Shown here: positions 1 through 64,000 of the stretch, piece after piece | How the letters are laid out: every line of letters begins with the position of its first letter | Numbering within the stretch: position 1 is the stretch's first letter | DNA from: Ostreococcus lucimarinus | Lineage: Eukaryota | Strand: one strand, 5' to 3' | Assembly (NCBI GenBank): GCA_000092065.1 | Contig: CP000584.1 | DNA length: 64,000 nucleotides | Notes under the pieces: generated by a model | The model's input: only the letters and a program-made list of their open reading frames with translations | The model's database searches: none | What the model was told of the DNA's origin: nothing | Made by a program: the position numbers and the translations under genes

Positions 1-669
1 GCCCCACTCCACCGCGGCTCCGCGCGCGTCCGTCCCGAGCGACGCGTCGCCGTCGTCCGAAGCGGTATCCGACGTCGTCGGCGTCGCCGCACCGCGCGCG
101 CGTTCGACGTCGACCTCGTCCGCGCCACCATCGCCGCCGCCGCCGCCGCCGCCGCCGCGCCCGCGCGCGTTCCCACCCTTTCGCTCTCGACGCAAAAAAC
201 GCAGCAATTCGTCTCGCCGGCGTTCGACGTCGCCGCGCACGCGCGCCTCCACGAGCGCCACCTTCTTCGCGAACGACGCCGCGCTCGGCGATCGCCCCGG
301 CGTAAGCGCGACGTCACCGTCTCCCGCGCCTCTCGCCCGCACCGCCTCTTCCGCGCGCTTCAGTCTCGCCTCGGCGTCCTCGAGCTCGCGCCGCATTTCG
401 ACTTCGCGCGGCGTCGCCTCGTCCCTCGCCTCCATCGCCGCCTCCGACCGCGCCTTCGCCTCGAGCGCCGTCAGCGCCATCGCCGCCGCCTCCATCCGCA
501 TCGTTTTCTCCGCCTTCGCCTCTCGCCGCGCCTCGTCTCGCTCGCGTCGCGCGCTCTCGACGTCCATCTTGGCTTGCGTCTGCACCGCCTCGAGCATCCC
601 ATCGCGGCTTTCGAGCTCCTCTCGCAGCGCCCGCGCGCGCCGTTCGAGCGCGTCGACGCCCTCGCGCAT
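1..669 (-). CDS. partial CDS (N-terminal part only, runs off the window edge): E/R/A-rich coiled-coil-like protein with an internal poly-Gly run; function unknown
   Basis: The minus-strand frame is open from an in-frame stop (788-790) down to nt 1, with the first ATG at 669-667. Translation begins MREGVDALERRARALREELESRDGMLEAVQTQAKMDVESARRERDEARREAKAEKTMRMEAAAMALTALEAKARSEAAMEARDEATPREVEMRRELEDAEARLKRAEEAV..., followed by a G9 run encoded by (GCC)8. It is not in the ORF track because no stop lies inside the window. It could also be a GC-driven open frame. Confidence 0.3.
   Translation of the reverse strand, partial: MREGVDALERRARALREELESRDGMLEAVQTQAKMDVESARRERDEARREAKAEKTMRMEAAAMALTALEAKARSEAAMEARDEATPREVEMRRELEDAEARLKRAEEAVRARGAGDGDVALTPGRSPSAASFAKKVALVEARVRGDVERRRDELLRFLRRERKGGNARGRGGGGGGGGDGGADEVDVERARGAATPTTSDTASDDGDASLGTDARGAAVEWG
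133..156. repeat. (GCC)8 trinucleotide microsatellite
   Basis: gccgccgccgccgccgccgccgcc read directly from the sequence; it encodes the poly-Gly of the minus-strand open frame. Confidence 0.6.
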
Positions 670-821
670 CGCGCGCGCCTTTTCGCGTCCCGAAGCGCCG
701 CGTCCGGCGCTCGCGCGTCGCGGTGCGCCGCGCTCGGCGCTTCGGGACGCGCGCGCGGGACGATTTTCGCCGACCGCGCGCGTCGTTCACCCGTTCGCCG
801 CGGAGCGCGGCGCGCGCCGGG

Positions 822-1150
822 ATGGGCAAGCCCTGGCTCGAGGGGTTCAAGTTCGCGACGTACCTCGCGGTGCCGATCGCGCTCACGGTGACGTTCGCGT
901 TCAATCCGGACAACCTGAACGGCATCATTCGAAACGTGCGTTTCGTTCGAGTCGGGCGCGACGCGACGCGCGCGACGCGCGACGCGCGCGCGCGGACGTC
1001 GACTGACGAAGCGCTCGACGTCGATCTCGGTTCGCGACGCAGCGCGCGTACGTGGTGTACCCGCCGGAGGGCCCGAAGCCGCCGCAATCGAAGCGAGCGC
1101 TGGACGCGTACCTGACGCGACGCGCGGCGGAGCGAAGACGCGAACGATGA
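822..1150 (+). CDS. PET100: PET100-like cytochrome c oxidase assembly microprotein, 2 exons (822..935, 1043..1150), 73 aa
   Basis: Exon 1 is ATG at 822 then MGKPWLEGFKFATYLAVPIALTVTFAFNPDNLNGIIRN, which matches the human PET100 pattern MGVKLEIFRMIIYLTFPVAMF... A GTGCGT donor sits at 936 and ACTGAC at 1002-1007, 36 nt upstream of the CGCAG acceptor at 1038-1042. Exon 2 encodes RAYVVYPPEGPKPPQSKRALDAYLTRRAAERRRER*, where YPPEG matches human WPPEK. The total of 73 aa equals the human length. The unspliced read-through ORF 723..1115 is in the track. Confidence 0.55.
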
Positions 1151-2475
1151 GCGTCGCGACGACGGCGCGCGTCGGATGGCGTCGCGAGGGCGCGCGGAGA
1201 GCGCCGTCGCGCGGGAGGCGACGCGTGCGCGCGGTGGCGAGGACGCGCGGGGACGAGCGCGGGGACGAAGGCGGCGCGACGAAGGTCTTCGTCTTCGTGA
1301 ATAAGAAATCGGGAGGACGGCGGGGGAGGGAGGTGCTGCGGCGGTTGAGGGAGACGCTGAAACCGCCGCACGTGGTGCTCGACGCGACGAAAGTGCGAGG
1401 GGCGATCGATCGGGGCGAGGTGGATTGGGACGCGGAGACGCGCGTGCTCGTCGCGGGCGGCGACGGTACGGTCGGAATGGTGGTGGACGCGCTTCGACGG
1501 CGGCGTCGCGAGCCGCCGCCGATCGCGATCGCGCCCTTGGGCACCGGTAACGACCTGGCGCGCGTGTTAGGTTGGTCCGGCGACGTGTGGGATGATTCGA
1601 GATTGTTTAGCGAGCGGCGCGTCGTGAGCACGCTTCGGCGCGCGAGACTGCAACGCGTCGATCGATGGTCGCTCGAAATCACTCGCCCGCGACGACGATC
1701 GACGACGAAGAAATTGTTTAGCAATTACATGGGCATCGGTGTCGACGCGCGCGCGGCGTTGGCGTTCGACAGCGCGCGTAAAGATCGTCGTTGGACGTGG
1801 CTGTTCGTCCACGCGCTGACCAACAAGCTCCTGTACGCCGTCTTCGGCGCGCGCGATTTCATAGAGCACTCGTTCGCCGGGTTGAAGCGCGACGTCGAAG
1901 TCACGGTAGATGGAAAAGTGATCGATTTCCCCGAAGACACCGAAGGGATCATCTTGCTCAACATTAATTCCTTTTCGGGCGGCGTACGGATGTGGGCGAC
2001 GAGCGACGAGTTTACGAAATCGCTCAAAGACGACGGCGTCTTGGAGATCGTCGCCGTGAGCGGGGCGCTGCACTTAGGACAGCTCAACGCGCGATTGGCC
2101 AAACCCGTGCAAGTGGCGCAAGGATGCGACGTCCGCATCGAGCTCAAGCGCGATTTGCCGGTGCAAATCGACGGCGAGCCGTGGCTTCAGCGCGGCGCGG
2201 CCACCTTGCGCGTCTCGCTCAACGATTCGTTCACCATGCTCAGGCGTCCGCGTCAAGATCGAATCAACGACTTGCTCGCGCGTTGGTCACGCTCGAACGG
2301 ATTCGCGAGCGAAGACGACGACGCGACGTCGGCGTCGAGCGACGAGCGCCGCGCGAGACGTCGCCGCGCGTTCGCGTTCGCGTTCGCGTTCGCGCTATGC
2401 CTCGCGCTCGCCGCGTTCGTGTTCCCGTGGCGTCATCGGCTCGCGCGCCTCTTCGCGCTGCGCCTCGGGTTGTAA
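1147..2475 (+). CDS. DGK: diacylglycerol kinase (catalytic plus accessory domain), C-terminal hydrophobic anchor
   Basis: KVFVFVNKKSGGRRG, LVAGGDGTVGMVVDAL and IAIAPLGTGNDLARVLGW are the DAGK catalytic-domain motifs. ATG at 1147-1149 is the only in-frame Met before the domain. The C-terminal FAFAFAFALCLALAAFVFPW segment is hydrophobic. The stop TAA lies inside TTGTAAACG, a UGUAA-like motif. Confidence 0.85.
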   Translation: MSVATTARVGWRREGARRAPSRGRRRVRAVARTRGDERGDEGGATKVFVFVNKKSGGRRGREVLRRLRETLKPPHVVLDATKVRGAIDRGEVDWDAETRVLVAGGDGTVGMVVDALRRRRREPPPIAIAPLGTGNDLARVLGWSGDVWDDSRLFSERRVVSTLRRARLQRVDRWSLEITRPRRRSTTKKLFSNYMGIGVDARAALAFDSARKDRRWTWLFVHALTNKLLYAVFGARDFIEHSFAGLKRDVEVTVDGKVIDFPEDTEGIILLNINSFSGGVRMWATSDEFTKSLKDDGVLEIVAVSGALHLGQLNARLAKPVQVAQGCDVRIELKRDLPVQIDGEPWLQRGAATLRVSLNDSFTMLRRPRQDRINDLLARWSRSNGFASEDDDATSASSDERRARRRRAFAFAFAFALCLALAAFVFPWRHRLARLFALRLGL

Positions 2476-2496
2476 ACGTAACAAAAAGAACACAAA

Positions 2497-2527
2497 AAGA
2501 ACAAAAAAAATAAAAAGAATGAAAAAG
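2497..2527 (-). terminator. Pol III terminator T-runs downstream of tRNA-Lys
   Basis: The minus strand immediately 3' of the tRNA reads TCTTTTTCATTCTTTTTATTTTTTTTGTTCTTTTTGTG, with T5, T5, T8 and T5 runs. This is the only A/T-rich patch in the region. Confidence 0.55.
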
Positions 2528-2528
2528 A

Positions 2529-2710
2529 TACCGCGTACGGGGCTCGAACCCGTGACCACACGCTGTCCTTGAACAGCTCTCGGGCGCTCGCGCGCCCTCG
2601 TCGTGTCGTTGTGCGTCGCGAGTGCGACCTCGCGCGTTTAGGCTTACGCCGTCGAAGACTGATTAGAGTCTCTTAAAAGGCGTGCGCTCTACCAACTGAG
2701 CTAACGAGGC
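2529..2710 (-). tRNA. trnK-UUU: tRNA-Lys (anticodon UUU) with a 109-nt intron at the canonical 37/38 position (exons 2674..2710 and 2529..2564; intron 2565..2673)
   Basis: The 5' half is GCCTCGT TA GCTC AGTTGGTA GAGC G CACGC CTTTTA. The 3' half is A GCGTG TGGTC ACGGG TTCGAGC CCCGT ACGCGGT A. The D arm and the T arm with a GGTTCGAGCC T-loop are intact. The anticodon stem CACGC/GCGTG pairs only after intron removal. The acceptor stem has 6 of 7 pairs (4:69 is U-C, 1:72 is G-U). A Pol III T-run follows the 3' end. Confidence 0.7.
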
Positions 2711-2864
2711 ATAGATGGCCGAAAGGACCGTAATATACGACATCCACGATTTTTGTCCCCCCCCAACCGCGACGTCGCGCGTTCGTGCGTGTTACGGTTT
2801 CTTTGCGCGCGCCGACCGACCGGGCGCGACATCTCGCGCGGCCGACATCGTCGCGCGCCCGGCG

Positions 2865-3656
2865 ATGTCGACGTCGGATCTCTCCGACGTCGAGACCGCG
2901 CGCGAGGCGCGCGCGGAGTCCGGTCGCGCCGCGTGCGCGCGCGTGCTCGCGACGCAGCGCGACTACTACCGCGTCCTCGAACTCCCGCGCGCGGCGAGCG
3001 CGGCGGACGTGAAGAAGGCGTACCGAAACCTCGCGCGCGTGCTGCACCCGGACAAGTGCGATGACCCGCGCGCGACGGACGCGATGGCGATCGTCACCTC
3101 GGCGCACTCGACGCTGACGACGCCGGCGCTGAGGGCGGCGTACGACTTGTACGCGGCGCGCGTCGACGTCGGCGACGCGAACGCGGATTCCTTCGGCGAG
3201 TGGCAGAGCAAGGAAGGCGCGGCGGCGGTGCATCTGCCGCCGTGGTTGATCAAAGCGATGGCGACGCCGGTGTTGGCGCAACTCATCGGGTTCTTGGCGC
3301 TGGTGCTGTTGTTGGCCGCGGCGGCGTTGGCGTTGGCGTTGGCGTTGGCGTACTTCGTCGTGCACATGGCGTTTTGGTTCGCGTGCTGTTTCGGGTGCTG
3401 CGGCTCGTGCTGGCCGCGTTACGGCATGGGCGCGCGCGTTCACGCCAAGCGTCAGGCCCGTTTCACGGAGATGCTCAAGGATTACGAGCGCGCCGCGATG
3501 GAGGCGTCGGCGCGCGGCGACGAGGGACCCGCGCCGACGGTTTTCTTCGCGCAGTGGAACGTCGACCACCCGGAGCCGGATTGGGTCGAGCGCATTCGCG
3601 AGGAGGACCGCGCCGAGGCCGCCGCGCGCGCGTCGCCGGCGTACGGCGCGACGTGA
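2865..3656 (+). CDS. DnaJ (J-domain) membrane protein
   Basis: The J domain is DYYRVLELPRAASAADVKKAYRNLARVLHPDKCDDPRATDAMAIVTSAHSTL with the HPD motif. A hydrophobic segment LIGFLALVLLLAAAALALALALAYFVVHMAFWFACCF follows. ATG at 2865 is chosen because the ORF-track start at 2715 abuts the tRNA. Confidence 0.8.
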   Translation: MSTSDLSDVETAREARAESGRAACARVLATQRDYYRVLELPRAASAADVKKAYRNLARVLHPDKCDDPRATDAMAIVTSAHSTLTTPALRAAYDLYAARVDVGDANADSFGEWQSKEGAAAVHLPPWLIKAMATPVLAQLIGFLALVLLLAAAALALALALAYFVVHMAFWFACCFGCCGSCWPRYGMGARVHAKRQARFTEMLKDYERAAMEASARGDEGPAPTVFFAQWNVDHPEPDWVERIREEDRAEAAARASPAYGAT

Positions 3657-3745
3657 CGACCGGCGCGCCTAGTTTGTTGTAATATCGTACCGCGCAACCT
3701 CTTCGCGCTCTTCGGCGGTCCAACCGCCGACCGCCACTCCGCGCC

Positions 3746-4690
3746 ATGGATCGCGCGGCGGTCGCCGCCGCCGACGACGCCGCGTCGACGTCGGACGACG
3801 CGTTCGCGTACGTCGCGCGCGCGCCGTTCGAGCCGCGGCGCTTCGCCGCGCTCCTGCGCGCGAACTTTGACGTCGCGCGCTTCGGCGACGGCGGCGACGA
3901 CGTCATCGCCGGCGCCGCGCGCGACGAGGGCGCGTTCGAGGGCGCGCGCGCGGCGTCGGGCGTGGTTTGGATCGCGTCCCGGCCGAACGTGCGCGGGATC
4001 TTTAGGATGGACGACGGGGACGACGGCGTCGTCGTCGTCGCGTGCGCGGGCGCGTGGCACGAGGACGGCCGCGGCGCGTGCGAGACGCCGGCGGAGGCGA
4101 GCGAACGCGTCTTCTTCGGCGATCGAAGGCAGCACGTAGTTTTTGAAGGCCGCGATCTCGACGCGATGAAAATTAAAGCGCGATTGGACGCGTGCTTGCT
4201 GACCGAAGCCGAGGACGCGGACGAGACGAATCGCGCGAACGAGTCGTACTGCGGTTCGACGTGGCCGACGGCGACGGAGGTGATGGCGAGCGCGGGCGTG
4301 GAGGCGGTCGAGCGCGGGGTGAAACACAAGGCGTTTTACCCGAGCGGTGGCGTCGACGGCGTCGTGGCGTCGACGGCGGCGATGTCGGTGTCGACGTCGC
4401 GCGAGCGCGGCGGCGACGCGTTCCGGGACGTGCGCGTTCCGGAGGCTTTCGCGCCGCCGCTCGCGGGGCAATCAGAAAAGACGTTTCCGGACGGGCAAGT
4501 CGGGTACTTTTTTGAGGACATGCCGTGTTTGGAGTGCGGGTCGCCGTGGTGGTTCGGTGAAGACTGGGACTCGCGTTGCGCCAACTGCGGCGCCGACGAT
4601 CGCACGTACGGCGGCGATCAACGTCCGATTCGGTCAAAGCGGCGGATTTACGACGAGTTTCGCGCGGCGTGGCGTCGACTCGCTGATTGA
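3746..4690 (+). CDS. hypothetical acidic protein: CobW C-terminal-domain-like region plus a C-terminal CxxC...CxxC zinc ribbon
   Basis: ATG at 3746. The segment FAYVARAPFEPRRFAALLRANFDV...SGVVWIASRPNVRGIF...VVFEGRDLDAMKIKARLDACLL follows the CobW_C profile (F..rPF...f..lL, GvvWia, vfiG.dLd...l...L..Cl) but has no GTPase domain. The tail is CLECGSPWWFGEDWDSRCANCG. Confidence 0.45.
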   Translation: MDRAAVAAADDAASTSDDAFAYVARAPFEPRRFAALLRANFDVARFGDGGDDVIAGAARDEGAFEGARAASGVVWIASRPNVRGIFRMDDGDDGVVVVACAGAWHEDGRGACETPAEASERVFFGDRRQHVVFEGRDLDAMKIKARLDACLLTEAEDADETNRANESYCGSTWPTATEVMASAGVEAVERGVKHKAFYPSGGVDGVVASTAAMSVSTSRERGGDAFRDVRVPEAFAPPLAGQSEKTFPDGQVGYFFEDMPCLECGSPWWFGEDWDSRCANCGADDRTYGGDQRPIRSKRRIYDEFRAAWRRLAD

Positions 4691-4713
4691 ATTGTATTGA
4701 ACATTTTTAGAAA

Positions 4714-7700
4714 TTAGAAACCGACGAACTTTTCTTCGCTCGAGTTCGGCGGCGGACCGTTCATCCACGTAAACTTACCCGTCTTCGCGTCTTTGATGCT
4801 CGACAAGTCGGCTCGCGAGAGCTGTTCGGGGAGGAAATGAAGCGGGCGAAGTTTGCCGCTCATGACGGCTTCCCAGTCGATGGTTTCGTACCACGCGTGA
4901 CCCTTGATAGCGCCCAAGCCCGGCGCACGAATGCCTAAGCGGAGCGATTCGTCGCGCACGAAAATTTGCGACAACATCTCGTGCACGTCGTTGTCCATGC
5001 GTCGCGGCACGGGGACGGCGGCGAAATCCGCGCGAACGATGCGTTTGTACAAATCGCGACGCTGTCGGTCGCGAAACGGCGGAAATCCGGCGATCATTTC
5101 AAACACCAAGATACCGAACGCCCAGATATCCGCCGCGCGCGTGCATCCTTGATGCAAGATGAGCTCCGGCGCGAGGTAATCCGGCGTGCCGCAAATGGTG
5201 TACGCGCGTTGGCCTTTTTCCAACTTTTTCGCAAATCCAAAGTCACCGATCGTGATCGAGCCATCCGAGCGCAAGAGCAAGTTTTCGGGTTTCATGTCGC
5301 GATAGACATACCCGGCGCTGTGAATGTACTCCAGCCCGAGCAAGACTTGCGCGGTGTACACTTTGATTTGCCCAATGCCGGGTAATCCGCTTCTGTTGAA
5401 CAAGTCAAACATATCGCCGACGCAATCCTCGACGACGAGATATAGTGCCCATGGGTCCTGAAACGAGGCATAGTAGTTGCAAACGAACGGTGCATGGCGG
5501 AGTTCTTCTAGCGCGCGCCTTTCTGCCATACAATGCTCTTCTTCACCGTTTTCGATGACTTGCGATTTCGGCATGGTTTTAATCGCACACACCTTGCCCG
5601 AGCCCTTGTGCTTGGCGCGCAACACCAGACCGACCATGCCTTGTCCGAGGATGTCCACGACTTCGAACTCATTCAGACTCTTCGTACCTTGAAGCTCTAC
5701 GATCGTGGGACTGTGCGATCGTAGCGAGCCACTGAGCGCTGAGGAACGCTTCTCTTTAAGCGACGTCGCCGGCGGCTCGTGCAACATCGCCGTCTCCTCC
5801 GCGAGCACTGGCAAATGACCCGCTGATCCAGCTTGCGGAGACTTCTTCGCTCGTCCAAACGCGGCAAACTTCTTGCCAAAACGTAGGTGCTCGCTGGACG
5901 TTGATAACAGGTTCGATTGCGATCCGCTCGATGGCGACGGTGGCGACGGATCCAAGAACGTCGACACCGGCGCGCTGAGGTTAGGCGCGCTCGGATTCGC
6001 CGCGATCCGAAGACCAGCCAAAGCGCTGCTCGATCCTCGTTGCCGGCTCTCAGCACCTGGAATTCCGACGCCCGATTCTTCGTCGGCGCGCCTACTCGGC
6101 TCCATGTCTGCGCCGACGGAATCGACACCGATGACTTGCAAGACAAAGTTTTGCGTGCACGTCAAAATCACCGTATCCGTGAGCGCAATGTACACCCCTT
6201 GCATGGTCGTCTCTCCCGCCAAGACTTCGTCGCCGAAGTATCCACCGCTCGTGATCTTTCTGACCTTCGTCCGTCCGTTTTCCTTCATAGAGCACTCGAC
6301 TTCTCCGTCCATCACCATGAACATCTTCACTTGCATGCCTTCTCTGAAAATGACTTCACCGGCGCGGTAAGCGCGTCTACCGCGCTGCACGAGCAATTCA
6401 CTCAACGCCTCTAAACTCGCGTGTTCAAATGGCTTGAACACCGGACAATGTATGACGGCATCGTACGCCGCCTTGCGCGCCTTGGACATGACGTCTTGAA
6501 TCACCGCCGCGAAGACTTTTCGCGTGATGCCGAGCAAGACAGAATCCTCCGCGGCGACAAGCTTTGAAGGCGACGGCGTCGGTTCGGTGAGCACTTCTTC
6601 ACCCCACGTGTCACCAGACTTTAATGTCGTTCCATCCGGCACGACGTTAACTTTGCCATCAATGAGAAGGTAAAACGTATCCGCGCCTTCTCCCGCTTGT
6701 ATCACCGTGGCCCCCTCCGGGAACACCAAGCGCGTCGCCGCCTTGCTCAACGCCTCGACTAAAAGCCCGGCCAAACCGGCGTGACGCACGGCTGGAATCG
6801 AGCGAAGCGCCGATGCGAAAATATCGAGCTCCCACGATTGCGGCGGCGTCACGAGGTCGATGTATTGCGTGTTTTGAATGCCGCTTGCGCCTTCGCTCAC
6901 GCCCGGCAACGTTTGCTCCGTCGGGACGAAATCGGCGTCTCGAGGGATGGAAAATCGCTGCGAAATCGCGCGTCGATGACGCCTTAAAAGGAGAACCGAC
7001 TTAATGTACGCCAAGTCCGTCTCGCTCACCTTGCCGTGGGTCTTCATGTCCAAAAGTAAAAAACAATTTTCAACCGTGTCGCCGACGGTGAATAAATTTC
7101 CTCGAATCACGCTAATACCTCTCGCGACGCACGCGGTACAAAAATCTGCCATCAGCCCCGGTCGATCTAGCACTTGCATTTTAATCTCTGTCGCGTTTTC
7201 CACATCCTTATCGTCGAAGAGCACGCCGTGCACGCTTCGTTCCTTGGACACGAACGTTTCGTCTCGCTCCTCCTCCGCGAAGGGGCCGTACTTCTCCGTG
7301 TCCTCTGGGTCCTCCTCCGTCACCGCCTCCAGCGCGGCTTGCCTCTTCTCCGGTTTCTTCCGCACGATGTCCTCCAACTCTTGACTCACCTGCTCGCTCG
7401 ACTGTTCGCTCAATTTACACCGCGTCTCCTCCTCGCACACGTACAGCGTGTACAACACGCGTCGACTGTCCCGCACCACGTCCGCCTGCACCACGTTCAC
7501 CCCTTTCCGCGTCAAGTACGTCGCGATCTCGCTTATCAACCCAACGCGATCGGCGCACTCGATCCGTATGTACGTGTGATGCTCGTTCGCCGTGTTGCTC
7601 ACCGCCACGCGCGCCGCGTCCGCGTCGTCCGCGTTCAAAGTCGTCCCCGCGAGCTCGTCCGCCGCGTCCGCGACGCCGTCCGACCTACTCCCGCCTCGCT

Positions 7701-7743
7701 TCGAGCTTCGCGCGCGACTGAGAAATCTCTTGAGCAGTCCCAT
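4714..7743 (-). CDS. cGMP-dependent protein kinase-like AGC kinase with two N-terminal ACT domains and two cyclic-nucleotide-binding domains
   Basis: ATG at 7743. Two ACT domains are marked by YIRIECADRVGLISEIATYLTRKGVNVVQADV and IKMQVLDRPGLMADFCTACVARGISVIRGNLF. Two cNMP-binding domains are marked by GATVIQAGEGADTFYLLIDGKV and GEVIFREGMQVKMFMVMDGEV. The kinase has LGQGMVGLV, VCAIK, YRDMKPENLLL, DFGFAKK and GTPDYLAPE, with an AGC C-terminal tail. Confidence 0.85.
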   Translation of the reverse strand: MGLLKRFLSRARSSKRGGSRSDGVADAADELAGTTLNADDADAARVAVSNTANEHHTYIRIECADRVGLISEIATYLTRKGVNVVQADVVRDSRRVLYTLYVCEEETRCKLSEQSSEQVSQELEDIVRKKPEKRQAALEAVTEEDPEDTEKYGPFAEEERDETFVSKERSVHGVLFDDKDVENATEIKMQVLDRPGLMADFCTACVARGISVIRGNLFTVGDTVENCFLLLDMKTHGKVSETDLAYIKSVLLLRRHRRAISQRFSIPRDADFVPTEQTLPGVSEGASGIQNTQYIDLVTPPQSWELDIFASALRSIPAVRHAGLAGLLVEALSKAATRLVFPEGATVIQAGEGADTFYLLIDGKVNVVPDGTTLKSGDTWGEEVLTEPTPSPSKLVAAEDSVLLGITRKVFAAVIQDVMSKARKAAYDAVIHCPVFKPFEHASLEALSELLVQRGRRAYRAGEVIFREGMQVKMFMVMDGEVECSMKENGRTKVRKITSGGYFGDEVLAGETTMQGVYIALTDTVILTCTQNFVLQVIGVDSVGADMEPSRRADEESGVGIPGAESRQRGSSSALAGLRIAANPSAPNLSAPVSTFLDPSPPSPSSGSQSNLLSTSSEHLRFGKKFAAFGRAKKSPQAGSAGHLPVLAEETAMLHEPPATSLKEKRSSALSGSLRSHSPTIVELQGTKSLNEFEVVDILGQGMVGLVLRAKHKGSGKVCAIKTMPKSQVIENGEEEHCMAERRALEELRHAPFVCNYYASFQDPWALYLVVEDCVGDMFDLFNRSGLPGIGQIKVYTAQVLLGLEYIHSAGYVYRDMKPENLLLRSDGSITIGDFGFAKKLEKGQRAYTICGTPDYLAPELILHQGCTRAADIWAFGILVFEMIAGFPPFRDRQRRDLYKRIVRADFAAVPVPRRMDNDVHEMLSQIFVRDESLRLGIRAPGLGAIKGHAWYETIDWEAVMSGKLRPLHFLPEQLSRADLSSIKDAKTGKFTWMNGPPPNSSEEKFVGF

Positions 7744-8084
7744 CGCGCGCGTCGCGCGCGCGCGCGTCCTCGCGCGTCGCGCCTTTACGATTGTTTATCG
7801 CGCGCGCGTCGCCTCGCGCGCCTCCGACGCGCTCGACGCGTCGCGCGCGCGTCCTCGCGCCGTCGCGCGCGCGCGCGCGTCGGACGTCCGGTCGCGCGTC
7901 GCTCGCGTCGTCGCGCGCGCGTCGTCGCGCGCGCGTCGTCGCGCGTCGAGCTCTGCGGTCGCGTCGGTCGCGGGACGCGGTCGGGACGCGGTCGGGACGC
8001 GCGCGCCGCTTCGCGACGCGCGACGACGCCGACGCGCGCGGCTCGCGACGCGCGCGCGCGTCCCGGACGCTCGACGTCGCGCGC

Positions 8085-8699
8085 ATGCCGTGGTTCGTGT
8101 GCGAGTCGTGCGGGGACACGCTGAAGAAGCCGAAGATTAAGGCGCACTTTAACCGCTGCGCCGCCGAGGCGTTCAGTTGCATCGACTGCAGCGCGACGTT
8201 CGATCGACGGAGCGTGCAGAATCACGTGGCGTGCGTGACGGAGCACGAGAAGTACGCGCTGGGGGCGACGAAGGGGGCGGCGGGACACGAGCGGGCGCGA
8301 GCGGTGGCGGCGGAGGGGACGGAGCGACGCGGCGGGGACGGCGGCGAGACGTTCGGAGAGGAGTTCCTGTCGACGAGGCCGCCGTGGAGGTGCTCGTGCT
8401 GCGGGGTGTCGTGCACGAGCGAGGAGACGCTGTCGGGGCACGCGAGCGGGAAGAAGCACAAGAGTAAGGCGAGGAGCGCGAGAGCGCGGGCGGCGGGCGA
8501 GACGCCGGGGAACGCCGAAACGGCCGAGGCGGTCGAGGCAAAGGCGAAGGATGAACGCGTTGAAAAGAAGGTGAAGAAGGAGAAGAAGGAGAAGAAGGAG
8601 AAGAAGGAGAAGAAGGAGAAGAAGGAGAAAAAAGGGAAGAAGTCTTCCGAAAAGGATTCATCCGACGACGGACCGAAGCGCAAAAAGGCGAAGAAGTAA
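8085..8699 (+). CDS. LYAR: LYAR-type C2HC zinc-finger nucleolar protein with a Lys/Glu-rich tail
   Basis: MPWFVCESCGDTLKKPKIKAHFNRCAAEAFSCIDCSATFDRRSVQNHVACVTEHEKY matches the LYAR N-terminal zf pattern (MVFFTCNACGESVKK...HV.C.SEDQKY). A second U1-like C2H2 finger is WRCSCCGVSCTSEETLSGHASGKKHKSK. The tail is (KKE)n. ATG at 8085 is in frame with ORF 7791..8699, whose upstream part is a low-complexity extension. Confidence 0.8.
   Translation: MPWFVCESCGDTLKKPKIKAHFNRCAAEAFSCIDCSATFDRRSVQNHVACVTEHEKYALGATKGAAGHERARAVAAEGTERRGGDGGETFGEEFLSTRPPWRCSCCGVSCTSEETLSGHASGKKHKSKARSARARAAGETPGNAETAEAVEAKAKDERVEKKVKKEKKEKKEKKEKKEKKEKKGKKSSEKDSSDDGPKRKKAKK
8574..8636 (+). repeat. coding 9-bp tandem repeat (GAGAAGAAG)n giving the (KKE)n tail of LYAR
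   Basis: Read directly: gaagaaggagaagaaggagaagaaggagaagaaggagaagaaggagaagaaggag. Confidence 0.5.
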
Positions 8700-8743
8700 G
8701 TCTGCTCTCGCGCGAATATCTAAATCTAATAACATTGCTAATA

Positions 8744-11281
8744 TCAAATCTTCACTTCTACTTCGTCGCCATCCGTGCACCGTTTGGACTTGAGCACGAA
8801 CGTCGGCGCGTCGTCGTCGGGCGAGCCGCTCACCAGGGAAAGTATGTGCGCGGCGCCGATAAAGTCCATGAAAAGCGAACCATCCTGAGCTGGCGCGATG
8901 CCCCATTTACCTTTGCCCCACGGCGTGTCGAGTGTACCATCTTTATGAAGGACTAATCCCGGATTACCTCCCCAAGATCCGGGTGCGGTCTCCGTCTTTT
9001 GCGACATCGCCAGAGCGAGCGGCGAATTATCGATGCCGTTGTGTTGCGCTCGCAACTTACACTCCTTCGCTCCCTTCCTCCCTTCGCTCCAGTTCCAGAC
9101 ATCAATCGCATTTGCTTCACCTTTCCAGTACTGCGCTATGACGGACACCATGCGATCGGGCTTTTCAGGGTGGTAGTTGATGTGCACGCTTGCGGGTCGG
9201 TGATCTGGGTACAGATCCTCGTCGTAACGCATGAAGCGGAACATGTACTTGGAATTCTGGAAACACATGTAGTTCATCACGCGCTGGCTCGTTCCAGAAT
9301 ACTTCTTATGCTTGGACTGACCCCAGAGATACACCTGCTCCTCGTTGTACGCCGTCTGGTCCCACGTATTCTTCTCCGACGCCATGCGTTCGGCGAGTCT
9401 TGACATCATCGCCTTCGTCTCGTGCGTCGCCGCGACGAAAAACAACCCGCTATTCCGTGCGATCAACCGTCGCTGACCGTTCCATGAGAAACCGTACGAC
9501 GTCGGATCGTCCCATCCATCGGTCATTCCTTCGACGTCGGCGTCTCGATAGATCAAGCGTTTGTTTCTCGCGCTCTCACCTGCAGCGAAAGGATCTTGCA
9601 TCCAAACCACATCCACATCCGATAACAACACCGACGTCCCAGTGGATACGAATTCATTCAACACTCGGAACTTTAATCCCGACGTCGCGTGATTGTCAGT
9701 ACTACCTGTGATTGACGTTAGCTCGCGGTGATAGTACGGCACCTCGCGCTGCTTGCACCAATCCGCAGTCTCGCTATCGAGAGCCACAATGACGTAGTTC
9801 GTGATCCCCGTCCGCTTCAACCCATCGATGTACAGCTCAAGCATGTGAAAGATGTTCTTGTTACTCACCGCCGCGAGAACTTCGCGGTTTCGCGCGACTT
9901 TTCTAACCACCTCGCACAAATCCGCAAACTCGTCGCACGCGACCGGGTACTCACCCTCGGGCTCGGCGATGTATCGCAGCTCTCGCGGCTTCGGTCCTAT
10001 TCTCTCGTCTGCCTTCACGATGCCACATTTCTCCCTTCGCATTACGTGCGCCTTCGCATCCTTAAAGTTGGGCTCTTGCGCCACGACGGCGTTTTCATCC
10101 GTCGTCTGACCGTCCCAATGCGTCGAACCGTCGGGCACGTGAGCGACGCTCCCCTTTTCGGCAAAACACTCCGAATTAAGTAATCGAAACGATACACCCG
10201 CACGCTGCCGCGCATCGTGCGCTGGTAGGAGAATTTCATCCGTGAGAGCGTCGTCGCTTCCGTCAAAGTCGGACGCTTCCGACGCCAACCAATGGACGAG
10301 CGAATACGTCGCTCGCGTAGGTCGAAGCACCACGAACGTCGTCCGAATGAGAGGAATCACCATCGATTGCGAGTACTGCGACCACCCCATGGCGGGATCA
10401 GCCATGCCTTGCACGCGTGCGCTCCTCTTTCCGTCTCCTCGAATCGTCGCGCTCACGTCGGCGCCGTCGTCGAGCAACGCCGTCAAAGGATTCGACGCGA
10501 ACTTCACCGTCGACGACGCCAGAGCGACGGCGTGCCCGCGTTGCAGCACCACCGCCGCCGTCATCCATCCTCCCTCGTTTCTGCTCGCACCCTCGCTCGG
10601 CAAATGCGACGGCACGCCGGCCGTCTCGCACGTCGCCTTCTCCGTCTCGCTCGTCGTCGCCACCAACACCGCGCGCGCCCCGGACGCTTTCGCCGCTCGC
10701 ACGCGCGCGTCGATCGTACCACCGTACACGACCAAAAATCCAAACTCCGCGGAATCTTCCGAGCGAAGTTTCGCGAGATGCGCGCACGCCGTCGTCTCGA
10801 GCGTCGCGTCCCGCGTCGCCTCTCGCGCCTCGCCCGGCGCCGCGCACGACGCCCTTCCTCGCGCCGCCTTCGGCGCGCGTTCGACCCACGCCTCGGGCAC
10901 GCTCAACTCACCGTGCGTCGACGTCCGCGCCGTCGCCATCGCGTCGCGCGTTGTCGTCGTCGTCGTCCCGTCGTCGCCGTCTCGCGCGCGTCCCGCGAAG
11001 TCTCCGCGCGCGTCCCGCGGTCGCGTCGCCTCCGGCGCGCGCTCCATCGCGCGCCCGCGCGCGTCGTCCGCGACCATCGCGCGCGCGTTCGCCGCGCTCG
11101 AGCGCGCGTCGCTCGAGCGCGCGTCGATGGTTTCGGGCGCGAAAGTCTCGCGCGCGGTGAACGGTGAACGGCCGCGCGCGGCGACGACGCCCAGCGCGAC
11201 GACGACGCACGCGATCGCGCCCGCGCGCGCGATGGCGCGCGTGACGCCGCGACGGACGACCCGGCGGACGACGCGCGCCAT
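8744..11281 (-). CDS. type-II membrane glycosyltransferase, GT77-like nucleotide-diphospho-sugar transferase domain (RRA/XEG113-like arabinosyltransferase family) with a PA-like N-terminal region
   Basis: ATG at 11281 and a signal anchor MARVVRRVVRRGVTRAIARAGAIACVVVALGVVAA. The Nucleotid_trans (GT77) core is YVIVALDSETADWCKQREVPYYH...FRVLNEFVSTGTSVLLSDVDVVWMQDPF...GLFFVAATHETKAMM...WDQTAYNEE. The N-terminal FGFLVVYGGTIDARVRAAKASGARAVLV segment resembles a PA domain. A C-terminal 120-aa GKGKWG region is unassigned. Confidence 0.7.
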   Translation of the reverse strand: MARVVRRVVRRGVTRAIARAGAIACVVVALGVVAARGRSPFTARETFAPETIDARSSDARSSAANARAMVADDARGRAMERAPEATRPRDARGDFAGRARDGDDGTTTTTTRDAMATARTSTHGELSVPEAWVERAPKAARGRASCAAPGEAREATRDATLETTACAHLAKLRSEDSAEFGFLVVYGGTIDARVRAAKASGARAVLVATTSETEKATCETAGVPSHLPSEGASRNEGGWMTAAVVLQRGHAVALASSTVKFASNPLTALLDDGADVSATIRGDGKRSARVQGMADPAMGWSQYSQSMVIPLIRTTFVVLRPTRATYSLVHWLASEASDFDGSDDALTDEILLPAHDARQRAGVSFRLLNSECFAEKGSVAHVPDGSTHWDGQTTDENAVVAQEPNFKDAKAHVMRREKCGIVKADERIGPKPRELRYIAEPEGEYPVACDEFADLCEVVRKVARNREVLAAVSNKNIFHMLELYIDGLKRTGITNYVIVALDSETADWCKQREVPYYHRELTSITGSTDNHATSGLKFRVLNEFVSTGTSVLLSDVDVVWMQDPFAAGESARNKRLIYRDADVEGMTDGWDDPTSYGFSWNGQRRLIARNSGLFFVAATHETKAMMSRLAERMASEKNTWDQTAYNEEQVYLWGQSKHKKYSGTSQRVMNYMCFQNSKYMFRFMRYDEDLYPDHRPASVHINYHPEKPDRMVSVIAQYWKGEANAIDVWNWSEGRKGAKECKLRAQHNGIDNSPLALAMSQKTETAPGSWGGNPGLVLHKDGTLDTPWGKGKWGIAPAQDGSLFMDFIGAAHILSLVSGSPDDDAPTFVLKSKRCTDGDEVEVKI

Positions 11282-11386
11282 CGCGCGCGGTCGCGCGTCG
11301 GGCGATGCGGCGACGCGCGCGGCGCTCGAGGCTGCGAACCGGCGCGCGCGCGTTTAAAAAGCTTTACATCGTAATCTAGCGTTCCG

Positions 11387-12154
11387 TCACATCGTCGTCG
11401 ACCAACTCGTGCCGCGAGTGTTGATGGCGGACCCCGGACGCTCGTCCCCGGCGGCGAACTGCACGGCGCTCAGCAGCTGCTCCACCTCTGGGTGGGCGTT
11501 GGTGTCGATGGCGACTTCGCCGCGAACGATCATTCTCGACGTCGGTAACTGCGCCTCGGGAACGCTGGCGTCGTTGAGGCCGTAGAAATCTCGCGTATCA
11601 TCGTCTCGCGTGCTAAAATACGTCACCTCGACCCCGGCGCCGATGAAGACGCCCTTGGAATACGAGTAGTGGTGCACGCCGACGGCTTTTCGCGCCTCGC
11701 GTCCGTCGACGTACTTTGAATCCATCCCGATGAACGCGCTTCCATCGATCGACCGACCCAGCGGTCCGAGCGACACGCTCGCCGTGAGTCCAACCTTGAC
11801 GCTCTGCTCGCTGAAGCACGTCTCCACCGCCTCATCCGTGTCCAGCACGTACACCTGCGCGTCCTCCTTGTACCCGACGCCGAACATCCCCGTCGCCCCG
11901 CCCCCGCTCAGCGCCACGGGCGCGCCCCACGCCTCGCTCCCGGGTTTCTTCGCGATCAACACGCCGTGCGTGAACGTGCCTCCGCCGAAGAATCCCACGG
12001 TGTACGACGTCAAGAACGCGATCCCTCGCGCCTCGCGAAGGTGTTCGGACCCGATCTCCATGTCCGTGTCCGCCGTCGCCGCGCTCGTGTAGTCCTCCAG
12101 CATGGCGATCGCGCGCAGGATCTCGCGCTTCAACTGCAGGTGTTTCGAGCTCAT
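11387..12154 (-). CDS. Ysc84/SH3YL1 (DUF500) actin-binding lipid-binding domain protein
   Basis: ATG at 12154. The protein begins MSSKHLQLKREILRAIAMLEDY and includes GIAFLTSYTVGFFGGGTFTHGVLIAKKPGSEAWGAPVALSGGGATGMFGVG...VKVGLTASVSLGPLGRSIDGSAF...YSYSKGVFIGAGVEVTYFSTR, the canonical Ysc84 domain. Confidence 0.8.
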   Translation of the reverse strand: MSSKHLQLKREILRAIAMLEDYTSAATADTDMEIGSEHLREARGIAFLTSYTVGFFGGGTFTHGVLIAKKPGSEAWGAPVALSGGGATGMFGVGYKEDAQVYVLDTDEAVETCFSEQSVKVGLTASVSLGPLGRSIDGSAFIGMDSKYVDGREARKAVGVHHYSYSKGVFIGAGVEVTYFSTRDDDTRDFYGLNDASVPEAQLPTSRMIVRGEVAIDTNAHPEVEQLLSAVQFAAGDERPGSAINTRGTSWSTTM

Positions 12155-12276
12155 CGCGCGCCGTGCGTCGCGCGCGCGCGCGTGTGGCGCCTCTCAGTGT
12201 CGTCAACGTTTAGTGTTACGACGCCGCGACGCCGCGACGCCGCGCGCGACGACGCACGGCGACGCGCGACGCGGGC

Positions 12277-13968
12277 ATGCGCGCGCGCGCGCGCGCGCGT
12301 CGCGACGCCGACGACGACGACGACGACGACGCGCGCGCGCGTCGCGCGCGACGCGACGGCGATGACGGTTGGTCTGCCGCGGCGAGACTGCGCGAGGCGT
12401 CCGCGCGCGGCGACGTCGCGGCGTGGACGGGAGACGACGCGCGCGCGTTCGTGAACGCGCGCGGCGTCGACGCGATCGCGGGCGTCGGACGCGCGCGGGC
12501 GAGGGAGGCGGCGACGGCGCTGTCGCGCGCGCTGGGCGCGACGCCGCGCGCGGGCGAGACGACGTCGGCGCTGACGACGACGACGAGGGACGAGAGACGG
12601 GCGCCTCGCGAGGCGGTCGACGACGGCGATGGTGATGCGCGCGATGCGTTCAGCGGACGACCGGGCGTCGCGCGAGGGGTGGAGCTGGACGCGGAGGCGT
12701 TCGAGGGGATTTTGGCGGACGCGTCGGAGCGACGGGACGCGCGGGCGCTGTACGCCGCGCAGGTGCCGATGGCGCGCGTGGGCGAATTGGATGTCGATGG
12801 AACGCTTTACGACGAAGGGTTTCGGAGGTTTTGCGAGAGGCACGACGCGCAGAGACATTGCTGGGTCAACGGCGCGAAGCGGGCGACGACGAATTTGCAC
12901 TACGACAACTACGATAACGTTCTCGCGGTGTTGTCGGGTGAGAAGCGCGTGCGCCTGATTCAACCTTCGTTCTGCGCGGGTGGTGGTGAGAGGCCGTTTG
13001 GGGGGGTGTGCGCCGGCGCCGACGACTCGAACCACGCGTGTGGAAAACTCGAGACGGCGCCGACGTGGCGTTTCTTCACGCTCGGGCCGGGCGAATCCAT
13101 TTTTATTCCGAGCGGTTGGTATCACGAAGTGACGTCGGCCCCGTTTACAGTCGCGGTGAGTCATTGGTGGCGAAACGATTTCAACGCAGCTCTCGAAACG
13201 GTGCTCCGTGACGGGAGACGCAGCACGTATCACTTTCGCAGAGCGTTTGAATCGGCGCTCGACGTCTCCGTACACAACGAAACCGAGTCCTGTCGCGCCG
13301 TTGTTCGCGAAATCATGGAACGCGAGCTCGTCAAAAATAGGACGCTGACGTATAGAGTACTCGATGCGTACATTGGCAACTTCGTTCCGTGGGACGACGT
13401 GTTTGATTTTTTAACGCGTCGCGGAACGAGTTTGATCACAAAGGAAAATCGCCTCGAGCTCGGAACGGAGCGCGAGTCTCGCAAAGAGAACGAAAAAACA
13501 GTGAACGCATTTATCACTCGCATTTGGTTAAAAGACGGCATCGACCTCTCCGTCATGACTCGGTACTTGAAAGCGATGACGCCTGACAAAAACATCGCCA
13601 CTGCGTTGAGTCACGCGCTGCGCGAAGCCCAATCATCCGCGTCTCGTTCGACGGAGGAATCGGACGCCAGTCGTGCGCATCACCATCACGATTGCATCTA
13701 CGCGCATCACTTCGACATATTTTGGCGTGCCGTGACGACGGCGCTCGAATCGGGCGACGCCGAGTCGTGGGGAGCGCTGTACGCCGCCGCGCGGTGCGAA
13801 GAATTTCCACGAAACGACGACGTCGTGCGAGCGGTACTGCGCAACCAAAAATACGCCGTCGCATACCGCGCGCAAGCGCTTCTACAGGACAACTTAGAAG
13901 ACGACGACGTGTGTTTCACCGTAGACGTTCGAGTGCGTAGACGTGCGGAGCTCGCAGTAGACTTTTAG
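12277..13968 (+). CDS. JmjC (cupin) domain protein
   Basis: HCWVNGAKRATTNLHYDNYDNVLAVLSGEKRVRLIQP...GPGESIFIPSGWYHEVTSAPFTVAVSHWW is a JmjC cupin fold with the H.D...H metal triad. ATG at 12277; an alternative in-frame ATG at 12769 would remove the acidic, low-complexity N-terminus. Confidence 0.75.
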   Translation: MRARARARRDADDDDDDDARARRARRDGDDGWSAAARLREASARGDVAAWTGDDARAFVNARGVDAIAGVGRARAREAATALSRALGATPRAGETTSALTTTTRDERRAPREAVDDGDGDARDAFSGRPGVARGVELDAEAFEGILADASERRDARALYAAQVPMARVGELDVDGTLYDEGFRRFCERHDAQRHCWVNGAKRATTNLHYDNYDNVLAVLSGEKRVRLIQPSFCAGGGERPFGGVCAGADDSNHACGKLETAPTWRFFTLGPGESIFIPSGWYHEVTSAPFTVAVSHWWRNDFNAALETVLRDGRRSTYHFRRAFESALDVSVHNETESCRAVVREIMERELVKNRTLTYRVLDAYIGNFVPWDDVFDFLTRRGTSLITKENRLELGTERESRKENEKTVNAFITRIWLKDGIDLSVMTRYLKAMTPDKNIATALSHALREAQSSASRSTEESDASRAHHHHDCIYAHHFDIFWRAVTTALESGDAESWGALYAAARCEEFPRNDDVVRAVLRNQKYAVAYRAQALLQDNLEDDDVCFTVDVRVRRRAELAVDF

Positions 13969-14017
13969 TAGATAGAATCCAAAATCCTCAAACCGCCGCG
14001 CTCGAGTAGACATCGAC

Positions 14018-14776
14018 ATGTTCGCCCTGTCCGCATCGACGGCGCACGCGCCTGCGTTCGCGTCCTACCCGTCGCACCCGCGTGCGCGCGCGCGCGCGCG
14101 TCGCGTCGCGTCGTCGTTCGCGCGCCAGACCTCTGTCCCAATCGCGCGCGTTCGCGACGCCATCGCGCGCGCCTCGAGCGCCGATGAATCGAACGACGAC
14201 GCGAGTGATACCGTGACGAGTGGTTCTTCTTTCGATGGGTTCTCCACGACGCCTGGTGACGAGGACGCGCAGTACATCGCGGACATGGTGACGGAGATCA
14301 AAGACTGGCTCAAGCTGCTGTACGTCAAGCGAGAGATGTCGTTCAACGAAATCAAGCTCACGGTCGGGATCGAGGACCCGAGATTGGCGGAAAATCGAGA
14401 GCGATACGGGATTGAAGACGAGAGCGGGGTGAGCGCGGACGAAAAGGTGGAGACGCTTGAGATGATTGAACGAGGGGAAACGCCGACGGATGCGCGAGCG
14501 GTGTCGACGCTTTTGGAAGAGTTTAGGAATTGGCCGGGATTGGACGCGGTGGTGGATCAAAGCGTGGATGCCGGTCCTTCGAGGTATGAAGAAATCGCGA
14601 TGCGATCGGCGGGCATCAAGACGTCGAACCCGCGGCGGGTTCGAGCGAAAGAGGCGGAGGAGGAAAAGAAGGAGGGCACGATTTTTGGCTTCTTGCCGTT
14701 GTACCTGGTGAGCGCGGTGCCGATTTTCATCACCGTCTTCGCGGTCGGTATCATGTTCGTCAACTCGCTACAATAG
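14018..14776 (+). CDS. hypothetical tail-anchored membrane protein with a transit-peptide-like N-terminus
   Basis: ATG at 14018. The N-terminus MFALSASTAHAPAFASYPSHPRARARARR is Ser/Ala/Arg-rich, the middle is acidic, and the C-terminus carries a single TM, IFGFLPLYLVSAVPIFITVFAVGIMFV. No family recognised. Confidence 0.45.
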   Translation: MFALSASTAHAPAFASYPSHPRARARARRVASSFARQTSVPIARVRDAIARASSADESNDDASDTVTSGSSFDGFSTTPGDEDAQYIADMVTEIKDWLKLLYVKREMSFNEIKLTVGIEDPRLAENRERYGIEDESGVSADEKVETLEMIERGETPTDARAVSTLLEEFRNWPGLDAVVDQSVDAGPSRYEEIAMRSAGIKTSNPRRVRAKEAEEEKKEGTIFGFLPLYLVSAVPIFITVFAVGIMFVNSLQ

Positions 14777-14804
14777 ACTAATTTTGTGACGCCTGCTAAT
14801 TCAA

Positions 14805-16271
14805 CTAAACCTCCCGAAACGGGTTCGTTTCGCGTCGTCGTCGCTGTTCGCTGCGTTGCCTCGTCTTCGTTCGAACGAAGCGATACACGATGACGCAAAA
14901 GCCAACGACCCAAGTAAGGCTTCCCATCGTCCACATGCGATGCATCCGTTCTTCGTGCGCAATTTCTCGCTCGACTTTTAACGTGGCTTTCCTCGCTAAC
15001 AGACGCTCTGTGGCGTCACCCGCACGCTCCGCTCGATGCATCACCGGGACTGGCGTCGGCTTTTGCGTCATTCTGGGTTTCACCTTAGGATCCTCTCGCG
15101 ATGGCTTCATCGGTACGTCTCTTCCTTTAGGTATTATCGGCAACGACTTTGTTTCGACTCGATGACTACGAGCGCCCCGCCCGCATTTCTCATCGTTGTA
15201 CTTTTTCACTGCGTCGTTGATCGCCGACACCGTGATGTACATAATTTTCACCTTGATGTAATTGTGACGCTCTTGCTGCAACGCGTGCGCGCTCGGGCGC
15301 TTCGGGTAAGGCACAACGGGGAACGGTTCCACATCTCGCGTGGCGCACGTCATACGCTCCAAGTGCCCAGGCTCCCAATGTTTATCCCACGAGTACGGGC
15401 CCTCGTCCATCCTCAAACCGTAGTGCACGATGAACGGGTCGGCGCTTGCCTCATCCCACGGCTTCATACCTGCGTACAGCTGTACGGATCGCATCACGTT
15501 GTGCGTCAACCCCGCCAACCCGCAACCGAAGACGAACCCGTACATTTCCGAAATCCACGGCCTTGGCGATTCCTCGGAGACGTACACGTCGCCGGTGCCG
15601 CGATACGGAAACCAAATCCTCTTATCCATGCGCACCTTCACCGTTTGCGCAAACCAGTGCGGCGTCATGTTCACAAAATCTTCAGCGTCAAATATCTCCC
15701 ACCCACCCACGGGCGCGAGCCTTTTCTCCACCTCCTCGTCCACGAACCACTTGGCCATTCCGTTCTTCGTGCCGACGAGATAATCGTATTGACCGCTCGC
15801 GGCGACGCCCTTGCTCGCTGGAATCTCTCTCACGCTCAGCGGTTTTAGCAACAACATGTCCGCGTCTAGCTTCACCACCCACTTTCGATCCGTGCCGACG
15901 TTTTGCGCCCAATGATTCATCCCTCCCGGCAAGTTATACGCAGAGTATCCGTCGTCGTCCCCAAACTTTTCCTTGGCGTACCACACGAACGACGGGCACT
16001 TGACCGTGTCCGGCACCACGTCCATGTGTTCGTACCGCGCGTACTCGTCATCCGTGCACGATATCAATCGCGTCATGCGTCCAGGGCTGCCAATCGCGCG
16101 CCACGACTCATACAGCGCGCGCGCCTGCCAAGTCATGTACGGTTGGCAATCGGCGGAAAAGACGTAGTGATAGTCATCGATCTCGCGTCGTTCGCTCGCG
16201 TCGTCGAGGTCGGCGAACGCCAGGGATGCGCGCGCGAGCAGCGCGACGAGCGCGAGGGCGCGCGCGCGCAT
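14805..16271 (-). CDS. HPAT/SGT-like glycosyltransferase (GT95/GT96 family: hydroxyproline O-arabinosyltransferase / peptidyl-serine galactosyltransferase type)
   Basis: ATG at 16271 with a signal or anchor MRARALALVALLARASLAFA. YHYVFSADCQPYMTWQARALYESWRAIGSPGRMTRLISC matches the HPAT core pattern YH.V.TA...Y..WQ.R..Y......PG..TR(L/I). A C-terminal TM is LTWVVGFCVIVYRF. Confidence 0.6.
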   Translation of the reverse strand: MRARALALVALLARASLAFADLDDASERREIDDYHYVFSADCQPYMTWQARALYESWRAIGSPGRMTRLISCTDDEYARYEHMDVVPDTVKCPSFVWYAKEKFGDDDGYSAYNLPGGMNHWAQNVGTDRKWVVKLDADMLLLKPLSVREIPASKGVAASGQYDYLVGTKNGMAKWFVDEEVEKRLAPVGGWEIFDAEDFVNMTPHWFAQTVKVRMDKRIWFPYRGTGDVYVSEESPRPWISEMYGFVFGCGLAGLTHNVMRSVQLYAGMKPWDEASADPFIVHYGLRMDEGPYSWDKHWEPGHLERMTCATRDVEPFPVVPYPKRPSAHALQQERHNYIKVKIMYITVSAINDAVKKYNDEKCGRGARSHRVETKSLPIIPKGRDVPMKPSREDPKVKPRMTQKPTPVPVMHRAERAGDATERLLARKATLKVEREIAHEERMHRMWTMGSLTWVVGFCVIVYRFVRTKTRQRSEQRRRRETNPFREV

Positions 16272-16406
16272 CGGGCGCGCGATGGAAAATGGAGTCGGGC
16301 GCGCGTCGCGGCGCTCTGGGATACTTCACGCTACATCTATTTTACACCTCGTCGCGAGTCGAACCGCGCGGCTCGAGCGACTGCTAATGATTCGCTAATA
16401 AACTAG

Positions 16407-17492
16407 TCACGGATCTAACATCCAAGGCTCGGCGGCGGCGAGGTCGATTTCTTTCGATCGAACGCGCTTGCTCAACGCCTTCACCGTGTGCGAATCCTTG
16501 GCGAGCTTTCGTTCGAGCTCCACGAGCCGACGACGATCGCTCGCGCGCGCTTCGTCGACGGATTGCAAAGCATCGCGAAGAAACTCGATGGTTTCGCTCG
16601 CCTCCGCGAGCATGGTCTCGGCTTGGCGCTTTTCTTCCGCGAGTCGACGAATCTCTTCGTCGCCGCGAAACGGCGACGCCGTGGGCGTCGGGGCGGGACT
16701 TCGTCGAGGCGTATCCGCCAACTCAACCGTCGCGGTCTCGATAAATCTATTTGGTGTTTTCACCGGTGGCGTGCGCGCGATGAAGTCTCTCTCTCTCGTC
16801 GCGACGCCGCGCGCCAAATCGACGGCGTTTCGTCTGAGCTCGAGCAAGCGCCGAGAGAACCCGTCGCGATTGAGATCGCGGCGCGACACCAAGCCCGCGA
16901 CGACGAACGTCCCGGCGAGTATCGCGCTCACGGTGATGATTTGTAAGACGAACAAGACCGCGTTCGCCGCCATTCGCAGCGAGCTCGGCAACACGTACAG
17001 CCAAGCGCCCGCGACGTACACGGCGCTCGACGCCGCGAGCGCTCGACGAACCCACGGCGCGTCGAACTCAACGCCCGTCACCGCTCGATACCACCGATCG
17101 ACGCTTCGCGCGAGCTGCGACACGTCCGCTTCCATCGCCGTCGGCGTTCCCGCCGTCGTCGGCGTCCCCGCGGCTCGAAACGCGCGCGCCGCGCTCTCCA
17201 TCGCCAGTTTCCCCGTTCGTCCCGCCCTTCGCATCGTCCGCCTGCGCCCGGACCCGACCGTCGGGCTCGTGACGTATCCATCGGACGTCTCCTCGCCGCG
17301 CGCGTCGTCGCCGCTCGTCGTCGGTCCCGCGGTGTCGTCGGCGTCCGGTGGATTGGACGCCTCGGGACACGCGCGGTGCCAGTACCCGTCCTCGCCGCGC
17401 TTCGTGTACCGCGCGTGTCCCACGCACGTGCGCCCGCACGCGCGACACGGTTTTTTCACCCTCGCCGGACCGGAGGGAGGGTCGGCGTCCAT
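16407..17492 (-). CDS. hypothetical membrane protein: N-terminal zinc ribbon, two TM helices, C-terminal coiled coil
   Basis: ATG at 17492 (MDADPP...). The ORF-track start at 17621 adds an Arg9 low-complexity leader. The zinc ribbon is CRACGRTCVGHARYTKRGEDGYWHRAC. The TMs are AVYVAGAWLYVLP and VLFVLQIITVSAILAGTFVVAGLV. The coiled coil is EEIRRLAEEKRQAETMLAEASETIEFLRDALQ. Confidence 0.45.
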   Translation of the reverse strand: MDADPPSGPARVKKPCRACGRTCVGHARYTKRGEDGYWHRACPEASNPPDADDTAGPTTSGDDARGEETSDGYVTSPTVGSGRRRTMRRAGRTGKLAMESAARAFRAAGTPTTAGTPTAMEADVSQLARSVDRWYRAVTGVEFDAPWVRRALAASSAVYVAGAWLYVLPSSLRMAANAVLFVLQIITVSAILAGTFVVAGLVSRRDLNRDGFSRRLLELRRNAVDLARGVATRERDFIARTPPVKTPNRFIETATVELADTPRRSPAPTPTASPFRGDEEIRRLAEEKRQAETMLAEASETIEFLRDALQSVDEARASDRRRLVELERKLAKDSHTVKALSKRVRSKEIDLAAAEPWMLDP

Positions 17493-17769
17493 CGCGCGGC
17501 GACGACGGCGTCGACGTCTGCGGGCGGTCGGCGTCGAACCGCGGCGTAACACCCACCTCGCGCGCGTCGTCGACACACGACGGCGCGCGGCGCGAGCGGG
17601 CGCGTCGATCGACGACGGCATGGCGGAACGCGCGCCGTTACTGATCGCGCGCGACGTCGAGGCGGCGGTGTCGACGCGCGAGGGCGCGCGCGCGACGCGC
17701 GAGGGCGCGGGCGAGGGTGTTGGGGCGACGGACGAGGATGACGGGTGGTTGGCGCGCGCGAGGGGCGCG

Positions 17770-19089
17770 ATGATGGACGCGACGACGCGACGGGGATCCG
17801 TGGGGCGTCTCTCGAGCGCGTTGGCGCTCGTCGGTGCGCTCGCCGCGCTGGCGTGCGTCGCGGGACTCGGAGGCGATCGCGGCGTCGCCGCGCGCGCGGG
17901 GCTGGGAAGCCATCACGGGCACAAGAAGGAAATACTCGAAGGCTCGACGAAGAATTGCGTGAACGCGGCGGCGGATAACGCGGCGGGGACGTTTCAGATG
18001 GAGACGTCGAAGTGCGAGGATTTGTCGACGCCGGGGTGCGTCGGACATCGATCGATGTGTCGATTTTGCCAGACGCACATGGCGACGAATCGAAACCACG
18101 ACTGGCCGGTGTGCCCGGCGACGGTGTGCGCGGAGAACGACGTGCACGGGTGCAAGTCGGAGTCGGGGAAAAAGATGACTAAACGGGAGTTGGCGTGGGA
18201 TATCTTGCGCCAGCACGTGCTCGATCACAATAGCATGGTGGCGGGCATCAAGATTGGAAAGTGCCACGGCAATTCGCAGGATCACGGCTTGGGGCGGTAT
18301 CAATACAGCGACTCGCAGTGTTTACGGTCGGGCTTGCCCGGTTGTCTCGGTGCGGGCGCAGCGTGCCGCTTTTGTAACGTGAAGAACGCGAAGAAGGCCG
18401 GTAATGAGTGGCCCACGTGTCCGATGGCGGTGTGCGACAAGTACGACGTGAAGTCAAAGTATTGCGCAAAGCTCACGCAATACCACGTGCCGCCGGAAAC
18501 GCCCCCAAAGGATTGGGATGAGAAATCTTTACCCGATACGATGTCCGTCGAACTCGACGAAGACGACGAAGATGCAGATTCGTTGAAGTTGAAGTCTGTG
18601 AAGTCGCACCATCAACACAAACACAAGCATAGCGAAGATGACGATGACGATGACGATGACGATATCGATGCCAAGCCCGTCTCAAAGCACTCAAAGCATA
18701 GCGACAGTGCCGGCTTAGGTGAAGACGAAGGTGAAGACGATGACGAGTACTACTCCAAAGAAAGTACTATACCGGTGGAGGCGGACGACGACGACGACGA
18801 CGACGACGACGATGAGGAAGATGAGGAAGATTACGAAGATGACGAGGACGAGGACGAGGACGAGGACAAATCGCACGTCAAAAAGCATCATCATCATCAT
18901 TCCAAGGTCAAGTTAGGTAACCAGGCTGCGCTAGACGACCAGGCCATAGTACATACCCACAAGAATGAGCAATCGGTGAAGCAGACGCATGCGGCGTCTG
19001 ACCTCGACTCTTTGGTTTTTGAAGAGATTGACGTCGAAGCGATCTCTTCCGAACGCGGTAAAAAGAGATCATCGCGAGGGACAGAGTAG
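17770..19089 (+). CDS. secreted protein with two novel cysteine-rich repeats and a poly-Asp/Glu plus His-rich tail
   Basis: ATG at 17770 gives the signal peptide MMDATTRRGSVGRLSSALALVGALAALACVAG. The ORF-track start at 17620 abuts the divergent gene. Repeat 1 is PGCVGHRSMCRFCQTHMATNRNHDWPVCPATVCAENDVHGC. Repeat 2 is PGCLGAGAACRFCNVKNAKKAGNEWPTCPMAVCDKYDVKSKYC. The tail is HHQHKHKHSEDDDDDDDDD...EADDDDDDDDDDEEDEEDYEDDEDEDEDEDKSHVKKHHHHH, and (GAC)9 occurs at about 18785-18811. Confidence 0.55.
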   Translation: MMDATTRRGSVGRLSSALALVGALAALACVAGLGGDRGVAARAGLGSHHGHKKEILEGSTKNCVNAAADNAAGTFQMETSKCEDLSTPGCVGHRSMCRFCQTHMATNRNHDWPVCPATVCAENDVHGCKSESGKKMTKRELAWDILRQHVLDHNSMVAGIKIGKCHGNSQDHGLGRYQYSDSQCLRSGLPGCLGAGAACRFCNVKNAKKAGNEWPTCPMAVCDKYDVKSKYCAKLTQYHVPPETPPKDWDEKSLPDTMSVELDEDDEDADSLKLKSVKSHHQHKHKHSEDDDDDDDDDIDAKPVSKHSKHSDSAGLGEDEGEDDDEYYSKESTIPVEADDDDDDDDDDEEDEEDYEDDEDEDEDEDKSHVKKHHHHHSKVKLGNQAALDDQAIVHTHKNEQSVKQTHAASDLDSLVFEEIDVEAISSERGKKRSSRGTE

Positions 19090-19124
19090 TATTTTAATCG
19101 GTATCTACAGTACAGCCATGGACT

Positions 19125-20093
19125 TTACAATTCTTCTACTGCGTCTAAGTCTTGACTCGACGCGCGCCGTCGTCGCCTAGCGAACTTGACACTCTGCGCT
19201 AAAATCGTCGCGTCGAGCGACACAGTGCCAAAGCTCCCCAAAAGCCAAGGCAACGATCGTATCACGTCCGCTCTCGAGTGACTCGCACACAACACCGACG
19301 TTCCGTACGCGACGTTCGCTGTGATGGCGAGCGCGAACATCGTGAGCGACAACCCCTCGACGGAACGCCGTCGTCTATTTTTTGCTATTTGCGCCAAACG
19401 ACCGCCCAAGTAGAAACACGTCGCCAGATACCCAACGCCGCGACCAAAGCTTTGCATCCACGCCGGATTGGCGTTATAATCACAATCAGTGACATTCATC
19501 GCCTCGCGTAACATCCCATTCGACGCTTCTCCCGCGCTATTCGTCGTCATCGTCGTCAACGCCAACGCCGCCGCGCCCGCCAACACGAAGCCGCCCACGG
19601 GCGACATCGGGCTTCGCATCCCCTCGTCTCCGCGCGTCCTCTCCCGCACGTTCTCCTCCTCGCTCGAGCGTTCATCCTCGCTTCCTCGCAGCGGTTCATA
19701 CCCAGACACCGATCCCTCGTCATCGCTCGCGCTCGCTCGCGCTCGCGCGCCGTCGCGTTCGTAATACGTGTACTGACACAGCAGCGCCAAATCGCTCAAC
19801 ACAAAGTACACCGCGGTGTACGTTTGCGTCGGCGCTTGGTCCCCGGTGAGGACGCATCCGATCAAGTTGAACGAGTCCCCGGCCAGCCATTGAAGCAAGA
19901 AGTACGGGCTTAAACCGCGCGCGGATTTCGCGCGATAGTTCAACACGAGCTGCGGGACTTGCGCGCTCATCCAGCACGCTATGGTGACGAGGGCGAGATA
20001 AAAGCCCGCGAGTTGGACGTCATCGCTGACGCACTCGCGAAACGTGACCCTGATCCAGTCCAAGGCGTCCGGGGAGGCGCACGTACACGGCAT
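19125..20093 (-). CDS. PQ-loop repeat (cystinosin/LAAT-like) lysosomal/vacuolar transporter
   Basis: ATG at 20093. The first PQ-loop is VTIACWMSAQVPQLVLNYRAKSARGLSPYFLLQWLAGDSFNLIGCVL. A second repeat occurs near the C-terminus, and there are seven hydrophobic segments. Confidence 0.8.
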   Translation of the reverse strand: MPCTCASPDALDWIRVTFRECVSDDVQLAGFYLALVTIACWMSAQVPQLVLNYRAKSARGLSPYFLLQWLAGDSFNLIGCVLTGDQAPTQTYTAVYFVLSDLALLCQYTYYERDGARARASASDDEGSVSGYEPLRGSEDERSSEEENVRERTRGDEGMRSPMSPVGGFVLAGAAALALTTMTTNSAGEASNGMLREAMNVTDCDYNANPAWMQSFGRGVGYLATCFYLGGRLAQIAKNRRRRSVEGLSLTMFALAITANVAYGTSVLCASHSRADVIRSLPWLLGSFGTVSLDATILAQSVKFARRRRRASSQDLDAVEEL

Positions 20094-20176
20094 GACGCCG
20101 ACGACGCGAGGCGCGCGGTGACGCGACTGGGACCGACTGAAAGAATAAACGTTGAATACATTAGAGTGCTGCCTCG

Positions 20177-21130
20177 CTAGCTATTGATCGAATTACCTAA
20201 ACTTTTGAGCGCCACCTTAGCGCGGAGGGTTTGGAGCTGGTCGTCCAACACCGAGACGCCGAGTCGCAGGCGGTCCATCAAACCGTGGTCGGTGGACATG
20301 GCGACGGCGCGACAGGCGATGAGCTTTTGTAAATCCGTCGGCGTCGACGCCGGAGCGACTTGTAACACGGCGAACGACAGACGTTCAGCGCGTGTGAGCG
20401 GGCTATGAGCGAATCCTTCCGGGACGGTCGTCCAATCGGCGTCCTCCATCGTCACTTCGGCTTCGATGCGTTCGACGGTGACGCTCGGCGCGTCCACCCA
20501 CGCCATGGCGGAGCGCAAGTCGCCGACCTCCTTATGCGTCCAAATCCCTTCGAACGACGCGTCGTCGAACTCATTTACGGTATTTTCATCGTCCGCGTCC
20601 TCGTCCTTCGCATCGCTCTCGGCGCTCTCGACGTCAGTGTCGCTCGGCGCGTCGCCCAACAACCTCGCGCTCAGCAACAAGACGTCCCGAACCGCGCCCT
20701 CGATGTAATCCGTCACCTCCTTCACCTGCGCCAGCTCCGCATCGCTCGGCACGTACGTCCCCGCGTCGCCCATCTGCGGCACGTGCGTGAACACTCCCGT
20801 GATGAACGGCTCTCGCCCCGCGATCCCTTCCAATTTCACCCTCGCCTCGCCGACCACGTCCACGCGCGCGCCGACGGCTTCCCGCGTCACCGTCTCGATC
20901 CTCGCCAGCGTCGCCGACGCGTTCACCGTGAGCCCTTCCTCCTCGCTCGACTCGCTCGGCAAAAACGTCAACTGCGCGATCAACCCTCCCGTGCGCTTCA
21001 TCGCGTCCTCGAGCAGCGCTAAGAACCGCGCCTCGTACAGGTGCAGCGTCAGCCTCGACCCCGGGAGCAGCGTCTCTCGCCGCGGGAACAACAGCGCGGG
21101 CACCTCGACCTCGACGAACTCCTTCGCCAT
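20177..21130 (-). CDS. LON substrate-binding (Lon N-terminal, PUA-like) domain protein
   Basis: ATG at 21130 (MAKEFVEVEVPALLFPRRETLLPGSRLTLHLYEARFLALLEDAMKRTGGLIAQL) is the typical Lon-N domain start. The ORF continues upstream to 21802 as Arg-rich low complexity. An alternative ATG at 21340 would add a transit-peptide-like leader. Confidence 0.7.
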   Translation of the reverse strand: MAKEFVEVEVPALLFPRRETLLPGSRLTLHLYEARFLALLEDAMKRTGGLIAQLTFLPSESSEEEGLTVNASATLARIETVTREAVGARVDVVGEARVKLEGIAGREPFITGVFTHVPQMGDAGTYVPSDAELAQVKEVTDYIEGAVRDVLLLSARLLGDAPSDTDVESAESDAKDEDADDENTVNEFDDASFEGIWTHKEVGDLRSAMAWVDAPSVTVERIEAEVTMEDADWTTVPEGFAHSPLTRAERLSFAVLQVAPASTPTDLQKLIACRAVAMSTDHGLMDRLRLGVSVLDDQLQTLRAKVALKSLGNSINS

Positions 21131-21831
21131 CGCGGCGGAGTAATCCAAGTACCCACCGCCGCGCGCGCCGTCGCCGTCGCCGTCGTCGTCGCCGTCGCCG
21201 TCGTTCGCGCCCGTCGCGCGCGTCGCGCGCGTCGTCGCGCGCCTCGACGCCTCGCGCGTCGCCCGTCGCGCGCGTCGCCGTCGCGCGTCGCCGGTCGCGC
21301 GCGCGCGCGCCGTCGCGACGTCCGCGCGCGCCGCGCGCATCGTCGCGCGTCTCGCGTCGCGCGCGCGCGCGTCTCGCGCGCGCGCGCGCCGGCGGCCGCC
21401 GAAACGCGACCCCCTCGATCGACGAGTCCTGACTCGACGATATCGTCGTGTGCGCAAACAGTGCGAAGACACTTTACACCACCGAGACAGCGCAGACAGG
21501 GCCTCGGCGCGGCGCGCGCGCGCGCGCGCGTCGAAAAAAACGCGCGAATCGGCGAAAAAACGTCGACGATTCGACGCGCGCGCGACGGACGGCGCCGCGG
21601 CGACGGCGCGATCTCGAATTCGCGCGCGTTCGAATCCGCACACGCGCGCGCGCGACGCCACGCGCACGTCGCTCGACCGAACGCGAACGCGCGCACGTCG
21701 ACGTCGAACGCATCGCGAACGAATCCGCGCGAGAACGCGCGACGCGACGCGACGCGAGGGCGCGCGTCGACCGCGCGCGGGACGTCGGGATTTGAATCGC
21801 ATCGGACGCGCGCGCGAGGCGACGACGGGCG

Positions 21832-22653
21832 ATGAGCGCGATCAGCGTGACGTCGGTGCAGGTGCTGGATAATCCGCAGTTCTTCGCGAATCCGCTGCAG
21901 TTTGAGATTCAGTACGAGTGCTTGCACGATCTTCAGCACGGTGCGCGCGAGGCGAGGCGAGGCGATCGATGCGCGATGACGGGGCGGACAGCTGGAAATT
22001 TGAAATTTGAAGGCGCGGGCGGGACGAGGGGGCGCGGGGAGACGGGGGCGAGGGACGACGGTGACGCGCGATGCGAGCGCGAAGACTGACGAGGCGATGA
22101 CGCGCGACGCGCCGACGCAGATCTCGAGTGGAAGCTGACGTACGTCGGGAGCGCGGAGGACGACAAGTGCGATCAGATTTTGGACACGGTGCTCGTGGGG
22201 CCGGTGGTTCGCGGGGCGTACAAGTTTGTGTTCCAGGCCAATCCGCCGGATGTGAGCAAGATTCCGCAGGAAGACATCTTGGGCGTGACGGTGCTTCTCG
22301 TGACGTGCTCGTACAACAACCAAGAGTTCATCCGGGTCGGGTACTACGTGAACAACGAGTACGCCGACGAAGAGTTGAAGGAGAACCCGCCAGCGCAGCC
22401 GAGAATCGATAGAATTGTTCGCAACATTTTGGCTGAGAAGCCGCGCGTGACTCGATTCCCGTGCGACTTTGATGCGCAAGCGATCCCTGGAATGGAGAAC
22501 GCGGGTTCGGAAGATGCGATGATGGGCGACGAAAACAACCTCCCGAACGCGCCTGCCATGGGCGTAGACTTTTCCAAGGAGCAGGCGTCGGCTTTCTTCC
22601 AAGGAGAGCAAGCGCAACAACAACCCGCTCCGGGAATGCAGGGCCTGTGGTAG
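21832..22653 (+). CDS. ASF1: histone chaperone ASF1, 2 exons (21832..21940, 22121..22653)
   Basis: Exon 1 encodes MSAISVTSVQVLDNPQFFANPLQFEIQYECLHDLQH. The donor is G|GTGCGC at 21941 and ACTGAC at 22085-22090. The acceptor CGCAG is at 22116-22120. Exon 2 encodes DLEWKLTYVGSAEDDKCDQILDTVLVGPVVRGAYKFVFQANPPD...VTCSYNNQEFIRVGYYVNNEY, colinear with the canonical ASF1 core. The frame is restored only with the 180-nt intron. Confidence 0.9.
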
Positions 22654-22739
22654 TGTGTCAACCAAACGAGGACGACGACGACAGCCAGCACGTGTGTAGA
22701 TAAACATTAGCGCAACAAATTGAATTAAAATCTTCGACG

Positions 22740-25133
22740 TTACGACGACTTTTCGCGAATGAAAATGGGCAGCGCGCCGATCGGGGCGGAGAAATCGCGC
22801 ATCCAACGCCGACCCTGGTGGACCTTGCCATTAGATAAATCGCGCCATCGACCCTCGGTCAAATAAATCGCTCTCTCATTCGCGCCTCGCGTGGTGACGG
22901 GGGCGACGATGATATCTTCGCCGAGCGCGAACTGATCTCCTATGCGGAACGTTTCGCTATCCTCGGGATCGAGCCACCACATCGGACGACAGATGGGTTC
23001 GAGCGTTTCGACCGCGCGTTCGCTGTGATCGATGAGGGTCTCCACGAACTGATCGCGCATCTCCAATGCGGAGATGCATAAGTCTTTCGCCATGCTACCT
23101 GCGGCCCAAGGAGTGAGGGAAAACTGCATCGCCGGCATCAGCGCGTTGGCTTGCGCCCACCTCACGAGGAGCTCTTCGTCCGGGTGTTTGCCAAAATAAG
23201 CGTTTCCACCGATGATGTCTGGCAAACAAAACGGGTACCCAAGCACGCCAGATGTAAGCAGCGCGGGAATAATCGACCCTAGCCCGTTCTCAATGCCCCA
23301 GTCGGAGAATCTATCGCCCATGCGGACGAGGGAAGAATTCCCTGTGCTGTTATGACCGCTTCGAACTTCTGCAAGTTCGAACTTTGAAGCGACGTTGTTC
23401 ACCCACGCTCTCGTGTACTCTGATGGGTGCGAAAGAGGTGTGTGTGTGATGAATCTTCGCGGCAAAAAGCATGGTTCACCGGCGTCAAACTTGAAGCCGT
23501 CGATACCGTGCTTTTCTTGCAGACGCTTCAACCGAGATACAAACCAATCAACCGCCTCCGGGTTTGTGACGTCTAACGCGACGACTGGCGGCGTTTGCCA
23601 CCACCTGAAGAAACCATTTCGCGTGTTCGAATTGACAAAGTAACCCTTGTCCTTCCCTTCTCTGTACGCCATTGTATCTTCGGCGATGAACGGCATGACC
23701 CACACCGTCACTTTGAAGCCCATGGCGTGAAGCTCGTCCACCATCGAACTCGGATCTGGGAACTTTGTGGCGTCAAAATCGAGATCACCGTACCCACACT
23801 GCCACTTGTCATCGATCTCGATGACGCTGGCGCTCATACCGTTCGCAAGAATTTCTTGCGCGAAGCTCAAAACCTTTTCTTGCGAAACGTTCGTCTTCAT
23901 CTTCGCCCATGTCGTCCAAATCGGGGCTCGAAACACTTCCGAGGGCGGAGCTGCTTTCGGTTTATGCAGAGTCTTGTGGACGTTGATCGTCGCCAATTTG
24001 ACGTTCTTGTTCGCACACAGCGCCACGCGCATGTGTCTTCGCGTTGCGTGCGCATGCTTAGGCGATACCCAACCGACGAGCGGGTGGTTCATGCTGAACG
24101 GCCCGTAGCCTTTGTGAAATGAATTGCGAGCTTGTAAGCGCAAGAGCCCGTCACCGACGCGACGCCCTTTATGAAACGGTAAAATCGTCCGAGTCGCGTT
24201 TTGAATGCCCACACCAAACGCTCGCTTACTAAAAAATCCGTCGAACCAAGTCGCGTTCGGCGCGTTGAGACCAACGTGGAAAAATGGAGTATCCGGATCC
24301 GCCACGACTGCACATCCGTTACTCGTCACCCAATGCGTGGAAACGAGCGTGTTCAATCCATTAGGTCCGTTGTCGAAGGGATAATGAGGGCCAATCTCCA
24401 TGCATCCATCGTTCAACGGCCAGTGCTGAGCCATCAAATGCGACCCGCCGTACACGTCTCCCACTCGCTCCAAATCAATCATGATCTCCGCCGTCGCGTG
24501 CATCAAGCTCCCATCGGCGACGGAGTAGTCCAGCAGAAACCCATCGCTTAACCCATCGCACCACTGCTCCCCCGTGCTCAATCCCGCGCTCGGTCTAATC
24601 GTCAACGAAGCGCGCTGTCCCCACGTCACGGTGGCGCCGCCGTTCGCCTCTCTCGTCACCACTCCCTCCTCCGTCAACGCCAACGCCGGAAGCGCACACT
24701 GCGCCTCACACACAACTTCACCCCCACGTCTCAGCACCACGCTCCCATCGTCCCGGACCGTGAGTTTCGCCTCGCCGCATCGCAGCGTCGTCTCCCTCGG
24801 TCTTTCGGGCCGCGTCAGCCTCGGAAATTCGTACGGCAACCCGCGATGCGGCGCCCCCGTGAGCGCCCCCGCCGTCGGTCGCGTCGCCCCCGCGCGCACA
24901 TCTCTTTGATCACCGCCCGTTTCCAGCGCGCCTCGCGCCTCGCGCGCCCCATCCCGCGTCGCTCCAATTCTGACCGTCGGCACCGTGCGCCGTCGTCTCG
25001 TCGACACGACCGCGCCTCGCGCGCCTCGCGCGACGCCTCGTCGCGCCTCGCGCGCGCGCGAAACGACGCGCGGAATTCTCGCGCGCGTACTGTCGACGCG
25101 CGGCGCGGAAAGCGCGCCCCAATCGAGCGTCAT
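22740..25133 (-). CDS. glycoside hydrolase family 31 (alpha-glucosidase-type)
   Basis: ATG at 25133. GMSASVIEIDDKWQCGYGDLDFDATKFPDPSSMVDELHAMGFKVTVWVMPF and GIDGFKFDAGE carry the GH31 catalytic-region signature. The N-terminal beta-sandwich and C-terminal domains are present. Confidence 0.85.
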   Translation of the reverse strand: MTLDWGALSAPRVDSTRARIPRVVSRAREARRGVARGARGAVVSTRRRRTVPTVRIGATRDGAREARGALETGGDQRDVRAGATRPTAGALTGAPHRGLPYEFPRLTRPERPRETTLRCGEAKLTVRDDGSVVLRRGGEVVCEAQCALPALALTEEGVVTREANGGATVTWGQRASLTIRPSAGLSTGEQWCDGLSDGFLLDYSVADGSLMHATAEIMIDLERVGDVYGGSHLMAQHWPLNDGCMEIGPHYPFDNGPNGLNTLVSTHWVTSNGCAVVADPDTPFFHVGLNAPNATWFDGFFSKRAFGVGIQNATRTILPFHKGRRVGDGLLRLQARNSFHKGYGPFSMNHPLVGWVSPKHAHATRRHMRVALCANKNVKLATINVHKTLHKPKAAPPSEVFRAPIWTTWAKMKTNVSQEKVLSFAQEILANGMSASVIEIDDKWQCGYGDLDFDATKFPDPSSMVDELHAMGFKVTVWVMPFIAEDTMAYREGKDKGYFVNSNTRNGFFRWWQTPPVVALDVTNPEAVDWFVSRLKRLQEKHGIDGFKFDAGEPCFLPRRFITHTPLSHPSEYTRAWVNNVASKFELAEVRSGHNSTGNSSLVRMGDRFSDWGIENGLGSIIPALLTSGVLGYPFCLPDIIGGNAYFGKHPDEELLVRWAQANALMPAMQFSLTPWAAGSMAKDLCISALEMRDQFVETLIDHSERAVETLEPICRPMWWLDPEDSETFRIGDQFALGEDIIVAPVTTRGANERAIYLTEGRWRDLSNGKVHQGRRWMRDFSAPIGALPIFIREKSS

Positions 25134-25432
25134 CGCGCGGCGTCGCCTCGCGAATGTGACCGTCTAACCTCCCGCGCCGCTTCGGTGTTTTCGCGCCCTC
25201 GACGCGCGCGCGTCGCGCGTCGCGGACCGCGCGCGCGCGCGAACGATGTGGAAGTTTATGTGCGAGCGTTCGCGTCGCGACGCGCGCGTCGACGACGGTT
25301 GCACGCGGAGAAGTAGCGCAAGATTCGACGACGCGCGAAAAAGCGCTGACGCGGATAACGGGCCGTTATTAACGGCTGGTTTGGCAGTCGTGTGCTCGGC
25401 GGCTGCTTTTAAATACACGTAAGGCGCGCGAG

Positions 25433-26494
25433 CTACGGCCAAGACGCCATCACGATGGCCTTCTTGGCGTCGTAATCGCGCATGTGCGTGGCGTACACGT
25501 CGAAATTCCACGCGGAAGGGACGACGCCGCCCATGTCGTCGTCGACGGCGCTCGAGTGAAACACCGCGCCCATGGTGGCGGCGGCTTTTTCCTTCTTCTT
25601 CTTGTTCACGAAGACGATCTTGGAGTACGTCTTGGGATCGATGAAAGGCGAGATGATGGACCAAAACACGCGGAAAATGGTCGGAGGGTTGAAGCACACG
25701 GCCAGGCCCAGGCGCTCGGGGTAGTGGTTTTGTAAGATGGAGAGCGTCTCGCGAGCCGTCGCCATCGGAACGGCGTTCTTGCGGGACCAATCGGTGAAGT
25801 TGATCAAGATGACGATTTGCTCGGGCGCCAGGTCCGCCTTGGAGCCACGAGGTTCACGTTCGCGCGAAGACTTCCAGAGAATGTTCTCCAACGTGTACAC
25901 CAAGAATTTGATGTTTTCCACGTGGTTGTACGAGTTTTCGCGGTCCGGGCGCATCACGAGCACGCGGCGGCCGCGCTTATCTCGACCGCTTCTGTACTGC
26001 TTCCCCGTGAGCGCCTCATCGGCGATGTCGTCCCACGTCAACGCCTCCGGTTTCATCGTCGCTCGCCACTGAAGCGACGCGATGATCATTTTCAGCGCCT
26101 TGTCCACGTTCCATTTGCGCGCGCGCAGGTATCGACACAAGCACGCGTCGTCCACGTACACCCGCAGCGCCGGCGTCCCGAGCAAATCCGAATTTTCCGC
26201 CGCGGCCGCGTTCAGTTTCTCCCTAAACTTTCGCAACGACTCGAGATCCTTCGGCGTCATCGTGACCTCCCGCCCGCTCTGCGTCCGGTCGATCTGCGCC
26301 GGCGCTTGATTCGGCAACGCCTTCGCCGCCGCCTCCCTCGCCTTTCGTCTCCTCGCCGCGTCGAACACCGCATTCAGCGCATCGTTTCTATCCCTCCCGT
26401 CGAGCCATCGCACGAACATCACCGCGATCCACACCAAGAACATCAGCGCGAACGGCGCCGCCAGCACGAACGCCGTCGCGCAGTCGTCGTCCAT
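25433..26494 (-). CDS. SEC14/CRAL-TRIO phosphatidylinositol-transfer domain protein with an N-terminal hydrophobic anchor
   Basis: The CRAL-TRIO core is LRVYVDDACLCRYLRARKWNVDKALKMIIASLQWR...RVLVMRPDREN...EQIVILINFTDWS...ERLGLAVCFNPPTIFRVFWSIISPFIDPKTYSKIVFV. ATG at 26494 (MDDDCATAFVLAAPFALMFLVWIAVMFV). Upstream ORF parts to 27457 are Arg-rich and antisense to CDC123. An alternative ATG lies at 26740. Confidence 0.75.
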   Translation of the reverse strand: MDDDCATAFVLAAPFALMFLVWIAVMFVRWLDGRDRNDALNAVFDAARRRKAREAAAKALPNQAPAQIDRTQSGREVTMTPKDLESLRKFREKLNAAAAENSDLLGTPALRVYVDDACLCRYLRARKWNVDKALKMIIASLQWRATMKPEALTWDDIADEALTGKQYRSGRDKRGRRVLVMRPDRENSYNHVENIKFLVYTLENILWKSSREREPRGSKADLAPEQIVILINFTDWSRKNAVPMATARETLSILQNHYPERLGLAVCFNPPTIFRVFWSIISPFIDPKTYSKIVFVNKKKKEKAAATMGAVFHSSAVDDDMGGVVPSAWNFDVYATHMRDYDAKKAIVMASWP

Positions 26495-26806
26495 CGCCCA
26501 CGCCCTCAGCCGCGCCCGCGTCGCGATCCATCGCGGCAGATCCCTGCGAAACCGTCGCAGTTCCGGCCGCTTCACCAGCGCTCGCTTGTACAGCGCGTAC
26601 GACCGCCGCAGCGTGTCGCGCAGCGCCCTCGCGCGCGCGTCGCCCGCGATGGCTTTTTGAACGCGTCTCCACGGCGCCTCGATCGACGCGCGCGCGATCG
26701 CCCACGTCGACCGCGGCGGCTCGCGTCGCGCGCCGAACATCGCGACGCGCGCGTCTCCCGCGTCGCTCGCGTCCGCGTCGCGTCGCGCGCTCGAGAGGGC
26801 GGCGCG

Positions 26807-28000
26807 ATGTGTCGCGCGCGCGGCGTCGCGCGCGCCAGAGCGCGTCGACGCGCGATGACGCCCGCGACGCGCGAGGTCGCGCGCGTCCCAGCGCCCACGC
26901 GCGCGGCGCTCGACGCGTGTCGAGACGCGCGCTGGCGCGCGACGTTCGCCGCGCACGGCTTCCGCGCCGTCGCGCTCGAGGTGCCGGAAGATTTCATTCG
27001 TTACGTCCTCGCCGACGGCGTCGTCGCGCGCGAGACGGACGCCGCGATGCCGCGAAGGGTGGCGCAGGACGCGTTCGACGCGGCGGAGAGCGCGGCGCGG
27101 TTCGCGCGCGCGCGGGCGACGACGACGACGATGGAAGAGGAGGAGGCGGAGGACGCGAGCGCGCGGGACGGCGCGAGGCGAGCGACGTTCGCGGCGTTTG
27201 AACGCGCGATCGAGGACGCGATCGAAGCGCTGGGGGGAGAGGTGGCGCCGAAATTCGCGTGGAGCGCGCCGAAAGACGCGGCGTGGGTCGCGGCTGGGAA
27301 CACGATGAAGTGCCGGAACGCGGACGAGGTGGTGCTGTTGCTCAAGGCGAGCGACGCGGTGGCGCACGATTTGACCGAGGCGTACGGGGCGTGTGAGGAT
27401 TACGCGCGCGGTGATGGGAGCGAGGAGAGCGAGGAAGATCGCGCGGTGCGCGAGCACGCGGCGTCGGTGCTGACGCTTCGGGAGTGGTACGATTTGAACC
27501 CGAGCATGGAGTTTCGATGCTTCGTGAAGAATAGAAATTTAGTCGCCGCGTCGCAGCGACACGTGAACGACTTCTACGAGTTTTTGGTGCGAGACAAGGA
27601 TGCGATCGAAGACGCGATCGCTCTGTTCTGGGAGTCGAACGTCTCGTGCACGTCGTGGCACGACGATCAGGTCGATTACGTGTTCGACGTGTACGTGACG
27701 CCGAAGACGAAGAAGGTGAAAATAATTGATTTCAACGTCTGGGGCGGGACGACGCTTCCTTTGCTCTTCGAATGGCACGAACTAGAGGCCATGAATCGCG
27801 ACCGCGCGGAGGGCGACGACGCGCGCGGGTACGCGGACGAAATAGAGTTTCGCATCATCGAATCGCAGGGACACATTCGCCCCGGGCTGCAGCTCGGCGT
27901 CCCGTTTGACTTATACGACACCTCCGAGGGCGGGGCGATCTCAGAGTTCTTGGAAGAACAGCGCCGTCGACAGGAACAAGAAAGTTGCGCGAGTCTGTGA
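26807..28000 (+). CDS. CDC123: cell division cycle protein 123 (CDC123/D123)
   Basis: KFAWSAPKDAAWVAAGNTMKCRNADEVVLLLKASDAVAHDL...LREWYDLNPSMEFRCFVKNRNLVAASQR...DYVFDVYVTPKTKKVKIIDFNVWGGTTLPLLFEWHEL is colinear with human CDC123 ([41 protein letters not shown]...EFRCFVKENKLIGISQR...FVFDIY...LIDFNPFGEVTDSLLFTWEEL). ATG at 26807, alternative at 26855. The ORF-track extension back to 25817 is antisense to the SEC14 gene. Confidence 0.8.
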   Translation: MCRARGVARARARRRAMTPATREVARVPAPTRAALDACRDARWRATFAAHGFRAVALEVPEDFIRYVLADGVVARETDAAMPRRVAQDAFDAAESAARFARARATTTTMEEEEAEDASARDGARRATFAAFERAIEDAIEALGGEVAPKFAWSAPKDAAWVAAGNTMKCRNADEVVLLLKASDAVAHDLTEAYGACEDYARGDGSEESEEDRAVREHAASVLTLREWYDLNPSMEFRCFVKNRNLVAASQRHVNDFYEFLVRDKDAIEDAIALFWESNVSCTSWHDDQVDYVFDVYVTPKTKKVKIIDFNVWGGTTLPLLFEWHELEAMNRDRAEGDDARGYADEIEFRIIESQGHIRPGLQLGVPFDLYDTSEGGAISEFLEEQRRRQEQESCASL

Positions 28001-28107
28001 GATCGCTCGTTTTAGAAGTAGTTGGACGCACGCGTGTACTAGGTGTGTGAGTGGAGAGATACCGATTTACACAAAAGAGTTGCGCGGTACCCGCGACTGA
28101 AGCGCAC

Positions 28108-28716
28108 TCAACCCAAGGACCGACGCCTCGTGTGTCCGGCTCCGCGCGTACTGTCTCCATGCGTTACTTTTGTGGCGTAGTACAGTTTCGTCTCGCCCTG
28201 CTTAGCTTGATGATGCGTCGCGTGCAAATTGACGACGTCCACGCGGTGCCGCCTGTCTTCGCTCGTCGCGGCGGAGCCGTGACCGGCCTTGTGCGCCGCG
28301 ATGCGACGCCCATCGCGCACGTCTCGTCCATTCTCAAACGGACCTTTAGCCAAGCCCACGTACGGGTGATTCTTCTCGTTGAGGAGGCGATAATTCGCCG
28401 CTCGCGCGAAGCCTTGACGCCGCACCTGAGGCGTTTTGTTCGTGATGAGCGCGCGCGACTGCGTCGTCGTCCCTCCGTTGTCGTAAACGACGACTCGACT
28501 GTGCGCGTTGTCGTACACCTTCACCGGCCGCGGCGCGCGCGCGCGTCCCGTCGTGACGTGACGCGCGTTCGCGCGGGCGAGCGTCCGCGCGCTCTTCCAG
28601 GGGGCGGTGCCGGCGCTTCCGGCGCGGAATGATTTTCGCGCGCCGCTCGACGCGCGCGCGCTCGAGGCGCGGCTGAACCCGCGGGAGCCAGCGCTGTTTG
28701 ATCTGCGGTGACCCAT
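28108..28716 (-). CDS. hypothetical hydrophilic protein
   Basis: ATG at 28716 (MGHRRSNSAG...) through KVYDNAHSRVVVYDNGGTTTQSRALITNKTPQ...LLNEKNHPYVGLAKGPFENGRDV...TKLYYATK. The composition is protein-like and the ORF sits between two annotated genes, but I recognise no family. The opposite-strand ORF 28051..28632 is more low-complexity. Confidence 0.3.
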   Translation of the reverse strand: MGHRRSNSAGSRGFSRASSARASSGARKSFRAGSAGTAPWKSARTLARANARHVTTGRARAPRPVKVYDNAHSRVVVYDNGGTTTQSRALITNKTPQVRRQGFARAANYRLLNEKNHPYVGLAKGPFENGRDVRDGRRIAAHKAGHGSAATSEDRRHRVDVVNLHATHHQAKQGETKLYYATKVTHGDSTRGAGHTRRRSLG

Positions 28717-28997
28717 GTCGCGTCGAGGGCGGCCGAGCGCGAGGGTCGACGCGATGTGGGGCGTTTCGCGAGATCTAGGCACGAGGGAAAGTTGGCACGC
28801 GTCGAGTCGCCGCGCGCGCGCGCGATCCGCGCGAGGTCGCGAGGGCGAGCGAGGCGAGGCGCGACTCGCGCGCGAGATAGACGTGGAGATTACGACGTCA
28901 TCGCCTCGACGGAGCTGATGTTGCGTCCTGCTCGCGACTGCTAGATGTGACGTAGTAATACAAACGGCGACGATCCTCGCCGTCCCGCGACGCCGAA

Positions 28998-29810
28998 TCA
29001 CGGCGCCGCCTCCACGACGACGAGTAAACCGAGTAAAGCGCGCTGCGTCTTCACGACGCGCATGCCAGACTGTCGCACCAGCGACTCCACGTCCTGATTC
29101 CACACGCATCCTTTGCTCATGCGCTTCACCGGCGCCGACGTCAAATCTTGATACGCGCCCAACGCGCCGACGTCGCTCTTACTGTGCTCGATCAACACCG
29201 CCCGTCCTTTCGATCGCAGCACTCGCCTGACCTCTCGCAGCGCCGCCGACGGATCCTCGATCACGCACAGGCTGAACGTATCGACGACGACGTCGAACGA
29301 TCCATCGTCGAACGGCAGCGCCGTCGCGTCCGCCTCCTCGAACCGCGCCTTCTCGCCCAGCGCCAGCGTCTCCGCCCGCGCCTTCGCCCGCGCCAGCATT
29401 CCCGGCGACAGATCGATCGCCGTGTACGTCTTCACCCTGTTCGCGTCGTACGCGCGCAGGTTGAGCCCGGTGCCGACGGCGAGCTCCAACACGTCGCCCT
29501 CGCACCGCGCGAGCGCGTCCGCGCGCAGCGCGTCCAGCCCCAGCGCGCGCGCCGCGCCGCCGCCGTCGAGCGCGTCGTACGTCGGCGCGTACGCGTCGTA
29601 CGCCGTCTTCACGTCCGCCGTCTTCGCGCGCGCGTCGCCCGCGCCCAGCGCGCGCGTCGCCGCCGCCGCGACCGCCGCCTCGAGCACCGCGCGTCGCGTC
29701 GCCCGCGTCGCGTCGCGCGTCGCGCGCGTCGCGCCGCCGCGCCGCCGCGTCGCGCCGCGCGACGTCACCGCGCGCGTCGCCGCGCGCGTCGCCGCGATCG
29801 ACGTCGCCAT
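28998..29810 (-). CDS. class I SAM-dependent methyltransferase (Methyltransf_11, UbiE/COQ5-like) with a transit-peptide-like N-terminus
   Basis: VLELAVGTGLNLRAY (motif I, GxGxG), DATALPFDDGSFDVVVDTFSLC and GRAVLIEH. ATG at 29810 (MATSIAATRAATRAV). The ORF-track start at 29846 is a GTG codon. Confidence 0.7.
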   Translation of the reverse strand: MATSIAATRAATRAVTSRGATRRRGGATRATRDATRATRRAVLEAAVAAAATRALGAGDARAKTADVKTAYDAYAPTYDALDGGGAARALGLDALRADALARCEGDVLELAVGTGLNLRAYDANRVKTYTAIDLSPGMLARAKARAETLALGEKARFEEADATALPFDDGSFDVVVDTFSLCVIEDPSAALREVRRVLRSKGRAVLIEHSKSDVGALGAYQDLTSAPVKRMSKGCVWNQDVESLVRQSGMRVVKTQRALLGLLVVVEAAP

Positions 29811-29886
29811 CGCGCCGCGCCGCCGCGCCGCCGCGATCTGCCGCACAGCGCGACGCGCGTCGAACGACGCGACTTCGCCGCGCGCG

Positions 29887-31302
29887 ATGCCGCGGCGCGC
29901 GTCGGCGCGCGATGGCGCGAGGACGCGCGCGACGGCGGCGCGCGCGGCGCTCGTCGTCGCGTGCGCGGCGCTCCGCGCGACGCCCGCGCGCGGATATCCG
30001 TACTACAACGCGCGCGCGTGCGGCGACGCCGCGCACCCGACGGGCGCGGCGGGCGATCACCCGTACGCGGGCGACGACGCCGGCGTGTCGTTTTCGCTGT
30101 TCTGGTCGGCGCACGACGGCTCGAACGAGACGCAGGCGTGGGAGCTGTGGGACAACAGCACGCGGAGGCTGATGCCGAGCTCGTGGGCGACGAGCGCGAC
30201 GGGCGACGAATATAAACCCGAGGCGCGGTTGACGCTGGTCGTGGACACGAGCGCGATCGCGGTCGGGATGGTGCTGCTGACGACGAGCGAGGGGAGGTTC
30301 GAGGACGTGAGCATGCACGAGGCTCACGTGAGCGAGAACGGAGGGTCGCGGAGCGCGCTGCGGTGCGGCGGAAAGCGAGTGAACCCTTCGTTGCGGACGA
30401 ATAAGCATAAGTTGATATGGTGGGCGCCCGCGCGCGGGACGGGGGATGTCGTCATTCGCGCGACGACGGCGAGCGCGGCGGAGAACGCGCTTTATCAGGG
30501 GACGTTTACGGTGCGCGAGAACGACGGTTTGCAACCGCCGAGCGCGAACGGGACGAACGCGTCGGACGTCGCGCCGGCGCACGATGACACCACGGAAGTA
30601 GGAGACAGTAGCGTAGGTTCAGAGGACGAGGCGCGTCAGGTGAGAGCGTTCGTCGTGCACGGCGGGATGATGTTCACGGGGATTTGGATGCTCATGCCCG
30701 GCGCCGTCGGGTGGTCGCGCTTCGGTCGACCGGGCCCGAACGACAAGCCCTCCGCCGCGTGGCTCTCGTGGCACAAATGGCTCATGCTCGCCGCCGTCGC
30801 TCTCGTGGTGATCGCGGCGGGCATTTCATACGCCGAAATTTCAGAAATCGGCGCCACGCATTACGATGGCGCGCACGGCAAGGTGGGCTTAGCCATCGTC
30901 GTCGTCGCGTGCCTCCAACCCGTCGGCGGTTTCCTCCGCCCTCCCAACCCGCCCGAGGGCGAGCTCAAATCCCAAGCCCGCCGCACCTGGGAGCGCGTCC
31001 ACCGCGCCGTGGGCGTCTTGATCTTCATCCTCAGTTTCTTCGCCGTCCTATCCGGCATAGACGAGCTCTCCGAGCGCGACGAATCCGTCGCCGCGCGCTT
31101 TCACTCCGTCCTCTTCGTCCTCTACGTCTTCGTCCTCTTCGCCTTCTTCGCTTACGCGTCGCGCCATCGCGCCGCCGCCTCCGTCTCGCGCGCCGCGTTC
31201 GTCGAATTATCCTCGTTCGACAATCCCTTCGCCGACGACGCGGACGTCGACGACGATCGCGCGTCCCTCGCGCCGCGCGGTTTCGCGCCGAGCGACGCGT
31301 GA
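29887..31302 (+). CDS. reeler-domain / cytochrome b561-like membrane protein (FRRS1/SDR2-like putative ferric reductase)
   Basis: ATG at 29887 with a signal peptide. The reeler-like domain is PYYNARACGDAAHPTGA...SFSLFWSAHDG...RLTLVVDTSA...LIWWAPARGTGDVVIRATTAS. Four to five TMs follow with His pairs (VVHGGMMFTGIWML, LSWHKWLMLAAVAL, HYDGAHGKVGLAIVVVA, VHRAVGVLIFILSF), typical of b561 haem ligation. Confidence 0.6.
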   Translation: MPRRASARDGARTRATAARAALVVACAALRATPARGYPYYNARACGDAAHPTGAAGDHPYAGDDAGVSFSLFWSAHDGSNETQAWELWDNSTRRLMPSSWATSATGDEYKPEARLTLVVDTSAIAVGMVLLTTSEGRFEDVSMHEAHVSENGGSRSALRCGGKRVNPSLRTNKHKLIWWAPARGTGDVVIRATTASAAENALYQGTFTVRENDGLQPPSANGTNASDVAPAHDDTTEVGDSSVGSEDEARQVRAFVVHGGMMFTGIWMLMPGAVGWSRFGRPGPNDKPSAAWLSWHKWLMLAAVALVVIAAGISYAEISEIGATHYDGAHGKVGLAIVVVACLQPVGGFLRPPNPPEGELKSQARRTWERVHRAVGVLIFILSFFAVLSGIDELSERDESVAARFHSVLFVLYVFVLFAFFAYASRHRAAASVSRAAFVELSSFDNPFADDADVDDDRASLAPRGFAPSDA

Positions 31303-31495
31303 CGCCGCGCGCGTTTTAATCACGCATCGCACCGAATCGCAATCGCATCGCAGTCGTCTCACTGTTTGCGCACACGACGCGCGTCGGTCGTCGGTTAGGG
31401 TAAACGCGCGTAACGACCTCGACAATCCGCGACTCGCGCGCGTCGCCTCCGCGCCCCGACGCGCCGAAACGCTCGCGAGCGAACGCACGAACGAC

Positions 31496-33217
31496 ATGTC
31501 GCGCGCCGTCGCGGCCGGATGCGCGGCGCACGCGCGCGCGACGACGCGAACGCCGACGAATGCGACGGCGATGCGACGACACCGCGCGACGACGCGACGA
31601 GGCGCGCGAATCGCGCCGCGCGCGGGCGACGCGAACGGCGCGCGCGAGAACCGTGAGAACGAACTCGCGATCGCGGTCGCGACGACGCGAGTCGCGGCGT
31701 CGACGCGAGCGAAACGGGAACGCGGGACGACGACGAAGACGCGATCGAGCGGGACGCCGAACGCGCCGGTGGTGCGCGCGGGATCGGACGCGCTCGCGAA
31801 TTGGAAGGGGGCGAAGCTCAAGCCGCTCGGGTACTCGATTTTGTCTGGGTTGATCCTGTACCTCATTCCGGCCCCGGCCGGGGTGACGACGCAGGCGTGG
31901 AACTTGCTCGCGGTTTTCGTGGCGACGATCGTCGGGATCATCACGAACCCGCTGCCGCTCGGCGCGGTGGCGATGATCGGGCTCGGCGTGAGCATGACGA
32001 CCGGGTTGTTGCCGTTCTCGGCTGCGTTCTCGGCGTTCTCGAGCGAGATTCCGTGGTTGATTGCGCTCGCGTTCTTCCTCGCCCGCGGGTTCATCAAGAC
32101 GGGTTTGGGCAACCGCATCGCGTACAAAATCGTGAGCTTGTTCGGCAAATCCACGCTCGGTTTGACCTACTCCTTGGTGTTCTCCGAAGCTTTGCTCGCG
32201 CCAGCCATCCCTTCTTTGGCCGCACGCGCGGGTGGTATCTTCTTGCCCCTCGCCAAGGCGCTCTGCGTCGCGTGCGGCTCCGATCCCGCCAACGGCACGG
32301 AGAAGAAGATGGGCGCGTACGTCATGACCACCGTGTTCCAAACCTCTACGATCTCTTCCGGTATGTTCATCACCGCCATGGCCGCTAACCCGCTTAGCGT
32401 GAACCTGGCGGCGTCCATCACGGGCATCACCATCTCCTGGGCTCAGTGGGCCATCGGTGCTCTCGTGCCGGGTATCATCTGCCTCGTCGCCACGCCGCTC
32501 ATCCTCTACGTCTTGTATCCGCCGGAAGTCAAGGACTCGCCAGACGCTCCGGTCAAGGCGCAAGAAGAGCTCGCGAAGCTCGGTCCGATGTCTGTTGACG
32601 AAAAGATCATGGCTGCTGCCTTGTCTCTGACCGTGGGTCTCTGGATCTTTGGTTCCAAGTTCGGCGTCGGCTCTGTCGCCGCCGCGCTCAACGGCTTGGC
32701 CATCCTCCTCGTCTCCGGTGTCATCACCTGGAAAGAATGTCTTGCCGAAGGTCCGGCTTGGGATACGCTTGTGTGGTTCGCCGCGCTCATCGCCATGGCG
32801 GGTTACTTGAACACGTACGGTTTGATTCCGGCTTTCTCCAAAGGCGTCGTCGGCGTCGTCTCCGGCCTCGGCTTGGCGTGGCAACCGGCCTTTGTCATCG
32901 TGACTCTCGTCTACTTCTACTCTCATTACCTCTTCGCCTCTGGTGCGGCGCACATCGGTGCCATGTATAGCGCCTTCTTGTCGGTGCTCATCGCGTGCGG
33001 TGCGCCGCCTCTCGTATCCGCCTTGACCCTCGGCATCTTGTCCAACGTCATGGGCTGCACCACGCACTACGGCATCGGCTCCGCGCCACCTTTCTTCGGT
33101 GCCGGCTACGTGCCGCTCGCCACCTGGTGGAAGATCGGTTTCGGTATGTCCATCTTCTACATCGCCACCTTTTTGGGCGTCGGTTTCCCGTGGTGGAAGA
33201 TCCTCGGCTACTGGTAG
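31496..33217 (+). CDS. DIT: plastidic dicarboxylate (2-oxoglutarate/malate or glutamate/malate) translocator, DASS/SLC13 family (DiT)
   Basis: ATG at 31496 with a transit peptide. NWKGAKLKPLGYSILSGLILYLIPAPAGV...IPWLIALAFFLARGFIKTGLGNRIAYKIV...NPLSVNLAA...SAPPFFGAGYV matches the Na_sulph_symp/DiT1-DiT2 fold over the full length. The antisense ORF 31316..33244 is low complexity. Confidence 0.85.
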   Translation: MSRAVAAGCAAHARATTRTPTNATAMRRHRATTRRGARIAPRAGDANGARENRENELAIAVATTRVAASTRAKRERGTTTKTRSSGTPNAPVVRAGSDALANWKGAKLKPLGYSILSGLILYLIPAPAGVTTQAWNLLAVFVATIVGIITNPLPLGAVAMIGLGVSMTTGLLPFSAAFSAFSSEIPWLIALAFFLARGFIKTGLGNRIAYKIVSLFGKSTLGLTYSLVFSEALLAPAIPSLAARAGGIFLPLAKALCVACGSDPANGTEKKMGAYVMTTVFQTSTISSGMFITAMAANPLSVNLAASITGITISWAQWAIGALVPGIICLVATPLILYVLYPPEVKDSPDAPVKAQEELAKLGPMSVDEKIMAAALSLTVGLWIFGSKFGVGSVAAALNGLAILLVSGVITWKECLAEGPAWDTLVWFAALIAMAGYLNTYGLIPAFSKGVVGVVSGLGLAWQPAFVIVTLVYFYSHYLFASGAAHIGAMYSAFLSVLIACGAPPLVSALTLGILSNVMGCTTHYGIGSAPPFFGAGYVPLATWWKIGFGMSIFYIATFLGVGFPWWKILGYW

Positions 33218-33435
33218 GCCAAACGTTGTCGCGCTACCAGGCAACTGCGAGAGCAGTTGGTTTTGGACAATAACACATGTACGTCGTCAAACGCGCGCGC
33301 GCCCCGCATCAATACCGCGCGAATATTCGCGTACGTTGACGTGGCATAGTTTTTCGAGCATTAAATAATAACAAAAGATCATATCTATCATTACACGGCG
33401 CGCTTTCCTATCCGAGGTGGGCGAATACGCCCACC

Positions 33436-34242
33436 TCACGATCTGCGATAAAACGCCATGTCGGCGGCGGTTTCTTGCTCAGTTTTGTTGTTAATGGTCG
33501 CAAAACTATCTCTCATGCGCCGTCCCGCTTCGACACTCTCGCCCTCGGGTACGAAGGCGAACACGGAGTACAGTCGTCCCCCGTACACGGTGATGGAAGC
33601 GAAAATGTTTCCATAAAATCCCACTAGGTCGTAGTCCACGTACGTCTGCCCGTCGACGTCGCGATCCTTCGTCACGAACGAATCTGCGCCGATGATCGCA
33701 TCTTGCAGGTTATAATCGCTCAACGCCAAGTCGCTGATAATAGCCTCGCGGTCTTCTTTCAACTTTCCGTACCCTGCCAACGTGATCGAATAAACCTTCG
33801 CGTCTTTGTTCTTTTTCGACTTCCAGCGATTGTCCGTGCCGTTCGTCGATTTCTCCACCTTGTTCACCGTGTCTTGCTCCCATCCCTGCGGAACGTCGTA
33901 GTAGTACTTGAACTTATCGAAATTGTTCTCGTTGCCGCCGTAGCCGCCGTACGAGGACGACGACGTCGCTTCGCCGTAAAACCTCAACCACCCCTCGTCG
34001 ATGGGCTGTGGATTCACGATCGCTTCCGCCTTTGCGCGCGGCGCCGCGCCCGAGAGCGTCATCAACGCCGTCACGGCGAACATCGCGCGCCGACGGTCGA
34101 TCTCGAGCGCGCGCACGGCGTCATCGCTCGCGTTCGAGCGCGAAACGCGCGCACAAACGCGTGTTCGAACGACGCAGCGTTTGGTGACGTGGCGCGGGTG
34201 CGACGCGAGGACGACGCGCGCGGGTGCTCGAGCGGCGTACAT
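33436..34242 (-). CDS. PsbP-domain (Mog1/PsbP fold) thylakoid-lumen protein with a bipartite transit and twin-arginine signal
   Basis: ATG at 34242 (MYAARAPARVVLASHPRHV...). The Tat motif is DRRRAMFAVTALMTLSGAAPRAKA-EA. The PsbP-like segments are FYGEATSSSSYGGYGG, YYYDVPQGWEQ, KVYSITLAGYG and GGRLYSVFAFVPEGE. It lacks the PsbP GDKRWFKG box, so it is PsbP-like (PPD) rather than OEE2 itself. Confidence 0.5.
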   Translation of the reverse strand: MYAARAPARVVLASHPRHVTKRCVVRTRVCARVSRSNASDDAVRALEIDRRRAMFAVTALMTLSGAAPRAKAEAIVNPQPIDEGWLRFYGEATSSSSYGGYGGNENNFDKFKYYYDVPQGWEQDTVNKVEKSTNGTDNRWKSKKNKDAKVYSITLAGYGKLKEDREAIISDLALSDYNLQDAIIGADSFVTKDRDVDGQTYVDYDLVGFYGNIFASITVYGGRLYSVFAFVPEGESVEAGRRMRDSFATINNKTEQETAADMAFYRRS

Positions 34243-34528
34243 GACTCGATGACGCGGAAACGACTCTTGCTTTCGCAAACGCCGCGCGATGGAGCGCCGA
34301 CGGGTCGCCGAGAGCGATGCGGTGTGAGGGTTCGACGGCTGAGTCGCCGCGCCTGAAACGCGCGGCTTCGAGAGACGCGGGATCGCGATCATTCAATGAA
34401 GTACAATGAAGTTCAATGTAGTGTTTTGTTATCACATCGTGGTTTAGAACGGATTCATTACGATTCGAATCATCGCTACGTGCAGGCGCTAAAAAGACAC
34501 ATCAAATCAATATGGGTCGTCGTCGCGT

Positions 34529-36164
34529 TTACTGGTTGAGCGACTTCTCGGTGTTCGAGGAACCGCCTTCGCCCGCGAGCACGGCGCCGTCCAAGTAGGC
34601 ATCGGCCAACTGGATGCGCTTGATGTTCTCTTGCTCGTTCTCCAATTCCTTACCGTACGCCAAGAGGACTTCGAGCGTCATTTTCGGCGGGTTGAAGTTG
34701 ACTTCTTCACCCTTGCGCGGGTTGATGAGGCGCGGGCCGAGAGCTTCGTAGCCGACTTCGAGGATGAAGTCACGCACCAAGTCATCGTAGACACGGGAGC
34801 GAAGCGCGCCGAAGAAGTCAATGGATTGACCTTCGAACGTATCGACGAGGACTTCGACGTCTTCCTTCTCGATGCCATCCGCCATGAAGATACCGTTGGC
34901 GATGCCGACGCGGTCTTCGCGGGTCGGGGACCAGTAGAACTTGTCCATACGGCCATCACGGACGAGCGGCGCGTAAAGGGTGGAGAAATCGTTACCGGTG
35001 GCGATGATCGGCACACGCGGGATTTCGATGACTTCGTATTGGCCCGGCAACTGAACGTTCGTGGGGTTATCCGCGATGTTCATGAGCGTCGCGTTCACCA
35101 TTTGGTTGTTGACGGTGTATTGCGTCGTGCCACCCATACGACCGGCACCAGCGTCAAGATCGTTGATGAAGAGGGTAGACATGCGACCCTTCTTGACGAT
35201 GTCGGACGCTTCGCGGTAACGCTGACGCACGAGCTTGGCCGGTTCACCGGCGTTGCCGGATTCGAGCTCACCGGCGGACATGACGATCGGGGAGATGCCG
35301 AGCTTCTTGAAGATCAAATCAGACTGGAAAGTCTTACCTTGACCCTTACCACCCCAGACACCGAGAATGACCGGCACCTTGATCTTCGGCAACTTCATGA
35401 AGTTCTTCGCGACGTGCACGATCACCTTGTCCATGTACGACGGGGAGATGTAGAAGTTCTCCGTGGTGATGTTGTCGTGCGCAGAGTACGTCTTCATGCC
35501 CGCGGACAAGTAATCTTGCGAGGACATGACGGCGTTGTGCGTACCACCGATTCCGGTCGCGCCTTGGAACTTGGAGTCAACCATGTTGCGGCCGCGAGCG
35601 ATGTCTTGCTGGTCGTCGGAAATGTCCATGTCCATGCCCTTCCATCGGCTCATCTCAACCTTGGAACCGTTCGACACGGAGGAGACGCGCGCGCCGAGGA
35701 AGGTCTTCGGCGCGACGGCGCGCTTCGCCGTGGCGTTCGCCTGTTCACATTTAATCACACCGTTCGCGCGCCGTCAGTCATCGCTCCCGCGTTCGCACCG
35801 CGCGCACTTCACCGCCCTCGATCGCCGTTCGCGCGTCGTCACCGCCGTCGCGCGTCCCAACCCCCTCGCCGCGCGCGCGCCCGCGCGCCCGCGCCCCCTC
35901 CCGCGCGTCGCGATCGAGTAAAAATTTATTTTTCCTCGTCGTTCATCCCCTCGCGCGCCCTCGCGCGCCCTCGCGCGTCGTCGACGACCGCGCATCGCGC
36001 GCCGCGAAGGCCTCCCTCGCGCGGAGTGGATAACATCGCGACGTCCTCGTCCCGCGTCGTCGTCCCCGGTCGCGCGCGCGCGCGCCCGCGCGCGTCGTCG
36101 CGCGCGTCGATCGATTAATATTTCTCACCTTGACGCCGCATCGCGGCTGCGTGATCGTGGACAT
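34529..36164 (-). CDS. RCA: Rubisco activase, 2 exons (36129..36164 micro-exon of 12 codons; 34529..35740)
   Basis: Exon 2 encodes KGMDMDISDDQQDIARGRNMVDSKFQG...GGKGQGKTFQSDLIFKKLGISPIVMSAGELESGNAGEPAKLVRQRYREA...FINDLDAGAGRMGGTTQYTVNNQMV...IPIIATGNDFSTLYAPLVRDGRMDKFYW, which is unmistakably RCA (AAA+). The ORF-track 'M' at 35758 is a GTG codon. The upstream exon is ATG at 36164 (MSTITQPRCGVK) then a GTGAG donor. The minus-strand ACTGAC lies 34 nt upstream of the CAG acceptor at 35741-43. The phase is preserved. Confidence 0.75.
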
Positions 36165-36488
36165 CGTGCTCGTGTGTCGCGCGCGTGAAAGTGTCGACGC
36201 GCGCGATCGGCGCGATCGCGTCAGCGCCGTCGCGGGGCGTCGACGCGCGCGCGCGCGGCGCGCGTGCGGTGCGCGTGCGTCTACCGCGCATTCGTCGTTG
36301 AATACGCATAAAAAACGCGCGATGGGAGTATAAATGATATCGGACTGATTCGCATACGCGACCGACAGGGGTGCCGGCGACCGACCGCGCGGTCGTTGCG
36401 CCGCGTGGCGACGCCGGCGCGGCGCGGCGGATCGGCGCGCGCGGACGAACGACGAGCGACGATCGACGACGATCGGGATCGACGCGCG

Positions 36489-37169
36489 ATGAAACGGTTG
36501 TTCGGGGCGAAGAAACCGCGCGCGCCGGCGCGGACGCTCGAGGACACGGCGCGGACGCTCGACGAACGCGCGAAGACGATCGAGGCGAAAATCGCCGCGC
36601 TCGATCGAGAGCTCGTGAAGCATCGGGAGCAGATCAAGCGCGCGCGACCGGGCGCGGGGCAGGACGCGGCGAAACGACGGGCGCTGGTGGTGCTGAAGCA
36701 GAAGAAGATTTATGAGCAGCAGAGGGATCAGTTGGGGGGGCAATTGATGAACGTGGAGCAGGTGGCGTTCGCGAGCGAAAACGCGGCGAACACCGTGGAG
36801 ACGGTGCGGGCGATGCAGAGCGCGTCGAAGGCTTTGAAGACGCAGTTTAAGGCGAAGGAGTTCGATTTGAACGCGATCGATGCGCTGAATGATGATATGG
36901 CGGACTTGCTGGATCTGGGGGAGGAGATTCAGGAGACGCTCGGGAGGAGTTATCACGTTCCGGACGGGTTGGACGAGGATGATTTACTCGAGGAGCTCGA
37001 TGCGTTGGAGTTGGACATGTTAGAAGATGAATCCGAGCTCACGGATGGGGTGCCGAGTTACTTGCAGGACGAGCCTTTGCCGGAGGCACCGGAGGAGGAG
37101 CCCGTGGTGTTGCCGGCGGCGGGCGCGGGGGAAGCCGCCGCGCCGGACGCCGTTCGCGACGCGGCGTAG
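36489..37169 (+). CDS. CHMP5: ESCRT-III subunit CHMP5/VPS60 (Snf7 family)
   Basis: MKRLFGAKKPRAPARTLEDTARTLDERAKTIEAKIAALDRELVKHREQIKRARPG...RALVVLKQKKIYEQQRDQLGGQLMNVEQ...ELDALELDMLEDE is colinear with human CHMP5 ([51 protein letters not shown]...RVLKQKRMYEQQRDNL). ATG at 36489. Confidence 0.85.
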   Translation: MKRLFGAKKPRAPARTLEDTARTLDERAKTIEAKIAALDRELVKHREQIKRARPGAGQDAAKRRALVVLKQKKIYEQQRDQLGGQLMNVEQVAFASENAANTVETVRAMQSASKALKTQFKAKEFDLNAIDALNDDMADLLDLGEEIQETLGRSYHVPDGLDEDDLLEELDALELDMLEDESELTDGVPSYLQDEPLPEAPEEEPVVLPAAGAGEAAAPDAVRDAA

Positions 37170-37224
37170 CGCGTCATTAGAAGACATTAGGCGTGTACTA
37201 AATACAAATTTCTTCGCTAGTGTG

Positions 37225-39156
37225 CTAAATTCGAAACGTGGCTTCGTTTGCGCGACGCCAGAGGAGCATCGAACATTCGAGCCAGTGAGGGGTTACGGCG
37301 TGCACGTTTCCTCGCGCCTTTGCCGCTTTCACCTTATCCGTCGAGCTCGCCGTGCCTACAACGTGGGTGGTGTCGTCGCAAAGTGTCCGTCCACACGTAG
37401 CGCCGAAATCTTCGGCTAAGATCCACAAAGGATGCGTCGTGGGGTCGGCGTCGATGGGGAAAACGCGGCTAAAAACGATGCGCACGTCTGCGAGTACCTT
37501 CTTGCGTTGGGCGCACAGAATTTCCTGCACCGCGCGCACGTCGCTCGCATGTTGTTTCAGTGCTCTGACTTTGTGCTTGACGTTCTTATCGTAGCCGCCG
37601 GCGAAATACGCCGAGTGGACGGATTCAAACACTTTCATCGCCGTCGAGAGCATGCCCTCATCTTCGCTTTCGTCCTGGCCGATTTCCAGCAGCGACATCC
37701 CCGATAAACCAAACTGACGTCGAGCCTGCGGGAAGAATAAATACCGCTCGCACGTGACCAAGTTTCGTCGATGCGATTCCCACACGCTCGCGGTGTCATC
37801 GAAAATCAAACAGGCGTCGGCGAGGTGTTCCAACGCGCCGTCGAGCGTCTTCTCCGCAGGCGCCCACAGCTTCCCTCCTTCCATTTCCCCGAGACCTCTT
37901 ACGGTTCCATGTATCCATCGTTTCTCGGGATCGAGTAATTCTACCATTTGATCCGCGTACGCTTGCGACCCCATGGTGTTGATGTGAATCTCAAACAAAC
38001 GCGAAGCTCGCTCGAGAAACCTTCGAACGCCAGGCCGCAACTTGGTCAACAAATCGAAATGCTGGAGATGAAAGACCGAACGCTTTAACGGGTCGTTCGC
38101 GTCCTCCGCGCGCTTGACGTCGGCATCGAGAAGACGCATCGCGTTACGTAACCAATTCGAATCCATTCGTAAATCTGGTACCAACACGCTGTTCAAAAGC
38201 GTGTGATCCAAATCCAACACCAGCGCGAGCTTTCTCGACGCAATCAAACGCTCGAGCGAGGGATGCATTTTCTTCGTCTTATCGATCGACGAGCCGGTTG
38301 ATTTTCCGAGAGAGACGTCGTCCGTAGACGCATTCGTACTCGCTTTTCGACGCCGCTTCGGCTTTCGTTTTTTGTATTGCGGGGAATTCACATTGTTCAA
38401 CAGCGTCTCATCCGCGTCGTCGCGGAGCCGTGCGATGTTTTCCATCGTGTCAAACTCACCTCCTCCCAACACCTCCCTGCTCTTCGCGGCGATCTTTTCA
38501 ATCTTCTCGAGCTTCCCTTCCGGCGTTTTCGCGTCTTCGTCGTCCACGAGCATCGCGTCGTTTGAATCGTACAGGTTGACGAGTTTCGGAAGTTCGCCAT
38601 CCTCCAACTCTTCTTCTTCGTCCGACGACTCTGGCTTTTGCACCTTTGCTTTCGATTCGGCTGCCTTCGTCGACATCGCTCGTTCCTTCGCGCTCGCTCG
38701 AACGCGCTTCTTCGACGCGCTTTTCGGCGCCCCCGCGGGCGGTTTCGGCGGTCTGGGCGGCGGCGGTTTCGGCGGTTTCGGCGGCGGCGGTTTCGGTGGT
38801 TTCGGCGGCGGCGGTTTCGGCGGAGGCAATTCATCCAACTGTCCCTCTTCCAACTCGGGCAACTTTTGGGAGCCCGCGCCGGCGAGCCCGTTCTCTTGAT
38901 TCTCTCCCTTCGTTCGCGCCGCGAACGGCGGCGGCGGCGGCGGTTGTCTCTTCGGCGGCGGCGGCGGCGGCGGCGGCGCGCGTCTCGCCGCCGTCGCTTT
39001 CGGCGGCGGCGGCGGCGGCGACGGCGACGGCGTCGAAAACAGCATCCGCGCCAGTTTTCCCGGCGTCAGCTGTCCGAGCACCGTCCCCAACCACCCGCTC
39101 GCGGGCTCGACGGTCGTCGGCGGCGCCCGCGGCGACGTCCCGCTCGATCCCGTCAT
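37225..39156 (-). CDS. FCP1: RNA polymerase II CTD phosphatase FCP1 (FCP1-homology phosphatase plus BRCT) with a proline-rich N-terminal region
   Basis: The FCPH domain is LERLIASRKLALVLDLDHTLLNSV (DxDxT)...FHLQHFDLLTKLRPGVRRFLERASRLFEIHINTMGSQAYADQMVELLDPE. The BRCT domain is KVLADVRIVFSRVFPIDADPTTHPLWILAEDFGATCGRTLCDDTTHVV. ATG at 39156 (MTGSSGTSPRAPP). The ORF-track N-terminal 240 aa (to 39876) are antisense to UBA2 and rejected. Confidence 0.7.
   Translation of the reverse strand: MTGSSGTSPRAPPTTVEPASGWLGTVLGQLTPGKLARMLFSTPSPSPPPPPPKATAARRAPPPPPPPPKRQPPPPPPFAARTKGENQENGLAGAGSQKLPELEEGQLDELPPPKPPPPKPPKPPPPKPPKPPPPRPPKPPAGAPKSASKKRVRASAKERAMSTKAAESKAKVQKPESSDEEEELEDGELPKLVNLYDSNDAMLVDDEDAKTPEGKLEKIEKIAAKSREVLGGGEFDTMENIARLRDDADETLLNNVNSPQYKKRKPKRRRKASTNASTDDVSLGKSTGSSIDKTKKMHPSLERLIASRKLALVLDLDHTLLNSVLVPDLRMDSNWLRNAMRLLDADVKRAEDANDPLKRSVFHLQHFDLLTKLRPGVRRFLERASRLFEIHINTMGSQAYADQMVELLDPEKRWIHGTVRGLGEMEGGKLWAPAEKTLDGALEHLADACLIFDDTASVWESHRRNLVTCERYLFFPQARRQFGLSGMSLLEIGQDESEDEGMLSTAMKVFESVHSAYFAGGYDKNVKHKVRALKQHASDVRAVQEILCAQRKKVLADVRIVFSRVFPIDADPTTHPLWILAEDFGATCGRTLCDDTTHVVGTASSTDKVKAAKARGNVHAVTPHWLECSMLLWRRANEATFRI
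38739..38829. repeat. imperfect 9-bp tandem repeat (GGCGGTTTC/GGCGGCGGC)n encoding a (PPKPP)n polyproline tract of FCP1
   Basis: gggcggtttcggcggtctgggcggcggcggtttcggcggtttcggcggcggcggtttcggtggtttcggcggcggcggtttcggcgg; the minus strand translates to PPKPPPPKPPKPPPPKPPKPPPPRPPKPP. Confidence 0.6.
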
Positions 39157-39345
39157 CGCGCGTTTCACCGTCGTCGCATCGCCGATCGCCGCGCGTCCCG
39201 CGCGCGTCGTCGTCGGTGACGACGCGTCGGCCAGTGCTGTCCCGAGCGCGTCCCGACGAACGACCGCAGACGTCGGCGCGCGCGCCCGCGACGACGCGCG
39301 TCGCGCGCGATCGCGCGGTGAGTCGACTTTCGACGCGGGGCGACG

Positions 39346-41094
39346 ATGCACATCGATCGCGACGTCGTGGAGAACGCCAAGGTGCTCATGGTGGGCGCCG
39401 GGGGCATCGGGTGTGAACTTTTGAAAACGCTCGTCTTGCACGGATTTCGAGACGTCACGGCGATCGATTTGGACACCATCGACGTGTCGAATTTGAACAG
39501 GCAGTTTTTGTTCAGGCGGCGGCACGTGGGGATGGCGAAGAGCGAGGTGGCGAGGGAGTCGGTGTTGAAGTTTAGACCAGAAGCGAAGATTTCGGCGCTG
39601 CGAGCGAACGTGAAGGAGGCGAGATTCGATAAGGAGTATTTTAAGGGGTTCGACGTCGTGTTGAATGGATTGGATAACTTGGAGGCTCGACGACACGTCA
39701 ATCGGTTGTGTCTCGCGGCGGAAGTGCCGCTCGTGGAGAGTGGGACGACTGGATATAAAGGGCAAGTCACCGTGCACGCGCGCAAACAATGCGCGTGCTT
39801 TGAGTGCACGGAGAAGCCGACGCCGAAGAGTTATCCGATCTGTACGCTGAGGGATACGCCGGACAAACCGATTCATTGCATCGTGTACGCAAAAGAGCTT
39901 TTATTCAGCAAACTGTTCGGCGATGCGAGCGTGCAGAGCGATTTAGATGAGGAGGACGCGGTGGAAGCCGGGGCGTTTCGCCGAAACGAAGGAGAGTCCG
40001 GCGTGGATTTCGCCAAACGCGTTTTTGCGTACGTTTTCGGGTCAAAGATCGAGGGTTTGCTGCTGAAGGATGACATGTGGAAGACGAGATCCAGACCGAA
40101 ACCGCTGAAATCGGCGGACGTAGGCTTAGATTGCGAGTTTGTGGAGACCGATTCATCGGCGTCGAGTGCGCGACGAGCGCATGGTCTGATGGATCCCCAC
40201 GTGGTTTGGTCCCCGACCGAGTGCGCGAAGGTGTTTGTGAGCGCCACAGCCCGACTTGTAGAGCGCGAGCGCCCGATTGAGTTCGACAAGGACGACGACG
40301 ACGCCGTGGAATTCGTTACGGCGGTGAGTAATTTGCGCTCGGTGAATTACGGTATTCCTCCGCAAAGCGTATTCGACGCCAAGGGTATGGCTGGAAACAT
40401 CATCCACGCCGTCGCGACGACCAACGCGATCGTATCCGGTCTCATCGTCATAGAGGCGATCAAGATTCTTCATAAAAGAATGGACCAAACCCGGTACACG
40501 TTCGTCCTCGAGCACGCGAGCAACGGACGTTTGCTGCAACCCATGTCGAAAGACGACCCGAATCCAAAGTGTGCAGTTTGCGGGAACGCACGCGTGGAAT
40601 TAGTGTGCGACACCACAAAGTTCACGAAGGGCGACCTAGTGAAGCGCGTGCTCAAGGGGAAGTTCAGCGTGAACGAGCCCACCGTGCAGTTTGGTGGGAA
40701 CCTCCTTCACGAGACGGGCGAGGATTTAGACGAAGACGAGGTGGAGCACTACGCTTCGCTCGACCCGCGCACCTTAGACAAGCTCCCGGGCGGTGGCGTC
40801 GTGAACGGGACTATTTTACTCATCGAGGATTACTCGCAAGATTTCAAGTTTGAGCTCATGGTGACCCACCGCGAAGATTGGGACGATGAGAAGGAGCCGG
40901 ACGGTTTCATCGTGCGCGGCGAAGACGTCAAGGCGCGAGAGGCTGAGGAAGCCACGGACGCGGGCGCCGACGACGCCATCGTCGACGACGAACTATTAAT
41001 CGTCGACGACGACGTCGAAATCACGGACGCGACCGCTAAGCGAAAACGAGTCGACGAATCGCTAGCCTCGACGGCCAAGGCGCCCAAGCGGTGA
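39346..41094 (+). CDS. UBA2: SUMO-activating enzyme subunit 2 (UBA2/SAE2)
   Basis: [64 protein letters not shown] is near-identical to human SAE2 ([64 protein letters not shown]). The catalytic C at PICTLR and a CxxC...CxxC zinc motif ([13 protein letters not shown]) are present. ATG at 39346. Confidence 0.9.
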   Translation: [582 protein letters not shown]

Positions 41095-41157
41095 CGCGAT
41101 ACAAATTAATTTCAATAACAACAAGCCGCGCGCGACCGCTCGCGCCCCCCAACTCAC

Positions 41158-41769
41158 TCACGGATACGCCGCGTTCGCCTTATCCGCCGCCGCCATCTCC
41201 TCTCGCTCCACCAACGCGTCGTAATCCTCCTCGTCCATCAGCGTCGCCGTCGATCCGCTCTCCGCCTCCACCTCCGCCAGCCACGTCTCCGGTCCTCGCA
41301 CGTTCATGTACGGATCCCGCAGCGCCTCCATGTTGTACCGCACCACCTTCACATCGAACGGCGCCGCGATCTCTCTCGTCCCGCTCGCGTTCGCCCATCG
41401 CGAGTGATACAGCTCGTCGCCCGCCGTGCGCGTGAACCCGCTCCAGTGCACCCTCGCGAGCGTCTCCCCCTTCGCCACCGTCTCCCCGCTCGCGCGCGTC
41501 GGCTCCACGCGCGTCGCGTCACCGATCAATTCAAACGCGTACGCGCTCATTCCCACCGCGTACGTCGACCTCGCCCCGTGCGCGTGCGCGCAGTTGACGA
41601 TTTCGTGCGTCGACGTGAACCGAGGCGGTGACGTCGCCGCGGCGTCGCAGCACCCGCGCGCGTCTCCGTCGTGGTTTCCGCGCGTCGCGCGACGCGGCGC
41701 GACGGCGCGCGCATCGCTCGACCGCCTCGACGCGACGTCGCGCGCGAGGCGCGCGAGCGCGCGTCGCAT
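41158..41769 (-). CDS. glycine-cleavage-system H-protein-like (lipoyl-attachment fold) protein lacking the lipoyl-lysine, with an organellar presequence
   Basis: RFTSTHEIV...VGMSAYAFELIGDATRVEPTRASGETVAKGETLARVHWSG...DPYMNVRGPETWLAEVEAESGSTATLMDEEDYDALV aligns with GcvH (KFTEKHEWV...VGISNFAQEALGDVVY...GALESVKAAS...[31 protein letters not shown]). The lipoyl-Lys position (ESVKA) reads VHWSG. ATG at 41769, alternative at 41811. Confidence 0.6.
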   Translation of the reverse strand: MRRALARLARDVASRRSSDARAVAPRRATRGNHDGDARGCCDAAATSPPRFTSTHEIVNCAHAHGARSTYAVGMSAYAFELIGDATRVEPTRASGETVAKGETLARVHWSGFTRTAGDELYHSRWANASGTREIAAPFDVKVVRYNMEALRDPYMNVRGPETWLAEVEAESGSTATLMDEEDYDALVEREEMAAADKANAAYP

Positions 41770-41809
41770 GCGTCGCGTTCTCGCGACGCGCGTCCGCAGC
41801 GCCCGCAGC

Positions 41810-42808
41810 ATGCGACGCGCGCTCGCGCGAGACCGGCGTCGCGCCGTCGGGTCGCGCGACTTCGCGCGCGACCTCGCGCGCGACCTCGCGCGCGAATCGC
41901 GGCGCGCGCGAGGACGCGGCGCGCGCGCGCGCGCGTGGTGGACGTTCGTCGCGGCGTCGGCGTGCGCGTGGGCGCTGACGCGGCGCGCGCGCGAGCGCGA
42001 CGACGCGCGCGCGAACGACGCGCCGAGCGATGCGTTTTGCGCGCGCGCGCGCGATCCCATGGTGTGCGCGCACGGCGGAGAGGTGCTGGAGGGGGAGATG
42101 GCCAACGCCAGGACGGCGCTGGAGCGCGCGGCGCGAGCGGGACACGCGTGCGTGGAGATCGACGTGCAGCGCACGAACGATGGCGCGCTGGTGGCGCTGC
42201 ACGCGCGCGATGTGAAGCGGTACACTCGAGGGGACATCGGAGCGGTGGGAGAGGTGAGCCGGGCGGAGTTGGAGATGTGGAACGAGGGCGACGCGGCGGC
42301 GCTCGATTTCGCGGCGGCGCTCGAAGTCGCGCGACGCGCGAAATTCAAACAAATCACAGTGGATTTCAAGGAAAACGCGCCGTTAGGGCGCGAAGGTCTG
42401 GCGCGGGAGACCGTGGAGGTGGTGCGGTCGATGCGGTGCGACGAGTGCTTGATGTGGGGGAAGGACGACGAGACGATTCGAGAGGCGTTGCGGTTGGGCG
42501 CGCCGCGAGTGGGCTACGTCGTCGCGAATTTCTCTCTCGAAATGCGCGCGAAAGGGTACGATAGATTGACCCGAGGTCGCGTCAGAGGTGCGCACGCGGT
42601 CGCGATACAATCTGAGATGGTGACGCGAGATCTCGTGCGCCGCGCGAGGCGCGCAAAACTAGACGTGCACGTGTGGACGGTGAACGACGACGAAAGGATG
42701 CGTCGTTTTCTCAACTACGGCGTCGATGGCATTCTCACCGACCGCCCGACGCGGCTGAAGGAAACAATAGCCGACTTTCGCGCGCGCTGCGGAAGGGAAC
42801 AGCTCTAG
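41810..42808 (+). CDS. glycerophosphodiester phosphodiesterase (GDPD/UgpQ family) with an N-terminal TM anchor
   Basis: MVCAHGGEVLEGEMANARTALERAARAGHACVEIDVQRTNDGALVALHARDV...RVGYVVANF...KLDVHVWTVNDDERMRRFLNYGVDGILTDRP contains the GDPD HR(G), E.D and H motifs. The TM is WWTFVAASACAWALT. ATG at 41810, alternative at 41768; both lie in GCATGC palindromes shared with the divergent gene. Confidence 0.75.
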   Translation: MRRALARDRRRAVGSRDFARDLARDLARESRRARGRGARARAWWTFVAASACAWALTRRARERDDARANDAPSDAFCARARDPMVCAHGGEVLEGEMANARTALERAARAGHACVEIDVQRTNDGALVALHARDVKRYTRGDIGAVGEVSRAELEMWNEGDAAALDFAAALEVARRAKFKQITVDFKENAPLGREGLARETVEVVRSMRCDECLMWGKDDETIREALRLGAPRVGYVVANFSLEMRAKGYDRLTRGRVRGAHAVAIQSEMVTRDLVRRARRAKLDVHVWTVNDDERMRRFLNYGVDGILTDRPTRLKETIADFRARCGREQL

Positions 42809-42851
42809 CTAGTCATGTATTAGTGTACATTATCACACGCGACTCGCCGCT

Positions 42852-43511
42852 CTATTTGCCGCCGCCGAAACCCGAAAATCCCATCATCGCCGCCATCTCC
42901 GGATCGACCCCCGCCGACAACTCATTCAGCGCCGCCTCTTCCTCCGCTCTCTTCTTCGCCTTCCTCGCCTGCTCCTTCGCCTTCTTTCTCGCTCGCATCG
43001 TCTCCTCGTCCGCCTCCGCGATGGCCAACCTCTCCTCGTACGCCTTCGCCTTCCCCCCGTTCGCCTTCTCCTCAGCCTTTCGCTTCTTCACCGCCTCAAA
43101 CTTCGCCCGCACCTGATCCACCGTCGACCGCTCCACCCGCATCGACATCCCTCGCGCCTTCATCTGCTTCTTCCCGTTGATGTGATCCAAATACGCCGCC
43201 GAGTCGTGCAGCACCACCCCCGTCTCCTTGCACTGAAACCCCATCCCGGCGCCCGTCTCCGGGTTCACGATCGACTTCGTCCCCACGCGGCTCTCGATGT
43301 CGCGCTTGTAGTCCCTCTGTATGATCTTATCCACGCGCAGGTCCTCGCGCATGACGATCGCGCCCGCGGCGCCGCGCGCCGGCGGCGCCGGGCGGCCGCC
43401 ATTCTTTTCGGATTCCTTCTCCGCGAGCTCGCGCTCCGCCGCGCGCTTGGCGTACGCGTCGCGGTCCCACTTGCGACGCTGCGTGTTGTCGACGCCCGCC
43501 GCGCCCGCCAT
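42852..43511 (-). CDS. ZMAT2: U1-type zinc-finger splicing protein ZMAT2/SNU23
   Basis: ATG at 43511. [28 protein letters not shown]...[21 protein letters not shown]...[32 protein letters not shown]...[14 protein letters not shown] is colinear with human ZMAT2 (MASGSGTKNLDFRRKWDKDEYEKLAEKR...[32 protein letters not shown]...MAAVMGFSGFG). The ORF-track extension to 44150 is antisense to cytochrome c. Confidence 0.85.
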   Translation of the reverse strand: [219 protein letters not shown]

Positions 43512-43602
43512 CGCGCGTCGCGGCGCCGCGCGCGCGTCGCGAAGTGCCGCGACGCGTCGCGACCGCTCGCGGCACAACTCGACGCCTCGACGCGACGCCG
43601 CG

Positions 43603-44274
43603 ATGAGCACGTTCAGCGAAGCGCCGGCGGGGAACGCCGCGAAGGGTGCGTCGATCGCGCGGCGACGCGCGGCGCGCGCGACGACGACGCGCGCGCGCGA
43701 GGGAGACGCGAACGCGCGCAAGATGGATGGGTGACGTTGTCGACGCGATCGCGCGCGACGGAACGACGACTGACGACGCGACGACGCGCGCGGTCGACGA
43801 GAACAGGAGCGAAGATTTTTAAGACGAAGTGCGCGCAGTGCCACGTCGCGGAGAAGGGCGGTGGACACAAGCAGGTGCGGACGAGACGACGACGACGCGG
43901 GGATCGCGCGAGGGGCGCGGCGAATCGAGCGCGACGACGCGCTCGATTCGACGCGCGCTCGCGTCGCGAGGGACGACGACGACGCGCGGCGCGCGTGAAT
44001 CGCGACGATCGACTGACGCCGCGACGCACGCTCGATCGCTCGATAGGGTCCTAACCTCGGCGGCTTGTTCGGCCGCGTCTCCGGCACCACGGAGGGTTTC
44101 TCGTACAGCGCGGCGAACAAGAACAAGGGCGTCACATGGAGCGAGAACACCCTGTACGACTACCTGTTGAACCCGAAGAAGTACATTCCGGGCACGAAGA
44201 TGGTCTTCGCCGGTCTGAAGAAGCCGGAAGACCGCGCGGATTTGATCGCGTACCTGAAGGAGAGCACCAAGTAG
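43603..44274 (+). CDS. CYTC: cytochrome c (mitochondrial), 3 exons (43603..43645, 43807..43874, 44047..44274), 112 aa
   Basis: [15 protein letters not shown]|[22 protein letters not shown]|[75 protein letters not shown] is near-identical to plant cytochrome c, including the CAQCH haem site. The donors are GTGCGT at 43646 and GTGCGG at 43875. The acceptors are AACAG at 43802-06 and GATAG at 44042-46. ACTGAC branch points lie 33 and 30 nt upstream of the acceptors. Confidence 0.85.
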
Positions 44275-44715
44275 GCGTTCGACCTCGCGTTCGCGCGGCT
44301 CGCGCGTCGCGGCGCGCGTCTCTCGCGCGTCCCGCGTCGGTCGTCGCGTCGCATCGAGCTCGTAATATCTTTTAGTCACATGTTGTCCGTCATTTCGCGT
44401 CGCGCTCGCCGAGACGCGCGTCGTCGCGTCGACGCGCGTCGACGCGCCGGCGCCGAGAGCCAAACCCTGTGTGTGCTTTGCGATCGTCAAATTCACTCGC
44501 GCGCGCGAGCGAATCCCTCGTCTTCGCGTCCACGAGCGAAGCGAAACGCCGCGCGTGAACGTTCGCGCGCGCGCGGTCGCGAATCGGTCGACGACCGCGC
44601 GCGATCGCCGCTCGTGGACGCGCGCGATCGCGGAGACGTCAATCGTTGAATCGCATTCGACGTTCTCGCGCGCGCGGCGCTGAAATCGCGCTGACGTCGA
44701 GCGAAATCGCGCGCG

Positions 44716-45993
44716 ATGTACGGTGGCGATGAAGTGAGCGCGGTGGTGATCGATCTCGGGACGCACAGCGTCAAGGCGGGGTACGCGGGACAGGACACGC
44801 CGCAGCACGTGTTTCCGAGCGCCGTCGGCGAGTGCGCGAAGGGCGGGGACGCGGACATGACGGCGGAGGGTGAGAACGCGTCTGCGAGACATTTTGAGGT
44901 GGATAACATGGGAATTAGACGAGACGGGATGGAGGTGACGTCACCGTACGGAGAGAATGGGATGCTGGAGGATTGGGAGGCGGTGGAGGCGATTTGGGAG
45001 CACGCGTTGAAGAAGCGGTTGGCGTTGCAAACGGATGAGCATCCAGTGCTGCTCAGCGAACCCGTGCACAACTCGGATGCGGTACGCGCGAAGATGGTGG
45101 AGCTGATGTTTGAAAAGCACGCGCCGCCGGCGCTGTTTTTGGCGAAGAGTCCTGTGTTGAGCTCGTTCGCCGTCGGGAAAGCGTCGAGCTTGGTGATCGA
45201 CATGGGCGGTAAGCACACGACGGTCTCGGCCATTCACGACGGCTTTGCGCTTCAAAAGTCCGTCGTGCGCTCACCTCTCGGTGGCGAAGCTCTGACGGAT
45301 GTGGTTTTGAAGTATTTAGAGAAGAAAAAGGTTGACGTTCGCCCGCGGTACGCGTTTACGAAGAAGCAGAAGGGCGACGGCGATTTCGACGTCAAGGCGG
45401 TGAATCATCCCAAGACGACGGCATCGTATGCGCTGTTCAAACGTCGTGAGATCATAGAAGATCTTAAAGCGACCGTTTGCACGCTGGACGATCACACGTT
45501 TAACTCGGACGAGCACAAGAATGTGGCGGGCGTGACGTACGAGTTGCCGGATGGGAACACCATCGAGGTCGGCGTCGAACGATTCCAGATCCCGGAGTTG
45601 TTCTTCCAGCCCGAGATATTGCGGGAACTCAATGTGGACGTCCCCGAACTCGGTGAGCTCAAGTCTTTGAAGAGCATCCAAGAACTGGTTTTGGAGTGCA
45701 TCAACAACGCGGACGTCGACGTGCGAAAAGACTTGTGGGGCAGCTTGGTTTTGTGTGGCGGTAGTAGTATGTTCGCTAACATGCGTGAGCGATTGGAAGC
45801 GGCATTGTTCGATCACGCGCCGCAAAACGTAAAGACTAAGGTCGTAGCGAGCATGAACAGCGTCGAGCGTCGCTTCGCGACGTGGATCGGGGGTTCTATT
45901 CTCGCTTCTTTAGGCTCGTTCCAGCAGCTCTGGATGAGTAAGCAAGAGTACGAGGAGCATGGCGCGAACTTGGTTCAGCGCAAGTGTCCGTAG
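44716..45993 (+). CDS. ARP4: actin-related protein 4 (ARP4/BAF53-like, chromatin-remodelling ARP)
   Basis: ATG at 44716. MYGGDEVSAVVIDLGTHSVKAGYAGQDTPQHVFPSAVG is the ARP4 N-terminal signature. The actin-fold motifs LSEPVHNSDAVRAKMVELMFE, SLVIDMGGKHTTVSAIHDG, LCGGSSMF and FATWIGGSILASLGSFQQLWMSKQEYEE are present. Confidence 0.8.
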   Translation: MYGGDEVSAVVIDLGTHSVKAGYAGQDTPQHVFPSAVGECAKGGDADMTAEGENASARHFEVDNMGIRRDGMEVTSPYGENGMLEDWEAVEAIWEHALKKRLALQTDEHPVLLSEPVHNSDAVRAKMVELMFEKHAPPALFLAKSPVLSSFAVGKASSLVIDMGGKHTTVSAIHDGFALQKSVVRSPLGGEALTDVVLKYLEKKKVDVRPRYAFTKKQKGDGDFDVKAVNHPKTTASYALFKRREIIEDLKATVCTLDDHTFNSDEHKNVAGVTYELPDGNTIEVGVERFQIPELFFQPEILRELNVDVPELGELKSLKSIQELVLECINNADVDVRKDLWGSLVLCGGSSMFANMRERLEAALFDHAPQNVKTKVVASMNSVERRFATWIGGSILASLGSFQQLWMSKQEYEEHGANLVQRKCP

Positions 45994-46134
45994 TCTCGAG
46001 TGAAATAGCCTTTAATAATCGAGTGTCGAGTGTGATGTAACGTGAACTACAAAGTTGTTGCGCTCGTATCGACTTCGTTTCGGTTGAAAAATTACAGCTA
46101 TTCGGCGTCGCGTCTATGCGTCGTTCAATTCAAA

Positions 46135-46821
46135 TCATCGCTTCATGCGCTTTGCTCGCGAATCGGCGAGGCGTTGCTTCTTGAGATCATCGTAAATGTT
46201 TCTATACTTGTCGTAATCGATCCCGACGTCTTTCTCAGTCTCGGCGCCGATATCCCCCCACAGCTTTTGTTTCTTTTCCCCCGTGCCTTCGAGAACCGTC
46301 TCAAACAAGTTGTTGAATTTTCGTCGACGATCGAGCCAAGCCTCCATCCCTTTCAAAAACGCGTCCTCAATCTTCACGCGCTCACTCTCCGTGATCACCT
46401 CTCCGTTCGCCTTCGCTCGCCGCAACGGTTCGATCTTCTTCTCCAGCGTCTCGTTTTCGTCTTCGACGTCGCGTCTCGCCGCCGCCATCGCCTCCACGCT
46501 CTGCACGTTCCGCAGCGCTCGCAACTGCGATCGCAACCGCCCGACCTCCGCGCTCGCGCGCGCGTTTTCCTCGCTCACCGCCACCGCCTCCGCGCCCATC
46601 GCTCGCAGCGCCTCCGCGTCCGCGACCTCGTCGTCCTGCGTCGCGTAGTACACCTTTTGCTTGCCCGCATCCTTCACTCGAATCGCCCCGTTATCCACCA
46701 GCGCGTCCAAATACTTTTGCGCCAGCCCCTTCTTCACCCCGCTCGCGCCGAGCGCGTCCCCGACGTTCGTCGCGTTCAGCGGCCGATTCATCCGCGCCAC
46801 GTACGCGCGCACCGTCTCCAT
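46135..46821 (-). CDS. HOP2: homologous-pairing protein 2 (HOP2/TBPIP), meiotic recombination
   Basis: ATG at 46821. The winged helix is METVRAYVARMNRPLNATNVGDALGASGVKKGLAQKYLDALVDNGAIRVKDAGKQKVYYATQDD (compare TBPIP ...QNRPYSSQDVFGNL...KTLEQLAQQGKIKEKMYGKQKIYFADQDQ). Coiled coils and a basic C-terminus follow. Confidence 0.75.
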   Translation of the reverse strand: METVRAYVARMNRPLNATNVGDALGASGVKKGLAQKYLDALVDNGAIRVKDAGKQKVYYATQDDEVADAEALRAMGAEAVAVSEENARASAEVGRLRSQLRALRNVQSVEAMAAARRDVEDENETLEKKIEPLRRAKANGEVITESERVKIEDAFLKGMEAWLDRRRKFNNLFETVLEGTGEKKQKLWGDIGAETEKDVGIDYDKYRNIYDDLKKQRLADSRAKRMKR

Positions 46822-47299
46822 CTCGCGCGTCGATCCCTCGCCCGTTCAAATCGCGCGTCTTCGCGTTTCGTCGCGTCGTCGCGTCGTCTCCTTCGCGTCC
46901 GCGCGTCGCGCCACCGCGCGAACCGTCGACCTCGATCGTCCCACCGCCGTCGAGCGCTCGATCGTCGCGCGCGCGCGCGTGTGCGCGCCGTCGTCGCGCG
47001 CGCGCGGGGTGCCGTCATCGCGATGGCGTTCGAATGATCCGTGTTTTGGACGCGCGCGCCGATCCGCGCGCGCCGTTGGTCGATCCGCGCGCGACACACC
47101 GCGCGCGGCGCACGATCGGCGAGCGCGCGCCCGCGCGAGCGCGCCCGCGAACGACGCGAACGAATTTCCGCGCATCGGAACGCGCGGCGAACGCGCGCGA
47201 ACGACGCGCGCGGAAGACGGGAGCGACGCGCGGAGACGCGAGACGGGACGCGAGCGACGCGCGCGCGGAAACGACGAGAATCGCGCGACGACGGCGACG

Positions 47300-50110
47300 A
47301 TGGCGACGGTGAATCAGGTCGTCGAGCGCGGGTGCTCGATGCTCGTGCATTTCGATCGCGCGACGAGCGCGGTGGAGCTGAAGGAGGCGCTCGAGACGGG
47401 GAACGCGGAAGAGAAGGCGGACGCGATGAAGAAGGTGATCTCGCTGCTGCTGAGCGGGGAGGCGATACCGCAGGTGTTCATCACGATCGTGCGGTACGTG
47501 CTGCCGAGCGACGATCACACGGTGCAAAAGCTTTTGTTGCTGTACATGGAGATGATTGAGAAATGCGGGGCGGATGGGAAGATTTTACCGGAGATGATTT
47601 TGTTGTGTCAAAACTTGCGAAACAATTTGCAACACCCGAATGAGTTTTTGAGAGGGTGCACGCTGCGGTTCTTGTGCCGAATCACGGAGCCGGACCTGTT
47701 GGAGCCGCTGATACCTTCGATCGTGCAAAATTTGGAGCACAGGCACTCGTACGTGCGGAGAAACGCGGTGATGGCGATCAATAAGATTTACGACTTGCCC
47801 GACGGCGAGCACTTGATTCCCGACGCGCCGGAAATCATCGAGTCATTTTTGATGAGCGGGGAAAACGATTTGGGGACGCGTAGGAACGCGTTCTTGATGT
47901 TGTACACGCACGCCCAAGAGCGCGCGGTGAACTATTTGATGAACAATCTGGAATCCGTGTCAAACTGGGGGGACATTTTGCAAACCGTCGTGCTCGACCT
48001 GATTCGCAAGGTTTGCCGCTCGGATCCGACGCAAAAGGGCAAGTACATCAAGGTCATCTTGATGCTGCTCGGTACGAACAACGCATCGGTGGTGTATGAG
48101 TGTGCGAACACCCTCGTGGCGCTTTCGAACGCGCCGACCGCGATCAAGGCGGCGGCCAACTGCTACTGCCAACTCCTCGTGAACCAAAGCGACAACAACG
48201 TCAAGCTCATCGTGCTCGATCGCTTGACTGACTTGAAGAAGGACAACAAAGAATTGTTGCAAGCGATGATCATGGATATCTTACGCGCGATCTCCTCGCC
48301 GAACATCGACATCAAGCGCAAGACGCTCGATTTAGTGCTCGACTTGATCACGCCTCGCAACATCGACGACGTCACGAGCATGTTAAAGACGGAGGTGATC
48401 AAGTCTCAATCTGAGAACACCAGTGAGACTGGAGAGTACCGACAGTTGCTCGTCCAAGCGATTCACAAATGTGCGTTGAAGTTCCCCGAAGTCGCGGGGT
48501 CGGTAATTTACTTGCTCATGGATTTCCTGAGCGACGCGAACAGCGGGAGCTCGGCGGACGTCGCATACTTTGTTCGTGAGATCGCCTTCACGAACAAGTC
48601 GCTGCGTCCGGGGATTATCGAGCACCTGTTAGATTTGTTCTCCACCATTCGTAGCAGCCGAGTGTGCGCGACAGCGCTGTGGATCATCGGTGAGTTTAGC
48701 ACGACGCAGGCGGAGCAAGAGGCGGCGCTCGAAGTCATTCGTATGAGCCTCGGTCCGGCACCGCTCGTCGATGGCCCGGACGGTGAAGAAGAGGACGAAG
48801 ACACCACGGAAACGACGACGCGCCCGGCCGTGTTGGCGGATGGAACGTATGCGACGCAAGCGGCGTACTCGACTTCGGCGGCGATTTCTCAAGTGCCGAA
48901 CTTGCGCGAAATGTTGCTGAAGGGTGACTCCTTCCTTTCGGCGGTGATTGCGAGCACGTTGACCAAGCTTGCGCTCAGAGTGATAGGATCTGGTTCGGTT
49001 CCTCAAGCGCAAAAGAACGCGACACAAGCCGAGTGCATGTTATACATTGTGAGCATGTTGCGCTTGGGAACGAGTGGCAAAGTGCCGATCGAAATGGATA
49101 GAGACTCTAAGGCTCGGTTGGAGTTATGCTTCCACGTCATCGGTCATCCGGAAGAGGCGGATACCGACGTCTGGTTGAAATCGTGCGGAGAATCTTTCGC
49201 TTTGATGATTGAAGAAAAGCTTAGACGCGAATCTCAGGCGAGCGCGAACTCCGACGCCGCACCAGTCGCGCAGGCTGACGATTTGATTGATTTCCATCAT
49301 CTCAAGTCGCGCAAGGGTATGACGCAACTTGAGATTGAAGATGCCGTCGCGACCGATCTCGCCCGAGCCACTGGTTTCATGGACTCGGTCAAGAAGAACG
49401 GACGTAGCCTCGACCGCGTGATGCAACTCACCGGTTTGAGCGACACAGTCTACGCGGAGACGTACGTCACCGTGCACCAGTACGACATCACGCTTGACGT
49501 GACGATGATCAATAGAACGGACGAGCCGCTGCAAAACGTCATGTTGGAACTTTCCACCATGGGTGATTTGAAGCTTGTTGAGCGTCCTCAACCATTTTCG
49601 TTACCACCGTTCGGTTCTCACAACCTGAGAGCGAGCATCAAGGTGAGCTCGACCGAAACGGGAGTCATCTTCGGCAACATCGTGTACGAGACCGCTCGCT
49701 CCGATCGTAATGTCATCGTGTTGAACGACGTGCACATTGATATCATGGATTACATCATCCCCGCGACGTGCAGCGACACGGTGTTTAGAAGCATGTGGGC
49801 TGAATTCGAGTGGGAGAACAAGGTTGCCGTGAGCACAAACATCACCGACGTTCGCAAGTATTTGGATCATATCGTGACTAGCACGAATATGAAGTGCCTC
49901 ACTCCGCCGAGCGCGCTCGATGGCGAATGCGGGTTTCTGGCCGCCAACTTGTACGCCAAGTCCGTGTTCGGCGAAGACGCGCTGGTAAACGTTTCGATCG
50001 AGAGCAACGACGGTGAGATCAGTGGCTTCATCCGAATCCGCTCGAAGACGCAAGGCATCGCGCTTTCGCTCGGCGATAAGATCACGCTGAAGCAATCGAT
50101 CGAAATCTAG
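47300..50110 (+). CDS. COPB1: coatomer (COPI) subunit beta
   Basis: ATG at 47300. The protein is colinear with human COPB1 over about 935 aa, for example [53 protein letters not shown] against [53 protein letters not shown], and a C-terminal FEWENKV...KCLTP block. Confidence 0.9.
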   Translation: [936 protein letters not shown]

Positions 50111-50168
50111 ACGTGTTTAATCAAATAGCAGCATATGACGTTACAAACCGATCATCGACGCGCCGTAA

Positions 50169-50921
50169 TTAATTACGCGCCGTGATTTTGATATTCTTCG
50201 CGTCGATGTCGGGAATGCCCGCGTTCCGAGCCTCGTACTCCGGAAACACCTTCAAGCACGTCGTCTTGCAATTCGGTGCGAATCGCACGTATCCGCAAAC
50301 TCGATCCGCGCAAAATTGCACGAAGCCCCAAAGTCGATTAAACGCCGCGTCTCGCGCCTTCAGCATCTTTGCGTACTTCTTCGGGTTCGCTCGCAACGCG
50401 TCCCTCTCGGGCGCCTCCTCGAACGTCTCGGGCGCACCGTCCAGAACGCGCACCGTCAACTTTGCCCCCGCGCCGTACACGTTCGACGCCTCCAAATCAT
50501 CCCTCGCTCGCTCCACGATCGCCCGTTCGTCCGCGTTCGCGACGTAAATCACCGGCGCGAACCGCGCGCCCACCTCTGAAAATTGCCCATCCGACCGCGT
50601 CGGCTCGCTCCGTCGCCAGTACGTCCGCATCAGCTCCTCGAACGAGATCCGCGACTCGTCGTACGTCACCCTGACCCCTCGCGCGCCGTCGAGCGCGCCC
50701 GGCGCGACGTCTCGCACGCCGGCGTACTTCAAGTCCAAGTACTGCCGCTCCAAAAACGCCTCGTCTCCCGCGCCGACGAACATCGTCGCCGCGTCCGCGG
50801 GCGCGCGCGACGCGATCGCGACCGCGGCGACGAACGCGACGACCGGTTTCGCGGGCGCGCGCGCCGCGCGCGGCGTCGACGCGCGCGTCGGCGTCGTTCG
50901 CATCGGCACCGGCGTCGACAT
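50169..50921 (-). CDS. peptide methionine sulfoxide reductase A (MsrA)-fold protein lacking the catalytic GCFWG cysteine; N-terminal signal or anchor
   Basis: ARGVRVTYDESRISFEELMRTYWRRSEPTRSDGQFSEVGARFAPVIY aligns with MsrA [29 protein letters not shown]...GNDHGTQYRSAIY. The active-site box reads FVGAGDEAF instead of GCFWG. The C-terminus is Cys-rich (FCADRVCGYVRFAPNCKTTC). ATG at 50921; the ORF-track start at 50951 is GTG. Confidence 0.55.
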   Translation of the reverse strand: MSTPVPMRTTPTRASTPRAARAPAKPVVAFVAAVAIASRAPADAATMFVGAGDEAFLERQYLDLKYAGVRDVAPGALDGARGVRVTYDESRISFEELMRTYWRRSEPTRSDGQFSEVGARFAPVIYVANADERAIVERARDDLEASNVYGAGAKLTVRVLDGAPETFEEAPERDALRANPKKYAKMLKARDAAFNRLWGFVQFCADRVCGYVRFAPNCKTTCLKVFPEYEARNAGIPDIDAKNIKITARN

Positions 50922-50984
50922 CGCGCGCGACCGAGTGACGCCGCGACACACCGCGACGCGACGCGACGCGACGCGACGCGGACG

Positions 50985-52512
50985 ATGTCGGCGATGACGC
51001 GCGCGCCGGTGATGGCGCGCCGCGCGCGCGCGCGGATCGCGCGCGCGCGCGACGCGGCGAAGGTTTCGACGCGGCGGCGGCGGGCAACGACCGCGACGCG
51101 ATGGGGGCGCGCGCGCGCGTCGATGGACGACGACGACGCGCGGAGCGAGCGGCGATACGTGCGAGAGGGCGATCGTAACGTCGACGTGCGACGGGAGCGG
51201 GTGCGTGGGCGCGAGGCGCGGGCTGGACGCGGACGCGCGAACGCGGCGGCGACGCGCGAGCGCGACGACTGACGACGACGAACGCGGCGGGTGATGATAG
51301 GGGAACTGTTACGGGTGCGGCGTCGCGCTGCAGACGAAGGATGAATCGATCGCGGGGTACGTCGATGCGGCGGAGTACGCGACGAAGGCGGTGCACAGAC
51401 ATTACGACATGATGCTCTGCGCGCGGTGCGCGGCGCTGAGCAACGGGAAATTCGTAAACGCGGTCGAGGGGCAGGGCGGGTTGAAAGCGGCGCCCGGATT
51501 GATCACGCCGAAGCAGCTCAGAGATCAACTGAAACCGATCCGGGAGAAAAAGGCGCTGGTGGTGAAGGTGGTGGATGTGACAGATTTTCATGGGAGCTTT
51601 CTGAAAAAGGTGAGAGACGTCGTCGGCGGGAATCCGATTCTCCTCGTAGTGACAAAGGTTGATTTGTTAGATTCGAAAACGGACCTCGATGCACTCGTGG
51701 AGTGGGTCGGGCGCGAAGCCGAGACGCGACGGCTTTCACTGGCGGGAATCGCGCTCGTGAGTTCTAGGAAAGGATCTGGGATGCGCGACGCCGTACTACA
51801 GATGATGCGCGAGCGAAACGGTCGCGATGTCTACGTCCTCGGCGCCGCGAATGTTGGCAAAAGCTCATTCATTCGGGCCGCGATGGATGAGCTGCGATCG
51901 GCTGGTAATTATTTCGCACCTTCTAAGCGACTTCCCGTGGCGAGTGCGATGCCAGGAACGACGCTCGGAGTGATACCGTTGAAGGCGTTTGAGGGTAAAG
52001 GCATATTGTTCGACACACCTGGTTTGTTCTTACATCACAGACTGAACTCTTTGCTCGGGCCTGATGATCTTTCGACGATGAAACTCGGCGCGTCATTGAA
52101 AAAGTTCGTGCCAAAGACGCCTGAATGCGCCGAGCCGCCTGGGTTTGATTCTTTTCAAGGGTACTCGTTGTGTTGGGGTTCGTTCGTGCGCGTGGACGTC
52201 GTGCGGTGTCCACCGAACGTAGCTTTTTCGTTCTACGGACCCAAATCGCAGCGTGTGGATATCATCAAGACCTCGGACGTTCCACCGACGACGCCTGGAC
52301 AAGAAGAAGCGGCATTGCGCGTGGTGAATGAGATCGACTTTGTACCGCCGACGAACGTAGTCGGCCCTTTGGTCGATCTTTCGGTGTCTGGTCTAGGGGG
52401 CTGGATTCGCGTCGAAAAAACGGATAGTAGAGGCGATGGTGCCATTCTGGCTCGTGTGTATGGTGTTCGTGGCTTAGAGGTTTTCGCTCGCGACGTCATG
52501 CCGACGCCTTGA
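50985..52512 (+). CDS. NOA1: NOA1/YqeH-type circularly permuted GTPase (organellar ribosome-assembly GTPase); main exon 51301..52512, probable upstream exon 50985..51200
   Basis: The main exon holds a YqeH N-terminal zinc knuckle GNCYGCGVALQ...CARCAALSNGKF, a GTPase with NKVDLL-type (VTKVDLL), GAANVGKSSFI and DTPGL motifs, and a C-terminal domain. The ORF-track 'M' at 51391 is GTG. Three in-frame stops (TGA TGA TAG at 51292-51300) precede the domain. Upstream, ATG at 50985 gives an Arg-rich 72-aa presequence, then a GTGCGT donor at 51201, ACTGAC 28 nt before the ATAG acceptor at 51297-51300, in phase. Confidence 0.8 for the main exon and 0.5 for exon 1. Confidence 0.7.
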
Positions 52513-52598
52513 TTTGTAAATTGTTAATTTTTGTTTGTATCTCCCACGACGTGCACTTTACGAGTACCCTCGACCGCCTCTCTCCACAACGCTTCTCC

Positions 52599-52907
52599 AT
52601 GAATGCTGACGTCGACTCGCTTCCTGAACCGACCGAGATCCAGCGGCAAAAAGGTTGGAAACGCGATTACACGGCAGTGTGGGCCGAACATGCCGACGTC
52701 ATGAAGCAAATCGTTGCGGAAAAACGCACCAAGGCTTTGAACAACTTTCAAACGGAGCAGCACGTCGTGAGTGGCACGAAAATGACAATTTATGATTTCA
52801 CAGGCGGAGTACACGTCACGAGAGCGAAAAATATGGCTCGACGTGACGAGTTGGCGCACGAAGAAGAACGACTGAAAGAATGGAAGCGTGTGAATCAATC
52901 GCCATAG
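52599..52907 (+). CDS. hypothetical small protein (102 aa)
   Basis: ATG at 52599 (MNADVDSLPEPTEIQRQKGWKRDYTAVWAEHADVMKQIVAEKRTKALNNFQ...EEERLKEWKRVNQSP). The ORF-track start at 52509 is a TTG codon. No family recognised. Confidence 0.35.
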   Translation: MNADVDSLPEPTEIQRQKGWKRDYTAVWAEHADVMKQIVAEKRTKALNNFQTEQHVVSGTKMTIYDFTGGVHVTRAKNMARRDELAHEEERLKEWKRVNQSP

Positions 52908-52953
52908 TCGATTTGCAAGTGCTCGCTAATTTTTTCTAAACTGAACGCAATAA

Positions 52954-53760
52954 TCAATCAATCGACATTTTACGCTTCAGCAACAGCCGACCACGCCAGC
53001 CGAATAATCCCGGATCGACCCCACCGAGCGTGTATCCGTGATCCTTATACAACGCGATGACGCCCGGCTTCTTCAACGCGACGTGCAACCACATCTCCTC
53101 GCTCTTCATCGCGCGCGCGAAACTCTCCGCCCCTTTGAGCATGGCGGCGCCGAGCCCAGCTCCTCGCTTATCGACGGCAACGGTCAAATCCGACAAGTAC
53201 CCCCCATCACTCGGCGGTGCGAGCGACGAAAACTTTCTACGCGTCTCCTGCGTAAACGACACCCCGACCGTCGCGACGATTTCGCCCCTCAACGTCCCGA
53301 CCAAGTACGTCCCGTACGGAAACGCACCGATGGCGTTCGTCAAATATACCTCAAGCGTCCGTCTCTCGGTGGGAAACCCCTGCATGCCGCTCTCGAGCAA
53401 CAGTTTGGCGACCTCGCCGACGTCTTCGCCTCCAAAGGCCCGAATCTCCAGCGCGTCGCCCTCGAACGCGTCGCTTCGCTTGCCGGCGCCGATCTCCACC
53501 GTCGTTCGCCACGTGACGTCTGGAACGTCCGTTCGCCGCGGCACGGGGTCCGCGAACGGGTCCGCGCGCGCGCCCGCGCGGACGTTTGCGCGGGCGCTCG
53601 CGCGATGACGTCGCGACCGCTGAAGCGCCGCGTCGCCGCGACTGCGCGCGAGCGGCGCGCGATCGACGCTCGTGGACGCGCACGATGATGAAACCGCACG
53701 CATGATCGAGCGCGGTATCGACGACGAGGTCGACGTCGCGCGAGGCGCTGTGCGGGACAT
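52954..53760 (-). CDS. GNAT family N-acetyltransferase with a transit-peptide-like N-terminus
   Basis: GEIVATVGVSF...YLSDLTVAVDKRGAGLGAAMLKGAESFARAMKSEEMWLHV...YKDHGY carries GNAT motif A (Q/RxxGxG/A). ATG at 53760 (MSRTAPRATSTSSS). The ORF-track start at 53862 is GTG. Confidence 0.7.
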   Translation of the reverse strand: MSRTAPRATSTSSSIPRSIMRAVSSSCASTSVDRAPLARSRGDAALQRSRRHRASARANVRAGARADPFADPVPRRTDVPDVTWRTTVEIGAGKRSDAFEGDALEIRAFGGEDVGEVAKLLLESGMQGFPTERRTLEVYLTNAIGAFPYGTYLVGTLRGEIVATVGVSFTQETRRKFSSLAPPSDGGYLSDLTVAVDKRGAGLGAAMLKGAESFARAMKSEEMWLHVALKKPGVIALYKDHGYTLGGVDPGLFGWRGRLLLKRKMSID

Positions 53761-53807
53761 CGCAAGATGGATAGAGGCTTTTCGGCGCGTTTGACATTGA
53801 AAAAATT

Positions 53808-56090
53808 CTACTTGATAACGCCCTCTCGGATCGTCGGTAGCGTGCACGGACCTTCTGCGCACGCGAATGGAACGCCCTTGTACGCGGCGATGCCCTCGGG
53901 CGTGACAGAGAAGTCGATGCTGACGGTTTCAAAAATTTTCTTCCTGGGATTGAGCGTCGGGTCGGCGTCGCCGACGAAACCTTCGCAAGAGACGCGCGCG
54001 CCGTTGGCGGCGCCAGCGGGAGGCGCGACGGGTTCGGTCTTGCCCTCGGCGTTCGTACCACACAGAACCATGGCGGTAGATTCCACGCCGCGCATTTTGG
54101 AGGGTTTCATGTTGGCCACACACACGACGCGCAAACCGGTGAAATCGTCTTCAGAGATGTGCTTGACTAGTCCGCTCACGACTTGACGGGGCGCATCGCC
54201 ACCGAGATCGATCTCTTCGACGTACAACGAGTCCGCATCGGGGTGGCGCTTCACGCTTCTTACGGTGCCGACGACGAGCTCGAGACGGGAGACGTCCACG
54301 GGGGCATCGGAGGGTACTGGCTGCGCTTTGGGCACGGGGGCCGCCTTCTTCTTCACCTCAATCTTTTCGGCTTCAAATTTGGCAAACAAAACGTCACCGA
54401 TGGCGACCGTCGCCCCGATGGGAACGTTTTCACCGAACGGCTTGAGTTCCCAAATTTTCACGGCCGGAACACCGAGCTTTTCAAACACCAAGCCGCATGC
54501 CTTTGGAACGTAAGGCTGCAAAAAGTGCATCGCCACGTACACTGCCTCGAGAGTGCTCTTGATGATGACGCTCTTGCGCTCTTCCGCGCCTTCGCCCTTG
54601 ACTGCCCACGGCGCGGAGTCCGTGAGGTACTTGTTCGTACACTTGATGGCTTCAATGGCGAGTTCACACGCGCCTTGAATGTTGAATCTAGACATTGCGG
54701 CTTCAGATTTCGCTCGCAACACGCCGACGCTAAACACATTCTCCGAGGCGCAATCCGGGATGATTCCTCCGCAATTCTTCTTGCAAAGGTTCGTGACTCG
54801 GTGCACTAAGTTTCCGATGACGTCGGCTAAATCAGCATTGTGAATCGCGATCATCGCAGGTTCACTGAAAGGCACGTCCGCGCCGTAAACGCCGCAGCGC
54901 ATCAAGTAGTAGCGGAACGTATCACTCGAAAACCTCTTCAAAACGTCGTTCGGATCGACGACGTTCCCGATCGACTTGCTCATCTTTTGTCCGTCATCCG
55001 CGGTCACGAAACCGTGACCGAAAACCGTCTTCGGAAGCGGCAATCCGGCGCTCCACAGCATGCACGGCCAGATGACGCAGTGAAACCAGATGATGTCTTT
55101 ACCGATGATGTGCACGCTTGCGGGCCAAAAATCTTTGTTTTCAGTCTCCTCAGGCCACCCCGTACCGGTGAGATAGTTTGTAAGCGCGTCGAACCACACG
55201 TACATGACGTGCTTTGGGGCATCGGGCACTGGAATACCCCAATCGAACGTCGTGCGCGATACAGACAAATCTCGAAGATCGTCGTTTTGCAAGCGCGCCA
55301 AAATCTCGTTTCGTCGAGACGAGGGCTGAATAAACTCCGGATTCGACTCAATGTGCGCGATGAGCTGTTTTTGATATCGGCTTTGTTTGAAAAAGTAACT
55401 TTCTTCCTTCATCTTTTTCAAGTCTTTCCCACTGACTGGGTCTTTGTACCCGCTCGCCTGCGCTTCGCTCTCCGTCACAAAGGTTTCCTCGCGCACGTTG
55501 TACCACCCCTCGTACGTGTCCAAATAAATGTCCCCGTTATCTCTCGAGCGTCTGAACAGCTCTGCACACGCTTTCTTGTGCGCTTCGCTCGTCGTGCGAT
55601 TGTACACATCGTTCGACACGTCCAATCGTTTGTTCAAGTTTTGGAACTCGGCCACGTGCGTGTCCACGAACGCCAACGGCGCCATCCCCTTCTCCTCCGC
55701 CGCCTCCGCTATCTTCTGCCCGTGTTCGTCCGAGCCCGTTTGAAACAACACCTGCCGTCCGTACGCTCGATGGTATCTCGCCAGGACGTCGGTGGAGATG
55801 GATTCGTACGCGTGTCCCATGTGCGGCGCCCCGTTCGCGTAGTTGATCGCCGTCGTCACGCTAAATCGCTCCCCTCGCGGGTCCTTCACCCCTCGTCCCG
55901 CGTCCTCGACCGCGCGCTCTTTCGCGCGCGCGTCATCGTCCACCTCTTTCGCGCGCTCGCGCACGTCGACGGCCTCGAGCGCGATCCGCGCGTCCTCGAC
56001 CTCGTTCGCCGCCGGCGTAGGTCCGCCGCTCCTCGCGTCGCCGTCCTCGCGCGCGGCGCCGCGCTTCGCCGCCGACGGCGCGCCTCCCAT
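53808..56090 (-). CDS. MARS: methionyl-tRNA synthetase with a C-terminal EMAPII/Myf-type tRNA-binding domain
   Basis: INYANGAPHMGHAYE (HIGH), KMSKS, the CP zinc knuckle region and the anticodon-binding domain are present. The C-terminal LELVVGTVRSVKRHPDADSLYVEEIDLGGDAPRQVVSGLVKHI is a tRNA-binding OB fold. ATG at 56090; the ORF-track start near 56252 is GTG. Confidence 0.9.
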   Translation of the reverse strand: MGGAPSAAKRGAAREDGDARSGGPTPAANEVEDARIALEAVDVRERAKEVDDDARAKERAVEDAGRGVKDPRGERFSVTTAINYANGAPHMGHAYESISTDVLARYHRAYGRQVLFQTGSDEHGQKIAEAAEEKGMAPLAFVDTHVAEFQNLNKRLDVSNDVYNRTTSEAHKKACAELFRRSRDNGDIYLDTYEGWYNVREETFVTESEAQASGYKDPVSGKDLKKMKEESYFFKQSRYQKQLIAHIESNPEFIQPSSRRNEILARLQNDDLRDLSVSRTTFDWGIPVPDAPKHVMYVWFDALTNYLTGTGWPEETENKDFWPASVHIIGKDIIWFHCVIWPCMLWSAGLPLPKTVFGHGFVTADDGQKMSKSIGNVVDPNDVLKRFSSDTFRYYLMRCGVYGADVPFSEPAMIAIHNADLADVIGNLVHRVTNLCKKNCGGIIPDCASENVFSVGVLRAKSEAAMSRFNIQGACELAIEAIKCTNKYLTDSAPWAVKGEGAEERKSVIIKSTLEAVYVAMHFLQPYVPKACGLVFEKLGVPAVKIWELKPFGENVPIGATVAIGDVLFAKFEAEKIEVKKKAAPVPKAQPVPSDAPVDVSRLELVVGTVRSVKRHPDADSLYVEEIDLGGDAPRQVVSGLVKHISEDDFTGLRVVCVANMKPSKMRGVESTAMVLCGTNAEGKTEPVAPPAGAANGARVSCEGFVGDADPTLNPRKKIFETVSIDFSVTPEGIAAYKGVPFACAEGPCTLPTIREGVIK

Positions 56091-56199
56091 GACGCGCGCG
56101 TTCGCGTCGACTCGTTCGCGCGGTTCGAGCGCGCGCGCGCGACGCGAAGTGCCGCGTCGCGTCGGCGGTCGCCGCACTTCGCCGCGCGTTCGGGATTCG

Positions 56200-57912
56200 A
56201 TGTCGCGCGCGCGCGACGTCGCCTCGCGCCTCGCGCGCGCGTCGTACGCCACGAGCTCGAAACCGTACGTCGTTCTCGGCGGTCGCGGCGTCGCGCGGCG
56301 CGCGACGTCGCGGGGAGACGGCGGAAAGAATCAAACGCCGGGACGACGCGGCTGGTCGACGCCCGCGCGCGGCGCGCTGTTCGTCGCGGCGTCCGCGTAC
56401 GTCGCGTGGACGCACCTGAGCGCGAGCGAGGAAGACGACGTCGAGCGCGAGCGGGCGACGGTGGAGAACTGGAGCGGGACGAAGCGGGTGGAGTGCGAAA
56501 AGGTGCTGACGCCGGAGAGCGCGGAGGCGCTCGAGCGCGCGGTGCGAAGCGGGAAGCATCGGAAGCTGCGCCCGTGCGGAAGCGCGCTGAGCCCGAATGG
56601 GGTGGCGTTTGAGGAGCGCGGGATGCTGTCGATGGCGCTCCTGGACGAGGTGCTGGAGGTGGACGCGGAGAAGAAACTGTTGCGCGTGCAGGCGGGCGCG
56701 AGGGTGCGGGAAGTCGTCGAGGCGTTGCGTCCGCACGGGTTGACGCTGCAAAACTACGCGAGCATTCGAGAACAACAGATGGGTGGGTTCACGCAAGTCG
56801 GCGCGCACGGCACGGGGGCGAGGATTCCGCCCGTGGATGAAACGGTGGTGGAGATGAAACTCGTGACGCCGGCGCGCGGAACGCTGACGTTGTCGGCGAC
56901 GAGCGAGCCAGAGTTGTTTAAATTAGCAAAATGTGGTATCGGCGCGCTCGGTGCGGTGACGGAGCTTACGATAAAGTGCGTAGACGCGCATAAATTAGTG
57001 GAAAACACGTGGACGGCAACACCAGGGGAGATCGAAAAGAATCACGAAAAATGGCTGCGCGAGTATCAACACATTCGGTACATGTGGATTCCACACACAG
57101 AGACCGTGGTGGTCGTCGCCAGTAATCCGTTGAAACCTGGCGAGCGAGAGCCTTGGATTAGATCGGGAATGTCGGAGAAGAAGCGCGTCGAACCGCTCGT
57201 GCGTTTGCTCAAAGAAGTCGCGCCAGACGTGAATCCGGAGAACATGGGCTTTGGACAACTTCGCGACGAACTGCTTAAGGTGAATCCTTTAGACTTCGAG
57301 CACGTCAAGCGAGTGAACGCCGCGGAAGCAGAGTTTTGGAAGCGGAGCACGGGGACGCGAGTCGACTGGAGCGATCAAATACTCGGTTTTGATTGCGGTG
57401 GACAGCAGCACGTGCTCGAAGTCGCGTTTCCGGCGGGCGAGTTGGAATCGACACCGCCCGCGAGCGACGCACCGCTTCGCGCCGACTTGCGATTCATGCG
57501 CGATCTCCGACGACTGATCGTGGAGAATCAAATCCCTGCACATGCGCCGATCGAGCAACGTTGGACGAGCGGGAGCTCGTCGCCGATGTCGCCCTCTGCC
57601 GGGTCGCCGAATTCGCTTCACTCGTGGGTCGGCATAATCATGTACCTCCCCACCACGGTTGAAGCCGAACGCGAAGCCATCACCAATGCTTTCACGGAGT
57701 ACGGCTACAAAGAGTTCGACGCGCTCGGCGACAAGTACGAACTCCGCACACACTGGGCAAAGATCGAGGTTCCCGAGGACATTCGCCGACTCGATAAGAC
57801 GCGAACCAAGCTCCGCGAGCACTACCCGGTGAAGGAGTTCAACGCCGCCCGCAAGTACCTCGATCCCTACGGCGTGTTTACGAACGGCATCATAGCCAGC
57901 CTGTTCAAGTGA
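56200..57912 (+). CDS. GLDH: L-galactono-1,4-lactone dehydrogenase (mitochondrial, last step of ascorbate synthesis)
   Basis: ATVENWSGTKRVECEKVLTPESAEALERAVRSGKHRKLRPCGSALSPNGVAFEERGMLSMALLDEVLEVDAEKKLLRVQAGARVREVVEALRPHGLTLQNYASIREQQMGGFTQVGAHGTGARIPPVDE is colinear with plant GLDH (TVSNWSGTHEVQTRNF...RPVGSGLSPNG...LQNFASIREQQIGGIIQVGAHGTGARLPPIDE). The C-terminal APIEQRWT...WVGIIMYLPT...HWAKIE block is present. ATG at 56200. Confidence 0.9.
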   Translation: MSRARDVASRLARASYATSSKPYVVLGGRGVARRATSRGDGGKNQTPGRRGWSTPARGALFVAASAYVAWTHLSASEEDDVERERATVENWSGTKRVECEKVLTPESAEALERAVRSGKHRKLRPCGSALSPNGVAFEERGMLSMALLDEVLEVDAEKKLLRVQAGARVREVVEALRPHGLTLQNYASIREQQMGGFTQVGAHGTGARIPPVDETVVEMKLVTPARGTLTLSATSEPELFKLAKCGIGALGAVTELTIKCVDAHKLVENTWTATPGEIEKNHEKWLREYQHIRYMWIPHTETVVVVASNPLKPGEREPWIRSGMSEKKRVEPLVRLLKEVAPDVNPENMGFGQLRDELLKVNPLDFEHVKRVNAAEAEFWKRSTGTRVDWSDQILGFDCGGQQHVLEVAFPAGELESTPPASDAPLRADLRFMRDLRRLIVENQIPAHAPIEQRWTSGSSSPMSPSAGSPNSLHSWVGIIMYLPTTVEAEREAITNAFTEYGYKEFDALGDKYELRTHWAKIEVPEDIRRLDKTRTKLREHYPVKEFNAARKYLDPYGVFTNGIIASLFK

Positions 57913-58083
57913 GTATATGTAACTTTAGTGCATTAGTTCTAGCGCGACGAGCTGGGGCAGTCGCCTCCAGTCGCCAAATAACCTCCTATCCTCGAGTGGC
58001 CGTCTATATGGGTATTCAGTATCGTCAGACGAAAAGTCACGACGCATCGAGCCCCGAGTCGAGAGAACCGGACTCGGCGCGAG

Positions 58084-59049
58084 ATGGAGGTCGACTCCGA
58101 CGACGACACGTGGCGATTGAACTTGAACGATGCGTGGACGTCGGACAGCGAAGGCGAGGTGCGCGCGAAACCGTCCACGAGCGCGGCAAAATTCGCTCGA
58201 GCCGAACTTGACGCGGTGAACGTGGATATCGACGCGGCACCGGCGACCACGACGGCGCCGCGCGGAGACGTCAACGCGTCGAAATACGCGTTGACGCTGC
58301 CGAATGAGCTCGGTGTGTTGACGGTAGCGCAAATTCACAAGTGCGAGCTCGGAACGGTGGTTTGGAACGCGGCGCTGATTCTGTGCGACTGGTTGAGAGC
58401 GAACGCGGGGACGCTGCGAGGCCGCACTATTTTGGAAGTCGGCGCGGGTTGCGGAGCGTGTGGGTTTTACGCCGCGGCGTGCGGCGCGGATTGCATCATC
58501 GCCGACTGCGGTCCGCAAACAATGCTTAACTTAGAAAAGACGCTCGCGTGTTACGAGAATTTAGTCGCGAAGCGACCAGGTGGTGGATCGTTTGCGGGAA
58601 ACGTCAAAATTCGGCGTCACTTGTGGGAGGAGGATTTTGAAATCCTTGAGGCTCGACGACTCGGAGAGATTCCTGGGCGCGTCAGACATTGGTCGAACGT
58701 GGGAGTTTTTGAGAACGAGGGCGCTGGCTTCGCGGCGCCAATGGCGCCAACGGATGTCTTCGACATCGTCATCGGCTCCGACTTGTTGTACTTTTCAAGC
58801 CAGGAAGAGAGCTTGCTCGCGGCACTTCGTTTGCGTCTAAAGCCAGGAAGAGTGTGTTACATCGTTCAAACGTTGCGCACGAATAACGCCGAAGTCTTCG
58901 CACGATTCGTTCTCGCAGCGCGCAGATACTTTGTCGTGGACATTGTATCCGCGTCGCTTCCTAATGCGAATGTTTTTTTGCGAGCCAAGGAGACGCCGCA
59001 CGCCCTGTTAGACGACCCGTATAGATTATTGACGCTCCGACCGCTGTAG
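58084..59049 (+). CDS. protein-lysine methyltransferase, Methyltransf_16 (METTL21/FAM86/Nnt1) family
   Basis: ATG at 58084. GTVVWNAALILCDWLRANAGTLRGRTILEVGAGCGACGFYAAACGA (motif I)...DIVIGSDLLYF (post-II) is the family signature. Confidence 0.75.
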   Translation: MEVDSDDDTWRLNLNDAWTSDSEGEVRAKPSTSAAKFARAELDAVNVDIDAAPATTTAPRGDVNASKYALTLPNELGVLTVAQIHKCELGTVVWNAALILCDWLRANAGTLRGRTILEVGAGCGACGFYAAACGADCIIADCGPQTMLNLEKTLACYENLVAKRPGGGSFAGNVKIRRHLWEEDFEILEARRLGEIPGRVRHWSNVGVFENEGAGFAAPMAPTDVFDIVIGSDLLYFSSQEESLLAALRLRLKPGRVCYIVQTLRTNNAEVFARFVLAARRYFVVDIVSASLPNANVFLRAKETPHALLDDPYRLLTLRPL

Positions 59050-59119
59050 CCAACGACGATGTAAACTCTACCAAACGCTATGAATACATTAATACATATA
59101 GACGCCGAATACTACCGCT

Positions 59120-59761
59120 CTAAGGCTCGCGAGGCGTCGTCGACGGCAACTTGACTCTTTTCCCAGGAAGCTGCCCGTCGTCGGCGGCGGTTTGCAAGTC
59201 TGCGTGGTACATCGCCGCGAACACGGTGGCGTCGCGCACGCGACGCATTGCCCGCACGTCTACTCTCGTCGCGAGCGGTTTTGGTTTCCCGTAGTTCGGC
59301 TCGCGCGTTCTCGACTCTCGTCCTCCAAGCTTCGCCCCGCGTCCAACGCCGCCCGCACCCGTTCTTCCCATTCCCCTATCAGCCCTTCCAACCGCTTTCC
59401 TCTCGCCCGTCGCGCCTCCGCCGCGTTCGCTCGTCGCGTTCGCCTTGTTCTTCGCGCTCGCGCTCGCGTTCGCGTTCGCGTCGCGCGCCGCCGCCCCCCC
59501 ATCGCATCTCCTCAGCGCGTGCGTCACGAGCCCGTCCTCGAGCACCACCCTCCCGCACGTTTCGCACCGCACCAGCAGCCGCACGACGTCCTCGATCGAC
59601 GTCAGCGGCGCGACTTTCGCGCCGATGCCGAACACCTCGGTCGCCACGCGCGCGACGTCCTCGGCGCGCGCGCGCCTCAGGAACGGCGGCAGGCGCGCGA
59701 TGAGCGCGCGTTCGACGTCCGTCGCGTCGTCGGCGTCCCCGCCGTCGTCGCGCGGCGGCAT
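59120..59761 (-). CDS. hypothetical protein with an Sgf11-like C2HC zinc finger
   Basis: ATG at 59761. CETCGRVVLEDGLVTHALRRC is C-x2-C-x11-H-x4-C, against C-x2-C-x11-H-x3-C in Sgf11/ATXN7L3. The rest is low complexity; a weak call. Confidence 0.3.
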   Translation of the reverse strand: MPPRDDGGDADDATDVERALIARLPPFLRRARAEDVARVATEVFGIGAKVAPLTSIEDVVRLLVRCETCGRVVLEDGLVTHALRRCDGGAAARDANANASASAKNKANATSERGGGATGERKAVGRADRGMGRTGAGGVGRGAKLGGRESRTREPNYGKPKPLATRVDVRAMRRVRDATVFAAMYHADLQTAADDGQLPGKRVKLPSTTPREP

Positions 59762-59835
59762 GTCGCGCGCGGCGGCGACGGCGTTCGCGCGCGCGCGCGT
59801 CGTCGACTGACGTTCCGCATTGCGCGACTCGACGC

Positions 59836-60879
59836 ATGGCGACGACGCGCTGCGTCGCGCGCGGCGTCGCGCCGCGCGAGCGCGCGCGAGCGCGCGCCGA
59901 CGCGTCCTCGCGCGCGCGCGGCGCCGCGCGCGCGCCGACGCGACGCGCGGCGTCGAGCGAAGACGTCGACGGCAGCGGCAGCGGCGATCGACCGACGACG
60001 ACGACGCGCCGACGCGCGCTCGCGGCGTCGCTCGCGCTCGCGCGCGCGGTGACGATCGACCTCGGTGCGGTGCGCGCGCCGAGCGCGCGCGCGGCGTCGT
60101 CGACGTTCGACGACGATCCGTTCGCGCGGAACGACGGGGCGAGAGTTTTGGATAGAGTCAAGACGAGCGGGACGGCGGCGACGACGACGGATGAGGGGCG
60201 CGCGAAACCCGGCGTGTCGACGGAGACGGAGGCGGCGAAGGACGAAACGGTGAGAGATGAAGCGGTGAGAGGCGCGGCGGCGGCGCCGGAGGCGGCGCCG
60301 GGGCCGGAAGCGGTGTCGAAACCGGCGGCGCCGAAACCGGCGCCGCCTCGCGTCACGGAGAGCTCGACCAAGGTGGACACGAAGGCTTTGCTCAATAACA
60401 CGCGCATCAAGACGTACAACAACGCCCCGGTTGATTTTCCGGCGTTCTTGCGCGAAGGTTACGACGTTAAAGTGATTCATGGGAATGATTACACCGTTCG
60501 CGAAGACGGGCTCATCGTGAAGGATTACTTGATAGGCGAGGGCGAGTCGCCGAAGGATAATCAAGAGTGTACTTTCAATTACGTCGCGTACAACGAGAAC
60601 GGCGGGACGATCGACAGTACGTACCGTCGCGGCGCGCCCGCGAGCACGCGTTTGGGGATCAACGGCATGATTCCTGGTTTCGAACTCGGGATCAAGGATA
60701 TGCGACCGGGAGGCAAGCGCAGAATCATCGTCCCGCCCGAGCTCGGCCCGCCCACCGGTCCCGCCACGTTTTTCTCGGCCAAGCAGTGGGAGGTCTTCGA
60801 CATCGAACTCTTGGACGTCAAGTCGTGCTCTCGCGCGGGCGGCTTGGGTTCGTTCGGCTCGAACATCGTGTGCGAGTAG
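59836..60879 (+). CDS. FKBP-type peptidyl-prolyl isomerase, thylakoid-lumen type (transit peptide plus twin-arginine signal)
   Basis: ATG at 59836. The Tat motif is TRRRALAASLALARAVT. The FKBP domain is VKDYLIGEGESPKDNQECTFNYVAYNENGGTIDSTYRRGAPASTRLGINGMIPGFELGIKDMRPGGKRRIIVPPELG...WEVFDIELLDV. Confidence 0.85.
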   Translation: MATTRCVARGVAPRERARARADASSRARGAARAPTRRAASSEDVDGSGSGDRPTTTTRRRALAASLALARAVTIDLGAVRAPSARAASSTFDDDPFARNDGARVLDRVKTSGTAATTTDEGRAKPGVSTETEAAKDETVRDEAVRGAAAAPEAAPGPEAVSKPAAPKPAPPRVTESSTKVDTKALLNNTRIKTYNNAPVDFPAFLREGYDVKVIHGNDYTVREDGLIVKDYLIGEGESPKDNQECTFNYVAYNENGGTIDSTYRRGAPASTRLGINGMIPGFELGIKDMRPGGKRRIIVPPELGPPTGPATFFSAKQWEVFDIELLDVKSCSRAGGLGSFGSNIVCE

Positions 60880-60947
60880 TTCACTTCATTTGTAACGACG
60901 TGCTAGCCAGCGTAGACGACCGAGACGCACACCTCGACGCGTCAGCC

Positions 60948-61859
60948 ATGCTCGGACTCGACGCGTACGGGTCGTCCAGCGACGACGATGCGCAGGAACG
61001 AGAACCCTCGCCGGCGCCGCGCGCGCGCGAGGCGCGCGTCGACGCCCCGCGCCCAGCGGCGGCGCAGAAACCGAGCTTTGGAAATCTCCCGAAACCCGGC
61101 GGCGCGCGACGCGTGGTGACGATTCCAGCGCCCGCGCTCGCGCGCGCGCTCGAGGACGACGACGACAGCGATTCAGACGATCACGCGGCGAAGCGCGCGC
61201 GACGCGCGGGAGCGAACGCGGAGGCGAGCGGTGGGAAAATAGGGAGCCTGGCGGCGGCGTTGCCCAAGCCTAAACGCGCGTTGGGGGGCGGCGGCGGCGG
61301 TCTCGGCGGTGGCGGCGGCGGCGTGATGCTGGATTTAGGTGACGGTGGCAAAGACTCAGTCGCGCGGGGGCACGACGAGGACGAGGACGAGGATGAGGAC
61401 GAGGAGGCGGGTCCGAGCGCGCACGCGGCGTCGATGTACGCGGTGGACGACGACGGCGAATACGTCAATCGCGACGCGCACGTATACGCCGCAGACGCGT
61501 ACGCGGTGAGTGACGACGCGGAGCAGACACGTGCAAATCTCAGCTCGGGAGACTTTGTCGATCAAGCGCTCGCGGCGGCGGCCAAGGTGGAGCGCGAGCG
61601 ACACGGTCGCGATATTGAGATTATGACGATCTCCGCGGACGACTTGCGCAAAGCGCCTCAACGCCCGGGGGCGGCTATCATCCAGCACGAAGGCGCGCTA
61701 TCGAACATTCATACCACGCAGACCAGCGCAACGGCGAAGCATAAGCATCAGCTCACATCGTTACTGCACGAGGCCAAGGTTGAGGAATCGCGCATCCTCG
61801 AAGCCGGTCTCAAGGCGAATCAAACGCGCGCGACGAATCGACGCAAGTACGGCTGGTGA
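60948..61859 (+). CDS. PRCC: PRCC-like protein (proline-rich mitotic checkpoint/splicing-associated)
   Basis: The N-terminus MLGLDAYGSSSDDDAQE matches human PRCC MSLVAYASSDESEPDE. The C-terminus KHKHQLTSLLHEAKVEE...RRKYGW matches human QRKHQITYLIHQAKERE...AKYGF. ATG at 60948; ORF-track upstream parts are low complexity. Confidence 0.7.
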   Translation: MLGLDAYGSSSDDDAQEREPSPAPRAREARVDAPRPAAAQKPSFGNLPKPGGARRVVTIPAPALARALEDDDDSDSDDHAAKRARRAGANAEASGGKIGSLAAALPKPKRALGGGGGGLGGGGGGVMLDLGDGGKDSVARGHDEDEDEDEDEEAGPSAHAASMYAVDDDGEYVNRDAHVYAADAYAVSDDAEQTRANLSSGDFVDQALAAAAKVERERHGRDIEIMTISADDLRKAPQRPGAAIIQHEGALSNIHTTQTSATAKHKHQLTSLLHEAKVEESRILEAGLKANQTRATNRRKYGW

Positions 61860-61987
61860 TTGTAATTAGATGTGTGATGATTAGATATTCTAGTGCATGC
61901 AGCTCGCGCGTTCCAAAAAAAGCTATTGATGCGTCGCGCGTCGCGCAGTCGGCGTTTCGATTCGTCGTCGCGTTCTCGCCACCGCTC

Positions 61988-62443
61988 TTAAAGTTCATTT
62001 TCGATGACTGAAATCACCGTCTCCGCCGGCAGCATCCCTTCCGTGCGCAGCGCGGGTTTGGACGAGTCCGTGCTCACGAACACCAGCGTGGGCAAGCCTT
62101 GAATCTGCAACTGCGTCGCCAAATCGCTCTCCTCGTCCGTGTCCACCTTCACGCACTGCACCTTGTCCCCGAGCTGTTCCTGCACCTTCTCCAGCTCGCT
62201 CGACATCAGCACGCACGGCCCGCACCACGTGGCGTAGAAATCAATCACCATCGGTCGATCACGGTTCGCCATCGCGATCTCCAGCTCCTCGGCGTTCATC
62301 TTTTGCACCGCACCGCAGCGAATCGTCCCCGCCCGCGCGGGTTTCGTCGTCGCGCGTCGCGCGCTCTTCGCGCTCGCGCGCATCGACGCGCAGGTGCGGC
62401 GCATCGCGAGCGCGTTCGCGCATCTCGTCGTCGCGCGTTCCAT
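61988..62443 (-). CDS. TRX: thioredoxin (plastid-type, with transit peptide)
   Basis: MVIDFYATWCGPCVLMSSELEKVQEQLGDKVQCVKVDTDEESDLATQLQIQGLPTLVF has the WCGPC active site. ATG at 62443 (MERATTRCANALAMRRTCASMRAS, transit-like). The ORF-track extension to 63103 is Arg/His-rich and antisense to the hydrolase gene. Confidence 0.85.
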   Translation of the reverse strand: MERATTRCANALAMRRTCASMRASAKSARRATTKPARAGTIRCGAVQKMNAEELEIAMANRDRPMVIDFYATWCGPCVLMSSELEKVQEQLGDKVQCVKVDTDEESDLATQLQIQGLPTLVFVSTDSSKPALRTEGMLPAETVISVIENEL

Positions 62444-62569
62444 CGTTCGCGGGTCGTTCGCGAGTCGGTCGTCGTTCGTCGAGCGCGACGCGAAGTGTCG
62501 AGAATAATCGCGCGAGTCCACGTCCACGTCGGCACAAAGAGACGTCGCGCGGCGACGACGGTGGCCGGC

Positions 62570-63781
62570 ATGCGAGCCACGACGACGACGATGACGACGC
62601 GCGCGCCCGCGGTCGCGCGAACGCGCGCGCGATCGAGCGCGCGACGTGCGACGACGTTGAAGATGACGATGCCGATGACGACGACGACGGCCGAGGCGTC
62701 GACGGGACGCCGCGTGGCGACGCGATCGACGACGACGAGACGCGAGGATGGGACGATGCGATCGCGCGTGCGCGCGCGCGCGTCGACGATGGACTCGATC
62801 TCCGCGCGCGGGGCGTTGGAGCTCGAGACGGACGCGCGAGGCGTCGAACGCGTGAAGCTTCGGGAGTCGGGATGGAACACGTGGAATTGGCGAGGGTACG
62901 CGTGTAATTACATCTCCGCGGGAGAGGATAACGATGGACCGATCGTGACATTGGTGCACGGGTTCGGGGCGCACAGCTATCACTGGAGGTACACGATTCC
63001 CGCGCTCGCGCGCGCGGGATATCGCGTGTACGCGCTGTGCATGTTGGGATACGGTTGGTCGCCCAAGGTGGAGGAGGAGTATTGCATGGAGTTCTGGGGC
63101 CAACAGGTTGTCGATTTCACGAAAGAAGTCGCTGGGGCATCGGAGACGGATAAGACGATCATTGTCGGGAACTCGATTGGAGCGTTGGCGGCGTTGTTCG
63201 CCGCGAGCACGCAGCCGCAGGCGTGCAAGGGATTGTGTTTGGTGAACTCCGCGGGTAACTTTGAACCAGACGCCGCACCGGGGCCGGAGAAGAAGACGTT
63301 AGCGCAACGCGCGGTGGGCGACGCGAAAGAAATCGACGGTAAGTCGGCTGATTCGTTCGCGGACAAGCTTCGCGAGACGTTCAGTCGCGCCGTGGCGACG
63401 GCCATCTTCTACTCCACCAAATTCCGCATCAGGCAGATTTTGAACCAAGTGTACGAGTTCGACGTCGACGACGACCTCGTCCGCTCGATCGATCTCGCGG
63501 CGCAAGACCCGGGCGCGATCAAAACGTTTTATCAGCTCTCCCTCGCCGGTTCGCGCACCAAAGTCAAAGCCGGCGACCTCTTGGCCGATTACGACGGCGA
63601 CTTAATGCTCCTCTGGGGCGAGAAAGATCCTTGGATGACCCCGACCAAGGCAGCGCGCATTCGCGAGATCAAGCCCAACGCCGTGTACGCTCCCGTCCTC
63701 GGCGGTCACTGCCCGCATGACGACGCCCCGACCGAATCCAACGCCGCGTTATTGCGTTGGGCCGAAACCTTACGCGCGTGA
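62570..63781 (+). CDS. alpha/beta-hydrolase fold protein (plastid-targeted)
   Basis: ATG at 62570 with a Thr/Arg-rich transit sequence. PIVTLVHGFGAHSYHW is the HG oxyanion hole, IIVGNSIGALAALF is the GxSxG nucleophile elbow, and a C-terminal GGHCPHDD carries the catalytic His. Confidence 0.75.
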   Translation: MRATTTTMTTRAPAVARTRARSSARRATTLKMTMPMTTTTAEASTGRRVATRSTTTRREDGTMRSRVRARASTMDSISARGALELETDARGVERVKLRESGWNTWNWRGYACNYISAGEDNDGPIVTLVHGFGAHSYHWRYTIPALARAGYRVYALCMLGYGWSPKVEEEYCMEFWGQQVVDFTKEVAGASETDKTIIVGNSIGALAALFAASTQPQACKGLCLVNSAGNFEPDAAPGPEKKTLAQRAVGDAKEIDGKSADSFADKLRETFSRAVATAIFYSTKFRIRQILNQVYEFDVDDDLVRSIDLAAQDPGAIKTFYQLSLAGSRTKVKAGDLLADYDGDLMLLWGEKDPWMTPTKAARIREIKPNAVYAPVLGGHCPHDDAPTESNAALLRWAETLRA

Positions 63782-63865
63782 TCCCGTCGCGCGCACCATT
63801 TACCACCTCAGCATCTATTTATTTATTGTAACCATCGTAGCACGCGAGCCGACGAAGCGCGAGGC

Positions 63866-63912
63866 GACCGACCGACCGACCGACGACCGACCGACCGACC
63901 GACCGACGACCC
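63866..63912. repeat. (CCGA)n tetranucleotide microsatellite with GACGA interruptions in the 3' flank of the hydrolase gene
   Basis: gaccgaccgaccgaccgacgaccgaccgaccgaccgaccgacgacc read directly. Confidence 0.6.
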
Positions 63913-64000
63913 AAACCGGCGACCGACCAGGCTAAAAAAGTCAGATTCGGTTCACGAATCGCCGGTACCCCCTCCCGCGTTTTTAGCGCATCGACATCGC

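Follow-up and report, generated by a model that had tools for sequence, protein, structure and literature searches.

In the nuclear genomes of green algae, bicistronic loci have been described that combine a small first open reading frame (ORF 1), a short or overlapping inter-ORF interval and an absence of alternative AUGs, the second frame (ORF 2) being reached by leaky scanning (PMC7896298, PMC11291117). Initiation at the two frames is inversely related in these systems, stronger initiation at ORF 1 leading to lower ORF 2 output (PMC11291117, PMC7896298), and the stop and start codons overlap at some of these loci. A direct precedent for the locus considered here is the PET100 bicistron of Auxenochlorella protothecoides (UTEX250_A12.36865 / A12.36860), where PET100 is ORF 1 and where a 5'UTR of 15 nt, an ORF 1 of 201 nt and an inter-ORF of 22 nt without any intervening ATG are recorded (PMC11291117 and its supplements). 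Ostreococcus loci have been inferred in this published work solely by colinearity with Chlamydomonas loci (PMC7896298, PMC11291117), and neither the gene pair presented below nor the class Mamiellophyceae is among the loci that these two studies describe.

Here, we present a computational analysis of a 64,000-nt stretch of Ostreococcus lucimarinus DNA (contig CP000584.1, assembly GCA_000092065.1; hereafter the window), near the beginning of which the stop codon of a PET100 gene overlaps the start codon of a diacylglycerol kinase (DGK) gene. We consider it likely that the two genes form a conserved dicistronic transcription unit in Ostreococcus, in which DGK is reached mainly by leaky scanning, and this reading is proposed because the pattern matches that of the green-algal bicistronic loci, including PET100 of Auxenochlorella. 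As in the loci of Gallaher et al. 2021 and Duenas et al. 2024, a short ORF 1 encodes a small organellar protein, a larger and unrelated ORF 2 follows in the same orientation with hardly any interval or with an overlap, ORF 1 carries no extra AUG, and colinearity is kept among relatives. Unlike in these loci, the Kozak context of the PET100 ORF is not visibly weak, and the joint transcript is suggested by short-read contigs rather than by Iso-Seq. Compared with Auxenochlorella, where ORF 2 is a 3-beta-hydroxysteroid dehydrogenase/isomerase (3-beta-HSD) in a pairing conserved within Trebouxiophyceae, the Ostreococcus locus has DGK as ORF 2 and adds an intron inside ORF 1 as well as the stop/start overlap. 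Dicistronic mRNAs being already known in other green algae, the locus would add an example and no new principle.

Part of this architecture is also found in plant conserved-peptide and regulatory uORFs, with which PET100 shares the expectation that an upstream ORF reduces downstream initiation. Unlike conserved-peptide uORFs, PET100 is a bona fide pan-eukaryotic protein (PF09803) with stand-alone orthologues and is not confined to leaders; since PET100 relatives without DGK downstream exist, it is not the leader-only ORF by which that class is recognised. Termination-reinitiation at stop-start overlaps is known from viruses, namely caliciviruses and influenza B (M2/BM2), and the AUGA-type sequence that the stop of ORF 1 shares with the start of ORF 2 in the window is reminiscent of it. 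Unlike in the viral case, the overlap varies between lineages, and the ATG depletion of ORF 1 points to scanning.

The PET100 and DGK genes and their junction

Both genes lie on the + strand, downstream of a divergent neighbour, and the features of the locus are as follows (window coordinates):

670-821: divergent intergenic region, expected site of the promoter and of a short PET100 5' leader
822-935, + strand: PET100 exon 1, 114 nt, 38 codons (MGK...IIRN), holding the predicted transmembrane segment
936-1042, + strand: PET100 intron, 107 nt, phase 0, with donor GTGCGT, branch motif CTGAC at 1003-1007 and acceptor CGCAG
1043-1150, + strand: PET100 exon 2, 35 codons plus TGA, containing the conserved RAYVVYPPEGPKPP motif
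1147-1150, + strand: ATGA, in which the DGK start codon (1147-1149) overlaps the PET100 stop TGA (1148-1150)
1147-2475, + strand: DGK ORF, 442 aa, with DAGK_cat and DAGK_acc domains
2471-2475, + strand: TGTAA, overlapping the DGK stop codon TAA, the first + strand TGTAA after PET100

Read from its ATG at 822 on the + strand, the conceptual splice yields a protein of 73 aa, MGKPWLEGFKFATYLAVPIALTVTFAFNPDNLNGIIRNRAYVVYPPEGPKPPQSKRALDAYLTRRAAERRRER, which the original prediction had attributed to PET100 from its residue pattern. A profile search bears out this attribution: the PF09803 (Pet100) model matches the spliced product with 31.2 bits (E 2.7e-7) against a curated gathering cut-off of 24 bits, aligning residues 1-72 to model positions 1-68 of 73, whereas the unspliced read-through reaches 19 bits only and falls below this cut-off. 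Relatives of the protein carry either PF09803 or the JGI name 'protein PET100'. The 73-residue ORF thus belongs to the PET100 family, and its product would, by this family membership, be a mitochondrial complex IV assembly factor. An N-terminal hydrophobic helix, FKFATYLAVPIALTVTFAF, is followed by YVVYPPEG, which includes the (Y/W)PPE motif, and both are kept in all lineages. Exon 1 counts 38 codons in every lineage examined, and the dN/dS values of 0.05-0.42 obtained between lineages at a dS of 0.5-1.5 indicate purifying selection. The length of exactly 73 aa, which had been remarked on as that of the human protein, holds as a count; it is incidental, since the orthologues here span 69-73 aa.

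The downstream ORF displays an Arg-rich N-terminal extension, the DAGK_cat and DAGK_acc domains and a hydrophobic C-terminal tail; catalytic and accessory domains are both present (PF00781, 90.4 bits; PF00609, 159.6 bits), and a Pfam search of the ORF found no C1 domain. The nearest upstream stop in the DGK frame is located at 916-918, and between this stop and the catalytic domain the frame holds no ATG besides that at 1147. The PET100 stop therefore overlaps the sole in-frame DGK ATG, as had been read from the ATGA at the junction. On the other side of PET100, a coiled-coil gene reads away on the minus strand from its ATG at 669, which restricts the PET100 5'UTR to at most 152 nt; no ATG was found on the + strand between 600 and 821.

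Excision of 936-1042, as predicted, is observed in RNA-derived sequence. The Logan contig L001 (SRR28369223_118374, run SRR28369223; 2145 nt), 98-99% identical to the window, aligns to positions 144-935 and then 1043-2394, the PET100 intron being precisely missing, and the gene called on it translates to the same 73 aa as the conceptual splice. This contig passes from PET100 through the ATGA into DGK, up to window position 2394. It also takes in part of the divergent upstream gene, and is therefore composed of at least two transcripts. A second contig comes from a more distant lineage, whose PET100 is 70% identical: the JGI metatranscriptome contig L007 (1932 nt) comprises a spliced PET100, a 42-nt spacer and a complete DGK, and ends 32 nt past the DGK stop; a 174-nt intron is missing from it relative to the genomic contig L015 (99% identical). 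L007 looks like a complete dicistronic RNA; both contigs are short-read assemblies, and overlapping transcripts could also yield contigs with both ORFs. Compared with the genome, L001 and L007 are colinear save for the PET100 intron, with no further splice in the region. Other contigs of about 2 kb (L089-L092, L097) were discarded as a proxy for mRNA length, having proved to be unspliced genomic DNA that is uninformative on transcripts.

Conservation of the pair and ATG depletion between the two starts

Loci were gathered by a DGK-alignment scan of metagenome contigs, complemented by look-ups of individual proteins. A same-strand PET100 lies immediately upstream of DGK in all Ostreococcus-like loci recovered (about seven lineages), the pair being found in O. 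tauri and in at least five further Ostreococcus-like lineages, and the intron interrupts the same codon position in all of them, with the signals GTGCG..GACTGAC..CAG. Other Mamiellophyceae-like lineages lack the PET100-DGK pair, and PET100 precedes a different gene there. The PET100 stop and the DGK start are spaced as follows:

window and near relative L008: -4 nt (ATGA overlap)
L010 and L011 (and L012, by tblastn only): 0 nt (TAGATG)
L013/14: 4 nt
L017/21: 11 nt
O. tauri L002, and L097: 32-35 nt
L015/16 and L089/90: 37-42 nt

DGK opens in each lineage with an in-frame ATG that lies at the PET100 stop or shortly past it. In the orthologue alignment, its N-terminal extensions, rich in Arg, Ser and Thr, can hardly be aligned from one clade to the next. 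The O. tauri reference DGK (CEF97562.1) has 458 aa, the length expected from the ATG just after the PET100 stop, and L097 and P0043 read through from the ATG located 32-35 nt past the O. tauri PET100 stop. A G7-versus-G8 homopolymer difference between the O. tauri assembly GCA_002158475.1 (L002, 4530-4545) and L097 shifts the DGK N-terminal frame, which accounts for the missing DGK start and the 'partial' 255-aa DGK model of that assembly. The DGK start in the clade of L007 and L015 consists of four tandem ATGs.

Along the spliced path from the PET100 AUG to the DGK AUG (218-261 nt), no ATG occurs in any frame at 12 of the 12 genomic loci. The verified coding sequences of the window contain on average 2.7 ATGs per 218 nt, with 11% of segments of that length being ATG-free. 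Synonymous resampling gave a probability of 0.21-0.57 per lineage of finding no out-of-frame ATG, the product over five lineages being about 0.008, and since synonymous sites are near saturation (dS about 1), the absence of ATGs is not a matter of simple inheritance. In the introns, 10 ATGs were counted over 765 nt (seven distinct lineages), and this tolerance argues that the region is read after splicing. In addition, PET100 genes without DGK downstream carry internal Met codons. The exception is the RNA contig L007, with two ATGs (311-313 and 393-395) in excess of genomic L015, one out of frame in PET100 exon 2 and the other opening a 5-codon mini-ORF in the spacer; both start short ORFs that stop before the DGK start. 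The context of the PET100 AUG, GGGATGG (G at -3 and G at +4), resembles those of eight verified genes of the window and is not visibly weak. A Kozak comparison was abandoned as a supporting argument, the contexts of ORF 1 and ORF 2 displaying no consistent weak/strong pattern.

Expression of the two ORFs

In the dicistronic reading, one pre-mRNA would start within the 152-nt divergent region upstream of 822, lose the 107-nt PET100 intron and be polyadenylated just past the DGK stop. Most scanning 40S subunits would use the PET100 AUG, giving the 73-aa putative mitochondrial complex IV assembly factor, while some would bypass it and, by leaky scanning over 218 nt without another AUG, reach and use that of DGK. 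Terminating ribosomes could in addition reinitiate wherever the PET100 stop and the DGK start share nucleotides or are contiguous (ATGA in the window, TAGATG in a sister clade), and DGK output would be set and limited by PET100 translation. Co-transcription was one of the options that the original prediction had left side by side, and it gains support from the spliced contigs with both ORFs in two lineages, from the stop-start distances of -4 to +42 nt and from the ATG-free path. We infer a single RNA molecule carrying both ORFs, a DGK gene without its own promoter, and the translation mechanism outlined above.

For the 3' end of such an RNA, the TGTAA at 2471-2475 is a likely candidate poly(A) signal of the PET100-DGK unit: UGUAA is the signal used at some 30% of poly(A) sites in O. 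lucimarinus (PMC6413133), and the + strand carries no earlier TGTAA downstream of the PET100 stop. We dropped the motif as a strong argument, its enrichment at ORF ends in the window being no stronger than that of some control pentamers, and it is absent even after DGK in most sister lineages.

The pair could also be expressed as two overlapping monocistronic transcripts, with transcription of DGK starting inside PET100 (in exon 2, or upstream with splicing) and the PET100 mRNA ending within the DGK coding sequence, the ATGA being a by-product of extreme compaction. We hold this to be unlikely, yet deserving of serious consideration. The genome is very compact, and other same-strand pairs only ~50 nt apart need internal promoters; short-read contigs cannot tell overlapping transcripts from one RNA, and L001 demonstrably merges divergent ones. 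Variants of the poly(A) signal (TGAAA, TGTTA) are present inside DGK, UGUAA marks only about 30% of O. lucimarinus sites, and an ATG-free exon 2 and spacer would suit a short DGK 5'UTR equally well. A DGK transcript starting inside PET100 does not, however, explain why no lineage has an out-of-frame ATG in either exon 1 or exon 2 although synonymous sites are saturated, nor why ATGs are tolerated in the introns, as expected of a region read post-splicing. Furthermore, the spacing has not exceeded 42 nt in any of about seven lineages, despite a complete change of the flanking protein sequence; L007, which ends 32 nt after the DGK stop, has the appearance of a full dicistronic RNA; and PET100 of Auxenochlorella offers the direct precedent of a validated-type bicistron with PET100 as ORF 1.

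If the RNA is dicistronic, DGK might be translated by termination-reinitiation, coupled at the ATGA or TAGATG, and not by leaky scanning. Three clades have the stop and the start overlapping or next to each other (-4, 0 and 4 nt), ORF 1 is short (69-73 codons) and the PET100 AUG context is not obviously weak, all of which would suit such coupling; the remaining clades, by contrast, have spacings of 11-42 nt, and reinitiation would not need an ORF 1 free of out-of-frame ATGs, which ORF 1 is. Moreover, green-algal bicistrons respond in vivo to the Kozak strength of ORF 1 and to inserted ATGs in the manner expected of leaky scanning (PMC11291117). We therefore consider reinitiation as the main route to DGK improbable, and leaky scanning remains the preferred mechanism.

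The last option, also raised by the original prediction, is an unrecognised upstream DGK exon, or a PET100-DGK fusion through alternative splicing or stop read-through, so that the ATG at 1147 would not be the true start; despite this ATG being the sole in-frame one, DGK being in frame with PET100 exon 2 in two clades (L010, L015) with only a stop codon between, and the exact 442-aa model being absent from the protein collection, this is highly improbable, since the RNA contigs are colinear without an extra splice here, the relative frame varies among lineages (-4, 0, 4, 11, 32/35 and 37-42 nt), an ATG at or just after the PET100 stop precedes the Arg/Ser/Thr-rich extension in every lineage, and the 458 aa of the O. 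tauri reference DGK fit a start at the post-stop ATG.

Partners of PET100, annotation and flanks of the locus

PET100 is a single-exon gene in other Mamiellophyceae-like metagenome lineages (L003/L005/L006, 4001-4390; L094, 3121-3390). An ORF of 499 aa for a Glycos_transf_4 (MraY/GPT-like) protein follows it on the same strand after 46-123 nt, and the start-to-start span of 268-387 nt has one ATG only, the in-frame Met58. This arrangement may represent a second PET100-led dicistron with a different partner. That PET100 would repeatedly serve as a passenger ORF 1 in dicistronic mRNAs of green algae, with DGK, Glycos_transf_4 or 3-beta-HSD as partner depending on the lineage, is a tentative and rather doubtful extension. 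If true, dicistrons would arise again and again around very small mitochondrial proteins poor in Met, and the ATGA overlap of O. lucimarinus would add bacterial-style translational coupling to leaky scanning.

The exact 73-aa PET100 is represented in the protein collection searched by the gene call on L001 alone, with no NCBI or UniProt source, and an exact look-up of the 442-aa DGK in this collection returned no entry. Neighbouring O. lucimarinus genes do have such sources: six long ORFs of the window exactly match proteins of the collection, three of them under O. lucimarinus CCE9901 accessions (XP_001417238.1, XP_001417241.1 and XP_001417256.1). The reference gene models for PET100 and DGK are probably missing or different here. 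In O. tauri, the PET100 model P0004 (GCA_002158475.1) is a 110-aa partial hypothetical protein with a wrong splice. Full-text literature searches, with the supplements of Gallaher 2021 outside their scope, retrieved no report of the PET100-DGK unit or of the Ostreococcus locus.

Ostreococcus gene sets hereby gain a missing conserved gene for respiratory-chain assembly, and the PET100-DGK reading would fix the DGK start codon and extend to a lineage-specific locus of Mamiellophyceae the dicistronic expression of nuclear genes that is established in Chlorophyceae and Trebouxiophyceae. Mamiellophyceae comprise the smallest free-living eukaryotes, and their compaction makes a stop/start overlap possible. 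Microproteins of this kind will continue to escape gene finders that rule out overlapping or dicistronic models, and the downstream gene will be given a wrong start. O. tauri is transformable, and this compact and conserved locus could serve to compare leaky scanning with reinitiation.

The window as a whole is GC-rich (55-70%) and very compact. Close + strand ORF pairs occur within 12277-14776 and 44716-47037 (e.g. 12277-13968 then 14018-14776), same-strand members being about 50 nt apart (13968 to 14018, 45993 to 46042). Such pairs imply either that neighbouring genes contain promoters or overlapping transcripts, or that more transcripts span several genes; as their downstream member is unreachable by leaky scanning, internal promoters must be common in the genome. 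Downstream of DGK, a tRNA-Lys(UUU) gene with a 109-nt intron occupies 2527-2711 on the minus strand, 52 nt after the DGK stop, which limits the DGK 3'UTR to a few tens of nt. This tRNA was missed by ARAGORN with default settings and detected with the intron option and with Rfam RF00005 (45.7 bits). A (GCC)n run at 130-170 sits in the upstream minus-strand gene, where it codes for poly-Gly, and a GCGTTC hexamer repeat at 2365-2395, inside which contig L001 terminates, encodes AFAFAFAF just ahead of the hydrophobic C-terminal tail of DGK.

Follow-up and report, generated by a model that had tools for sequence, protein, structure and literature searches.

The minus strand of positions 2710 to 2529 very likely holds a functional nuclear tRNA-Lys(UUU) gene of Ostreococcus lucimarinus, in which 73 nt of exon sequence are interrupted by one intron of 109 nt. 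The DNA analyzed, referred to here as the window, is a 64-kb stretch of the nuclear genome of O. lucimarinus CCE9901, a green alga of the picoplankton, and has 62.5% G+C and A/T-rich spacers. The open reading frame that adjoins the tRNA (2715–3656, plus strand) is identical to XP_001417238.1 from the same strain. The initial annotation gave the gene as 2529–2710 and left the strand unsaid; these coordinates are correct, and the gene lies on the minus strand. The gene and its exons are arranged as follows.

2529–2710, minus strand: tRNA-Lys(UUU) gene, 73 nt of exon plus a 109-nt intron (RF00005, ARAGORN -i, syntenic orthologues)
2674–2710, minus strand: 5′ exon of 37 nt, tRNA positions 1–37, GCCUCGUUAGCUCAGUUGGUAGAGCGCACGCCUUUUA (sequence reading and coordinate script)
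2710, 2707 and 2677–2675, minus strand: G1, U4 and anticodon U34–U36, respectively, within the 5′ exon
2565–2673, minus strand: intron of 109 nt between positions 37 and 38 (ARAGORN, same result with the position free or fixed)
2529–2564, minus strand: 3′ exon of 36 nt, positions 38–73, AGCGUGUGGUCACGGGUUCGAGCCCCGUACGCGGUA
2533, 2530 and 2529, minus strand: C69, U72 and discriminator A73, respectively, within the 3′ exon

The Rfam tRNA model RF00005 matches the locus from 2710 to 2529 over its full length (model positions 1–71) with 45.7 bits, compared with a gathering score of 29, and with an E-value of 1.5e-6 for the whole 64-kb window, where it is the sole Rfam family above threshold. The match contains a single insertion of ~110 nt on the 3′ side of the anticodon. 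ARAGORN run with intron search (-i), a check proposed in the initial annotation, finds a tRNA-Lys(ttt) whose intron has 109 nt, a call that does not change when the intron is fixed at 37/38. Both programs agree on a single intervening sequence that begins one base 3′ of the anticodon, which bears out the original reading: a tRNA-Lys(UUU) whose 109-nt intron occupies the canonical 37/38 site. In its default mode, ARAGORN misses the gene because its intron search is off. The two halves are co-linear on the minus strand, with the 5′ half followed by the 3′ half, and the gene is not circularly permuted. Elsewhere in the window, ARAGORN -i made three further calls, at 26822–26909 (minus strand), 29955–30120 (plus strand) and 50831–51050 (plus strand), two of them as tRNA-Ala(CGC) and one as tRNA-Val(GAC). 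With 79–85% G+C, unusual arms and no match above the Rfam tRNA threshold, they are probably false positives of GC-rich sequence.

Internal A and B boxes and a downstream T-run are all present, recognized by reading the sequence against the respective consensus, and a TATA-like string lies upstream.

2692–2703, minus strand: A box, TAGCTCAGTTGG, tRNA positions 8–19 (sequence reading)
2540–2550, minus strand: B box, GGTTCGAGCCC, tRNA positions 52–62 (sequence reading)
2482–2528, minus strand: Pol III terminator region with tracts T5, T5, T8, T5 and T5, trailer UCUUUUUCAUUCUUUUUAUUUUUUUUGUUCUUUUUGUGUUCUUUUUG
2731–2737, minus strand: TATA-like TATATTA at −27 to −21 (sequence reading; putative role)

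The A box fits the Pol III consensus TRGCNNAGTGG, and the B box fits the consensus GGTTCGANNCC. The first T5 tract begins 3 nt past A73. A T-run terminator had been recognized from the start, although the tracts listed then (T5, T5, T8, T5) were one T5 short of those read here. T-runs also directly follow the orthologous genes of O. tauri and of an oceanic Ostreococcus lineage, here called spX, whose DnaJ protein is ~75% identical to that encoded in the window. TATA-like strings are likewise found upstream of the spX genes and of the copy in a related lineage, L122. RNA polymerase III would transcribe the gene from the internal A and B boxes, which lie ~150 bp apart from start to start owing to the intron, and would stop in the T-tracts right after A73. 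On the other side of the gene, the model of the 313-aa DnaJ protein XP_001417238.1 starts 5 nt from the tRNA 5′ end and reads through the tRNA upstream region (2715–2865, plus strand). Since its orthologues have 251–281 aa, the N-terminal ~50 residues of this model are probably not real.

The locus is found in related genomes with its exons largely intact. In O. tauri, the orthologue (GCA_000214015.2, CAID01000004.2) is flanked by the same two genes, for diacylglycerol kinase and DnaJ, and 70 of its 73 exon positions are identical (96%), the differences being U17C and the exchange of the C50-G64 pair for U50-A64. The acceptor stem is identical, including a U4·C69 mismatch, and the intron has 64 nt and is mostly unalignable. 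A metagenome scan with the D-arm and anticodon-stem sequence yielded 120 loci, and further loci were collected via homologues of the neighbouring DnaJ protein. All O. lucimarinus-like matches of the scan represent one locus, with 97.4–99.3% identity. The same exons are present in 13 further O. lucimarinus-type contigs from different samples, 12 of which also have an identical intron; the exception, L113, carries four intron substitutions. One additional contig, L048, corresponds to window positions 1193–15485 (99.0% identity over 14 kb). It combines four acceptor-stem changes with the 109-nt intron of the window, which 13 of the 14 other contigs carry unchanged. Its acceptor stem, GCCUGGU/AUCAGGU, consists of standard pairs throughout, and positions 4–7 and 66–69 match the viral copy described below. 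Unlike L048, the other 13 contigs keep the U4·C69 form. A host/viral assembly chimera was considered for L048 and rejected, because the mixed positions are 2–3 nt apart and hence too close for a k-mer path switch. An apparent divergence in another contig, L137, is a scaffold gap of Ns.

Among 10 distinct sequences (host alleles and viral copies), 98.6% of the cells in cloverleaf pairs are standard, and unpaired cells occur at 4:69 only. Six pairs change on both sides, the covariation score is reached by none of 500 shuffles, and slid controls are 22–68% paired. The D and anticodon arms are fixed by the search pattern, so that this comparison is informative for the acceptor and T stems only. 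Together, the syntenic orthologues and the compensatory stem changes argue that the tRNA match is not a chance one. In L122, another Ostreococcus lineage, the orthologous gene (3835–3929 of a 617-kb JGI contig, sample 3300033183) has a 21-nt intron, several acceptor mismatches and no T-run within ~190 nt downstream, and may be a pseudogene or have an unusual architecture. No tRNA was detected in L129–L131 (DnaJ 66–67% identical), either by ARAGORN -i and Rfam or by motif reading of the sequence upstream of the DnaJ orthologue; these loci lack the tRNA at this position, or it lies beyond the sequence covered.

To describe the splice junction, the precursor was folded with the cloverleaf as a constraint. 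In this fold, the anticodon stem CACGC/GCGUG pairs and is extended by an anticodon–intron helix of 4 bp, composed of C32:G(−3), U33·G(−4), U34:A(−5) and U35:A(−6), next to which lies a bulge.

2676–2679, minus strand: 5′ strand of the anticodon–intron helix, C32 U33 U34 U35 (constrained fold)
2567–2570, minus strand: 3′ strand of the anticodon–intron helix, intron positions −6 to −3, AAGG (constrained fold)
2564–2566, minus strand: 3-nt bulge at the 3′ splice site, A(−2), C(−1) / A38 (constrained fold)

The initial annotation held that splicing must come before the anticodon stem can form. This is wrong: CACGC and GCGUG can and must pair in the precursor, stacked on the anticodon–intron helix. 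Across five lineages (O. lucimarinus, O. tauri and three spX haplotypes), every one of the 20 helix cells is paired and a 3-nt bulge can be drawn. The intron strand of the orthologues shows purine-for-purine changes only and faces invariant U33–U35. L122 has the same helix with a bulge of 4 nt. In minimum-free-energy (MFE) folds, the helix is not always chosen. A bulge–helix–bulge at the exon–intron junctions had been named as a point to check. The strict archaeal-type motif has two 3-nt bulges exactly 4 bp apart and an outer helix beside them. Of this, O. lucimarinus has the 4-bp helix and the 3′ bulge, and the full motif can be drawn (5′ bulge U36, A37 / A+1, followed by G+2:C−7, A+3:U−8 and G+4·U−9), but spX does not keep the outer helix and MFE folding favours other pairings. 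In the structure of human TSEN bound to a pre-tRNA, a C32:G pair and a 4-bp anticodon–intron helix are followed by three flipped-out bases, the last of which is nucleotide 38, and the rest of the intron forms a flexible loop, so that, according to the authors, any intron length is accepted (PMC10539383). The modelled O. lucimarinus junction appears to have the same geometry as this human substrate.

In the proposed processing, the precursor would adopt a normal cloverleaf, in which the anticodon stem stacks on the 4-bp helix between C32–U35 and the purine-rich AAGG near the intron 3′ end, with A(−2), C(−1) and A38 bulged out. The tRNA splicing endonuclease would measure from the mature body and cut between 37 and +1 and between −1 and 38, and tRNA ligase would then join the halves into a 73-nt tRNA reading AAA and AAG. 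In several relatives, namely O. tauri (L132, tRNA at ~1154–1290), L126–L128, L002, L122 and L023, the intron starts with AGCGA, a repeat of the AGCGU at the start of the 3′ exon. Because of this repeat, the splice sites could move by up to 4 nt with the product unchanged, and it is probably also the reason why ARAGORN reads the O. tauri gene incorrectly, as “tRNA-Stop(tta)”.

An intronless tRNA-Lys(UUU) of the form GUCUGGU...AYCAGAU-A is found in prasinovirus-type contigs of ~40% G+C (L005, L009, L010, L021, L024, L046, L054, L065, L066, L084, L103, L106 and L108) and in the IMG/VR loci L155, L180, L187, L190–L192 and L196. Many of the ~40% G+C contigs with tRNA clusters are giant-virus MAGs in IMG/VR, and the intronless tRNA-Lys(UUU) is present in all of these contigs. 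The viral cluster comprises tRNAs for Lys, Ile (UAU, with an intron), Gln, Tyr, Asn and Met, and L103 additionally encodes a PHO4 transporter, an FtsH-like protease and a topoisomerase IB. Positions 8–65 of the viral tRNA-Lys correspond to the predicted spliced host sequence, and the correspondence is exact in the variant found in L021 and L054. As the viral tRNA equals the spliced Ostreococcus tRNA except in the acceptor stem, it suggests that a host tRNA was captured in spliced form. Algal giant viruses carry a spliced-form copy of the host tRNA-Lys, and this copy indirectly supports the predicted splice junction.

The interior of the intron shows few distinguishing features. At E ≤ 10, no Rfam family other than the tRNA model overlaps it; the best other match nearby, to snoR17, falls for the most part in the trailer and reaches 17 bits, with 60 required. 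A motif search of the intron found no C box (RUGAUGA), no D box (CUGA) and no usable H/ACA arrangement or suitably placed ACA. Folding z-scores against shuffles are ordinary for the intron (−1.02) and for the precursor (−0.95). The intron is not repeated elsewhere in the window, which contains only GC-rich chance matches of 10–17 nt, and a mobile element was rejected on these grounds. Only two elements recur among the introns of related lineages, and both adjoin the 3′ strand of the anticodon–intron helix.

2582–2597, minus strand: recurrent 6-bp hairpin, GGGCGC-GCGA-GCGCCC (O. lucimarinus, spX and O. tauri)
2571–2577, minus strand: GCTGTTC motif, common to the O. lucimarinus and spX introns, with GCTATC in O. 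tauri (alignments)

The hairpin stems read GGGCGC/GCGCCC in O. lucimarinus, GAACGC/GCGUUC in spX and GAACGA/UCGUUC in O. tauri, so that three of the six pairs change on both sides; the pairs were counted by script, because MAFFT mis-registers the hairpin owing to its different loop sizes. This comparison covers three independent lineages and tentatively suggests that the hairpin and the GCUGUUC motif may be part of the presentation of the splice-site helix. Intron length varies from 21 nt in L122, through 55/56, 72 and 110 nt in spX and 63/64 nt in the O. tauri type, to 109 nt in O. lucimarinus. A separate origin of the 109-nt O. lucimarinus and 110-nt spX introns was considered and set aside in view of weak shared central blocks in the global alignment (TCGACG...GCGCGAG..CGC). 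Common descent of the long intron, with a deletion giving rise to the 55/56-nt allele, appears at least as likely. In the spX contig L002 (~127–330), the last part of the 5′ exon (anticodon loop) has been copied into the intron as a 16-nt tandem duplication, GCCTTTTAAGCGAAAC, and the way in which this intron grew from 56 to 72 nt is visible in its sequence.

The initial annotation raised the possibility that the long intron hosts a snoRNA-like or otherwise structured element. Such an intron would carry a functional RNA of its own, be it a snoRNA-like guide, a regulatory hairpin or a stable intron-derived RNA, a reading we regard as very improbable. It would account for the 6-bp hairpin near the intron 3′ end with its three compensatory pairs, but the hairpin adjoins the splice-site helix and is more simply read as part of the substrate presentation. 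The GCUGUUC motif common to O. lucimarinus and spX, and the retention of a ~110-nt form with weak central similarity in two lineages, would also agree with a functional RNA, as would the placement of all four L113 substitutions in predicted unpaired positions, for which we estimate a chance of ~6%. Against this stand the lack of an Rfam family and of C/D or H/ACA boxes in the intron, the z-score of −1.02 and the range of orthologue lengths (21, 55/56, 63/64, 72, 109 and 110 nt). In addition, the intron of spX contigs with an identical DnaJ protein (P0109) has either 110 nt or, with the central ~54 nt missing, 55/56 nt, which makes this central part dispensable in nature. The suggestion of a hosted element therefore finds no support, given an interior that is unconserved and naturally deletable. 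Most of the intron interior appears to be evolutionarily free sequence and does not look functional, and we retain the reading of an ordinary, if long, intron in a functional gene.

The acceptor stem, GCCUCGU/ACGCGGU, is formed by G1·U72, C2-G71, C3-G70, the mismatch U4·C69, C5-G68, G6-C67 and U7-A66, with A73 as the discriminator. The irregularities at 4:69 and 1:72 had been pointed out at the outset; both are real and can be read directly from the sequence. The U4·C69 mismatch reduces the model score, to 45.7 bits compared with 49.8–50.2 bits for the O. tauri-type and spX-110 orthologues. One interpretation is that the locus is a decaying or non-functional pseudogene and that another gene supplies tRNA-Lys(UUU). 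This is extremely unlikely. The mismatch and the oversized intron could be taken as symptoms of decay, and the L122 copy looks degenerate, so that the locus can apparently decay in some genomes. However, O. tauri keeps the acceptor stem together with the mismatch, although intron and flanks have diverged beyond alignment, and no exon difference occurs among 13 other natural O. lucimarinus-type contigs, whose trailers and, in one case, intron do differ. Pairing in the T and acceptor stems is preserved by compensatory changes, both internal boxes, the terminator and the geometry of the splice site are intact, and the O. lucimarinus-like matches of the metagenome scan all fall at one locus. The gene thus retains its conservation, stems and Pol III signals, with one conserved mismatch as the single irregularity, and its earlier description as probably functional agrees with these findings. 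The O. lucimarinus genome contains only 44 tRNA genes (PMC3673656), which makes redundancy for the UUU decoder unlikely; O. tauri has 45–48.

In a functional gene, U4·C69 might itself be functional and not just tolerated, for instance by tuning recognition by lysyl-tRNA synthetase, by a processing enzyme or by a virus- or host-encoded tRNA-targeting factor. We consider this rather unlikely. Both O. tauri and O. lucimarinus keep the mismatch, one spX haplotype has another (U4·U69) at this pair, and 4:69 is the sole pair with non-standard cells in the family. Yet the pair is standard at the same locus in L048 (U-A), spX-110 (A-U) and L002 (G-C), as well as in the viral copies (U-A), and pairing at 4:69 is hence compatible with function. 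Conservation in two species could also reflect inheritance under weak selection, because AAA is disfavoured in these GC-rich genomes; the codon bias of these genomes has been described (PMC3673656). Being shared with O. tauri, U4·C69 is probably old and tolerated. G1·U72 with A73 is invariant in all Ostreococcus alleles and prasinovirus copies compared, and this combination appears to be a lineage-wide feature and not a defect of the locus. Both G1·U72/A73 and U4·C69 are thus best seen as inherited features of the tRNA and not as damage, and the latter suggests that a mismatch in the acceptor stem can be kept stably by inheritance in more than one species.

The spX loci (L144–L153, L004, L022, L100 and L123–L125) share an identical DnaJ and comprise three tRNA-Lys haplotypes, which have introns of 110 nt, of 56 nt with U4·U69, and of 55–56 nt, and differ in their acceptor and T stems. 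Between two spX contigs, the flanks show 0–1 differences per 100 nt, and the ~450 nt centred on the tRNA show 8–17 per 100 nt plus indels. Acceptor types recur across species in the form GCCUGGN/N′UCAGGU and resemble that of the intronless prasinovirus tRNA-Lys. Selection, balancing or diversifying, might explain these patterns, as might exchange with viral copies; a tRNA-targeting activity is a conceivable cause. That the tRNA-Lys(UUU) locus of Ostreococcus is a hotspot of host–virus co-evolution nevertheless seems improbable to us. A more mundane reading of the divergence peak is that transcription-associated mutagenesis, which is known for tRNA genes (PMC6130373), is extreme at a gene that is single-copy and very strongly transcribed, with compensatory changes becoming fixed afterwards; haplotypes that are old or were exchanged offer an alternative to it. 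Whatever its origin, the variation constitutes a natural experiment in which a substrate of a eukaryotic splicing endonuclease gains or loses ~54 nt of intron interior within a species while the anticodon–intron helix and the 3′ bulge are kept. In a different part of the window, positions 29628–29731 are ~75% similar over ~100 nt to L004 (3718–3818) and L002 (1268–1368). The similar piece belongs to a ~2.4-kb insertion of spX that lies between the kinase gene and the tRNA and carries a gene with a DAO domain.

The O. lucimarinus intron is several times longer than those of yeast or human genes, and its length had been presented as exceptional. The figure of 109 nt stands, but the length is less exceptional than that, as the tRNA introns of O. 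tauri have already been described as “unusually long (~64 nt)” (PMC13578239). In green algae, most amino-acid families have intron-bearing tRNA genes (PMC3531208), and a catalogue of the tRNA sets exists for both Ostreococcus genomes (PMC3673656). With 109 nt, the intron is at the upper end of the long tRNA introns found throughout the genus, and since such introns are already documented for Ostreococcus, the finding is an ordinary one. By itself, it is minor: it confirms an intact tRNA gene in a published and catalogued genome, with a trait already described for the genus.

Among known systems, the archaeal tRNA-Trp intron of Haloferax volcanii has ~105 nt and contains a box C/D guide RNA. 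It resembles the O. lucimarinus intron in length and in its location in the anticodon-loop region; the latter differs in lacking C/D boxes, in its unconserved interior and in its eukaryotic host. Permuted and multi-intron tRNA genes are known from Ostreococcus, Micromonas and Cyanidioschyzon (Maruyama 2010; Soma 2007; reviewed in PMC3978253). They share with the gene described here the organisms, BHB-like junctions and the splicing endonuclease, whereas the O. lucimarinus gene is co-linear with one canonical intron. Pre-tRNAs cut by Sen/TSEN, such as yeast tRNA-Lys(UUU) and human pre-tRNA-Arg (PMC10539383), likewise have the intron at 37/38, a C32:G pair, a 4-bp helix and a 3-nt bulge ending at nucleotide 38, and are likewise recognized through the mature body, with the distal intron free. 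The tRNA-Lys(UUU) gene on chromosome 4 of O. tauri (CAID01000004.2), a species whose tRNA genes are catalogued in PlantRNA, differs in its intron of 64 instead of 109 nt, in its T stem (AUGGG/CCCAU instead of ACGGG/CCCGU) and in having C instead of U at position 17. It has the same synteny, orientation, 37/38 site, anticodon–intron helix, 3-nt bulge and hairpin position, and an identical acceptor stem with G1·U72, U4·C69 and A73.

What the first reader, a model, noticed from the sequence alone, without database searches (positions are those of the whole stretch)
8744..16271. Two Golgi-type glycosyltransferases of the hydroxyproline-O-arabinosylation pathway within 7.5 kb (GT77 RRA/XEG113-like fusion protein and GT95/96 HPAT-like)
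In plants HPAT (GT95) adds the first arabinose to Hyp and GT77 enzymes (RRA, XEG113) extend the chain. Here an HPAT/SGT-like gene (14805..16271) and an unusually large 845-aa GT77 protein (8744..11281) lie three genes apart. The GT77 protein carries a PA-like N-terminal module and an unassigned 120-aa C-terminal GKGKWG region. Co-location of two steps of one glycosylation pathway is unusual for a eukaryote and suggests co-regulation or a shared substrate, possibly the neighbouring secreted acidic protein.
Basis: partly seen in the sequence, partly recalled or inferred. Interest (0 to 1): 0.5.

Follow-up and report, generated by a model that had tools for sequence, protein, structure and literature searches.

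The report
Two linked O-glycosylation enzymes in Ostreococcus
Two glycosyltransferase genes of the plant-type "extensin" protein-glycosylation machinery do sit three genes apart in this Ostreococcus genome piece, but their closeness is what ordinary gene-order conservation and chance predict, so the finding is largely ordinary apart from an unusual three-part build of one enzyme.

Summary
Both ORFs exist exactly as given. 8744..11281(-) is a GT77 enzyme (PF03407, 176 bits). Its closest named relatives are plant RRA arabinosyltransferases, at about 40% identity. 14805..16271(-) matches Pfam HPAT (47.7 bits).

Four corrections:
1. The organism is Ostreococcus (O. lucimarinus-like), not Micromonas.
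2. The "PA-like" N-terminal module is a degenerate second GT77 domain that has lost its DxD motif. The C-terminal 84 aa form a conserved all-beta domain, shared with single-domain algal and haptophyte GT77s and absent from plant RRAs.
3. The HPAT-like protein looks like SGT1 (GT96, peptidyl-serine alpha-galactosyltransferase) rather than HPAT (GT95). It has a signal peptide, a C-terminal membrane anchor and a DxD motif, and is 33-34% identical to each domain of the ~800-aa plant SGT1-type proteins. The pair is therefore probably two different modifications of one substrate class, not consecutive steps.
4. The linkage is kept in other Ostreococcus clades and in a Bathycoccus-like contig, inside a larger collinear block of unrelated genes. 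It is broken in Micromonas-like contigs.

Given the published family counts, chance gives about 4% for such a pair and about 12% for any two pathway GTs. There is no shared promoter and no Hyp-rich substrate gene nearby. Overall: ordinary genes, a mildly novel GT77 architecture, low interest.

The parts
8744..11281 (-). Gene for an 845-aa type II membrane GT77 glycosyltransferase (RRA-like). Layout: membrane anchor, variable stem, degenerate GT77 domain, active GT77 domain, C-terminal beta domain.
   Evidence: ORF. PF03407 at 176 bits. 12-ortholog alignment A1. Best named homologs are RRA1/2/3, about 40% identity over 98% of the domain. AF2 model pLDDT 82.3.
11168..11248 (-). N-terminal signal-anchor (aa 12-38) of the GT77 protein.
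   Evidence: Kyte-Doolittle 19-mer maximum of 2.29. Plant RRAs in the same run have the same N-terminal anchor.
9935..10762 (-). Degenerate (pseudo-) GT77 domain, aa 174-449. The DxD position reads A-S-S-T.
   Evidence: hhalign of the N-module against the catalytic domain: probability 95.4%, E 1.9e-8, 127 columns. The N-module HMM hits plant RRA catalytic domains at 50-72 bits, and the linker HMM hits the second half of single-domain GT77s. The equivalent region of P0016 passes the Pfam PF03407 cutoff (27.8 bits). DxD is absent in all 12 orthologs. The AF2 model shows an alpha/beta fold with pLDDT above 90.
9101..9934 (-). Catalytic GT77 domain, aa 450-727.
9611..9619 (-). DxD motif D555-V556-D557 of the active GT77 domain.
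   Evidence: Invariant in A1. At least 90% conserved in the 45-sequence alignment A5, which includes plant RRAs.
8747..8998 (-). C-terminal conserved domain of about 84 aa (aa 762-845; motif WGG..G..L..DGTL.TPWG.GKWG...F.DF...H......S.RC.DG.EV). It is all-beta and has no Pfam family.
   Evidence: Conserved in all orthologs. No Pfam hit at E<=10. Its HMM hits single-domain algal GT77s, including Emiliania huxleyi P0102 and P0112, but no plant RRA. AF2 predicts 8 beta strands at aa 768-844 with pLDDT of about 90.
14805..16271 (-). Gene for a 488-aa type I membrane protein with one HPAT/SGT-superfamily GT-A domain. It is most likely an SGT1-type (GT96) peptidyl-serine alpha-galactosyltransferase.
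16212..16271 (-). Predicted N-terminal signal peptide (about aa 1-20) of the SGT-like protein.
   Evidence: The most hydrophobic 19-mer of the protein starts at aa 5 (Kyte-Doolittle 1.58). It is followed by an acidic stretch, and the catalytic domain starts at aa 34.
15858..15866 (-). DxD motif D136-A137-D138 (LDADM) of the SGT-like domain.
   Evidence: D136 and D138 are invariant and A137 is at least 90% conserved in 45 homologs. Both plant SGT1-type domains carry the same LDADM.
14874..14936 (-). Predicted C-terminal transmembrane segment (aa 446-466), followed by a basic cytosolic tail.
   Evidence: The second most hydrophobic 19-mer starts at aa 448 (Kyte-Doolittle 1.56). The same signal-peptide plus C-terminal-TM layout occurs in orthologs and in plant P0065, P0066 and P0242. 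AF2 predicts a long helix at aa 415-481.
14018..14776 (+). Context gene, not part of the pathway: a conserved 252-aa tail-anchored protein. It is the convergent neighbour of the SGT-like gene in all Mamiellales loci examined.
   Evidence: No Pfam hit. 67% identity to the neighbour in Micromonas-like L011. tblastn finds it in L005-L012, L016 and L017.
12277..13968 (+). Context gene: a JmjC/Cupin_8 protein. It lies between the two GT genes only in Ostreococcus loci.
   Evidence: PF13621 at 76 bits. Present in L005-L008; absent from L009-L012, L016 and L017.
11387..12154 (-). Context gene: a Ysc84/SH3YL1-type actin-binding protein.
   Evidence: PF04366 at 72.5 bits. It also sits next to the 252-aa gene in Micromonas-like L009, L010 and L017.

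Best explanation
The window is from Ostreococcus. It carries two independent, separately transcribed genes for secretory-pathway glycosyltransferases that act on Ser/Hyp-rich glycoproteins.

(a) 8744..11281(-) encodes a type II Golgi-type GT77 enzyme of the RRA (clade A-like) lineage. By homology, its C-terminal GT-A domain uses a DxD-bound metal and a UDP-sugar to extend a protein-bound glycan. The most likely reaction is a retaining transfer that adds the second beta-1,2-arabinofuranose to Hyp-Araf. In front of the active domain is a duplicated GT77 domain that has lost DxD and most catalytic invariants but keeps its own conserved motifs (for example DPAMGWSQYSQSM). It probably serves as a structural or acceptor-binding module. 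Behind the active domain is an 84-aa beta domain of unknown (possibly binding) role.

(b) 14805..16271(-) encodes a type I membrane, single-domain enzyme of the HPAT/SGT superfamily. It is most likely an SGT1-type (GT96) retaining alpha-galactosyltransferase for Ser next to Hyp.

Shown here: the domains, motifs, predicted topology, predicted folds, homology and synteny. Inferred: the sugar and acceptor specificities.

The proximity of the two genes is inherited gene order. It lies in a collinear block of unrelated genes shared by Ostreococcus clades and a Bathycoccus-like genome, and is broken in Micromonas-like genomes. It is not a functional gene cluster.
For: Family assignments.

RRA affinity:
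- The profile search returns RRA1/2/3-named plant proteins at about 250 bits and about 40% identity.
- In the NJ tree, the window's catalytic domain falls in a marine-algal clade that is sister to the streptophyte RRA clade.

Pseudo-domain.

C-terminal domain distribution.

SGT1 affinity:
- The best land-plant hits are 757-823-aa two-domain proteins. They align at 33-34% identity to both domains.
- P0242 is 46% identical over 709 aa to RefSeq 'peptidyl serine alpha-galactosyltransferase' P0431.
- The type I layout is shared.
- The literature says SGT1 is type I, whereas HPAT, RRA and XEG113 are type II (PMC4183102; PMC8012813).
- SGT orthologs are reported in all analysed chlorophytes (PMC3797821).

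Folds: both models are GT-A folds most like retaining GT8 enzymes.

Synteny. Background collinearity: PMC11106453. Chance estimate.

No local substrate. No other pathway gene elsewhere in the window.
Against: - No bona fide HPAT1-3, AtSGT1, CrSGT1, XEG113 or RGXT sequence could be placed in a tree, and dbCAN was not available. GT96-versus-GT95 and clade A-versus-other therefore rest on best named hits, topology and architecture.
- The SGT-like protein has one catalytic domain, whereas land-plant SGT1-type proteins have two.
- Prasinophytes are reported to lack the GT75 UDP-Ara mutase (PMC3797821). This casts doubt on arabinofuranosyl transfer, although Hyp-Araf3 has been reported, unpublished, in O. 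tauri (PMC8012813).
- The linkage is retained across the deep Ostreococcus/Bathycoccus split even though the intervening genes differ. A selective reason for the proximity therefore cannot be excluded.
- Taxon labels for the metagenomic loci rest on GC content and similarity only.
Confidence: 0.68

Rival explanations
1. One reading: the two genes form a functional mini-cluster, co-regulated or acting on a shared and possibly neighbouring substrate, and selection keeps them together.
For: - The pair is linked in all Ostreococcus loci and in a Bathycoccus-like locus, where only one gene separates them.
- The genes between them changed (Cupin_8 and Ysc84 present or absent) while the pair stayed close.
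- The chance estimate for a GT77-GT95/96 pair is about 4%.
- In Arabidopsis, SGT1, RRA3, XEG113, HPAT3 and the P4Hs are co-expressed (PMC5371791).
Against: - The conserved block also holds unrelated genes (LON-domain, PQ-loop, LYAR zinc finger, kinase) in the same order.
- Mamiellophyceae show 75.7% collinear genes, and Bathycoccaceae are the least rearranged.
- The linkage is broken in every Micromonas-like locus.
- There is no shared or bidirectional promoter and no specific shared upstream motif.
- No Pro/Hyp-rich candidate substrate lies in the window, and the acidic neighbour has 2.7% Pro.
- If any two of the 16 pathway GTs count, chance rises to about 12%.
Confidence: 0.12
2. 14805..16271 encodes a true initiating Hyp O-arabinosyltransferase (HPAT, GT95). 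The locus would then hold step 1 and step 2 of Hyp-arabinosylation.
For: - It passes the Pfam 'HPAT' gathering threshold.
- GT95 and GT96 are related families (PMC8012813).
- O. lucimarinus is reported to have 3 GT95 genes.
- The single-domain architecture resembles HPAT more than the two-domain plant SGT1.
Against: - The Pfam score is low (47.7 bits), and the same model also scores plant SGT1-type proteins (140-142 bits).
- All land-plant hits are 757-823-aa SGT1-type proteins. No HPAT-sized (~360-aa) land-plant protein appears there.
- The predicted topology is type I, a published hallmark of SGT1. HPATs are type II.
Confidence: 0.15
3. The 845-aa GT77 enzyme is not an extensin-type arabinofuranosyltransferase. 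The algal subclade with the extra C-terminal domain would transfer another sugar, or act on another acceptor such as scale or surface glycans or glycolipids.
For: - It belongs to a marine-algal/haptophyte clade separate from streptophyte RRAs, only about 40% identical to them, with an added pseudo-domain and C-terminal domain.
- Prasinophytes reportedly lack the GT75 mutase that makes UDP-Araf, and the authors themselves doubted RRA/XEG113 function there (PMC3797821).
- GT77 also contains xylosyl- and galactosyltransferases (family knowledge; RGXT is named).
Against: - RRAs are the nearest characterised relatives, and the catalytic invariants are shared with plant RRAs.
- Hyp-Araf3 is reported (unpublished observation) in O. 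tauri (PMC8012813).
- SP3-4 repeat proteins exist in O. tauri and Micromonas (PMC5371791).
Confidence: 0.25

Closest known systems
Arabidopsis RRA1-3 (GT77 clade A; beta-1,2-arabinofuranosyltransferases that extend Hyp-Araf1 on extensins)
   Same: PF03407 domain, about 40% identity over the whole catalytic domain, conserved DxD and other invariants, N-terminal type II anchor, predicted GT-A fold.
   Different: - Twice the length (845 aa against about 430 aa).
- An extra degenerate GT77 domain upstream and an 84-aa beta domain downstream.
- It falls in a marine-algal sister clade, so strict orthology and Araf specificity are unproven.
- The UDP-Araf mutase (GT75) is reportedly missing in prasinophytes.
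SGT1 (GT96; peptidyl-serine alpha-galactosyltransferase of Chlamydomonas, Arabidopsis and tobacco)
   Same: Type I membrane layout (signal peptide plus C-terminal TM), LDADM DxD motif, 33-34% identity to each catalytic repeat of the plant ~800-aa proteins, and 30% identity to a chlorophycean 754-aa homolog.
   Different: One catalytic domain and 488 aa, rather than two tandem domains and about 800 aa. Activity is untested, and no CAZy/dbCAN assignment was done here.
HPAT1-3 (GT95; Hyp O-beta-arabinofuranosyltransferases)
   Same: Same Pfam superfamily model (PF23452), single catalytic domain, predicted retaining GT-A fold.
   Different: - The Pfam score is weak.
- The predicted topology is type I, not type II.
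- The nearest plant relatives are SGT1-type proteins, not HPATs.
Tandem GT-A enzymes with one non-catalytic repeat (for example procollagen galactosyltransferase ColGalT1/GLT25D1). This is an analogy from my own knowledge.
   Different: Unrelated family (GT25 against GT77), a different acceptor (hydroxylysine), and no sequence relationship. The role of the Ostreococcus pseudo-domain is untested.

Membership tests
GT77 (Pfam PF03407 Nucleotid_trans) | Significant match to the family model above the curated cutoff | tested here: met
   176 bits against a cutoff of 22, aa 492-709.
GT77 (Pfam PF03407 Nucleotid_trans) | DxD metal/nucleotide-sugar motif in the catalytic domain | tested here: met
   D555-V-D557 is invariant in 12 orthologs and at least 90% conserved in 45 sequences including plant RRAs. 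It is absent from the N-terminal repeat.
GT77 (Pfam PF03407 Nucleotid_trans) | GT-A fold and type II Golgi-type anchor | tested here: met
   [not shown]
GT77 clade A (RRA) | Groups with RRA1-3 rather than XEG113 (clade C), RGXT (clade B) or clade D | tested here: inconclusive
   All named best hits are RRA1/2/3 (about 40% identity, about 250 bits). The NJ tree puts it in an algal clade sister to streptophyte RRAs. No XEG113, RGXT or clade D sequences were available as outgroups.
GT77 clade A (RRA) | beta-1,2-Araf transfer to Hyp-Araf1, and availability of UDP-Araf | not testable with these tools
   This needs an enzyme assay. The literature reports no GT75 mutase in prasinophytes but also Hyp-Araf3 in O. 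tauri.
GT96 (SGT1, peptidyl-Ser alpha-galactosyltransferase) | Sequence relationship to SGT1 proteins | tested here: met
   33-34% identity over about 300 aa to both domains of the plant 816-823-aa proteins. P0242 is 46% identical over 709 aa to RefSeq-named SGT P0431. That RefSeq-named SGT itself aligns to the window protein at only 25% over about 300 aa. The family profile gives P0333 (P0431's 90% cluster) 321 bits.
GT96 (SGT1, peptidyl-Ser alpha-galactosyltransferase) | Type I membrane topology (signal peptide plus C-terminal TM) with a conserved DxD | tested here: met
   The two hydropathy maxima are at aa 5 and aa 448. Plant homologs have the same layout. D136 and D138 are invariant. The published SGT1 feature is in PMC4183102.
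GT96 (SGT1, peptidyl-Ser alpha-galactosyltransferase) | Two tandem catalytic repeats and about 800 aa, as in land-plant SGT1-type proteins | tested here: not met
   The window protein has one domain and 488 aa. The plant proteins show two PF23452 stretches. This may be a land-plant elaboration rather than a family-defining trait: a chlorophycean homolog, P0343, shows one stretch.
GT96 (SGT1, peptidyl-Ser alpha-galactosyltransferase) | CAZy/dbCAN family call, and Ser-Gal transfer that depends on adjacent Hyp | not tested
   dbCAN was not available and the activity needs biochemistry. The published dbCAN-type count gives O. lucimarinus 2 GT96 and 3 GT95 genes without listing identifiers.
GT95 (HPAT) | Match to the Pfam HPAT model | tested here: met
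   47.7 bits against a cutoff of 23.9. The model is not specific to GT95, because plant SGT1-type proteins score 140-142 bits.
GT95 (HPAT) | Type II Golgi anchor on a protein of about 360 aa | tested here: not met
   Predicted signal peptide plus C-terminal TM. HPATs are described as type II (PMC8012813). The ~360-aa figure is from my own knowledge.
GT95 (HPAT) | Closer to HPAT1-3 than to SGT1 in a direct comparison | not tested
   No authenticated HPAT sequence could be obtained. None appeared among the 63 hits or the top 150.
PA domain (PF02225) | Match above the curated cutoff in the N-terminal module | tested here: not met
   17.5 and 15.9 bits against a cutoff of 23.9. The region is homologous to GT77 instead.
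Functional (co-regulated) gene cluster | Linkage conserved beyond background synteny, a shared regulatory region, or co-expression | tested here: inconclusive
   The linkage is conserved in Ostreococcus and a Bathycoccus-like locus, but within a larger collinear block of unrelated genes. It is broken in Micromonas-like loci. There is no shared promoter. Expression data were not available.

The most novel reading that the evidence does not exclude
The SGT-like/RRA-like linkage is ancestral to Mamiellales (inferred order SGT - p252 - Ysc84 - GT77 - LYAR - kinase). It would be retained in Bathycoccaceae because the two enzymes form one co-regulated O-glycosylation module for Ser-Hyp surface glycoproteins. 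The so far undescribed build 'dead GT77 - live GT77 - beta domain' would act as a built-in acceptor-reading or lectin device that couples Ser-Gal recognition to Hyp-arabinoside extension.
Probability: 0.08. Interest if true: 0.5.

Novelty: new variant of a known kind. Interest (0 to 1): 0.25.

Why it matters
If the assignments hold, wall-less picoalgae such as Ostreococcus keep both arms of the extensin-type O-glycosylation machinery, Ser-galactosylation and Hyp-arabinoside extension. That supports an origin of this machinery before land-plant cell walls.

The tandem dead/live GT77 architecture with an extra beta domain is conserved across Mamiellophyceae-like sequences. It offers a tractable case for asking what a pseudo-glycosyltransferase domain does.

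The co-location itself carries little weight. It does not make a new pathway or regulatory principle testable.

Tried and rejected
1. PA domain for the N-terminal module. Rejected: it is sub-threshold for PA and clearly GT77-derived.
2. 'The linkage is Ostreococcus-specific.' This was my interim conclusion from the gene tables. It was overturned when the 1045-aa protein of L016, listed there without any Pfam family, proved to be the GT77 ortholog. After that I re-screened all loci by tblastn instead of trusting the tables.
3. AFDB Foldseek search to obtain named structural neighbours. The library was not available.
4. PDB sequence searches with both family profiles. No relatives were found.
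5. Shared upstream motif between the two genes. Only CG-rich low-complexity k-mers were shared, and a mononucleotide shuffle is a poor control, so the result is uninformative.
6. A neighbouring substrate. No SPPP or poly-Pro motifs occur in any of about 40 window genes.
7. Looking for Ulvskov 2013's clade assignment of the Ostreococcus GT77s. The supplement is truncated.
8. Obtaining authentic HPAT sequences from papers or supplements. None are held.
9. Organism names for the metagenomic loci through cluster look-ups. None were found, so genus labels other than Ostreococcus rest on GC content and similarity.

Full report
OBSERVATION

Pfam assigns the first to PF03407 Nucleotid_trans, the GT77 domain (E 1.3e-51, 176 bits, aa 492-709). 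It assigns the second to PF23452 HPAT (E 1.8e-12, 47.7 bits against a cutoff of 23.9).

Three genes lie between them:
- a Ysc84 actin-binding protein, 11387..12154(-);
- a JmjC/Cupin_8 protein, 12277..13968(+);
- a 252-aa protein without a Pfam family, 14018..14776(+).

The 90%-identity cluster of the 488-aa protein contains XP_001417500.1 of Ostreococcus lucimarinus CCE9901. The window is therefore Ostreococcus, not Micromonas. Its GC content is 62.5%. An MMETSP transcript in the cluster of the 845-aa protein (P0206, 827 aa, 'complete') supports the long ORF as a single unit.

THE GT77 PROTEIN

Twelve full-length orthologs (38-69% identity) share one architecture:
- an N-terminal hydrophobic anchor, aa 12-38;
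- a variable stem;
- a conserved 'linker', aa 337-449;
- the GT77 catalytic domain, aa ~450-727, with an invariant DxD at D555-V-D557;
- a conserved C-terminal stretch, aa 762-845.

The PA match is below threshold (17.5 bits against 23.9). Several results show that the N-terminal part is a GT77 repeat instead:
- A profile of the N-module aligns to a profile of the catalytic domain with 95.4% probability (E 1.9e-8, 127 columns).
- An HMM of the N-module hits the catalytic domains of plant RRAs at 50-72 bits.
- An HMM of the 'linker' hits the second half of single-domain GT77s.
- In a distant relative, P0016, the equivalent region passes Pfam's own GT77 cutoff (27.8 bits).

So aa 174-449 is a complete but degenerate second GT77 domain. 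The DxD position reads ASST, ASSE, ASHR, VSHE and so on in all orthologs. Most catalytic invariants are gone, but new ones are conserved, for example DPAMGWSQYSQSM. It is a pseudo-glycosyltransferase domain under selection.

The C-terminal 84 aa have no Pfam match even at E<=10. AlphaFold2 models them as an eight-stranded beta domain at high confidence. They recur at the C-terminus of many single-domain marine-algal GT77s, including Emiliania huxleyi, but not in plant RRAs.

THE HPAT-LIKE PROTEIN

Every land-plant hit is a 757-823-aa protein. Each has two PF23452 stretches, a signal peptide and a C-terminal transmembrane segment. The window protein aligns to both repeats at 33-34% identity over about 300 aa, including the LDADM motif.

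One such protein, Camelina P0242, is 46% identical over 709 aa to a RefSeq protein named 'peptidyl serine alpha-galactosyltransferase' (P0431). That RefSeq protein itself aligns to the window protein at only 25% identity over about 300 aa. The representative of P0431's cluster scores 321 bits against the family profile.

The window protein has the same type I layout. Its two hydropathy maxima are at aa 5 and aa 448, and the second is followed by a basic tail. D136 and D138 are invariant in 45 homologs.

Reviews state that the Ser-O-galactosyltransferase SGT1 is a type I membrane protein (PMC4183102). HPAT, RRA and XEG113 are type II (PMC8012813). GT95 and GT96 are described as related families. 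Ulvskov et al. already reported SGT orthologs in all chlorophytes they analysed (PMC3797821).

The protein is therefore best read as SGT1-like (GT96). Three caveats apply:
- It has one catalytic domain, not two.
- No authenticated HPAT could be compared directly.
- dbCAN was not run.

If this is right, the pair is not 'step 1 plus step 2' of Hyp-arabinosylation. It is two different decorations of the same Ser-Hyp motifs. In Arabidopsis these are independent: sgt1 mutants keep normal arabinosides (PMC5371791).

IS THE CO-LOCATION MEANINGFUL?

Gene order:
- Other Ostreococcus clades (about 60-71% identity) keep the whole block SGT-like - p252 - Cupin_8 - Ysc84 - GT77.
- I first concluded that the linkage stopped at the genus boundary. 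That was wrong. A Bathycoccus-like contig (L016, GC 48.6%) carries SGT-like - p252 - GT77 - LYAR - kinase, with LON-domain, PQ-loop and acidic-protein orthologs upstream, collinear with the window. Its 1045-aa GT77 ortholog (42% identity over 669 aa, PF03407 at 126 bits) had simply been listed without a Pfam family.
- In Micromonas-like contigs (GC 65-69%), the SGT-like gene keeps p252, and in three of the five loci also Ysc84. It is then followed by Vac14 and other genes, with no GT77 within 10 kb.
- GT77 orthologs in such genomes sit among unrelated genes with no SGT-like gene nearby.
- By parsimony, the ancestral order may have been SGT - p252 - Ysc84 - GT77 - LYAR - kinase. This is an inference.

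The conserved block contains unrelated genes in the same order. Published analyses find 75.7% of Mamiellophyceae genes collinear, with Bathycoccaceae less rearranged than Mamiellaceae (PMC11106453). Background synteny therefore explains the retention.

Published family counts for O. lucimarinus are GT77 8, GT95 3, GT96 2 and GT47 3, among 7603 genes in 13.2 Mb (PMC13213038). A simulation with these numbers gives 4.1% for at least one GT77-GT95/96 pair within four gene steps, and 12% for any two of the 16 pathway GTs.

Other checks point the same way:
- The two genes have separate upstream gaps and are separated by genes on both strands.
- Shared upstream k-mers are only CG-rich low complexity.
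- No gene in the window encodes SPPP or poly-Pro motifs, and the 'secreted acidic protein' has 2.7% Pro.
- The rest of the window is unrelated housekeeping genes plus one GH31.

MECHANISM, AS FAR AS IT IS SUPPORTED

Shown here:
- two secretory-pathway GT-A enzymes with intact DxD motifs;
- one type II enzyme with a dead GT77 repeat and an extra beta domain;
- one type I single-domain enzyme.

Inferred from homology:
- The GT77 extends Hyp-linked arabinosides, as RRA does.
- The other enzyme puts alpha-galactose on Ser next to Hyp, as SGT1 does.

Open questions:
- The reported lack of a GT75 UDP-Ara mutase in prasinophytes leaves the donor sugar of the GT77 uncertain. Against that, Hyp-Araf3 has been mentioned for O. 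tauri as an unpublished observation.
- The roles of the pseudo-domain and of the C-terminal domain are unknown. A structural or acceptor-binding role is the natural guess. The analogy is with other tandem GT-A enzymes that have one inactive repeat (my own knowledge).

VERDICT

Both genes are ordinary members of families already counted and discussed for Ostreococcus in the literature. The one mildly new item is the conserved 'pseudo-GT77 - GT77 - beta domain' architecture. Interest is low.

Noticed in passing
14018..14776 (+): A 252-aa protein with no Pfam family and a C-terminal hydrophobic tail. It is the convergent neighbour of the SGT-like gene in every Mamiellales locus examined (Ostreococcus, Bathycoccus-like, Micromonas-like; 61-88% identity). 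This is the tightest conserved adjacency in the region.
   Followed up: partly
17644..19089 (+): The 'secreted acidic protein'. It has an N-terminal hydrophobic anchor, two Cys-rich repeats (…CRFC…N.WP.CP..VC…), long poly-Asp/Glu runs and a His-rich tail. It has no Pfam hit, 2.7% Pro and no extensin-type motif. Orthologs occur in other Ostreococcus loci (71%) and in the Bathycoccus-like locus (34%).
   Followed up: partly
12277..13968 (+): A JmjC/Cupin_8 (2-oxoglutarate oxygenase-type) gene with a low-complexity Arg/Asp-rich N-terminus. It lies between the two glycosyltransferase genes only in Ostreococcus. It is absent from the corresponding place in the Bathycoccus-like and Micromonas-like loci.
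   Followed up: partly
[not shown]
   Followed up: no
22740..25133 (-): Another carbohydrate-active enzyme gene, a GH31 glycoside hydrolase of 797 aa, lies about 6.5 kb beyond the SGT-like gene. I found no evidence that it is connected to the two transferases.
   Followed up: no
4714..7743 (-): A 1009-aa protein that combines ACT domains, two cyclic-nucleotide-binding domains and a protein kinase domain. A kinase ortholog keeps the same position next to LYAR and GT77 in the Bathycoccus-like locus.
   Followed up: no
L016:12536-15673 (+): The gene table of the look-up of encoding contigs listed this 1045-aa protein with '-' (no Pfam on record), yet it scores 126 bits on PF03407 and is the GT77 ortholog. 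Synteny conclusions drawn from those tables alone can be wrong.
   Followed up: yes
10242..11357 (+) and other long ORFs antisense to real genes: The high GC content produces long spurious antisense ORFs, for example 371 aa opposite the GT77 gene. GC3 periodicity separates them from the real frames.
   Followed up: yes

Follow-up and report, generated by a model that had tools for sequence, protein, structure and literature searches.

A two-domain cysteine-rich protein of Ostreococcus lucimarinus with an acidic dileucine motif and an acidic, histidine-rich tail: a possible adaptor-sorted type II membrane protein

The 64-kb stretch of Ostreococcus lucimarinus DNA analysed here (the window) contains a real, conserved and unnamed gene. 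Its product carries an N-terminal acidic dileucine motif, a single hydrophobic segment, two copies of an eight-cysteine domain and a long tail rich in acidic residues and histidine. From these sequence features we tentatively propose, at a confidence a little short of even, that the protein spans the membrane once in type II orientation and is directed by clathrin adaptors to a compartment of endolysosomal or acidocalcisome-like type, where, and not at the cell surface, its lumenal tail would bind cations. The N-terminal tail would stay in the cytosol and its acidic dileucine would be read by clathrin adaptor complexes, Pro before LL being typical of AP-3 cargo, so that the protein would be delivered to, or cycle through, a compartment of endosomal, vacuolar or acidocalcisome-like nature. 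The Cys domains would be lumenal and disulfide-bonded, folding into a module for binding or scaffolding. The tail, polyanionic and dotted with His, would bind divalent cations (Ca2+, Zn2+, other transition metals) at high capacity but low affinity, in a pH-dependent manner through histidine protonation. The protein would work like the histidine-rich Ca-binding protein of the sarcoplasmic reticulum, but tethered to a membrane.

Gene model and genomic context

The coding sequence is a complete single exon at 17620..19089 (this and all further features lie on the plus strand unless stated), with a reading frame that is uninterrupted up to the stop codon at 19087-19089. It codes for 489 aa plus stop, and the exact 489-aa product was found in the protein collection as the form reported by gene callers. 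The start codon is most likely ATG 17620 and not ATG 17770 (Met51), where the original prediction had placed it, because orthologues conserve the N-terminal extension and align from M-x-ERAPLL. With the earlier start a 62-residue tail stands ahead of the hydrophobic segment, and it opens with M-x-ERAPLL. The pattern M-x(1-2)-ERAPLL-x-ARD-x-E is conserved in four orthologue lineages and, in frame, in the DNA upstream of the called Met of a fifth (P0003). Among the family members read, "hypothetical protein" was the only name carried, and none had a reference-annotation accession for the gene.

An HPAT-like glycosyltransferase gene lies 1.5 kb away (14805-16271, minus strand), a distance that had been given correctly. 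Another gene stands in between, and other Ostreococcus-type contigs keep the HPAT-like and PQ-loop neighbours in the same order. Conserved gene order is expected among congeneric genomes from general collinearity, so no functional inference is drawn and a link to the glycosyltransferase is not supported.

The N-terminal motif and membrane topology

Residues 1-63 (17620..17808) form a predicted cytosolic tail, as indicated by alignment with orthologues and by three Arg in the 10 residues preceding the hydrophobic segment. Conservation of this tail in the orthologue alignment is limited to the first ~15 residues, and these include ERAPLL (residues 3-8; 17626..17643; gaa cgc gcg ccg tta ctg), an acidic dileucine of the form [DE]xxxL[LI] with Pro before LL. 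The motif is N-terminal to the sole hydrophobic segment, and its cytosolic placement comes from the predicted topology. A strict [DE]xxxL[LI] was found in 16/19 family N-tails, compared to 0.97 expected from shuffles, although shared ancestry within paralogue groups inflates the count; 16 motif-bearing tails were reached in 0 of 200,000 simulations. The strict motif is absent from two Micromonas-like members, P0096 and P0098. The N-tails of the 19 family members are otherwise unalignable with each other.

Comparable signals are known from AP-3 cargo. PQLC2 (EREPLL) and Ypq1 (EQQPLL) carry AP-3-dependent vacuolar/lysosomal signals in which Pro before LL was noted as typical, and they share with the Ostreococcus protein a [DE]xxxL[LI] motif with this Pro in a predicted cytosolic tail (PMC4649669). 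Only the motif is in common, with no homology, and the adaptor reading of ERAPLL is putative. The yeast alkaline phosphatase Pho8 is a type II example of such cargo, with its signal in the N-terminal tail as predicted for the Ostreococcus protein.

The tail is followed by the hydrophobic segment LSSALALVGALAALACVAGLGG (residues 64-85; 17809..17874), a predicted signal anchor/transmembrane helix. It is 22 residues long, its top 19-residue Kyte-Doolittle window is 2.15, and equivalent segments of 21-22 residues are present in orthologues. Because 62 residues precede this 22-residue segment, a type II signal anchor is its most probable identity, ahead of a classical signal peptide that is cleaved off. 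A type II topology agrees with its length, with the Arg-rich flank on its N-terminal side and with the 16 conserved Cys that follow it; cleavage at A-R-A/G (the slash marks the cut) is possible. Residues 86-107 (17875..17940) form a juxtamembrane spacer with a conserved A-x-A-x-LGS and a His/Lys patch, as seen in the orthologue alignment and in the enrichment of LG motifs. A conserved small-x-small site, A-R-A/G-L-G-S, stands directly after the hydrophobic segment; if it is cut there by signal peptidase or some other protease, the lumenal part would be freed from the tail that bears the sorting motif.

The protein had originally been predicted to have a signal peptide and to be a secreted cell-surface protein. 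The conserved 62-residue extension, with ERAPLL recurring across the family, argues otherwise. The presence of the motif throughout the family argues for a type II membrane protein with a tail read by clathrin adaptors, and a destination that is endosomal or vacuolar, or that involves cycling through the surface, appears more likely. Secretion by way of a cleaved signal peptide, or retention of the mature protein on the cell surface, with the acidic/His tail capturing Ca2+ or trace metals from sea water, is an unlikely alternative. Signal peptides that are cleaved do not typically have an N-region of 62 residues or an h-region of 22; the conserved A-x-A-x-LGS after the segment speaks for cleavage. 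Metal capture would suit the composition of the tail, and the oomycete relatives described below, which have signal peptides and mucin-like linkers, are evidently secreted. However, the extreme N-terminus is kept family-wide as a cytosolic-type sorting motif, which counts against cleavage because co-translational discard would leave the motif purposeless. Ostreococcus is not known to have a wall, scales or any mineral, and so lacks a wall or scales that could hold a matrix protein; the analogy with biomineralisation proteins that had been drawn for the tail is unsupported on the same ground.

The eight-cysteine domain

Two copies of a Cys domain follow the spacer. Copy 1 spans residues 108-180 (17941..18159; domain HMM 3.7e-26), with Cys at 113, 132, 140, 147, 150, 165, 170 and 178, and copy 2 spans residues 211-284 (18250..18471; domain HMM 1.6e-27), with Cys at 215, 234, 242, 249, 252, 267, 272 and 282. 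The copies align with each other by BLASTP at E=2e-16 (37% identity over 63 residues, ungapped). The repeat unit is 66-70 aa long and contains eight Cys in the pattern C-x18-C-x7-C-x6-C-x2-C-x14-C-x4-C-x7/9-C, the spacings being 18,7,6,2,14,4,7 in copy 1 and 18,7,6,2,14,4,9 in copy 2. Each of the 16 Cys is invariant or close to it. Two Cys repeats had been noted before, and this BLASTP match confirms them as real; the unit had been drawn too short (~40 aa with six Cys) and two of its spacings need correction, to G-x4-C from G-x3-C and to RFC-x10-[DE]WP from x7-9. The copies are separated by a conserved helix (residues 188-208; 18181..18243) with the invariant columns K-x-E-x-A-W-x-x-x-R-x-H-V-x-x-H-N, which corresponds to residues 82-102 of the AF2 model. 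A search with the domain HMM gave no further copies in the 64-kb window.

The repeat could not originally be placed in a known family, and this holds: no Pfam family covers it. Pfam gave 0 families at E<=1 for the Ostreococcus protein and, at E<=10 in 33 family members, no family covering the Cys repeat. A single sub-threshold match to DUF7129, for which no literature was found, was seen in one of the 33 proteins (an oomycete sequence; 16.4 bits against a cut-off of 30) and was set aside. UniProt's automatic label of the oomycete protein K3W7B6, TNFR-Cys, was also ruled out, as both the Cys pattern and the fold are absent; the PROSITE-type TNFR pattern used was C-x(4,6)-[FYH]-x(5,10)-C-x(0,2)-C-x(2,3)-C-x(7,11)-C-x(4,6)-[DNEQSKP]-x(2)-C. 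The AF2 model has a pLDDT of 92.2 and a pTM of 0.74 when built from a 64-row alignment that mixes double domains and single units; AlphaFold with 7 close orthologues only gave a pLDDT of 42. The predicted fold had no match in the PDB or among viral models, the libraries covered.

The only family matched by the domain profile in the PDB sequence set was HiPIP (E=0.04-0.25), which raises the idea of a diverged HiPIP with a [4Fe-4S] cluster on Cys 147/150/165/178 and Cys 249/252/267/282. Near identity among the five PDB hits (the three alignments shown differ at few residues) makes them a single observation. The alignment spans HiPIP residues 6-77 of 85, places HiPIP W60 on the domain's conserved Trp and, for the long form of the domain only, aligns C147-x2-C150-x14-C165-x12-C178 with C43, C46, C63 and C77, which we take to be the cluster ligands, with a spacing of about C-x2-C-x16-C-x13-C. 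The HiPIP HMM also scored real units at up to 15.1 bits, compared to 9.9 for the best of 1065 shuffles. Profile-profile comparison by hhalign, however, gave a probability of only 0.2-0.9%, Pfam HIPIP (PF01355) matched 0/33 members at E<=10, the fourth ligand Cys is missing from the oomycete short form, and the HiPIP fold was looked for and not found. The domain is moreover predicted to be extracytoplasmic in a eukaryote, and we know of no Fe-S assembly in that space. HiPIP identity, with a best E of 0.04, was rejected, and we regard a cluster-bearing domain as very improbable.

Relatives of the domain

An exhaustive profile search gave 45 clusters of domain relatives, comprising Ostreococcus-like marine-metagenome proteins of the same build, oomycete secreted proteins and a GH81 endo-beta-1,3-glucanase fused to four domain copies. 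No virus-borne relative was found when IMG/VR was scanned with six peptide patterns. The oomycete relatives (Globisporangium ultimum K3W7B6, Phytophthora nicotianae W2N2L0 / ETM42912.1 and [Pythium] brassicae TYZ59670.1) were matched by the HMM at E 5e-14 to 5e-4 and share the domain core C-x4-GD-x2-[AV]G-x8-C-x2-GG-x-GC-x4-CRFC-...-C. Unlike the Ostreococcus protein, they have a short 6-Cys form of the domain without the WP-x-CP-x2-VC-...-C extension, in 5-10 copies between Thr/Pro-rich linkers behind a cleavable N-terminal signal peptide, and they have neither a dileucine tail nor an acidic/His tail. These proteins are themselves uncharacterised. Their signal peptides and Thr/Pro-rich linkers, the glucanase fusion and the conservation of the 16 Cys speak for an extracytoplasmic domain.

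Counting against the cation-store reading, the glucanase-fused and mucin-like homologues suggest that the folded part serves primarily to bind a ligand or glycan. Such binding would be the core function if the protein were a cycling receptor or adhesin whose dileucine directs AP-2 endocytosis and whose tail serves only pH-dependent release or spacing, which we consider rather unlikely. The four copies appended to the glucanase occupy a position typical of carbohydrate-binding modules, the oomycete repeats belong to surface-type proteins, and in the paralogues P0109 and P0112 the Cys pair comes with no long acidic C-tail. Against this, the domain has no structural match to a known CBM or lectin (PDB and viral models), and the acidic/His composition is kept in all Ostreococcus-type orthologues although the sequence drifts freely, which indicates selection on the tail itself.

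The acidic and histidine-rich tail

The second Cys domain is followed by a conserved Pro-rich segment, Y-x-V-P-x-E-x-P-P-x-D-W-D-x-x-x-L-P (residues 288-305; 18481..18534), whose columns are invariant in two alignments. The low-complexity tail of Asp, Glu, His, Lys and Ser spans residues 306-455 (18535..18984) and contains 41 Asp, 20 Glu, 15 His and 16 Lys but lacks Arg, which gives 41% Asp/Glu and 10% His. The elements listed for it in the original prediction (HHQHKHKH, D9, D10, EEDEEDYEDDEDEDEDED and H5) are all present exactly as given, together with two x-L-G motifs. There is no periodic protein repeat in the tail, and tandem repeats are seen only at the codon level, as GAT/GAC runs. Among orthologues the composition is conserved and the sequence is not: in six orthologue groups of Ostreococcus type, 169-212 residues follow domain 2, of which 63-92 are Asp+Glu and 7-17 are His. 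Beyond the tail, a C-terminal motif A-x-x-L-D-x-x-V-F (LDSxVF; residues 459-467; 18994..19020) is conserved in the orthologue alignment, where A459, L462, D463, V466 and F467 are invariant.

Acidic low-complexity tails are common in proteins without any ion-storage role; a cation-binding role is nevertheless a reasonable reading of the composition. A close likeness is to the histidine-rich Ca-binding protein (HRC), in which acidic residues make up >30% and His 13% (PMC6171002), compared to 41% and 10% in the algal tail. In both proteins His clusters alternate with poly-acidic runs, a Cys-rich region is present and a lumenal location is indicated by an N-terminal targeting segment. The two are not related in sequence, the Ostreococcus protein being without any Pfam match. 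HRC is soluble, with nine repeats of 29 residues (HRHRGH together with an acidic stretch) and a CxxC cluster at its C-terminus, whereas the algal protein is predicted to be membrane-anchored, with a non-periodic tail behind two folded 8-Cys domains.

The x-L-G motifs suggest another possibility, namely that the protein is a precursor cut at recurrent x-L-G-x sites (behind the anchor, within the tail and behind the last run of His) to give a soluble Cys-domain protein and acidic/His-rich peptides. In the non-domain lumenal regions of the 19 members, 37 LG dipeptides were observed compared to 11.5 expected, a comparison that ignores shared ancestry, and A-x-LGS and H-run-S-x-x-[KRQ]-LG keep their positions in a tail that is not conserved otherwise. 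The motif is short, though, and we know of no protease with x-L-G-x specificity. We hold such processing to be improbable; it would be compatible with an adaptor-sorted membrane protein and does not exclude it.

Possible compartment and significance

The site of metal storage in Ostreococcus is unsettled: O. tauri is suspected to store metals in acidocalcisome-like vesicles, and even the presence of a vacuole has been called uncertain (PMC4855317). A conserved membrane protein with a vacuole-type signal and a very large putative cation-binding lumenal tail would make a ready marker and candidate component of the compartment. That the 8-Cys "CRFC" module is an undescribed extracytoplasmic fold of prasinophytes and oomycetes, defining in Ostreococcus and its relatives a family of adaptor-sorted type II proteins that provide a protein-bound, pH-switchable cation store in acidocalcisome-like vesicles, is a long shot. 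If it is true, the CRFC family would be a component of a so-far undefined metal-storage compartment in an alga used as a model of the minimal eukaryotic cell and of trace-metal physiology in marine phytoplankton. The Cys domain family is compact, lacks both a curated model and a structural relative in the PDB, is spread over two distant eukaryotic lineages and occurs in fusion with a beta-1,3-glucanase, and it therefore merits a family definition and an experimental structure.

The favoured reading of an adaptor-sorted type II protein has an architectural parallel in GPP130 (GOLIM4), a cycling Golgi protein whose lumenal C-terminal part is acidic. GPP130 is likewise type II and follows a special trafficking route under the control of its lumenal domain (PMC12250082), and its trafficking responds to a metal, Mn (PMC5597328). 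It differs in having a coiled-coil stem and no Cys-rich domains, and there is no sequence similarity, so the analogy is one of architecture only. A literature search for a His-rich protein of Ostreococcus gave only Ot-Irt1, an unrelated protein.

Gene model and start codon

The studied gene is a single exon at 17620-19089 (+) encoding 489 aa. The reading frame has no interruption between a point far upstream and its stop codon (19087-19089), and collinearity with all orthologues extends as far as a conserved C-terminal motif. The original prediction placed the open reading frame at 17770-19089; the open gene is real, but orthologues support an earlier start, ATG 17620. With the N-terminal 262 residues as query, 18 relatives were recovered (58-100% identity), none of them named and none containing a Pfam domain. 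Four lineages of relatives start 50-60 residues earlier than ATG 17770, with M-x(1-2)-ERAPLL-x-ARD-x-E, and this early start aligns to the ATG at 17620 (MAERAPLLIARDVEA). The relative P0003 was called from a later Met, but upstream of it the contig encodes this extension too, in frame (MAERAPLLVARDVEA). The protein collection contains the 489-aa product from 17620 and does not contain the 439-aa form. Because the orthologue N-termini and this 489-aa form agree, 17620-19089 is taken as the coding sequence.

Within the gene, GC content is 0.77 at the 5' end and declines to 0.49 in the tail. The part coding for the N-terminal tail includes a GC-rich tandem repeat of 21 bp (17646-17713, 3.3 copies, CGCGCGCGACGCGCGAGGGCG), which specifies repeated REGA(R/G)A. 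The source strain is CCE9901; the neighbouring 488-aa HPAT-like glycosyltransferase exactly matches XP_001417500.1/ABO95793.1. Cluster members examined for the studied protein have no reference-annotation accession and are named only "hypothetical protein", whereas two neighbouring proteins do carry NCBI, UniRef or EukProt identifiers. The gene may be absent from, or differently modelled in, the O. lucimarinus reference annotation.

A duplicated eight-cysteine domain defines a family

Two copies of a cysteine domain (residues 108-180 and 211-284) align without gaps over 63 residues at 37% identity (E=2e-16). Cysteine spacing is nearly identical, at 18,7,6,2,14,4,7 in copy 1 and 18,7,6,2,14,4,9 in copy 2. 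Together, the spacing and the alignment define a repeat unit of 66-70 residues with eight cysteines. The two repeats originally described are thus genuine, but longer than the 40 aa proposed: the unit starts about 27 residues upstream of the PGC that opened the earlier pattern. All 16 of the 16 cysteines are invariant or near-invariant among 21 diverse family members. The domains are separated by a conserved helix (residues 188-208) and followed by a conserved Y-x-VP-x-E-x-PP-x-DWD-x3-LP segment (residues 288-305). No further copy of the domain was found in the window.

A profile of the cysteine region, scored on 1.84 billion cluster representatives, matched 45 clusters at E<=1e-3, of which 11 reached E<=1e-30. 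Most are marine-metagenome proteins sharing the plan of the studied protein: an N-tail, one hydrophobic segment and two cysteine domains, either preceded or followed by a charged low-complexity region. These relatives split into several paralogous groups. Weaker matches include oomycete proteins (Globisporangium ultimum K3W7B6, Phytophthora nicotianae, G. polare and [Pythium] brassicae), in which a cleavable signal peptide precedes 5-10 copies of a shorter six-cysteine form parted by Thr/Pro-rich linkers. The only enzyme fusion found for the domain, likewise a weaker match, is P0132, a metagenomic GH81 endo-beta-1,3-glucanase with an N-terminal membrane segment, four short cysteine domains and a C-terminal membrane segment.

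The oomycete signal peptides and the GH81 fusion place the domain outside the cytoplasm. Given this location, the even number of invariant cysteines and their position behind a membrane segment, the cysteine domains are probably disulfide-bonded and lumenal. The GH81 fusion and the mucin-like oomycete proteins also speak for a main alternative, in which the cysteine pair would primarily be a ligand- or glycan-binding receptor.

Absence of a curated model or solved relative

No Pfam model matched the studied protein at E<=1, and none covered the repeat in 33 family members at E<=10, in agreement with the initial reading, which could not place the repeat in a known family. A single sub-threshold match was to DUF7129, in one oomycete protein; this name was not found in the literature. 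A single-sequence query of the PDB sequence set gave no match. AlphaFold with seven close orthologues reached a pLDDT of 42. With a 64-row alignment, which added distant double domains and single repeat units, mean pLDDT was 92.2 and pTM 0.74. In this model each domain forms a small unit of the order helix-strand-helix-strand-strand-helix, with a 21-residue helix between the two. Foldseek searches of the model returned nothing at E<=0.001 among 350,542 PDB chains or among viral models. Provisionally, the cysteine domain is a family without a curated model whose confidently predicted fold has no PDB relative; "no known fold" is likewise provisional and refers to PDB chains and viral models.

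The family profile did match one group of PDB sequences, high-potential iron-sulfur protein (HiPIP; E=0.04-0.25), along nearly the entire HiPIP. The alignment sets the four HiPIP cysteines, which we take to be the cluster ligands, on four domain cysteines. An HMM built on 120 HiPIP homologues gave suggestive scores: the top real domain unit reached 15.1 bits, whereas none of 1065 shuffles scored above 9.9. HiPIP identity was nevertheless rejected: profile-profile comparison with three versions of the domain alignment gave a probability <1%, the Pfam HIPIP model matched none of the 33 family members at E<=10, the confident structural model bears no likeness to HiPIP, and the oomycete form lacks the fourth ligand cysteine. 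A true relationship is very improbable, and the resemblance is treated as chance convergence of a cysteine pattern.

Predicted membrane anchor and putative sorting motif

The N-terminal tail (residues 1-63) is conserved only in its first ~15 residues. It is followed by the sole hydrophobic segment of the protein (residues 64-85, LSSALALVGALAALACVAGLGG, Kyte-Doolittle 2.15 over 19 residues) and by a spacer (residues 86-107, 17875-17940) in which A-x-A-x-LGS is conserved and a His/Lys patch occurs. A 22-residue hydrophobic segment, an Arg-rich N-flank and a cysteine-rich C-terminal part make type II the most economical predicted topology, with the N-terminus in the cytosol and the C-terminus in the lumen. 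The lumenal part contains no N-glycosylation sequon.

AP complexes read acidic dileucine motifs in cytosolic tails. ERAPLL, at residues 3-8, matches the consensus [DE]xxxL[LI], which occurs exactly once per N-tail in 16/19 non-redundant family members with the N-terminus present, a count inflated by shared ancestry. The forms are ERAPLL, ERAKLL, ERQGLL, ENQALL, ERQSLL, ERTSLL, EKLGLL, ERESLL, ETTELL, ETVSLL, ETASLL, ERIALL and EDAPLL. From composition-preserving shuffles, 0.97 members would be expected to carry it, and 0/200,000 simulations exceeded 7. As the N-tails are otherwise unalignable across paralogue groups, this is the behaviour of a conserved short linear motif. PQLC2 (EREPLL) and yeast Ypq1 (EQQPLL) depend on such motifs to reach the lysosome or vacuole by the AP-3 pathway, for which a proline preceding the dileucine is noted as a feature (PMC4649669).

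The first reading was of a secreted surface protein, released by signal-peptide cleavage, and this remains a main alternative. The conserved N-tail motif and predicted type II topology favor instead a membrane-anchored, adaptor-sorted lumenal protein. Sorted by adaptors, it would reach a compartment of endosomal, vacuolar or acidocalcisome-like type, or cycle via the surface. An acidocalcisome-like destination is plausible: small vesicles of this kind, not a classical vacuole, are the suspected site of metal storage in O. tauri (PMC4855317).

Processing at recurrent x-L-G-x sites is another main alternative. The motif ([AS]-x-[ASRK]-L-G-[SKEG]) occurs 37 times in the family's non-domain lumenal regions against 11.5 expected from shuffles, and two sites are kept in position, one behind the membrane segment and one behind the final run of histidines. 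The motif may serve for processing or modification, and the predicted anchor may later be removed at the conserved A-R-A↓G-L-G-S.

The acidic, histidine-rich tail

The low-complexity tail (residues 306-455, 18535-18984) contains 41 Asp, 20 Glu, 15 His, 16 Lys, 14 Ser and 0 Arg, which bears out the Asp/Glu/His-rich tail first reported. A conserved A-x-x-LD-x-x-VF motif (residues 459-467) lies beyond it. Across orthologue groups the composition of the tail is kept and its sequence is not: the stretch that follows domain 2 spans 169-212 residues in six groups, with 63-92 Asp+Glu and 7-17 His, the histidines always being clustered (e.g. HHHSHHHHHSH, HHHHRHHHH, HHHHH).

The underlying DNA consists of GAT/GAC and CAT runs, with microsatellite-like GAT/GAC runs at 18637-18670 and 18784-18867 encoding D9 and the D10/acidic blocks. 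The runs vary by small indels among near-identical strains or environmental variants (cluster members, 488-490 aa). P0008, a 97% identical relative, has D4E in place of D9. Another, P0001, shows no difference as far as the D9 run, after which it ends in 10 unrelated residues that probably stem from misassembly or a frameshift error at the repeat.

The closest functional analogue, though not a homologue, is the histidine-rich Ca-binding protein HRC, with >30% acidic residues, 13% His and acidic runs beside His-rich motifs (PMC6171002). Metal or Ca binding by the tail is a reasonable expectation; such binding would be of low affinity and sensitive to pH. The overall design is of a known kind: a secretory-pathway protein combining a cysteine-rich module with a putatively ion-binding acidic/His tail.

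Neighbouring genes

The divergent neighbour (16407-17621, -) encodes a conserved protein that has a CxxC...C motif close to its N-terminus, contains hydrophobic segments and resembles a coiled coil at its C-terminal end; Pfam gave only four sub-cutoff matches (E 0.006-0.35). Its first ATG and that of the studied gene have a palindrome, CATG, in common. An orthologue aligns from no earlier than residue 56 (32% over 346 aa, E=1e-27), and the true start may therefore be Met44 (17492), which would leave ~128 bp between the divergent starts.

Downstream lies a PQ-loop protein gene (19125-20093, -; two PQ-loop repeats, E=8e-32). PQ-loop transporters elsewhere are lysosomal or vacuolar and AP-3-sorted through their own acidic dileucine motifs (PMC4649669). 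The two genes are also adjacent in related contigs, which probably reflects collinearity.

In one paralogue group of the family (P0108, P0109, P0111, P0112 and P0113), an extensin-like SPPPP/poly-Pro stalk links the membrane segment to the cysteine domains. Such stalks are the kind of sequence modified by hydroxyproline O-arabinosyltransferases, and the HPAT-like gene at 14805-16271 (-) makes their presence in these relatives noteworthy.
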